The notes under the pieces: model-generated
Told to the model about the DNA's origin: nothing
Seen by the model: only the letters and a program-made list of their open reading frames with translations
The model's database searches: none
Shown here: piece after piece, positions 1 to 32,000 of the stretch
Layout of the letters: every line of letters begins with the position of its first letter
Numbering within the stretch: position 1 is the first letter of the stretch
Origin: Tannockella kyphosi
GTDB taxonomy: Bacteria; Bacillota_I; Bacilli_A; Erysipelotrichales; Coprobacillaceae
Length of the DNA: 32,000 nt
NCBI RefSeq assembly: GCF_021054785.1
Contig: NZ_CP088239.1
Span: 660,001-692,000 of the forward strand
Direction of reading: 5' to 3'
Translations under genes and position numbers: made by a program

Positions 1-537
1 CTAGTAATAGGTACAGAAGAATGTACCTATTACACTAAATCATCTTTAGAAATGAAAGGTGATAGTAGTAATTGCTTTTCTGTTGTATTAGATAAAAATG
101 ATATAACTTTCGGTAGTCTTGATACTGTTAGTGAGGCTGTTTATGAACTGTTAGATGAATATAAACCAACTGCCTTGTTTTTAATTACAACATGTGTAGT
201 TGAAATTATTGGTGATGATTTTACAGCACTTGCACTAGAAGCAAGTGCTAAATATAATTTGCCAGTAAAAGTTATTCAAACTAATCATTATAAAGGGAAA
301 GATGATGAATATGGAATGGATTTAGTTTTTGATGCGGCAAAAGATTTAGGACAAAAGCCTCATAAGTTTAATAACATTACAAACATGATAGGCAATAAAA
401 TAGGTAGTAAAGCGAATATGTCACGTTCTACTATGTCAGAAGAGGAAATGTTTCAAATGTTAAAAGCAAAAACAGGTGGAAGAATGTCAGACAAAGAAAT
501 TCGTAAGAAAATACATTCTAAAATGGGAGGAAGATAA
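1..537 (+). CDS. Nitrogenase component-1-type oxidoreductase family protein, 5' end outside window
   Basis: Frame 1 is open from base 1 (LVIGTEECTYYTK...), so the ORF-track start at 52 is internal. NDITFGSLD and FLITTCVVEIIGDDF resemble the Oxidored_nitro (NifD/K/E/N, BchN/B) fold. The protein ends in a Lys/Met-rich tail. Recognised by eye only. Confidence 0.55.
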   Translation, partial: LVIGTEECTYYTKSSLEMKGDSSNCFSVVLDKNDITFGSLDTVSEAVYELLDEYKPTALFLITTCVVEIIGDDFTALALEASAKYNLPVKVIQTNHYKGKDDEYGMDLVFDAAKDLGQKPHKFNNITNMIGNKIGSKANMSRSTMSEEEMFQMLKAKTGGRMSDKEIRKKIHSKMGGR

Positions 538-538
538 T

Positions 539-1648
539 ATGGCACTAACTAGATTTTTACCAACTCCATCAGATAGAATGGGGATTTTATGGTCACTTTT
601 ACAAATGGAGGATGCTATTATCTTAGAATATGGCACAGAAGGGACAACTGCTTATGCAATGAAAATCAATATGATGATGGGAATGAATGTTCAAAACAAA
701 CTCTTTGTCACTGGGTTAGATGAAAATAACGTAGTTATGGGTGATACAACAAATTTAGAGAAAAAGATTCTAGAACTTGACAAGAAATTTTCACCAAAAG
801 CAATTTTTGTTATGGCATCTTCTGTTTCTTCTATGACAGGAACTGATGTGAAAGGAGTTTGTAAATATATGCAAGAGGAAGTAAATGCAAAGCTTGTCGT
901 ATTTAGCCAAGGTGGATTTAATGGAGATTATAGTAGTGGACTACAAGCAAGTTATACTGATTTAATATCAAATTTTGCAATTTCTAGAATGAAAAAAGAA
1001 AATTGTTACAATATTTTAGGGGTTTTTGCAATGGACAAAAGTGCTAATGCAGATGTTTTAGAAATTGAAAAACAATTATCAAATAATTTTGGACTTCATA
1101 AGAATGCAGTGTTATCCTTAGAAACCAATCTTGAAAAAATTGAAACAATGTCAAAAGCTTTGGTAAATATTGTACTAAGTTATGAAGGATTAAAGGCAGC
1201 TGAGATTCTAAAAGAACGATTTGATATACCTTATATTTATGGACAGCCTATTGGTATAACAGCTACAAATAAGTGGCTAATAGATATTGCAAAAGCGATT
1301 AATATGGATTTTGAAATAACAAAAACAGAACAATCAAAACAACTAAATCGTAAAGTTTTAATTTATGCAAGCTATGATAAAGCACTTGCATTAAAACAGT
1401 ATATGGAAGAAAAAGGTTGTACTGTTTTAGATGTTGTTTGTACTCATAAAATTAAAAAACAAGATAGTATTCGATATATAAAGAATGAAAAAGAAAAGAT
1501 TGATTTGTTTAAGTTGACTAAGGATTCCATTGTTTTTGGAGATGATACTTTTTTAAAGTTTGCAGATAATAGTAATGTTAAAATTAGATTAACACAAAGT
1601 GAAAGTTTATTTGATTTACAATATTTAACTAAAATTTTTAAGTATTAG
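539..1648 (+). CDS. Nitrogenase component-1-type oxidoreductase-like protein, Cys-poor paralogue
   Basis: GGGAGG lies 8 nt upstream of ATG 539, whereas the ORF-track start at 476 overlaps the upstream gene. The layout matches the upstream gene (EYGTEGTTAYA, IFVMASSVSSMTGTD), but Ser/Thr sit where the partner has Cys. Confidence 0.55.
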   Translation: MALTRFLPTPSDRMGILWSLLQMEDAIILEYGTEGTTAYAMKINMMMGMNVQNKLFVTGLDENNVVMGDTTNLEKKILELDKKFSPKAIFVMASSVSSMTGTDVKGVCKYMQEEVNAKLVVFSQGGFNGDYSSGLQASYTDLISNFAISRMKKENCYNILGVFAMDKSANADVLEIEKQLSNNFGLHKNAVLSLETNLEKIETMSKALVNIVLSYEGLKAAEILKERFDIPYIYGQPIGITATNKWLIDIAKAINMDFEITKTEQSKQLNRKVLIYASYDKALALKQYMEEKGCTVLDVVCTHKIKKQDSIRYIKNEKEKIDLFKLTKDSIVFGDDTFLKFADNSNVKIRLTQSESLFDLQYLTKIFKY

Positions 1649-1671
1649 TAGGTATAAGATACTTTATACAG

Positions 1672-1702
1672 AAGACTAGAATATATTTTCTAGTCTTTTT
1701 TA
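1672..1702 (+). terminator. Rho-independent terminator after the oxidoreductase pair
   Basis: Stem aagactagaa/ttctagtctt followed by a T-run, about 25 nt after the stop at 1648. Confidence 0.6.
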
Positions 1703-1979
1703 ATACTTATCTTTAAAATAAAAAAGCAACATAATGCTACTTTGGAAGAATAAAAAAAGGATCATGAAGATAGTTAGTGATATCTTATTTAATAGTAGTT
1801 AAAAAATGAACACGTTAAGGTGGTTATATCTTACAATGATGAATTTATGCATAACAAATCATTTAAAAATAAAAGTTTCTAATAGAATATATCTTTATTT
1901 ATGTAAATTTTACAGTAATGATAGCTAAATTATGCTATAGTTAACAAAAGATTATTTGGATAATGAAAGGTGGAAATAT

Positions 1980-2198
1980 ATGAAATGTCCTTATTGTGGT
2001 GAAGAAATGAAGGCTGGGTATATTCAGTGTCGTGATAGTTTAATATGGGATACTAAGAAACGAAAGATAGCTATATTACCATCCATTAGAAGTGATTCTA
2101 TTGTTCTTGGTTCAGGTAGCAAACTAATGTCAGGTTGCGACGAACTAGCATATAACTGTCAAAAGTGTAAAAAAATAGTGATTGATTACAATAAATAA
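1980..2198 (+). CDS. Small zinc-ribbon protein (two CxxC pairs), function unknown
   Basis: ATG 1980 is preceded by AAAGGTGG; the ORF-track start at 1956 is TTG. CPYCG sits at the N-terminus and CQKCK at the C-terminus. Confidence 0.5.
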   Translation: MKCPYCGEEMKAGYIQCRDSLIWDTKKRKIAILPSIRSDSIVLGSGSKLMSGCDELAYNCQKCKKIVIDYNK

Positions 2199-2274
2199 GC
2201 ATTATTTCTATAGATACTAGATAACAAACAGGTTTCACATTTTATAAAAACAACTACAAGAGGAGATCCTACAA

Positions 2275-3210
2275 ATGATGGAAGACTATACAAAAATTGA
2301 TTTTCATGTGCATTACTTAACCGATACTTATAAAGCGTTTTTGTACAAACATTTCGGTGCAAAGCCAGAGGGATATCCAACTCCACAGTGGGATATATCC
2401 AAACAAAAAGAACTTATGGAGGCAAATCAGATTACCCATGCCCTATTAGGATTATCATCGCCTTATTTCTACGCTGGAGACAAGGAAGAGACTGTTACTT
2501 CGGTACAAAAGAATAATGAGGAAATTGCAAACTTGTTAATTACAGAGCCTACGATGGACTTTTTAGCAGGACTGCCTCTACCTTATATAGCAGAGTCACT
2601 GATTGAAATAGAGCGAGCTTATGTGTTAGGGGCAAAGGGTTTTTCTGTCAATACACACTCACAAGATACATACCTTGGTGATCCTAAGTTAGATCCAGTG
2701 ATGGCTGAACTAAACCGTCACCATGCCATTGTAGCTATCCACCCAACGGAGGCTACTAGTATACCCAAAGGTGTGTGTGAAGATTTACCCATTCCAGCTA
2801 TGGAGTTTTTCTTTGATACCACTAGAACATTTGTAAACATGGCACTAAATGAAGTCTTTACACGATATCCCAATATCAAATGGATTTTCCCACATGCTGG
2901 TGCCTTTGTACCTCTATTGTCAGATCGTATCCAAGTATTTTTCAATATGATGGATAAACCATTAGATATATTTGCAGATATGAAACATGTTTATTTTGAT
3001 GTGGCAGGCATGGCAGAGCCTAAGATGTTGGAGGTCCTCTTAAAAGTAACAACCATAGACCGTTTACTCTATGGTAGTGATTTTCCACACACTTCATCAG
3101 CAGCTGTGGGACGTTATCGCATTAAATTAGAAAACACAGATAAGTTATCTAAGGATGAAAAAGCACAAATATTCTATAAAAATGGTGCTAAACTATTAGG
3201 ATTAGAGTAA
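2275..3210 (+). CDS. Amidohydrolase-2 family metal-dependent hydrolase (ACMSD/LigI-like)
   Basis: AGGAG RBS. The N-terminal IDFHVHY metal-binding motif, an internal HP...H and the C-terminal YGSDFPH are typical of PF04909-type TIM-barrel hydrolases. Confidence 0.7.
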   Translation: MMEDYTKIDFHVHYLTDTYKAFLYKHFGAKPEGYPTPQWDISKQKELMEANQITHALLGLSSPYFYAGDKEETVTSVQKNNEEIANLLITEPTMDFLAGLPLPYIAESLIEIERAYVLGAKGFSVNTHSQDTYLGDPKLDPVMAELNRHHAIVAIHPTEATSIPKGVCEDLPIPAMEFFFDTTRTFVNMALNEVFTRYPNIKWIFPHAGAFVPLLSDRIQVFFNMMDKPLDIFADMKHVYFDVAGMAEPKMLEVLLKVTTIDRLLYGSDFPHTSSAAVGRYRIKLENTDKLSKDEKAQIFYKNGAKLLGLE

Positions 3211-3225
3211 TAATCAAATATTAAA

Positions 3226-3265
3226 ATACAGTCATTGAACATTAAATTCATGACTGTATTTTTAT
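3226..3265 (+). terminator. Rho-independent terminator after the amidohydrolase gene
   Basis: Stem atacagtcat(t)gaa/ttcatgactgtat followed by TTTTT. Confidence 0.6.
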
Positions 3266-3859
3266 TATTTTGTGGCTAAAAATCCAAAATGTATGGACTG
3301 ATAATCTTAACATTATATAGTATTATAGAAATTATTGCGTATTTTGTTGAAGCTACTAATTATTTTATGGTTACCTTTGGATAAATCTTAAAAGCAATAA
3401 AGATCTATAAATAAGTCTATATTCACGAAAAACTGGAAATATTTTAAAACAATGATATTGAAGGTAATTTACGTACTATTGATAAATTACAGCAATTTGG
3501 CAAGGGAAAATGATTATGATGTTAGTTCTAAGTTTTTGCAGTATCACCTTTATTAGATGAATACTTAAATGCATATAGTAGGGTAGTGGATAATACCAAA
3601 CAATAAATATTGATATAATCTATATTTATCCTACACACCATAAGTTATCTTTCTGGACAAAATATGTATAATTTTAAATTGTTTTTTATCGTATAAAATT
3701 TGAACATTATAAACCTATGAACAGAGTATTCTTCAATATGAATGCAATAAAATACTGATTAGCATACTGGACTAGTATAGCGAATTAAAAATATAATGAA
3801 ACAATGATGAAGTAATGTTATAATTAGTTAAATATTATTTAGGAAATGGAGAGATTTAT

Positions 3860-4519
3860 ATGGAATTAAATTTAATATATTCAATTGCTGGTTTATTAGG
3901 TGGAATCGTTTGTGCGATTGGTGATATGTTGCTAGATTTGAAAGGCAAAGATAATGTGAAAGTAAATGGTTCATTATTTATTGAGTCAAATTGGATTAAA
4001 ATGGCAACAGTGAGATTTAAAATTTCTATTATTTTAGGATTCTTTGGTTCTTTTATGTGTAGTTTAGGAATTTATTCTTTAGCAAGACAAATTTATACAC
4101 AAAATGAAAGATTAGGTGAAGTTTTATTTATTGTTACAATTCTTCTAGCAATGACAGGATTTTTCGTACATACTCTATGTTGTATTTTACCAGTTATTTA
4201 TAAATCAGTGATAAAAGGAGGTAATTTTGAAATTGCTAATAATACAGTTGATGCACTTTTTGATGCTGTAAAAATACTGTTCTTTCCATTATATGTGTTT
4301 ATACTCCTTGTACCAACAGGCATTACTATTTATTGTATAGTAAGTGGAATGCTGAATGTACCAAATTGGTGTATGCTTTTAAATCCTATTGTATTTTTAA
4401 TCATAGGAGTATTGTTAAGGAAAGTAAGTCCAAAATATTTTTATGAACTTCCAGGAATTTGTATGCCAAGTTTAGGGATTGGGATGTTTGGACTAATAGG
4501 AATAATCAGTTTACTTTAA
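3860..4519 (+). CDS. Polytopic membrane protein, function unknown
   Basis: A 219-aa ORF with GGAGAG upstream and about 6-7 hydrophobic segments. I recognise no family motif. Confidence 0.55.
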   Translation: MELNLIYSIAGLLGGIVCAIGDMLLDLKGKDNVKVNGSLFIESNWIKMATVRFKISIILGFFGSFMCSLGIYSLARQIYTQNERLGEVLFIVTILLAMTGFFVHTLCCILPVIYKSVIKGGNFEIANNTVDALFDAVKILFFPLYVFILLVPTGITIYCIVSGMLNVPNWCMLLNPIVFLIIGVLLRKVSPKYFYELPGICMPSLGIGMFGLIGIISLL

Positions 4520-4627
4520 TTGTGTATAAATGGAACAAAACCTTAACATTTTTGAATATAGTGAAATAATAAGGTAATCATGATATGATTATGGAAAGAT
4601 TATTTATCTAAAGATTGGAGAATGTAT

Positions 4628-5026
4628 ATGAAATTATATTATTTTTCACGTAGTGGTGAAAGTGAAGAGATTGCTCGTTTGATTGCAGAGAGTAATCATG
4701 TTGAAATGCACAGAATAGATGATAAGAAAAATTGGGATGGAAAAATCAATTTTCTAAAAGCCGGTGCTATGGCTTCAAAAAGGGAACAATTACCCATTGA
4801 ATATCAAAAGTCTTGCAATGATGAAGATATTGTTTTGGTATTTCCACTTTGGGCTAGTACTTTTCCACCAGCAATAAGATCTTTTTTACAAGATTTTGAT
4901 ACAACAAAAATAACGGCTGTAATATTAAGTGCTGCTACTAGTCTTAACGTTAAAGAAATGAATTTATTTCTAAAAGTATATGAGATTAAAGGCAAAGATA
5001 AAAAGCCACCAGAAGAGTTATTATAG
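4628..5026 (+). CDS. Flavodoxin-like small protein
   Basis: GGAG lies 7 nt before ATG 4628. MKLYYFSRSGESEEIA matches a flavodoxin-type N-terminal strand plus phosphate loop, and IVLVFPLW is a later beta strand. Confidence 0.45.
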   Translation: MKLYYFSRSGESEEIARLIAESNHVEMHRIDDKKNWDGKINFLKAGAMASKREQLPIEYQKSCNDEDIVLVFPLWASTFPPAIRSFLQDFDTTKITAVILSAATSLNVKEMNLFLKVYEIKGKDKKPPEELL

Positions 5027-5138
5027 AATGCAACTTATAATTGATATTAGTTTATTTCAATAAATTAAGAAAACGAATTATAAATGATAGATATTGAAAT
5101 AAGAATAATGATTGTTTATATTATGTTTGGGAGATATT

Positions 5139-5786
5139 ATGAAAGAAAATTTTATATGGAAAGATCCACAATTGCATAAAGATATATTAGAGATGGAGGA
5201 TATTGTTACTGAAAATACAGAAGATGAAATATACAATCTGATTATAAAAAATGTAGAAAAAATAGGTGATGATTTTTATAAATATGAATTTGTTAAAGTA
5301 CATTTTTTAAATTGTAAATTTGAGGAAGTATCATTTGAAAAGTGTTGGTTTAAAGAAATTATATTTGAAAACTGTCAGTTTAATCATTGTAGTTTCAAAA
5401 ATACTGATTTACAAATCGTAAAACAAATAAATTCTTTGCATAGAAATACTGATTTTTCAGATAGTACTTTTCATTTTGTCCATTTTCTAGAATGCAATAT
5501 GAAATATTCGAATTTTAATGATTGTAAAATTAATGGGTTTAAAAGTGATAAAAGTGATTTTAATAGTACCTTTTTTGCTAACAGTACAATAGTTCACGCA
5601 AGTCTTAAAAAAACTTCTTTTTGTTTAGCTGATTTCTTTTTGACACCTTTAAATAAGATAGATTTTAGTGATTCTGATATAGAAGGCATTGTTATATCTG
5701 AAAATAAAAGTGAACTAAAAGGCATTATAGTTAATAGTTATCAAGCACTTGAGTTAGCTCGCATGTTTGGTATTATCATAAAATGA
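5139..5786 (+). CDS. Pentapeptide-repeat protein
   Basis: Runs of A(D/N)LxX-like pentads (FLNCKFEEVSFEKCWFKEIIFENCQFNHCSFKNTDL...). Start chosen at ATG 5139 after GGGAG. Confidence 0.7.
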   Translation: MKENFIWKDPQLHKDILEMEDIVTENTEDEIYNLIIKNVEKIGDDFYKYEFVKVHFLNCKFEEVSFEKCWFKEIIFENCQFNHCSFKNTDLQIVKQINSLHRNTDFSDSTFHFVHFLECNMKYSNFNDCKINGFKSDKSDFNSTFFANSTIVHASLKKTSFCLADFFLTPLNKIDFSDSDIEGIVISENKSELKGIIVNSYQALELARMFGIIIK

Positions 5787-5802
5787 TCATAACCTGTATG
5801 TT

Positions 5803-5830
5803 AGACTGGATTAATCTCTAGTCTTTTTTT
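5803..5830 (+). terminator. Rho-independent terminator after the pentapeptide-repeat gene
   Basis: Stem agactgga/tctctagtct (one G-U pair) followed by T7. The hairpin belongs to the same family as those at 1672, 10097, 12367 and 13344. Confidence 0.5.
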
Positions 5831-5854
5831 GTATGGATATTTTATGGGTGTTTA

Positions 5855-6000
5855 CAATAGCAACGTAGATGCATTTAGATATAAACGATACCCACGTGCA
5901 AAAAAAGAGTGAAGCATAGAATGGAGTAAAAGAATATAACTTGTTAGAATTAGAAAAAGATAGGAAACAGGCTTGAATAGGTGAGAAGTATGCTATAATT
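5855..6000 (+). pseudogene. Degraded 3'-terminal remnant of a DUF1016/YhcG nuclease gene
   Basis: The segment aligns by eye to 11270-11415 of the intact copy. aatagcaacgtagatgcatttagatataaac matches aatagtaacgtatatgcatctagatataaac, and aagaatataacttgttagaattagaaaaag matches aagaatataatttgttagaattagaaaaaag. Both end at atgctataatt. Confidence 0.5.
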
Positions 6001-6107
6001 TTCTAAAGAATATTTATAGAAGAGTAATCTTAGATAATAAAAAGTGGACACGGTAAATAAAAATTATAATAATTTAAGCTATTTTACAAAAAGATAAAAT
6101 GAAATAA

Positions 6108-6116
6108 TGCTATAAT
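6108..6116 (+). promoter_or_regulatory. Extended -10 box (TGcTATAAT) upstream of kptA
   Basis: Exact TGCTATAAT. No convincing -35 was seen. Confidence 0.3.
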
Positions 6117-6277
6117 GTGTAAAAGAATCGATGAATTTAAATGATCATGAAGTGATTAATTTTGGGGGATTTAAAGATGATGATTTTGAATGTTCCTATA
6201 TCGAAACAGCATTTGTTATATCGGTTTTATTAGAAAGAGAGAATAAAAACATAGTTATAAAGAAAGGAATAGAAGAT

Positions 6278-6820
6278 ATGGATTATCATAAAACAGGTAA
6301 ACTCTTATCTTTGGTTTTACGTCATAAACCTGAAAGTATAGGATTATCTTTAGATGAAAATGGATGGGCTGATGTAAAGGAATTAATAGTATTAATCAAT
6401 AAAAATAACAATAGTATGGTAAGTCTAGAAGACTTACTATACATTGTTACTATTGATAATAAGCAAAGATATTCATTCAATAAAGATAAAACAAAAATTC
6501 GTGCAAATCAAGGACATTCATTACAAGTAGATGTCGAATTAAAAGAAATGATTCCTCCAGATATCTTATATCATGGTAGTGCTACGAAATATGAAGAATC
6601 TATTCAAAAAGAGGGACTCCTATCTAAAACAAGACTTTATGTTCATTTATCAAAAGATGTAGATACTGCAATTATTGTAGGGAAAAGACATGGAGAAGTT
6701 ATTGTTTATGAAGTAGATTGTAAAAAGATGATTAATGATCACTATGTATTCTATCTATCTGTTAATAATGTTTGGCTTATAAAAGAAGTACCAGTAAAAT
6801 ATTTAAAAAAGATAGTATGA
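6278..6820 (+). CDS. kptA: RNA 2'-phosphotransferase (Tpt1/KptA family)
   Basis: Tpt1/KptA motifs are present: LSLVLRHKPE, ENGWADV, RANQGHS, LYHGS and YVHLS. Start at ATG 6278 (AAAGGA 9 nt upstream) gives about 180 aa. The frame stays open upstream to ATG 6131. Confidence 0.8.
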   Translation: MDYHKTGKLLSLVLRHKPESIGLSLDENGWADVKELIVLINKNNNSMVSLEDLLYIVTIDNKQRYSFNKDKTKIRANQGHSLQVDVELKEMIPPDILYHGSATKYEESIQKEGLLSKTRLYVHLSKDVDTAIIVGKRHGEVIVYEVDCKKMINDHYVFYLSVNNVWLIKEVPVKYLKKIV

Positions 6821-6840
6821 TATTGATAAAGGAGAAATAA

Positions 6841-7581
6841 ATGAAAACGGTTAGAAAAATTCATTGGAAAAAAGGATATCCTATTAAGAAAACAATATTA
6901 TGTACAGTATGGATAGTTATCTTAGCAGCAACACTTTATGGTGCTTATGAAATCATGATGGGTATTCATACCCAAGATGATATTTATGGTACTATCTTTT
7001 GTAGTATCTTTTTACTTATTACCTTCTTTCCTTTAAAGAAGTATGTTTTTAAGAAGAATCCATGTTTTCCATACTTAAATAAACATCTAACTACAGTTCA
7101 ATTAGAAAAACTATTAGAAGGTGAAGAATTTAAATATATAGAAGAATTTAAAGATACTATCTTATATAAACAAATAAAAGTAAGTGATTATTGGATATCG
7201 ATTAATGGTTATTATGTATTAAAACAACTAGTATATCAATGTTCCTTACATACATCATCTACTGTTATAAACAAGAAATCATCTACTTATATAGAACTAC
7301 TAACAATAACAGGAAATAGATTATCTATTGATACAGGATTAGGATATATTGGAGAGTTAGATCAGTTATTTTATTCTTATGCTAAGTATCATTTAAAACT
7401 TATCGTAGTGTTATTTGGTGTTGATGTAACGATACATGGACCTAAATGTAAAAGAATATTGAATCAAGAAGCATATAAAGATATGAGTTTTCTAGATATT
7501 ATTGAGCATTCTAATGAAATTAAAGAGCAATGTATTGATTCTATCGAATCAGGATTTTTAAAAGTACATAATAGTATTTAG
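6841..7581 (+). CDS. Hypothetical membrane protein (two N-terminal TM segments)
   Basis: A 246-aa ORF starting 20 nt after kptA, with AAGGAG upstream. No recognisable family. Confidence 0.5.
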   Translation: MKTVRKIHWKKGYPIKKTILCTVWIVILAATLYGAYEIMMGIHTQDDIYGTIFCSIFLLITFFPLKKYVFKKNPCFPYLNKHLTTVQLEKLLEGEEFKYIEEFKDTILYKQIKVSDYWISINGYYVLKQLVYQCSLHTSSTVINKKSSTYIELLTITGNRLSIDTGLGYIGELDQLFYSYAKYHLKLIVVLFGVDVTIHGPKCKRILNQEAYKDMSFLDIIEHSNEIKEQCIDSIESGFLKVHNSI

Positions 7582-7842
7582 TAAAATGGATGTTTTTAAC
7601 AATTTCAATTTCACTTTATATTTTAATAAAAATATGTAGAATAGGACACGAATATTGTGCTTAATTGCGTCTTGAGGAAGAGGGGAAATACAAGGGAAGA
7701 AGAAATAATAGAATATAAAGCATGGGAACTACTCGGCAATTGAATTACAGAGGTTTCTCGCTTGTTATCCTAAAAATCATGATTTAAGAAAATCAACAAA
7801 TAAAAAAGTTACACTGCTTTACTTAAGCAATTGAGTATAGAA

Positions 7843-7877
7843 AAACAACCTGAATAAAATTTCAGGTTGTTTCTTTT
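7843..7877. terminator. Bidirectional-looking terminator hairpin in non-coding DNA
   Basis: 12-bp stem aaacaacctgaa/ttcaggttgttt, flanked by an A-run upstream and cTTTT downstream. Confidence 0.5.
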
Positions 7878-7959
7878 GCACTTAGTGCCATTTACATTAT
7901 TATACTCAAAACATCTAAAACACAATATATTATAAACAAATGAAGAAGTATTCTACATA

Positions 7960-8440
7960 TATGTTATTTCTAAAAGTCCATTCTCACATCAAAAAGCTAG
8001 AAGTACCTTTTGAACTAGCATTTTATTTAACTTTTTCAAAAAGCCACGCACTGCGTGGCGAATTGAGTTGGACTCATTATCGTTTGTTAATGAGAGTGGG
8101 AGAGCTAGTAATTTTTATAAAGAAGAATGTGTAAGTTTTGACTGGGTACAAAGGTAAATTCATTGCTTTTATAATGAAATCTTGCTATCTAGTAAAGTTA
8201 GAAATAGTATAAAAGGTCCTTATGTATTAGGGCTTCTAGGACTTGTTGATCAGTCTTCTTTTAGCAAAAAAACAATTAGAGGTAGCTTTGATATCTCATT
8301 TACAAATCCTTATTGTCTCTAGAAAGAGGCTTTTTATTGAATATAAAAGAGAATCATATTTGATGGTAGACATTTTTATATAGACTTACTCTTTTATAAT
8401 TACTTATTGAAATGTTTTGTTATTATTGATTTAAAAAAGT
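7960..8440 (+). pseudogene. Decayed internal copy of the DUF1016/YhcG nuclease gene
   Basis: Colinear with about 10550-11110 of the intact gene. Identical stretches include gaattgagttggactcattatcgtttgttaatgagagt and gatggtagacatttttatatagacttactcttttataattacttattgaaatgttttgttattattgatttaaaaa. Frameshifts, stops and deletions interrupt it. The track ORF 7940-8134 is part of this relic. Confidence 0.7.
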
Positions 8441-8701
8441 GGAATAATTGGTGTGATACATTACACGAATTATTAGAATTGCAAAGATTATAAGCATTAT
8501 GCTCAAAGGTGTAACCTTTGATTCACTTATGACTATTTAATCAACCTAGAAAAATTATCATCTATTACAGCATAGTTGCTTAAAAATGCACATTTAATGA
8601 TATCAAGGAGATAAATTAGTTGATGTGTGTCGGTTCGAACTTTATGGCTGGTATTATTTGTGGATTAACCTACTCGAAAATTCATATAGAAAAGTAAAAT
8701 A

Positions 8702-8944
8702 TTATAATTTTTGTCCACAATTTTGGCAGTACTTTATATTTAATGGTCTCCAAGTAATCATTGCTCCACATTGTGGGCATCGATAAAAAATTATTCTTAT
8801 TAAAAAACCTATAACAGTAATTGTGATTCCAATAATCGTACCTATATTAACATTGGATTGAAAGTACATTATTGATATACCAAATACTATAATACCAAGT
8901 TGTATAAGAAGAAAACCTAATATATTAGCTGTTTTATATTTCAT
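8702..8944 (-). CDS. Small membrane protein with C-terminal CxxC...CxxC zinc ribbon
   Basis: 80 aa with two hydrophobic helices followed by CPQCG...CQNCG. It lies directly downstream of the 8955-9269 gene on the same strand. Confidence 0.5.
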   Translation of the reverse strand: MKYKTANILGFLLIQLGIIVFGISIMYFQSNVNIGTIIGITITVIGFLIRIIFYRCPQCGAMITWRPLNIKYCQNCGQKL

Positions 8945-8954
8945 AGTATATTAC

Positions 8955-9269
8955 CTAATATAGCATTGCTGGGATATTCGGATTTAGTAAATTAATTGTT
9001 TTTACTGTTTTCCCTGCTATTCCTTTAATAATTACTTTAGAAACCTTTGCATCTATGTATACACTTCCTAAATAACCATCAACAGCTTTTGCTGTACTAT
9101 TGTAATTAGTTGGTGTAGCTGTTCCGTTATATGTTTTGGTCAAAGAAGAGGCAATTCCACTACTTAAGACCATTTCTGTTCCACCAGATCCGAGTTCTGC
9201 CGCTGATACTGAAAGTGTTGCTGACAGGATTAATGCTACCATCATAAACATAGAAATAATTTTCTTCAC
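8955..9269 (-). CDS. Small secreted protein, function unknown
   Basis: Sec-type signal peptide MKKIISMFMMVALILSATLSVSA|AE, with GGAGG upstream on the minus strand. Confidence 0.55.
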   Translation of the reverse strand: MKKIISMFMMVALILSATLSVSAAELGSGGTEMVLSSGIASSLTKTYNGTATPTNYNSTAKAVDGYLGSVYIDAKVSKVIIKGIAGKTVKTINLLNPNIPAMLY

Positions 9270-9497
9270 TTAAATAATACCTCCTTTATTTATTTTTATT
9301 ATAATACAAGAAAGATTAACTTTTTGCCAACATAGTTTGGTTAATTTAGTGTAAATTTACAGAAATTTAATTGTTCTTACTACACTAATAATTTATTCCC
9401 CTTTACTTCACTAAAGTTTTTGGCATTTTGATTTGTTAAATTTCATGATAGGTAAATAATATTCATTTTGATAAGTAACGTATAAACTCATTTTAAT

Positions 9498-9611
9498 ATT
9501 GGTGATAGCATTTGGCTTGGAACTCGGGTTACCATTGGAATGAGTACAACTATTAGGGTAGATAGTGTTACTACTAAAGATATACACCAATTGCATATCC
9601 TTACCCCATAA
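9498..9611 (+). pseudogene. Possible C-terminal remnant of a hexapeptide-repeat acetyltransferase
   Basis: The plus frame reads IGDSIWLGTRVTIGMSTTIRVDSVTTKDI..., reminiscent of the left-handed beta-helix C-terminus IGDNVWIG..VTILPGVTIG. There is no start codon and the match is degenerate. Confidence 0.3.
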
Positions 9612-9788
9612 AAGTGAATAGGTGATAAGATATTAATTTATATCTCACCCTCTGATTATTTATATTTCGCTTATATTAGAGATTGTATAAAATATGAGAA
9701 TATAAATTTTTGAACTAGACATACTGTGTCGGGTTCGCTTTGTTATAATTGTCATATAATTTTAAAAAATGAGAAAGAGGTTATTTTG

Positions 9789-10022
9789 ATGAAAAAATTA
9801 TCTATGGACCTAATTTGTTACTGGATTTTTATGGTATTAGGACTTTTAATGATGTATGGAAGTTATCAAAGAACATTCCATGATGCTGGTTGGGGTGTAT
9901 TAGAAGAAATACAAGTGTATGCGTTAGCTCTACCCATTCCTACAAGGATTTTACTTCTTTTATTATTTCTAGCTGTTTATTCACCTATTGTATATAGAGC
10001 ATTTCGGTATAAGAAAAAATAA
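9789..10022 (+). CDS. Small membrane protein
   Basis: ATG 9789 follows GAGAAAGAGG. 77 aa with two hydrophobic helices. The track start at 9726 is GTG without an RBS. Confidence 0.45.
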   Translation: MKKLSMDLICYWIFMVLGLLMMYGSYQRTFHDAGWGVLEEIQVYALALPIPTRILLLLLFLAVYSPIVYRAFRYKKK

Positions 10023-10081
10023 AGCAAGAAAATACTAATAAGTGGTGAGGCTGAGATATATGGACTTTGTTACTAAAGTTA

Positions 10082-10154
10082 ATGAGCATAATCAGTAGAC
10101 TAGATTAATTTCTAGTCTTTTTTAACACTTTCTTACTAGCAAGTTCTAAGAACA
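10082..10154 (+). repeat. Copy 1 of a ~70-bp block (R) containing a terminator hairpin
   Basis: atgagcataatcagtagactagattaatttctagtcttttttaacactttcttactagcaagttctaagaaca. Near-identical blocks lie at 12352 and 13324. The hairpin is agactaga/tctagtct plus T6. Confidence 0.8.
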
Positions 10155-10368
10155 GGATATTTTTATATAGATACAAATATTTATTCATTTTCAAACAATT
10201 AAATAAGCATCACAGTAAAAAGCCTAATAACTACTTCATCAATGTGATGATTTTAGAAAATAGTTTTTTTATTCTTGAAGAGTAATTGCTTCATGAATTA
10301 CGTATAACTTAATGAGAAAGTCATCAAAGAACAAAATGAAATAAATAAAAGAAAAGAGGGAACTAATA

Positions 10369-11385
10369 ATGGAATTAGAAAAAGAGATTGTAAATGATAT
10401 AAGAAATATCGTCTATCAAGCTAGAAATAAAGTATATCAAGTAACTAATAATACAATGGTACAATCGTATTATGAAATTGGTAGAACAATAGTAGAAAAA
10501 CAAGGTGGTATGGAAAAAGCAGAATATGGGAGTGAGCTTATTAAAACTATTTCAAAAGAATTGTCTGCAGAGTTTGGAAGAGGATTTACAACTACTAATT
10601 TGAAAAATATGCGTACATTTTATTTAACATTTCAAAAAGGTCACGCACTGCGTGACGAATTGAGTTGGACTCATTATCGTTTGTTAATGAGAGTAGAAAA
10701 TAAAAAAGCTAGAAATTTTTATGAAGAAGAATGTGTAAATTCTAACTGGAGTACTAGGCAACTAGAAAGACAAATTCATTCTTTTTATTATGAAAGGTTA
10801 TTATCTAGTAAAGATGGAAAAAGTACGAAAGATAAATCAATAGGTGAAGATGACATATTAAAATCACCAAGTGATATTATTAAAGATCCTTATGTATTAG
10901 AGTTTTTAGGACTTCCAGATCAGGCATCTTTTAGTGAAAAAGAATTAGAAAGTGCTTTGATCTCTCATTTACAAAAATTCTTATTAGAATTAGGAAGAGG
11001 TTTTTCTTTTATAGCAAGACAAAAAAGAATTACTTTTGATGGTAGACATTTTTATATAGACTTACTCTTTTATAATTACTTATTGAAATGTTTTGTTATT
11101 ATTGATTTAAAAATAGGGGACTTAACGCATCAAGACTTAGGACAAATGCAAATGTATGTAAACTACTATGAAGAAAAAGTAAGTAGTAAAGAAGATAATC
11201 CACCTATTGGTATTGTTTTATGTGTAGATAAAAGTGAAAGCTTAGTAAAATATACGTTACCTAAAAATAGTAACGTATATGCATCTAGATATAAACTATA
11301 CTTACCTAGTGAAGAAGAATTAAGAATAGAACTTCATAAAGAATATAATTTGTTAGAATTAGAAAAAAGAATTGGTAATAAGTGA
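10369..11385 (+). CDS. DUF1016/YhcG-family PD-(D/E)xK nuclease
   Basis: AGAGGGAA RBS and 338 aa. It has the family's N-terminal helical domain (ELSWTHYRLLM) and a C-terminal nuclease core (FYIDLLFYNYLLKCFVIIDLKIG). Confidence 0.8.
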   Translation: MELEKEIVNDIRNIVYQARNKVYQVTNNTMVQSYYEIGRTIVEKQGGMEKAEYGSELIKTISKELSAEFGRGFTTTNLKNMRTFYLTFQKGHALRDELSWTHYRLLMRVENKKARNFYEEECVNSNWSTRQLERQIHSFYYERLLSSKDGKSTKDKSIGEDDILKSPSDIIKDPYVLEFLGLPDQASFSEKELESALISHLQKFLLELGRGFSFIARQKRITFDGRHFYIDLLFYNYLLKCFVIIDLKIGDLTHQDLGQMQMYVNYYEEKVSSKEDNPPIGIVLCVDKSESLVKYTLPKNSNVYASRYKLYLPSEEELRIELHKEYNLLELEKRIGNK

Positions 11386-11406
11386 ATTTACTGTAAATTA
11401 AAAGCA

Positions 11407-11415
11407 TGCTATAAT
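11407..11415 (+). promoter_or_regulatory. Extended -10 box (TGcTATAAT) upstream of the hydrolase gene
   Basis: Exact TGCTATAAT about 40 nt before ATG 11456. A weak -35 (tttact) lies 17 nt upstream. Confidence 0.3.
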
Positions 11416-11455
11416 TGGATAAAGATTATTTATATAATAAATGGAGAGCGATTAA

Positions 11456-12295
11456 ATGGAAAATAAGCATTTCTTGTACAATGGGAATTTACATCCATCA
11501 AATAATAAACACACAGCAATGATTATTGTAACAGGCAGTGATGGTGGTCATACATGGGCAAATGAAATTGCTGAAACGTTTGCATCACAAGGAATTACCT
11601 GCTATTCTATCAGCTATTGGAAAGATAAAAATTTACCACATACCCTGTCTCTTATTCCTCTAGAAATCATAAAAGATGCTAGTATATATTTGAAGGATCA
11701 AGGATATGAAAAAATTGGTATTTATGGAATATCCAAGGGAGCTGAACTTGCCCTTGTATCTGCAAGTTGCTTTTCTGAAATTGAATTTGTTATAGCTGTT
11801 TCTCCTGCTTGCCTTGTATTTGAGGGTATCCGTAAACCACGTTATAGTAACACTTCCAGTTGGACTTTAAATGATCAACCTCTTCCTTATGCAAGCTTTC
11901 AAGATGTAGATGTAAATATGTTTAAAAACATTTTCAAATATCATGAATTTGGGTTCAGAAAACAATATATTGAAGTTTTGGAAAAAAATAAATGCGAAGA
12001 AAATACTATTAAAGTAGAAAATATCAATGGTCCGATATTATTATTGTCTGCAAAAAATGATGCCCAATGGTGTAGCGAAATCATGAGTGACCATATTATA
12101 AAAAGATTGAAAGAAAAATGTTTTCCGTTTTTTTATAAACATGAAAATTATGAAATTGCAAGTCATATTTTATGCCCAGTAGATACTTTTTCAAAAAAGG
12201 TGTATAAAGTGGAACGAAAATTTCCACTTGAGTGTGAATATTCTAGAAAACGAGCATTTGAAGAAACATTAAACTTTCTGAAAGAACACATCTGA
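11456..12295 (+). CDS. Alpha/beta hydrolase (BAAT/acyl-CoA thioesterase C-terminal or dienelactone hydrolase-like)
   Basis: Nucleophile elbow GISKGAELA (GxSxG), a later LLLSAKNDAQW acid-loop-like segment and a C-terminal SHIL histidine. Confidence 0.6.
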   Translation: MENKHFLYNGNLHPSNNKHTAMIIVTGSDGGHTWANEIAETFASQGITCYSISYWKDKNLPHTLSLIPLEIIKDASIYLKDQGYEKIGIYGISKGAELALVSASCFSEIEFVIAVSPACLVFEGIRKPRYSNTSSWTLNDQPLPYASFQDVDVNMFKNIFKYHEFGFRKQYIEVLEKNKCEENTIKVENINGPILLLSAKNDAQWCSEIMSDHIIKRLKEKCFPFFYKHENYEIASHILCPVDTFSKKVYKVERKFPLECEYSRKRAFEETLNFLKEHI

Positions 12296-12351
12296 ATTTA
12301 ATCAGGAGAAAAGTTTTATATATTTCAGTGTTATCTATAGGTGGTCTTATT

Positions 12352-12424
12352 ATGAGCATAATCAGTAGATTAGATTAATTTCTAGTCTTTTTTAATACTT
12401 TCTAACTAGCAAGTTCTAAAAACA
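12352..12424 (+). repeat. Copy 2 of the ~70-bp block R
   Basis: atgagcataatcagtagattagattaatttctagtcttttttaatactttctaactagcaagttctaaaaaca. A degraded spoIVA 5' end follows it. Confidence 0.8.
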
Positions 12425-12456
12425 AAGAATAAATATAACGCTATTTAGGAGAAATT

Positions 12457-12775
12457 ATGATGGAAACAAAAAAGATACTTAAAGATAAACTATGAGATGT
12501 GACGACGATATCTCATTTAGCAGTAGTAGGGTAATAAGAACAGGGAAGTCTACGTTAATAAAACATAACACGTCAAGGCAGTAATACCTTACGACGATGA
12601 TCCTGCTACAAAGTTACGTGTTGCTATGAATTACCACAATCAGGTAAGGGTAAAATGATTATGACTGTAGAGCTAAATTTATCCCTAATCAAGCAGTATC
12701 AATATTATTAGAAGATAACTTAAACGTAAAGGCAAGGTTAGTGGATATTTGTGTAATAATAGGACCAAAACGAAT
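12457..12775 (+). pseudogene. spoIVA: Degraded duplicate of the spoIVA 5' end
   Basis: Colinear with 13435-13760. It begins atgatggaaacaaaaaagatacttaaagata and ends ggttagtggatatttgtgtaataataggaccaaaacgaa. A stop appears after 12 codons and the P-loop region is destroyed (gggtaataagaacagggaagtct). Confidence 0.75.
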
Positions 12776-13028
12776 TAAATTGCTATAATCAACACAATTT
12801 GATTTATGTTGCAAAAGTTATCTTTTTGTATTAAGAAAAGTATAATTTCAAGCTATTCTTTAGTCCTTATCGTACAAAATATTGGAACTAAAACTACTAT
12901 AAAAAATAGCTGATTAACTAAAATAGGATGTTAAGATTCAAAAAAACATAAAACAAAACTATGATTTTTCAGAACATAGGTGGATTTTATCCTATATTTC
13001 GAGTATACTATGTTTGAGGTGAGATAAA

Positions 13029-13280
13029 ATGATGATTAATACTGAAAATATAGTTGCAATGACAGAAGCAAATCAAAACTTTTCAAAAGTAGTTAGAATA
13101 GTTGATGAAAAAGGAATGGCAGTAATTATGAAAAATAACAAACCAAAATATATTCTTGTTGATTTTGAAGAATACGATGATATTCAGTTACTTCGTGAGG
13201 TTAGAACTAAGAAAATAAGTGAAGCTACAGATCAATTGATTGATGAAAATCTTGAAGCTTTTTTGGAGCTAGCTAAATGA
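13029..13280 (+). CDS. Phd/YefM-family antitoxin
   Basis: GAGGTGAG RBS and 83 aa. ...TEANQNFSKVVRIVDEKGMAVIMKNNKPKYILVDFEEY fits the Phd/YefM N-terminal fold. The stop overlaps the next ATG (ATGA). Confidence 0.7.
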   Translation: MMINTENIVAMTEANQNFSKVVRIVDEKGMAVIMKNNKPKYILVDFEEYDDIQLLREVRTKKISEATDQLIDENLEAFLELAK

Positions 13281-13327
13281 TATTTTTAACTATTGATGAA
13301 ATAATAATAATACACAGCATATTATGA
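13277..13327 (+). pseudogene. Truncated toxin gene (Doc/Fic-like N-terminus, 16 codons)
   Basis: MIFLTIDEIIIIHSIL* looks like the start of a Doc-type toxin. The frame ends exactly where repeat block R (copy 3) begins. Confidence 0.4.
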
Positions 13328-13399
13328 GCATACCCTGTGGATTAGACTAGATTAATTTCTAGTCTTTTTTTATACTTTCTTACTAGCAAGTTCTAAAAA
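13324..13399 (+). repeat. Copy 3 of the ~70-bp block R, immediately upstream of spoIVA
   Basis: atgagcataccctgtggattagactagattaatttctagtctttttttatactttcttactagcaagttctaaaaat. The hairpin plus T7 spans 13344-13371. Confidence 0.8.
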
Positions 13400-13434
13400 T
13401 AGAGAACAAACATACCACTAGTATAGGAGGAATT

Positions 13435-13821
13435 ATGATGGAAACAAAAAAGATACTTAAAGATATAACAAAGAGATGTGATGGGGATATCTATTTAGCA
13501 GTAGTAGGGCCTGTAAGAACAGGGAAGTCTACATTTATAAAGAAGTTCATGGAAAAGGCAGTAATCCCTTATATAGATGACCCAGATGCTAAGTTACGTG
13601 CTATTGATGAATTACCACAATCTGGTAAGGGTAAAATGATTATGACGGTAGAGCCTAAATTTATCCCTAATCAAGCAGTATCTATCTTATTAGAAGATAA
13701 CTTAAATGCAAAGGTAAGGTTAGTGGATGATTGTGTAATAATAGGACTAAACCGAAAAAAGCCCGTAAACACTGAGGTTTTAAGCAATTTAAAGAAAAGT
13801 TATCTCTTGCAGGTGGCTTGA
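13435..13821 (+). pseudogene. spoIVA: 5' fragment of stage IV sporulation protein A gene, interrupted by a mobile element
   Basis: GGAGG RBS. GDIYLAVVGPVRTGKSTFIKKFME...DELPQSGKGKMIMTVEPKFIPNQAVS...VRLVD closely matches my recollection of the first ~100 residues of B. subtilis SpoIVA (about 490 aa). Similarity stops near 13730-13745, after which 27 unrelated codons run to a stop. Confidence 0.85.
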
Positions 13822-13860
13822 AATGATAGAAATAATAAATTTAATAAACAATAAATCTTA

Positions 13861-13914
13861 AAGAGGGTTTGTTTTGTATTCCGAAAGGAGTATGAAACAA
13901 ACCCTCTTTTTTGT
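13861..13914 (+). terminator. Very strong hairpin terminator at the left end of the element
   Basis: Perfect 14-bp stem aagagggtttgttt/aaacaaaccctctt. An inner tattcc-GAAA-ggagta helix extends it, and TTTTTT follows. Confidence 0.6.
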
Positions 13915-13945
13915 GCCTAAAATTAAATGGAAAGGAGTTAAATTA

Positions 13946-14155
13946 ATGAGCATCAAAGAAGTGACAGAGGGTTTTGCGTTTGAAATGATGATGAAAGAAA
14001 CACCATATTCAAATAACTATGATAGTGGTAGTGATGGCATCTTAGAGGAATGTAGAAGCTGTCGTTTTCATAGACCGAATTGGAAACATGAAACTTGTGT
14101 ATATGAGTTTTGTCCTTATTCAAAGGAACCAATTTCAACACGCAGACAAAAATAA
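13946..14155 (+). CDS. Small Cys-rich protein, function unknown
   Basis: AAAGGAG lies before ATG 13946. 69 aa with CRSCRFHRPNWKHETCVYEFCPY. It is the first gene of the element. Confidence 0.5.
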   Translation: MSIKEVTEGFAFEMMMKETPYSNNYDSGSDGILEECRSCRFHRPNWKHETCVYEFCPYSKEPISTRRQK

Positions 14156-14171
14156 CAGGAGGTAGATAAAA

Positions 14172-14993
14172 TTGAAAGCAAAGACTATCGCCGTCGTCAA
14201 CCAAAAAGGTGGTGTCGGCAAAACAACTACTTGTGCTAATTTAGGAATTGGTCTTGCACAAGAAGGTAAAAAGGTTCTTATCGTGGATTTAGATCCACAA
14301 GCATCATTAAGCATCAGCTTAGGGCAATCTCAACCGGATACACTCGATACGACTATTGCCAGTATCATGAACAAAGTAATTTCAGATATTCCACTTGAAC
14401 CAAACGAGGGTATTTTAGCACATGATGAGGGTATTGATTTTTTACCTTCAAACATTGAGTTATCAGCTGTGGAGGTATCGCTAGTTAATACCATGAGTCG
14501 AGAAAGTGTTTTGAAACAGTATCTTGATACTGTTAAAAATGATTACAATTTCATTCTTATTGACTGTTCTCCCTCACTTGGTATGTTGACTGTTAATGCT
14601 CTTGCTAGTGCAGATAGTGTAATTATCCCAGTCCAATCTCAATACTTGCCGGCAAAGGGTTTAGAACAGCTATTGCTGACAGTAGCTAAAGTGAGAAAAC
14701 AACTTAATCCTAAGTTAATGATTGATGGCATTTTAATGACAATGGTAGATAATCGCACAAACTTCGCAAAGGATATATGCACCTTGTTAAGAGAAACTTA
14801 TGGTGGAAAAATCAAAGTATTTAATACTGAAATTCCACAATCTGTAAGAGCTGCTGAAACATCAACAACTGGTAAAAGTATCTTTAGCCACGATCCAAAA
14901 GGAAAGGTAGCCGACAGCTACAAAAATTTGACAAAGGAGGTGATTAAAATTGAAAAGCTCCGTCAAAAACATAAATCTGAAATCGGTAGATGA
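14172..14993 (+). CDS. parA: ParA/Soj-family partition ATPase
   Basis: TTG start after AGGAGG. Deviant Walker A box NQKGGVGKTT and the DLDPQ motif are present. Confidence 0.85.
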   Translation: MKAKTIAVVNQKGGVGKTTTCANLGIGLAQEGKKVLIVDLDPQASLSISLGQSQPDTLDTTIASIMNKVISDIPLEPNEGILAHDEGIDFLPSNIELSAVEVSLVNTMSRESVLKQYLDTVKNDYNFILIDCSPSLGMLTVNALASADSVIIPVQSQYLPAKGLEQLLLTVAKVRKQLNPKLMIDGILMTMVDNRTNFAKDICTLLRETYGGKIKVFNTEIPQSVRAAETSTTGKSIFSHDPKGKVADSYKNLTKEVIKIEKLRQKHKSEIGR

Positions 14994-15879
14994 TATTTTT
15001 TCAACCGAAGAAACAAGACAAGACCAATACAAAGAAAAGGTCGTACAAATTCCTTTGAATGAACTGTATCCATTTAAAGACCACCCTTTCAAAGTCCTTG
15101 ATGATGATAAAATGATTGATACAGTTTTAAGTGTAAAGTCATATGGTGTACTTATTCCTGCAATCGCTAGACCTCGTGATGAGGGTGGATATGAGCTTGT
15201 AGCAGGTCATAGACGACATAGAGCAAGTGAACTCGCTGAACTTGATACAATGCCCGTACTTGTGCGTGATTTAGATGATGAAGAAGCAACGATTATTATG
15301 GTTGATAGTAATTTACAACGAGAAAACATTCTACCAAGTGAGCGAGCTTTTGCATTTAAAATGAAAATGGAAGCTATGAAAAAGCAGGGCGAAAGAAAAG
15401 ATTTAACTTCGTCCCAAATTGGGACGAAGTTGCAAAGAGCTGATGAAGTGATTGCAGAAGATGCAGGCACAAGTCGAAATCAAGTGCAAAGATACATTAG
15501 ATTGACAGAACTTATTCCCGAATTACTCTCGATGGTAGATGAAAAGAAAATGGGTATGACACCTGCTGTTGAACTATCATTTTTGAAACAAGAAGAACAA
15601 GTGGTGTTCCTTGATGTTTTAGATAGTGAACAAGCTATCCCCTCTTTATCTCAAGCACAGAGAATTAAAAAGTTAAGTGTTGATGGAAATTGTGACTTTG
15701 ATACTATGAGTGCCATTATGGGTGAAGAAAAGAAATCAGAAATCGGCAAAGTAAGTTTTTCAACTGACAAACTGAAAAAATACTTTCCTAAGTCTTATAC
15801 ACCACAAAAAATGCAAGATACAATCATCAAATTACTTGAAGGTTGGCACAAGAAAAAGCAGCAAAATCAAGAAAGGTAG
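14950..15879 (+). CDS. parB: ParB/Srx-domain partition protein
   Basis: TTG start 9 nt after AAGGAGG, overlapping the parA 3' end. PLNELYPFKDHPFKV and ELVAGHRRHRASELA are ParB-box motifs. Confidence 0.85.
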   Translation: MKSSVKNINLKSVDDIFSTEETRQDQYKEKVVQIPLNELYPFKDHPFKVLDDDKMIDTVLSVKSYGVLIPAIARPRDEGGYELVAGHRRHRASELAELDTMPVLVRDLDDEEATIIMVDSNLQRENILPSERAFAFKMKMEAMKKQGERKDLTSSQIGTKLQRADEVIAEDAGTSRNQVQRYIRLTELIPELLSMVDEKKMGMTPAVELSFLKQEEQVVFLDVLDSEQAIPSLSQAQRIKKLSVDGNCDFDTMSAIMGEEKKSEIGKVSFSTDKLKKYFPKSYTPQKMQDTIIKLLEGWHKKKQQNQER

Positions 15880-15980
15880 GTCTATATGAACAATGAAATT
15901 TATGCTCATTCCTTTAAAAAATTCTGCACGTTAAACGTACCTATCTATAAAGTCTAGCGACTTTTTAGGAGGTGTAGTCG

Positions 15981-16883
15981 ATGGCAGTTTTTAGAGTTGA
16001 GAAAACCAAAAACTACACTGTTATGGCAAACCACCATTTGCAAAACAAAGAATTATCTTTAAAGGCAAAAGGGTTACTATCCATGTTGTTATCACTTCCC
16101 GATACTTGGGAACATAGTATTGCAGGATACGCAGTTATTTGTCGTGATGGTGTAGATGGGGTTAGTAGTACAATCAAGGAACTCGAAAAAAATGGATACA
16201 TTATTAGAACAAGACTTAGAAATGATAAAGGTCATTTTACTGATACCGAGTATACCATTTTAGAACTTCCACAGAGTATACCAAAAGAGGAAAATCCTAA
16301 ACCGGAAAAGCCTATCTTGGAAAATCCAATCTTGGATAAACCACAAATGGATAAACCAAAACTGGCTGAACCTATCTTGGAAAATCCCCTGCAATTAAAT
16401 ACTAAACAATTAAATACTAAAGAATTAAATACTAAAGAATTAAATACTAAAGAATTAAATACTAATGTATTAAATCCTTATCTAATCAATCAAAAGATAC
16501 AAGGATACGAAATGATAGGATTTGATAGTTATGATGAATTAAAATCAGTTGTTTATGAGAATATTGAATATGAGCATTTTAGAAAATATGGCAAAATATC
16601 AGAAGTCGAAAGAATAAAGGAAATAGCTGATATTATTATTGAAACTTTGTGTTCTACAAAACCAACGATTAATGTAGCAGGTGAAGATTATCCGTCACAA
16701 CTTGTAAAGGATAAAATGTTAAAGATAAGTTCTTCTCATATTGAATATGTTTTTGAATGTATGAAAGCTAATCCAAGTGAGATAAGAAACATTAAGAGAT
16801 ACCTGCTTGCAACACTATTTAATGCTCCCTCAACTATGGACAATTATTATACAGCAAAAGTAAATCACGATTTCAATTACTAA
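15981..16883 (+). CDS. Winged-helix/HTH protein, putative replication initiator of the element
   Basis: AGGAGG RBS. The N-terminus (VMANHHLQNKELSLKAKGLLSMLLSLPDTWEHSIAGYA...ELEKNGYI) resembles RepA_N/HTH-type initiators of Firmicutes elements. The centre is a low-complexity region of proline and LNTKE repeats. Confidence 0.6.
   Translation: MAVFRVEKTKNYTVMANHHLQNKELSLKAKGLLSMLLSLPDTWEHSIAGYAVICRDGVDGVSSTIKELEKNGYIIRTRLRNDKGHFTDTEYTILELPQSIPKEENPKPEKPILENPILDKPQMDKPKLAEPILENPLQLNTKQLNTKELNTKELNTKELNTNVLNPYLINQKIQGYEMIGFDSYDELKSVVYENIEYEHFRKYGKISEVERIKEIADIIIETLCSTKPTINVAGEDYPSQLVKDKMLKISSSHIEYVFECMKANPSEIRNIKRYLLATLFNAPSTMDNYYTAKVNHDFNY
16395..16478 (+). repeat. Tandem 15-bp repeat (ttaaatactaaagaa) x ~5.5 inside the rep-like gene
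   Basis: Direct count gives units at 16395, 16410, 16425, 16440, 16455 and a partial one at 16470. The array is in frame and encodes (LNTKE/Q)n. Confidence 0.9.
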
Positions 16884-16939
16884 AACACTTTGAATGAAAC
16901 AGAGTGTTTTTATTTTGCCCAAAAGAAAGGAAATATTAC

Positions 16940-17539
16940 ATGAAAGAATTTGATATTACAATTACTGAAACACTTGAAAAAGTAGTAACAGTGAAAGCAG
17001 AAAGCCAAGAAGAAGCCGAGGACTTAGTCCATGACCAGTGGTCGCAAAGTATCCATGTATTAGATGCTGATAACTTTACTGGAGCAACTATTAAAACATC
17101 GGCAACACGAGAAATTGAAGAAGTTTCAAAATTAACAGTTTTACTTATCGAGCCAATGAAACCACCTTCAGTAGTAGAGATTTCAAGTGACTTAGACAGC
17201 TTGCAAAAGGCTGTTGGTGGCTATATTGAAACTGCCCATTTCTTTAATGATCCGATTGAGATTGTTTGTAACGAAGAAGGCAAAATTAACAGTCTACCAT
17301 TAAATCGTGCAATTTATAATGAGCAAGGCGATATGGTAGAAATTTTAGCAGGCTCATTTTTAATTGTTGGTGATGGTGAAGAAGATTTTGAAAGTCTTTC
17401 TCCAGAAATGATTGATAAGTATTCTAAGGTTTTTGAAAAACCCGAAAAATTCTTTAAATTAGCAGGAGCTGTTGTCGTACAAAAACTCGAGCCTTTGAAA
17501 GAAAAAGATGCAACTGAAAAAACACAAATGGAGAGATGA
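16940..17539 (+). CDS. DUF3846-domain protein with DpnD/PcfM-like N-terminus
   Basis: AAAGGAAA lies before ATG 16940. The N-terminus is ITITETLEKVVTVKAESQEEAEDLV, and the centre has LLIEPMKPPSVVEISSDLDSLQKAVGGYIE...CNEEGK. Both domains are common on Firmicutes conjugative elements. Confidence 0.65.
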   Translation: MKEFDITITETLEKVVTVKAESQEEAEDLVHDQWSQSIHVLDADNFTGATIKTSATREIEEVSKLTVLLIEPMKPPSVVEISSDLDSLQKAVGGYIETAHFFNDPIEIVCNEEGKINSLPLNRAIYNEQGDMVEILAGSFLIVGDGEEDFESLSPEMIDKYSKVFEKPEKFFKLAGAVVVQKLEPLKEKDATEKTQMER

Positions 17540-17542
17540 ATT

Positions 17543-17785
17543 ATGGTTGTTATTACCAGTGTCAAAGATATTGAAACTGCTTATGAAGAATTAAGCATTG
17601 CGATTATTGTTCAAGCTGCAAATGATTATAGAAAAGTGTTAAAGAAACTCGAGAGTGATCCGTTTAATGTTTTGTTACTTGTAGAAAGAGCAGAAATTGA
17701 ACAGTTTTTTCATTCTCAATGGTATGAGTGTTTAACTACTGTTGATGGGACTATGATTTTACGCAGATTGAAGAATGGAGAATAA
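17543..17785 (+). CDS. Hypothetical 80-aa protein
   Basis: The ORF starts 4 nt after the previous stop and is tightly packed in the operon. No family recognised. Confidence 0.5.
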   Translation: MVVITSVKDIETAYEELSIAIIVQAANDYRKVLKKLESDPFNVLLLVERAEIEQFFHSQWYECLTTVDGTMILRRLKNGE

Positions 17786-17818
17786 TCCTCTCTCCAACAT
17801 AAAAGGAGGTGTTAGAAA

Positions 17819-18301
17819 ATGTCAATCCAAGAAGATATTGATCATCGAAGTATTGCACTTACCACAAGAGCTGCTAAGGTAACTGGTCATACACTCTATA
17901 AAATGATTAGAATGTATATGCAACATCGCAAAAACAAGAAAATGCACCCAAACATTCCACAAGGAAAGCAAACTGTTAAAGCTCTAGCCAAGCAAGGGCA
18001 AGGTATGACTTCACTTGATATGAATGATAATGATGTAAAGTTATTTGACCGATTGATGCGAAAATATGGTGTTGATTATGCAATTATGACAGACAAAAAG
18101 ACAAAGCCACCCACTCATACTATTTTCTTTAAAGGAAAAGATGCTGATGCTGTGACAAAGGCTTTTTCAGAATTTACATCAGAGATTACTAAAAAGCAAA
18201 GCAAAAACTCTGTTCTTGCACAACTCAAACAGTTTGTTGAATTGGTGAAGAACAATACGATCGATAGAGTTAAAAACAAAGATAAGGAGCATACACGATG
18301 A
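17819..18301 (+). CDS. pcfB: PcfB-family (DUF3801) conjugation protein
   Basis: AAGGAGG RBS. ...GKQTVKALAKQGQGMTSLDM...DVKLFDRLMRKYGVDYAIM...TIFFKGKDADAV fits the PcfB pattern. In related elements as I recall them, this gene usually lies just upstream of the coupling-protein gene. Confidence 0.7.
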   Translation: MSIQEDIDHRSIALTTRAAKVTGHTLYKMIRMYMQHRKNKKMHPNIPQGKQTVKALAKQGQGMTSLDMNDNDVKLFDRLMRKYGVDYAIMTDKKTKPPTHTIFFKGKDADAVTKAFSEFTSEITKKQSKNSVLAQLKQFVELVKNNTIDRVKNKDKEHTR

Positions 18302-18771
18302 AACGAAAATTTATAGTCAGTTTTCTGTTACTGACAATATGTCTATCTTTAGTGTCTTGCACCAAAGATAACGAGATAGACCAAACCTTAACAGAAGAAC
18401 AATCCCAAACAGAAAGTATTGAGGAAGATGATTTAGTCGTAGGAGAAACAGATGCCGACAATGAAGTTGATTATTCTTGGTTAGAAGAATTAAGAGAAAC
18501 AACTGGTTGTGAGCTGTGTGGCTCTACTGATTGTCCCTCTCTTTATGCTACTGATGAATGGGGACAAGATGACATTGATATTACCTTATGTGAAGAATAT
18601 GACATCACCAGTGATCCACTTTACTATTGCCCGATTTGTGGCAAAGAAAAAGGCGATGGCACAAATGATACTTGCGTTAGATATTTAGAAGATATGACTT
18701 GTTATCTGTGTGGTGAAGATGTTACTTGCCTAGAATGTCATACCTGCAAGGAGGTGGAACAGCTTGAATAA
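18298..18771 (+). CDS. Cys-rich lipoprotein
   Basis: The start overlaps the pcfB stop (ATGA). Lipobox LSLVS|C, an acidic linker, then four CxxC motifs (CELC, CPIC, CYLC, CLEC). Confidence 0.65.
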   Translation: MKRKFIVSFLLLTICLSLVSCTKDNEIDQTLTEEQSQTESIEEDDLVVGETDADNEVDYSWLEELRETTGCELCGSTDCPSLYATDEWGQDDIDITLCEEYDITSDPLYYCPICGKEKGDGTNDTCVRYLEDMTCYLCGEDVTCLECHTCKEVEQLE

Positions 18772-21469
18772 ATCAAAGAGATTTCGTCCACTTATCATGA
18801 GTGCTATTTGTATGCTAATGATTTTTACAACTAGCATTAACGCCTTTGCTATTTCTTGGAATGGTAGCTCAGATGGTGGTGGAGGTGGTGGATCATCAGC
18901 GACTACACCGGGTTATTCCATTACTTATACGAATTACAATAACGTGGCAGGTTATCGCTTTTCAGTTATAGATGCAAGTGGTAATACTGTTTCAAAAGTA
19001 ATTGATGTTTACCGAAGTGGTTATTCAACCTACATGAGTTCCTATCAGAAGTTTAGTACCAAGTACAATAAAGCACAACTTATAGCAAAGCAAAATAGCA
19101 GTTTTTCCATTACTTCTAATACCACTAACTGCTTTAATGAGTCTAGCTTTAGTATTTCACTACCCGATCCCGATGGTATGGCAAGTTGGGCAAAAACAGA
19201 TGCAAACTTAAATGCTATTTTACGAGAACTTGGATTTTCAAATGGTGTAGATAGTTTATCCTATGGTTACAAGGTAATTGTAGAGCCTTTACAACTTGTC
19301 CGTATAGAAACTGTTCGATGTGTTTTAACATTAACTGAAATTGCCCTTTATGGGAAACATTTGTTAGGTGCATCAAGTAATGGCGGCTCAAGTAGTAATA
19401 GTGGTACATGGGGATTTATTGCAAATTATACTAATATGCACTTTGCAAACTGGTTATACACTCCCGATGGAATGGGTGTTTGGGGTAATGCAAGTTATTT
19501 AAGTAGCAAAGCTACATTTTATACGATTATTAATTCGGGATATGGTGTAGGTGTTGCCTATGACGTGGCTACAAGGCAAGAATATACGGTTACTTACAAT
19601 GCCAATGGTGGTAGTAATGCCCCGAGTTCTCAAACCAAATACGAAGATGTTAGCTTAACACTTAGAACAGCAACTCCCACACGAACGGGTTATACCTTTA
19701 AAGGTTGGGGAACGTACGCAACAGATACTTCTGTAAATTATAGTGCAGGTGGAACATACACCTCAAACAGCAACATTACTTTATATGCTATATGGGAACG
19801 AAACTCCTACACAGTCAGTTATAATGCCAATGGTGGTAGTAATGCCCCGAGTTCTCAGACGAAGTATTATGGAATAAACCTCACCTTGAGGACAGCAATA
19901 CCTACACGAACGGGATACACATTTAGTGGTTGGGGAACGTATGCAACCGATACTTCTGTAAATTATAGTGCAGGTGGAACGTATACTTCCAATAGTGGAA
20001 TTACCCTCTATGCGATATGGACACCGAACTATTACACGCAGACCATAAACTTTTATAAGTATAATCCACTTACCGATGATTGGATCTACTACACGACTAA
20101 AACCACATCAGCAAAGTATGGGACAACATTTACTCCAACTACCACTGGCGTAACAACACCAACGGGACATTATTTTGGTGGATTTTCCGTTAGTTCGTGG
20201 ACTGTAACGGGAGCAAAAACGATAAAGGGATATTATTATCCCAATGAGTACACCGTTAGTTACAACGCAAACGGAGGTAGCAATGCTCCAAATCCTCAAA
20301 CTAAATACTATGGTTATAACTTAACTTTGAGTAGTCAAATACCAACTCGAACGGGTTATGATTTTGCAGGTTGGGGAACATACGCAACCGATACTACTGT
20401 GAATTATAGTGCAGGTGGAACATATAGCTCCAATAGTAGCACTACCCTCTATGCGATATGGACACCGAATGTAGATATTTATCCCGAATATATCGTGCCA
20501 AACTCCAGTTATAGGCAAGGAACTGATATTATTGTCAGCTATGACATTGTAAATGACGGAGTATTTAGCTTTACACCAAGCGATCCTCTTGAAGTAACTC
20601 TTACAGTAAGCTCGACCAATGATGCAGGAGTAACAACACAGATTTTAAATACTTCTGAAGATGTAATTGTCCCGAGTTATAACGAAAATCTTGTGTATTT
20701 CAAGGTAAGTGTCCCGAGTGACAGTCGTTATCTCACGTTTAAAATAAATGTTTCTTCCAGTGTAGAAGAATACGATTATGCAAATAACACTTCTACAAAA
20801 GTCGTTTCCGTTACTTCGGTGGTAGACTCACAAACAGAAGATACCACTTTTGAAAGTTCACCAACTGGATTTACTGTACCAAGCTCCACAGCTAGTACAC
20901 CTACTTTGGGTGAAACAGCAGTAAGTAGTGCAACGTGGCAAGTATGGGAATGGAGCAATAACGCATTCGTGCTTAACACTTATGGAGTTACTTATTCTCC
21001 TACAATATCTGTAACAGCTGACACAGTAGTTCAGACCGAAACAGTAAGTGGTAGCATTACTACCATGAAATCGGGATACGGAATTATGTTTGAAGCAACA
21101 ACGGGCATATCTTCTTACGGAAGTTATTTAATGCCAAGTAGTGATGCCTATACATCAGCTCAAAATGGAGCATTATTTTTACCCGAATATCAGTATTCTA
21201 GTGCAATCAATAGTTATCGCACATTAGGACTGATTAGCAATATATTGACACTTGAACAAAACAGTAATGCTCTAAATAGTAATGGATCAAGTGCATATCG
21301 AAGGGTACATTTTACACCGATTTATTATCCCGATGGAATGTATGTATTAAAATCTTACATTTATGATGTTTGGACACCGGCAGGCATGATTAGTGCCACC
21401 ACCACAACAAGCCAAATCAAGATAGATGGAAATATCTATGATGATTGGTTTTACACAACTATTCAATAA
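18764..21469 (+). CDS. Large secreted surface protein with Listeria-Bacteroides (Flg_new) repeat domains
   Basis: TTG start 9 nt after AAGGAGG. Signal peptide ...TTSINAFA|ISW, then a Gly run. Three clear YTV(T/S)YNANGGSNAP...PTRTGY(T/D)F.GWGTYATDT.VNYSAGGTY.SNS..TLYAIW domains and one degenerate domain follow. I see no LPxTG motif and no C-terminal anchor. Confidence 0.75.
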   Translation: MNKSKRFRPLIMSAICMLMIFTTSINAFAISWNGSSDGGGGGGSSATTPGYSITYTNYNNVAGYRFSVIDASGNTVSKVIDVYRSGYSTYMSSYQKFSTKYNKAQLIAKQNSSFSITSNTTNCFNESSFSISLPDPDGMASWAKTDANLNAILRELGFSNGVDSLSYGYKVIVEPLQLVRIETVRCVLTLTEIALYGKHLLGASSNGGSSSNSGTWGFIANYTNMHFANWLYTPDGMGVWGNASYLSSKATFYTIINSGYGVGVAYDVATRQEYTVTYNANGGSNAPSSQTKYEDVSLTLRTATPTRTGYTFKGWGTYATDTSVNYSAGGTYTSNSNITLYAIWERNSYTVSYNANGGSNAPSSQTKYYGINLTLRTAIPTRTGYTFSGWGTYATDTSVNYSAGGTYTSNSGITLYAIWTPNYYTQTINFYKYNPLTDDWIYYTTKTTSAKYGTTFTPTTTGVTTPTGHYFGGFSVSSWTVTGAKTIKGYYYPNEYTVSYNANGGSNAPNPQTKYYGYNLTLSSQIPTRTGYDFAGWGTYATDTTVNYSAGGTYSSNSSTTLYAIWTPNVDIYPEYIVPNSSYRQGTDIIVSYDIVNDGVFSFTPSDPLEVTLTVSSTNDAGVTTQILNTSEDVIVPSYNENLVYFKVSVPSDSRYLTFKINVSSSVEEYDYANNTSTKVVSVTSVVDSQTEDTTFESSPTGFTVPSSTASTPTLGETAVSSATWQVWEWSNNAFVLNTYGVTYSPTISVTADTVVQTETVSGSITTMKSGYGIMFEATTGISSYGSYLMPSSDAYTSAQNGALFLPEYQYSSAINSYRTLGLISNILTLEQNSNALNSNGSSAYRRVHFTPIYYPDGMYVLKSYIYDVWTPAGMISATTTTSQIKIDGNIYDDWFYTTIQ
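19583..20461 (+). repeat. Block of four ~70-aa domain repeats within the surface protein gene
   Basis: Units start at 19583, 19808, about 20030 (degenerate) and 20249. Units 1 and 2 share long identical nucleotide runs such as aatgccaatggtggtagtaatgccccgagttctca. Confidence 0.75.
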
Positions 21470-21471
21470 TT

Positions 21472-21510
21472 AAGCAGGCTATTTTTCTTAGGAACTTAGC
21501 TTGCTTTTTT
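21472..21510 (+). terminator. Terminator after the surface protein gene
   Basis: 9-bp stem aagcaggct/agcttgctt (one G-U pair) followed by T6, starting 3 nt after the stop. Confidence 0.55.
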
Positions 21511-21520
21511 ATAATGCTAT

Positions 21521-21539
21521 TTAACTGCAAAGCAGTTAA
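21521..21539. promoter_or_regulatory. Perfect palindrome upstream of flp, candidate operator
   Basis: ttaactgc-aaa-gcagttaa lies about 110 nt upstream of the flp-1 ATG. It has no T-run, so it is unlikely to be a terminator. Confidence 0.3.
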
Positions 21540-21646
21540 GTGCATTTCAAGGTTCTCTCAGCTGTCAAAATCTTTGATTTTGGTAACAGCGTGAGGTTCT
21601 TATATATAAAATTAAAAATTCAAGAAAGAAAGAGGAAAACAAGATT

Positions 21647-21871
21647 ATGAAAAACAAAATTAAACAAGCAGGAAGAACAGTAAAAAACAAAGCAGCATCT
21701 ATTATCACATCAGTGAAAGGAATGTCACAGACTACCGAAACAGTATTACTTATCGTATTAGTGGTGGCAGTCATTGGAGCATTCTTTGCTCCTGCGATTA
21801 CAAGTTGGTTTAGTGGTGTTATGTCAGATCTAGCTACCCACACAGAAGGCATCTTCAACTTTGCACCATAA
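21647..21871 (+). CDS. flp: Flp-type (type IVc / class III signal peptide) prepilin, copy 1
   Basis: AGAGGAAAA RBS and 74 aa. A basic leader ends in KG, followed by MSQTTETVLLIVLVVAVIGAFFAP, a hydrophobic helix with a conserved Glu. It sits immediately upstream of the prepilin peptidase and Tad machinery. Confidence 0.7.
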   Translation: MKNKIKQAGRTVKNKAASIITSVKGMSQTTETVLLIVLVVAVIGAFFAPAITSWFSGVMSDLATHTEGIFNFAP

Positions 21872-21982
21872 GAAACAACATTACTTCACAATGAGAGCTT
21901 ATAAGTACCTAAGATGCTTATAGGCTTTTGTTATACAGAAACCAACAAACAAAATCAAACAAGAAAGAAAGAGGAAATTATT

Positions 21983-22207
21983 ATGGTTAACAAAATCAAA
22001 CAAGCAGGAAGAACAGTAAAAAACAAAGCAGCATCTATTATCGCATCTGCAAAAGGTATGTCACAGACTACCGAAACAGTATTGCTTATCGTATTAGTCG
22101 TGGCAGTCATTGGAGCATTCTTTGCTCCTGCAATTACAAGTTGGTTTAGTGGTGTTATGTCAGACCTAGCCACCCACACAGAAGGTATCTTCAACTTTGC
22201 ACCATAA
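21983..22207 (+). CDS. flp: Flp-type prepilin, copy 2 (tandem paralogue)
   Basis: ATG 21983 follows AGAGGAAA; the track start at 21914 is upstream and has no RBS. The predicted mature 49 aa are identical to copy 1. Confidence 0.7.
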   Translation: MVNKIKQAGRTVKNKAASIIASAKGMSQTTETVLLIVLVVAVIGAFFAPAITSWFSGVMSDLATHTEGIFNFAP

Positions 22208-22223
22208 GAAGAATAAAGTCGAA

Positions 22224-22249
22224 ACAGCCTGCCTACTTTGGTAGGCTGT
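22224..22249 (+). terminator. Stem-loop between flp-2 and tadV (weak or partial terminator, or mRNA stabiliser)
   Basis: 10-bp stem acagcctgcc/ggtaggctgt (one G-U pair) with loop tacttt. The U-tract after it is poor. Confidence 0.35.
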
Positions 22250-22304
22250 ATTGTAGAAATGACTACCTACAACCGAAGATGACAAGTCAAAATTGGAGGA
22301 CGAT

Positions 22305-22862
22305 ATGTTACTTAAAATCAAACGTAAATTAAAGGATATAAATGGTGGCATATCAGTCCCCGTTATATTTCCACTTATTGCTCTTTTATTAGTGACAATC
22401 CTACACCTTACATTTTTCTCGATAGGAAACGAAACTTTCTTATCTTGGAATTTAGTAAAAGCAATGTTATTTATTACCATACTTGTATTTGCATCTATTA
22501 GCGATCTAAAAACAATGACAGTATCAGATAAATACACGTTCATGTTACTTGGAGTGGGACTAGTTGGTGTAACTCTCGATAGCTTAGTAGGAGCTAGTAT
22601 CTGTTTTATCTCATTTTTCTTAGTGGCTATGCTGACTAATCTAGGTGGAGCAGATGTAAAAATCGCAGGAGCTTGTGGCTTTGTACTTGGTGCATTACCA
22701 AGTTTAATCGCCTTGCTCATTGGACTATCCCTATCAGTAATTGTAGAAATTGCAGTTACACTAATTAAAAGAGAACCTATCAAAAGGCACTATCCACTTG
22801 TGCCTTACATTACAATCGGCTGTATTGCCGTAACCATTATGAAAGGAATTAACCTATTATGA
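22305..22862 (+). CDS. tadV: A24-family prepilin peptidase (TadV/CpaA type, no methyltransferase domain)
   Basis: Polytopic membrane protein with the two catalytic Asp contexts SISDLKT and LGGADVKIAGACG. GGAGGA lies upstream. ATG 22305 is preferred over TTG 22293. Confidence 0.8.
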   Translation: MLLKIKRKLKDINGGISVPVIFPLIALLLVTILHLTFFSIGNETFLSWNLVKAMLFITILVFASISDLKTMTVSDKYTFMLLGVGLVGVTLDSLVGASICFISFFLVAMLTNLGGADVKIAGACGFVLGALPSLIALLIGLSLSVIVEIAVTLIKREPIKRHYPLVPYITIGCIAVTIMKGINLL

Positions 22863-23614
22863 AACTAATTAGAAACAGACTATTTTTAGCTACCATTTGT
22901 GTAGTATTATCAGCACTTTGTGTTTATTCATTTTTACAATCCAACACATCGGAGGATGTAACAGCATATAAACTCAATACAAATATTAGTCAAGGAACAC
23001 AAATTACCGATGAAATGCTTACTTCAGTAACTATTGGTACAAAAGGCATGGATAATGTTGTGTTAGATGAAAATGAGATTATTGGAAGTTATGCAGCTAC
23101 TGATTTAGCTAATGGTCAAATAATCATTGATACTCTACTTGTGGATACGCAAGCTGATGTTATTCAAGGTTTTGATAAATTGGAAGATGGAAAAATTGCT
23201 TTTACTATTTCTTCTAGTTCTCTTGCAAGTAGTGTGGCAAATAAACTTCAATCGGGAGATATTGTTTCCGTCTATGTCAACACAAACGGAGTATCCACTC
23301 AACCAATCTTGCTAAAATACGTAGAGGTACTTTATGTTAGCACTTCAACTGGGGCAGATAAAACAGAAACAGATGAAGAATCTATTTCCGTTATTACTCT
23401 TATTGTAAATGAAGAACAAGCCTTGCTTTTAAATGAATATGAATATACAAGTAATTTGCATCTTGCTCTTATCTCTCGTGGTGATGAAACTCTAAAACAA
23501 GAATATTTAACTGCACAAGAACTTTTACAAGAAGAATATATCCCTGCTGAACAAACTGAGGACGATGTGACAGACAGCGAAGAAGATGTACTCACTCATG
23601 AAATCACAGAATAA
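22859..23614 (+). CDS. cpaB: CpaB/RcpC-family Flp pilus assembly protein
   Basis: ATGA overlap with tadV. An N-terminal TM segment is followed by a SAF-like segment (VTAYKLNTNISQGTQITDEMLTSVTIG) and then GKIAFTISSSSLASSVANKLQSGDIVSVYV. The tail is acidic. Confidence 0.7.
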   Translation: MKLIRNRLFLATICVVLSALCVYSFLQSNTSEDVTAYKLNTNISQGTQITDEMLTSVTIGTKGMDNVVLDENEIIGSYAATDLANGQIIIDTLLVDTQADVIQGFDKLEDGKIAFTISSSSLASSVANKLQSGDIVSVYVNTNGVSTQPILLKYVEVLYVSTSTGADKTETDEESISVITLIVNEEQALLLNEYEYTSNLHLALISRGDETLKQEYLTAQELLQEEYIPAEQTEDDVTDSEEDVLTHEITE

Positions 23615-23624
23615 GGAGGACAAC

Positions 23625-24308
23625 ATGAAGAAAATTATTGTAACTGGCAATAGTGGGAAAACCTTATTTTCCTACTTTCTTGCTGAACACCTTAGTAAAG
23701 ATAAAAAAGTAGTGCTTATTAGTACCGATGAGCAAAAAGCAACCTTTCGTTGTCTATTCCCTAATGCGAAGAAAACAAAGAAATCTCTTGCAAGGCTCTT
23801 GTCTGATCCAGTCATTACAGATAAAGATATTTATCAAAACGCAAGTTTAATCAACAAGCGATTTTTAATGATTACTGGTGGCGATTACACCGAAAACTTT
23901 CCCGATATTACTACTTTTAACTGCGTGAGGTTACTGACAGCACTAGAAGGAATTGCAGATATTGTAATTGTAGATAGCTCAAAACATATCTTTGACAGCT
24001 TTATTGCAAAGGCTCCCGATTGTACCAATATCTGTATTACGACTGCTGATATTCGAGGACATCATTTTAGAATGAAAGAAGAAAATGGTGCAATTAATGT
24101 GTTGTGGCAAAGTAGTCCTTATGGCTCATATCAAGATGCTCTCACTACCTTTAAAGAGAAACCATTTGAACTTCCTTATGAGAAGAAACTTACAGCAATT
24201 TACAATGGCGAAGCAATCAAAGATGTATCCGTTAGTAGTAAATATAAGAAAACATTAAAATCCATTGCCAAGACGATGGAAGAACTGGAGGTAAGTTATG
24301 ACGTATAA
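23625..24308 (+). CDS. tadZ: TadZ/CpaE-like ParA/MinD-superfamily protein, short form
   Basis: AAGGAGG lies before ATG 23625. 227 aa starting KKIIVTGNSGKTLFS (P-loop-like but non-canonical), with IVIVDSS as a Walker-B-like strand. Its position between cpaB and tadA matches Tad loci. Confidence 0.55.
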   Translation: MKKIIVTGNSGKTLFSYFLAEHLSKDKKVVLISTDEQKATFRCLFPNAKKTKKSLARLLSDPVITDKDIYQNASLINKRFLMITGGDYTENFPDITTFNCVRLLTALEGIADIVIVDSSKHIFDSFIAKAPDCTNICITTADIRGHHFRMKEENGAINVLWQSSPYGSYQDALTTFKEKPFELPYEKKLTAIYNGEAIKDVSVSSKYKKTLKSIAKTMEELEVSYDV

Positions 24309-25617
24309 ACAAGTAGCTCCTAACCCCGACTACTTTCCACTTCTTGAAAAGGTGCGTCTTGCTGTAAATGAGAACTACTGGCAATTAAACGCAGAAAAAA
24401 ACACAACGGAAAGCAGGCAACTTGTACTTGCCTTTTATCGTAACTATTTGAAATCTAATCACATTCAACTAGATGGATATACCAGTAAAGAGTTAATTAG
24501 AAAGCTTTATAACGATACCCACGAATATTCTATCCTAACCGATGCTCTAAAAGATGATACTGTAGAGGGTATTCATGTAAATGCTTGGAATTGTATTATC
24601 TTACAATTTCGTGATGGACATTTTGAACACATTAGTGGATTTGAAAATCCCGAACACAGCATTGATGTGATCCGTAGACTTATTCAAGAAAAAGGAAAAG
24701 TGCTTGATGAAAGTATGCCAATCGCTGAAACTTCTATCGGCTCAAATATTCGTATCACGACTGTAAAATCACCGATTGTTGATGAATATGTTGGTGTTGC
24801 TTGCTATATTCGTAAACTATCAAAACAAGTCTTTCAAATTGAACGATATGTAGATGGTGGTTTTGCCTTAAAGCAAGAAATTGATATGCTCTCTACTTTT
24901 ATGAAACGAGGAGTATCGGTACTTGTGGTAGGAAAAGTAAATACTGGGAAAACAACTTTCCTCTCCTATTTGCTTTCAACACTATCTGATACAACAAAAG
25001 TTGTAACCATTGAAAACTCAGCTCGTGAAATGGACTTAACCAAAGTAAAAGATGGCGAAGTGGTCAATAACGTGGTGCATATGTTGACAAGGGAAAGCAA
25101 AATCGAAAGTTTAGATATTAAGCAAGAAGATTTAGTGGTTATTTCCCTTAGACTTAATCCCGACTATATTTCCGTTGCAGAAATGCGTGATAGTGAAGCC
25201 AGTGCAGCTGTGGAAGCCAGTCGTTCGGGACACCCGATTATCTCCACTACTCATGCAGGCTCACCAAGAGAAGCTCACAAACGTATTGCAGACCTTGCTA
25301 GAAAAGGAAACCATACCGATTATCCAACAGCTTTAATGCAGGCACAAGAAGCCTTTCCCGTTGTTGTATTTCTTCATATGCTTGAGGATAATTCTCGTAG
25401 AGTAATGGGAATTACAGAATGCTTTGTTGATGAAGAAAATAAGGCTCATTATAACCCACTTTGGAAATTTGAAATTGAAGAAAATACAGTCAATGATAAT
25501 GGTGTGGTAATTAAAGGCGAACATAGACAAGTTGGTACTTGCTCTAGTCATTTGATTGATAAGATGAAAATGTATGGTATCAGTCAAGCTGAAATTGATG
25601 AATTAGGAGGTATGTGA
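24298..25617 (+). CDS. tadA: TadA/CpaF secretion ATPase (T2SS-E/VirB11 superfamily)
   Basis: GGAGG RBS. Walker A VGKVNTGKTT, Walker B/Asp box LRLNPDYISVAEMRDSEA and His box GHPIISTTHAGS are all present. Confidence 0.85.
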   Translation: MTYKQVAPNPDYFPLLEKVRLAVNENYWQLNAEKNTTESRQLVLAFYRNYLKSNHIQLDGYTSKELIRKLYNDTHEYSILTDALKDDTVEGIHVNAWNCIILQFRDGHFEHISGFENPEHSIDVIRRLIQEKGKVLDESMPIAETSIGSNIRITTVKSPIVDEYVGVACYIRKLSKQVFQIERYVDGGFALKQEIDMLSTFMKRGVSVLVVGKVNTGKTTFLSYLLSTLSDTTKVVTIENSAREMDLTKVKDGEVVNNVVHMLTRESKIESLDIKQEDLVVISLRLNPDYISVAEMRDSEASAAVEASRSGHPIISTTHAGSPREAHKRIADLARKGNHTDYPTALMQAQEAFPVVVFLHMLEDNSRRVMGITECFVDEENKAHYNPLWKFEIEENTVNDNGVVIKGEHRQVGTCSSHLIDKMKMYGISQAEIDELGGM

Positions 25618-25619
25618 GT

Positions 25620-32000: not shown

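Follow-up and report, generated by a model that had tools for sequence, protein, structure and literature searches.

A spoIVA 5' fragment at the left end of a conjugative element in Tannockella kyphosi is probably the relic of an integration

Mobile elements that reside in sporulation genes and excise only in the mother cell are a textbook example of a parasite that has been tamed to serve as a developmental switch. In the 32,000-nucleotide stretch of the Tannockella kyphosi genome analysed here (the window), the 5' part of the sporulation gene spoIVA is joined to the DNA of a conjugative element (ICE), which raises the question of whether such a switch or merely the trace of an insertion is seen. 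Our answer, to which we give a probability of roughly 60%, is that positions 13435-13945 are the attL of a Tn1549/CTn4-type ICE in spoIVA and that the locus is a decayed relic in T. kyphosi, not a developmental switch.

The ORF at 13435-13821 (+ strand, 128 aa) consists of a SpoIVA N-terminus fused to an element-encoded tail. A Pfam search matched its residues 2-101 to positions 1-99 of the 237-position profile PF09547 (SpoIVA_ATPase) with E = 1.8e-44, which rules out chance similarity as the source of the match, and the Walker A motif GPVRTGKST is undamaged. The spoIVA part, here called copy A (13435..13728, +), comprises codons 1-98 with the P-loop intact and represents the host-side half of attL. 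It is 75-89% identical to the SpoIVA of Coprobacillaceae, a figure obtained with a query in which residues 98-159 were taken from the protein P0002. The ORF is nevertheless a gene fragment and not a SpoIVA protein: it ends at 128 aa, the profile match stops at position 99, and the remaining ATPase domain, the middle domain PF20438 and the C-terminal domain PF20439 of full SpoIVA (~490 aa) are all missing from it. No 3' part of spoIVA was found within the window by tblastn with full-length SpoIVA. In the database the ORF is WP_318031845.1, which is annotated as a 'hypothetical protein' and lies on a 2,260,890-bp contig of Tannockella kyphosi.

Identity to the spoIVA of relatives ends at ...VRLVD, whose last codon, GAT, lies at 13726-13728; the departure starts at 13729, while the native continuation in 14 relatives reads GAT TGT/AGT GTn GGn TAT. 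A mother-cell sporulation gene is thus broken within its coding sequence at a recombinase junction, since the break after codon 98 coincides with a conserved element end. This element end is the left-end half-site (P' arm) of the ICE, GATTGTGTAATAATAGGACTAAAC (13729..13752, +), which occurs once in the window versus 0 times expected by chance. It is identical at the junction in the contigs L001, L002 and L003 despite their differing spoIVA parts, L090 and L091 match its first 22 nt exactly, and the arm of a relative in Vescimonas fastidiosa matches it at 20 of 24 bases and is accompanied by a matching inverted right arm. The dinucleotide AT (13727..13728, no strand assigned) directly precedes the element end in six of six independent junctions (window, L001, L002, L090, L091 and V. 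fastidiosa) and is also the base pair common to both V. fastidiosa junctions; by inference rather than experiment, it is the probable crossover dinucleotide. Attachment-site arms around a 2-bp crossover, in the form of an imperfect inverted repeat, were thus observed, the right arm being read in the V. fastidiosa relative only. Across targets, the flanks of the element end have in common only the short motif TRRAT. On these alignments, the spoIVA junction is a precise, site-specific junction of the recombinase type.

To the right of the junction, the element-encoded tail of the ORF (13729..13821, +; DCVIIGLNRKK...QVA, stop) is like the tail in P0031 and P0036, and an intrinsic terminator with a 20-bp stem followed by a T-run lies just inside the ICE (13863..13906, +); this terminator is kept in L002 and partly in L001. 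The GC content steps at the junction from 25-31% on the left (copy A and everything left of it) to 34-40% in the ICE on the right. A group II intron or an IS was rejected as the interrupter in view of the collinear ICE genes that follow the junction in two hosts and of the relative with both arms.

The region upstream of copy A (13320..13434, +) contains a terminator hairpin (13344-13365), a GTTCTAAA box (13390-13397), a CATACCAC box 13 nt further on (13411-13418) and a ribosome-binding site. Since the same layout, GTTCTAAA-N13-CATATAAA (CATAyAAA form), is also present 5' of the intact spoIVA in four relatives (L007, L010, L011 and L015), the CATACCAC box occupies the conserved promoter position; it looks native and is a putative sigma-E element. 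The GTTCTAAA box is also part of a dispersed repeat, which makes up the left ~75 bp of this region and has four copies in the window. Further upstream, between copy A and the decayed copy B described below, lie a phd antitoxin gene (Pfam PhdYeFM, E = 3.1e-9) and an ORF truncated at codon 16 (13029..13327, +); the latter was assigned as doc-like from sequence reading alone.

The interrupter itself starts with a small ORF at the ICE left end (13947..14155, +; its ATG at 13947 lies inside the ORF 13874-14155), which had no Pfam match; the longer ORF is 62% identical to its counterpart in L002 and 46% to that in the V. fastidiosa ICE. It is followed by a maintenance/leading module (14172..18301, +) in which Pfam identified ParA (14172-14993, +), ParB (14950-15879, +), DUF6017, PcfM/DUF3846 and PcfB/DUF3801. 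Next come a gene for a 901-aa surface protein with Listeria-Bacteroides repeats (18764..21469, +; internal tandem repeats at 19580-20469) and a Tad/Flp-like pilus module (21647..28282, +) with two pilin-like genes in tandem (21647-21871 and 21914-22207, +), a prepilin peptidase, CpaB, a T2SSE ATPase, two membrane proteins and a DUF4320 protein. The last gene of the ICE in the window is a 5' fragment of a VirD4-like coupling-protein gene (28292..28828, +), which encodes 175 of ~589 aa, is cut after ...VVTDPKG and is 58% identical to residues 5-176 of the 'CD1115 family' coupling protein of V. fastidiosa. Identity between the window ICE and L002 was 64-84% (ParA 84%, ParB 79%, DUF6017 74%, DUF3846 64% and PcfB 81%), versus 30-58% for the V. 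fastidiosa ICE. From the gene set within the window (ParA, ParB, DUF6017, PcfM, PcfB and the coupling-protein fragment), the interrupter would be a Tn1549/CTn4-like ICE; VirB4, VirB6 and the relaxase would fall beyond the window.

The coupling-protein gene is cut by the start of another element (28871..31440, +), which extends beyond the window end at 32000. It encodes a large serine recombinase with Resolvase, Recombinase, Zn_ribbon_recom and DUF4368 domains (28871-30670), the sole recombinase in the window, followed by TnpV (Pfam, E = 3.6e-35); a weak DUF3847 match (31.0 bits) stayed below the curated cut-off of 40. A TnpX-type large serine recombinase with DUF4368 next to tnpV places it with Tn4451/Tn4453-like mobilisable transposons; of its two ends, the left junction with the coupling-protein gene falls in the window. 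In L084, a 100%-identical recombinase and TnpV follow a 68%-identical coupling-protein fragment, and the TnpX-like element thus splits the coupling-protein gene at one and the same position in two different ICEs. The window ICE is therefore itself disrupted. These results agree with much of the sequence-only reading of this DNA. Its proposal that the ORF encodes the first ~100 residues of SpoIVA is borne out by the Pfam match and the GPVRTGKST motif, and the switch to unrelated sequence that it saw after ...VRLVD can be placed at 13728/13729. The strong terminator and parA/parB that it read as element DNA were confirmed at 13863-13906 and 14172-15879, and ParA/ParB, DUF6017, PcfM, PcfB and the VirD4-like fragment after the junction uphold its view that the interrupter is conjugative rather than a prophage.

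The same insertion was found in other hosts. In the metagenome contigs L002 (from metagenome ERZ27277072) and L003, which represent one insertion, unchanged, in two samples, a collinear ICE lies at the same spoIVA codon, and DNA homology to the window begins exactly at 13729. The spoIVA parts of L002/L003 and the window are only ~62% identical, and an intact sipL lies just upstream of the interrupted spoIVA in L002/L003. L001, a 67-kb contig (CAYJFK010000005.1 of assembly GCA_964369475.1), has in common with the window the element end and the terminator only, again at the same spoIVA position. In three hosts, spoIVA is interrupted at one and the same base: a collinear element lies at this codon in one host besides T. 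kyphosi, a distant one, and a third host has the same element end there. The best 80 full-coverage relatives with an intact spoIVA carry neither the element-end motif nor a second spoIVA copy, and within 10 kb of spoIVA in these 80 relatives there was no match to the TnpX-like recombinase of the window, the sole query. Two candidates from other genomes were rejected: P0047 (...VDCV|RISCSK), considered as a second element junction, has a 1-nt insertion frameshift with the 3' ORF following directly, and short 3'-type SpoIVA proteins (404-461 aa), considered as right junctions, are partial genes.

The V. fastidiosa relative is an ICE of about 55.0 kb with both ends visible. Its arms are near-palindromic (TTTAGTCCCTACTTGACACAAGAAG-AT-TATTGTGCGATAATAGGACTAAAT), its right end carries three large serine recombinase genes and one small recombinase gene, and its target gene can be rebuilt in frame. 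No copy of the target's 5' part is present at its right end, where the right arm simply mirrors the left one as an inverted copy. Serine-recombinase genes of the TnpX-like type are likewise split by the same element end, at two positions; ICEs of this family use spoIVA repeatedly, and other targets too. Viral contigs gave 0 matches to the ICE element end. A plasmid search with the ICE (megablast) yielded nothing beyond a truncated relative from a Subdoligranulum record, in which neither end can be seen, and tblastn with SpoIVA found no split spoIVA in plasmids or phages, where all matches were intact genes or contig-end truncations.

Left of copy A, two further 5' fragments, both decayed, lie within the window; the sequence-only reading had overlooked them. 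Copy B (12348..12883, +) is 84% identical to copy A over 438 bp and carries stops and frameshifts. Its upstream region and 5' fragment (12348-12746) are followed by a P'-like arm (12747-12770), about 90 bp of sequence and a P-arm-like sequence (12858-12881), which together look like the remnant of an element of ~138 bp bounded by its arms; the right flank of this remnant is not spoIVA. Copy C (3403..3721, +) is an older partial 5' fragment that ends at the same GTGGAT and runs into a decayed copy of the same remnant element; it is 67% identical to copy A and 62% to copy B, the latter similarity reaching past the junction. The remnant with both arms and the non-spoIVA right flank is common to copies B and C, which marks these two as duplicates derived from a single old event. 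The sequence at the left edge of the repeated unit was considered as the right arm of an element and turned out to be the dispersed terminator repeat instead. A fourth copy elsewhere in the genome, P0017 (WP_249029628.1), is a 101-aa frameshifted N-terminal fragment with the same frameshift as copy B; it goes two codons beyond the cut (...VDSV) and is the sole T. kyphosi protein named SpoIVA among those retrieved. Copies A, B and C are all cut at the same base, and a simple insertion does not explain several 5' fragments in a row that share one cut.

The sequence-only reading had proposed that the 3' ~390 codons of spoIVA be sought in the full genome. When one protein database was searched with the 394 C-terminal residues of the closest full-length relative, no intact 3' spoIVA ORF of T. 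kyphosi was present among the 120 best matches listed, which reached down to 53% identity and included none from the 2,260,890-bp contig; the search relied on the gene calls of that database, so that a 3' part that is fragmented or absent from the database would escape it. Full-length SpoIVA from T. kyphosi did not turn up in the protein searches either. T. kyphosi is reportedly non-spore-forming.

We considered how the locus may have arisen, and a relic of ICE integration is the most likely explanation in T. kyphosi. The large serine recombinase (LSR) of the ICE, probably encoded at its distal end beyond the window, would have recombined the attachment site of the element with a position in spoIVA that lies between the Asp97 and Cys/Ser98 codons of the native protein, with AT as the probable crossover. 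This would have left behind the spoIVA promoter and codons 1-98 fused to 30 element-encoded codons and a terminator, with a presumed loss of function. The right end of the ICE would be expected to show a GTTTAGTCCTATTATTACACAATC-AT-like arm and, directly after it, TGT/AGT GTn GGn TAT. The locus may then be viewed as a graveyard of at least four 5' fragments of different ages, in which one older insertion would have shrunk to the 138-bp remnant, its right-hand spoIVA flank having been lost. As a counterpoint, copy A is fully intact (P-loop, promoter and ribosome-binding site) while copies B and C are decayed, as would fit a recent insertion into a still-functional gene.

Three other explanations were weighed. 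A developmental intervening element, which an ICE recombinase and a directionality factor would excise early in the mother cell so that spoIVA is rebuilt, seems quite unlikely in T. kyphosi. spoIVA is indeed a mother-cell gene that has retained its native promoter, the reading frame of copy A is undamaged, LSR junctions are precise and reversible, as the rebuildable V. fastidiosa target illustrates, the insertion is unchanged in the two L002/L003 samples beside an intact sipL, and a non-phage element with three serine recombinases rearranges gerE in this way (PMC5595907). However, the best 120 protein matches held no intact 3' spoIVA ORF of T. kyphosi, the locus contains decayed copies and a remnant with a non-spoIVA right flank, the same end family targets non-sporulation genes, and no ICE recombinase, directionality factor or sporulation promoter was found. 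Moreover, SpoIVA is required early, and excision would thus have to occur very soon after sigma-E activation. As this element end is found in split serine-recombinase genes too, mother-cell logic is not needed to account for the choice of target. The analogy with skin and SPbeta drawn in the sequence-only reading is accordingly unsupported for T. kyphosi, in view of the lack of a 3' ORF among the listed matches, the decayed copies, the recombinase-gene targets and the disruption of the ICE. Developmental excision is possible only in hosts such as L002; that in spore-formers like the L002/L003 organism this ICE family is a true spoIVA intervening element, excised in the mother cell under sigma-E, we regard as unlikely.

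The row of fragments could also be produced by an ICE that restores its target, carrying a promoter and the 5' part of spoIVA at its right end, so that successive integrations leave orphan 5' fragments with the oldest on the left. The three 5' fragments do share orientation and cut, they are less decayed the further right they lie, with the intact ICE closing the row, and P0017 extends two codons beyond the cut; but the complete V. fastidiosa relative has a plain inverted right arm and no 5' copy of its target, copies B and C are duplicates of one event rather than separate integrations, and no full-length SpoIVA of T. kyphosi turned up. A dispersed 75-bp repeat, which also occurs next to unrelated genes, forms the left edge of the repeated unit; this favours segmental duplication, and we hold target restoration to be very unlikely. 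Equally improbable in our view is that the fragments were imported, an ICE or tandem composite having taken the spoIVA 5' flank from an earlier sporulating host, so that they never were the spoIVA of T. kyphosi. LSR excision normally does not carry flanking DNA along, the GC content of copy A and the DNA to its left (25-31%) is unlike that of the ICE (34-40%), and copy A is closest to the SpoIVA of the host's own family, Coprobacillaceae (75-89%). Consistent with import, by contrast, are an upstream context with accessory genes and pseudogenes in place of sipL, the 84% identity of copies A and B, a large gap for copies in one genome, and a P-arm-like sequence to the left and the P' arm to the right of the segment that spans phd, the truncated doc-like ORF and copy A.

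With the relic of ICE integration as the preferred reading, spoIVA, an early and structurally essential gene, joins the list of targets of serine-recombinase elements, and the interrupter is a self-transmissible conjugative element; the base used is the same in at least three distant Firmicutes. Many gut and fish-gut Firmicutes have lost sporulation. Insertions of this kind are a plausible one-step route to such loss, and the row of decayed copies displays the aftermath of one. Elements of these types also hit each other, TnpX-like recombinase genes being split by the ICE family and the coupling-protein gene of the ICE by a TnpX-like element. For PCR design or recombinase mining, the P' arm, the inferred crossover and the native target sequence are known in enough detail. 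If the reading for spore-formers were true, it would provide the first demonstrated example of a conjugative element in such a role, and also the first in a morphogenetic gene of the early, sigma-E stage; ICE excision would be tied to the decision to sporulate, with the gene of the coat-basement ATPase being rebuilt.

Among known systems, gin in gerE of Bacillus cereus ATCC 10987 is a non-phage element with three serine recombinase genes for which sporulation-specific excision and reconstitution of the gene were shown experimentally (PMC5595907). The present element is likewise a non-phage element in a mother-cell sporulation gene, and its relative in V. fastidiosa also has three recombinase genes, at the right end; unlike gin, which has no conjugation genes, it is an ICE with conjugation genes, its target is spoIVA and it is known from its left end only. 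The elements skin (sigK), SPbeta (spsM), vfbin (spoVFB), vrin (spoVR) and yin (yabG) are prophages or their relics with both gene halves and regulated excision (PMC4191935, PMC5025042, PMC10747680). As in these, a mobile element, here probably inserted by an LSR, lies in a sporulation coding sequence whose 5' fragment keeps its native promoter, whereas the decay and duplication at the spoIVA locus set it apart. In the literature searched, spoIVA is absent as the target of an intervening element; it is a target new to that literature, hit by an element of a known kind.

This kind is that of the Tn1549/CTn4-CTn5-type conjugative transposons of Clostridia with serine recombinases, among which Tn6103 nests the mobilisable Tn6104-6106 (PMC3158075). 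The window ICE shares with them ParA/ParB, DUF6017, PcfB, a 'CD1115 family' coupling protein and, in the relative, recombinases at one end, and the TnpX/TnpV-type element nested inside it recalls Tn6103; it differs in the Tad/Flp-like pilus module and large repeat surface protein that precede the coupling-protein gene and in its site in spoIVA. On integrating in prfC, SXT/R391 restores this gene with a promoter and a 5' end that it brings along. The insertion of an ICE into the 5' part of an essential-pathway gene is common to both, and this model was considered above for the row of 5' fragments; unlike SXT/R391, the complete V. fastidiosa relative, on which the comparison was made, carries no restoring 5' segment. 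Finally, as with the multi-targeting LSRs of the TndX/TnpX clade (PMC10083194), related ends, by which the comparison was made, are found in unrelated targets, namely spoIVA and two positions in recombinase genes; unlike with a relaxed-motif integrase, exactly the same spoIVA base was used in three hosts, a specificity higher than predicted.

The ORF at 13435-13821 (+ strand, 128 aa) present in the window had been taken by the sequence-only reading for the start of SpoIVA, and this was confirmed by a match to positions 1-99 of 237 of the Pfam family SpoIVA_ATPase (E = 1.8e-44), with no other convincing Pfam match for the ORF. Its database entry is WP_318031845.1, annotated 'hypothetical protein', from the 2,260,890-bp contig of Tannockella kyphosi. 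Full-length spoIVA was taken from 15 relatives as the native sequence at the break. In 14 of them, SpoIVA reads R-L/M-V-D-C/S-V-G-Y/F at residues 93-101, encoded by GTn GAT TGT/AGT GTn GGn TAT, whereas the window reads GTG GAT / GAT TGT GTA ATA ATA GGA CTA AAC; the switch to unrelated sequence was therefore placed after the GAT at 13726-13728. The GC content is 25-31% to the left of about 13.7 kb and 34-40% to the right. Upstream of this fragment (copy A), a CATACCAC box at 13411-13418 lies 13 nt 3' of GTTCTAAA. Since GTTCTAAA-N13-CATATAAA was found at the matching place before intact spoIVA in four relatives, the box occupies a conserved promoter position; the GTTCTAAA part of this layout also falls within a dispersed repeat.

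The DNA to the right was, as proposed, that of an element. An intrinsic terminator with a 20-bp stem (13863-13906) lies downstream of the fragment ORF and is followed by genes of an integrative conjugative element (ICE) encoding ParA, ParB, DUF6017, PcfM/DUF3846 and PcfB/DUF3801. The ICE also encodes a 901-aa repeat surface protein and, between PcfB and the coupling-protein gene, a Tad/Flp-like pilus module (21647-28282) with two tandem 90%-identical pilin-like genes, a prepilin peptidase, CpaB, a T2SSE ATPase, two membrane proteins and DUF4320. The VirD4-like coupling-protein fragment (28292-28828) comprises the first 175 residues and ends after ...VVTDPKG; a homologue of 589 aa matches it at 58% identity over its residues 5-176. 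The break is followed 45 bp later by a TnpX-like, DUF4368-containing recombinase and then by TnpV. In another assembly (L084, 9422-12021), the same recombinase (100% identity) and TnpV come after a coupling-protein fragment that shares only 68% identity but breaks off at the same residue, which suggests that the TnpX/TnpV element targets this position in ICE coupling-protein genes. The window ICE cannot transfer unless this nested element excises.

Two N-terminal fragments of SpoIVA from other hosts in the protein collection, P0031 (...LIDDCVIIGLNKK...) and P0036 (...MIDDCVIIGLNRKK...), carried the same foreign tail as the window fragment, to which they are only about 61% identical. Their contigs have host genes upstream, with sipL directly 5' of the fragment. 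In host contig L002 a collinear ICE follows (ParA 84%, ParB 79%, DUF6017 74% and PcfB 81% identical), and the identical arrangement was found in L003, from a different sample. DNA alignment of three sequences showed divergence before the break and identity from GATGATTGTGTAATAATAGGACTAAAC on; homology between the window ICE and L002 begins at base 13729. The spoIVA junction is a product of site-specific recombination and recurs across hosts. Eighty relatives with intact spoIVA contained neither the element-end motif nor a second fragment, and within 10 kb of spoIVA they had no match to the window TnpX-like recombinase, the sole recombinase query. Separately, spoIVA of other metagenomic Clostridia showed recurrent apparent frameshifts (real or assembly artefact) near the same site: an apparent 1-nt insertion, TGTGTG[C]GGATAT, in L096 at 10290-10300 (P0047; 42 blocks of the contig collection), and an apparent +1 shift after ...NAI/L in five sequence backgrounds (P0023, P0039, P0043, P0045 and P0060), one cluster having 185 members.

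A single metagenome scan with a 22-mer of the element end returned two contigs (L090 341-362 and L091 804-825), in which the identical end cuts off a serine-recombinase gene after about 100 N-terminal residues, a different gene in each contig (...VSLN/DCVIIGLS* and ...IAVN/DCVIIGLS*); in both, another element comes next. A complete relative was found in Vescimonas fastidiosa: searching the plasmid collection with a short query turned up a weak match (E = 5) in pMM35_01 that, when the record was read directly, proved to be a related left end, TATTGTGCGATAATAGGACTAAAT. Both ends of this ICE of about 55.0 kb (NZ_AP023416.1 606187-661169) could be read. It lacks the pilus module and resembles the window ICE in its small left-end ORF (46%), DUF6017 (44%), DUF3846 (43%), PcfB (30%) and coupling protein (58%); its far end carries three large 'recombinase family' genes and one small one. 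The target is a TnpX-like recombinase gene, split at ...VIVKD/MSRFGRD... and rejoinable in frame. An AT lies at the centre of the imperfect inverted repeat made up by the two arms, TTTAGTCCCTACTTGACACAAGAAG-AT-TATTGTGCGATAATAGGACTAAAT; such an anatomy is that of a large serine recombinase (LSR) attachment site. By analogy, window positions 13729-13752 would be the P' half-site and AT at 13727-13728 the crossover, at which the LSR of the ICE, probably encoded at its right end outside the window, would have integrated the element into spoIVA.

The host flank common to all six junctions (window, L001, L002, L090, L091 and V. fastidiosa) is only TRRAT ahead of the element. Use of the same spoIVA base in three hosts argues that this position is a preferred site of the element end. 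Since the end also occurs in serine-recombinase genes, the choice of spoIVA need not reflect sporulation biology; LSR clades with multiple targets are known (PMC10083194). The relatives of the ICE end sit in other elements' serine-recombinase genes at two conserved motifs, KD/MSRFGRD and V-S/A-L/V-N/D, and targeting is mutual, with a TnpX-like element in the window ICE.

Self-comparison of the window revealed two further copies of the spoIVA 5' fragment. Copy B (12348-12774, + strand, with a remnant to 12883) is 84% identical to 13320-13756 and retains the promoter, RBS and P' arm; it has several stops and frameshifts, and copy A beside it is intact. Copy C (3403-3594, + strand, with a remnant to 3721) shows 67% identity and ends at the same GTGGAT. 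About 90 bp past the P' arm of copy B, CTTTAGTCCTTATCGTACAAAATA (12858-12881) resembles the inverted right arm, so that a remnant element of ~138 bp with both arms comes after copy B; the right flank of this remnant is not spoIVA. Copy C has the remnant too, its arm shortened by a 15-nt deletion; copies B and C thus go back to a single old, reduced insertion that was duplicated. A fourth copy elsewhere in the genome, P0017 (WP_249029628.1, 101 aa, annotated 'stage IV sporulation protein A'), has the same frame-shifted stretch as copy B, CDDDISFSSSR, by which the P-loop is destroyed, and the C-terminus ...VDSVRF*. The DNA around the copies in the window is a patchwork. A dispersed ~75-bp repeat containing a terminator hairpin (GACTAGATTAATTTCTAGTC + T-run) and a GTTCTAA motif occurs four times in 8 kb beside unrelated genes (5777-5833, 10082-10155, 12348-12424 and 13320-13402) and may have mediated segmental duplications. 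Upstream of an intact YhcG/DUF1016 PDDEXK nuclease gene (10369-11385) lie two decayed partial copies (8019-8443 and 5856-6021; 72-73% identity). The segment that separates copy B from copy A (13029-13327) holds a phd/YefM antitoxin gene and, after it, a doc-like ORF, MIFLTIDEIIIIHSIL*, cut after 16 codons at the start of the repeated unit. At the left window edge, overlapping ORFs 52-537 and 476-1648 both match the nitrogenase component 1-type oxidoreductase family.

The 3' codons of spoIVA had been expected elsewhere in the genome. The last 394 residues of SpoIVA from L005, the closest relative with a full-length protein, were searched against the protein collection, which includes even an unannotated 127-aa T. 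kyphosi ORF. None of the 120 matches listed (between 53% and 89% identical, and covering the query in full in nearly every case) came from the 2,260,890-bp T. kyphosi contig, and an N-terminal search returned only two short proteins from that contig. Together these searches make an intact 3' ORF in T. kyphosi very unlikely, though a fragmented 3' part may exist, and the spoIVA locus is probably a relic. The proposal of an intervening element thus held for the interruption of spoIVA itself; departure of the ICE and rebuilding of spoIVA during sporulation were not supported here but may occur in hosts such as L002. A target-restoring element of the SXT/prfC type would explain the row of 5' fragments neatly; however, the complete V. 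fastidiosa relative carries no copy of the 5' part of its target, and copies B and C are duplicates of one event. Taken together, the best reading is that an LSR-type Tn1549/CTn4-like ICE lies in spoIVA in a lineage where this gene no longer works, the row of fragments being a record of earlier events and segmental duplications.

The literature searched, in which subscription papers were thinly covered, and the LSR survey supplements did not mention spoIVA as an element target; its interruption extends a known phenomenon to a target gene and a type of element that are both new. Sporulation genes are also interrupted by skin, SPbeta, vfbin, vrin and yin (PMC4191935, PMC5025042, PMC10747680). 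Of the known cases, the nearest is gin, a non-phage element that interrupts gerE, carries three serine recombinases and has been proven to excise specifically during sporulation (PMC5595907). In bearing a nested TnpX/TnpV-type element, the window ICE resembles Tn6103, a CTn5-like ICE that contains Tn6104-6106 (PMC3158075).
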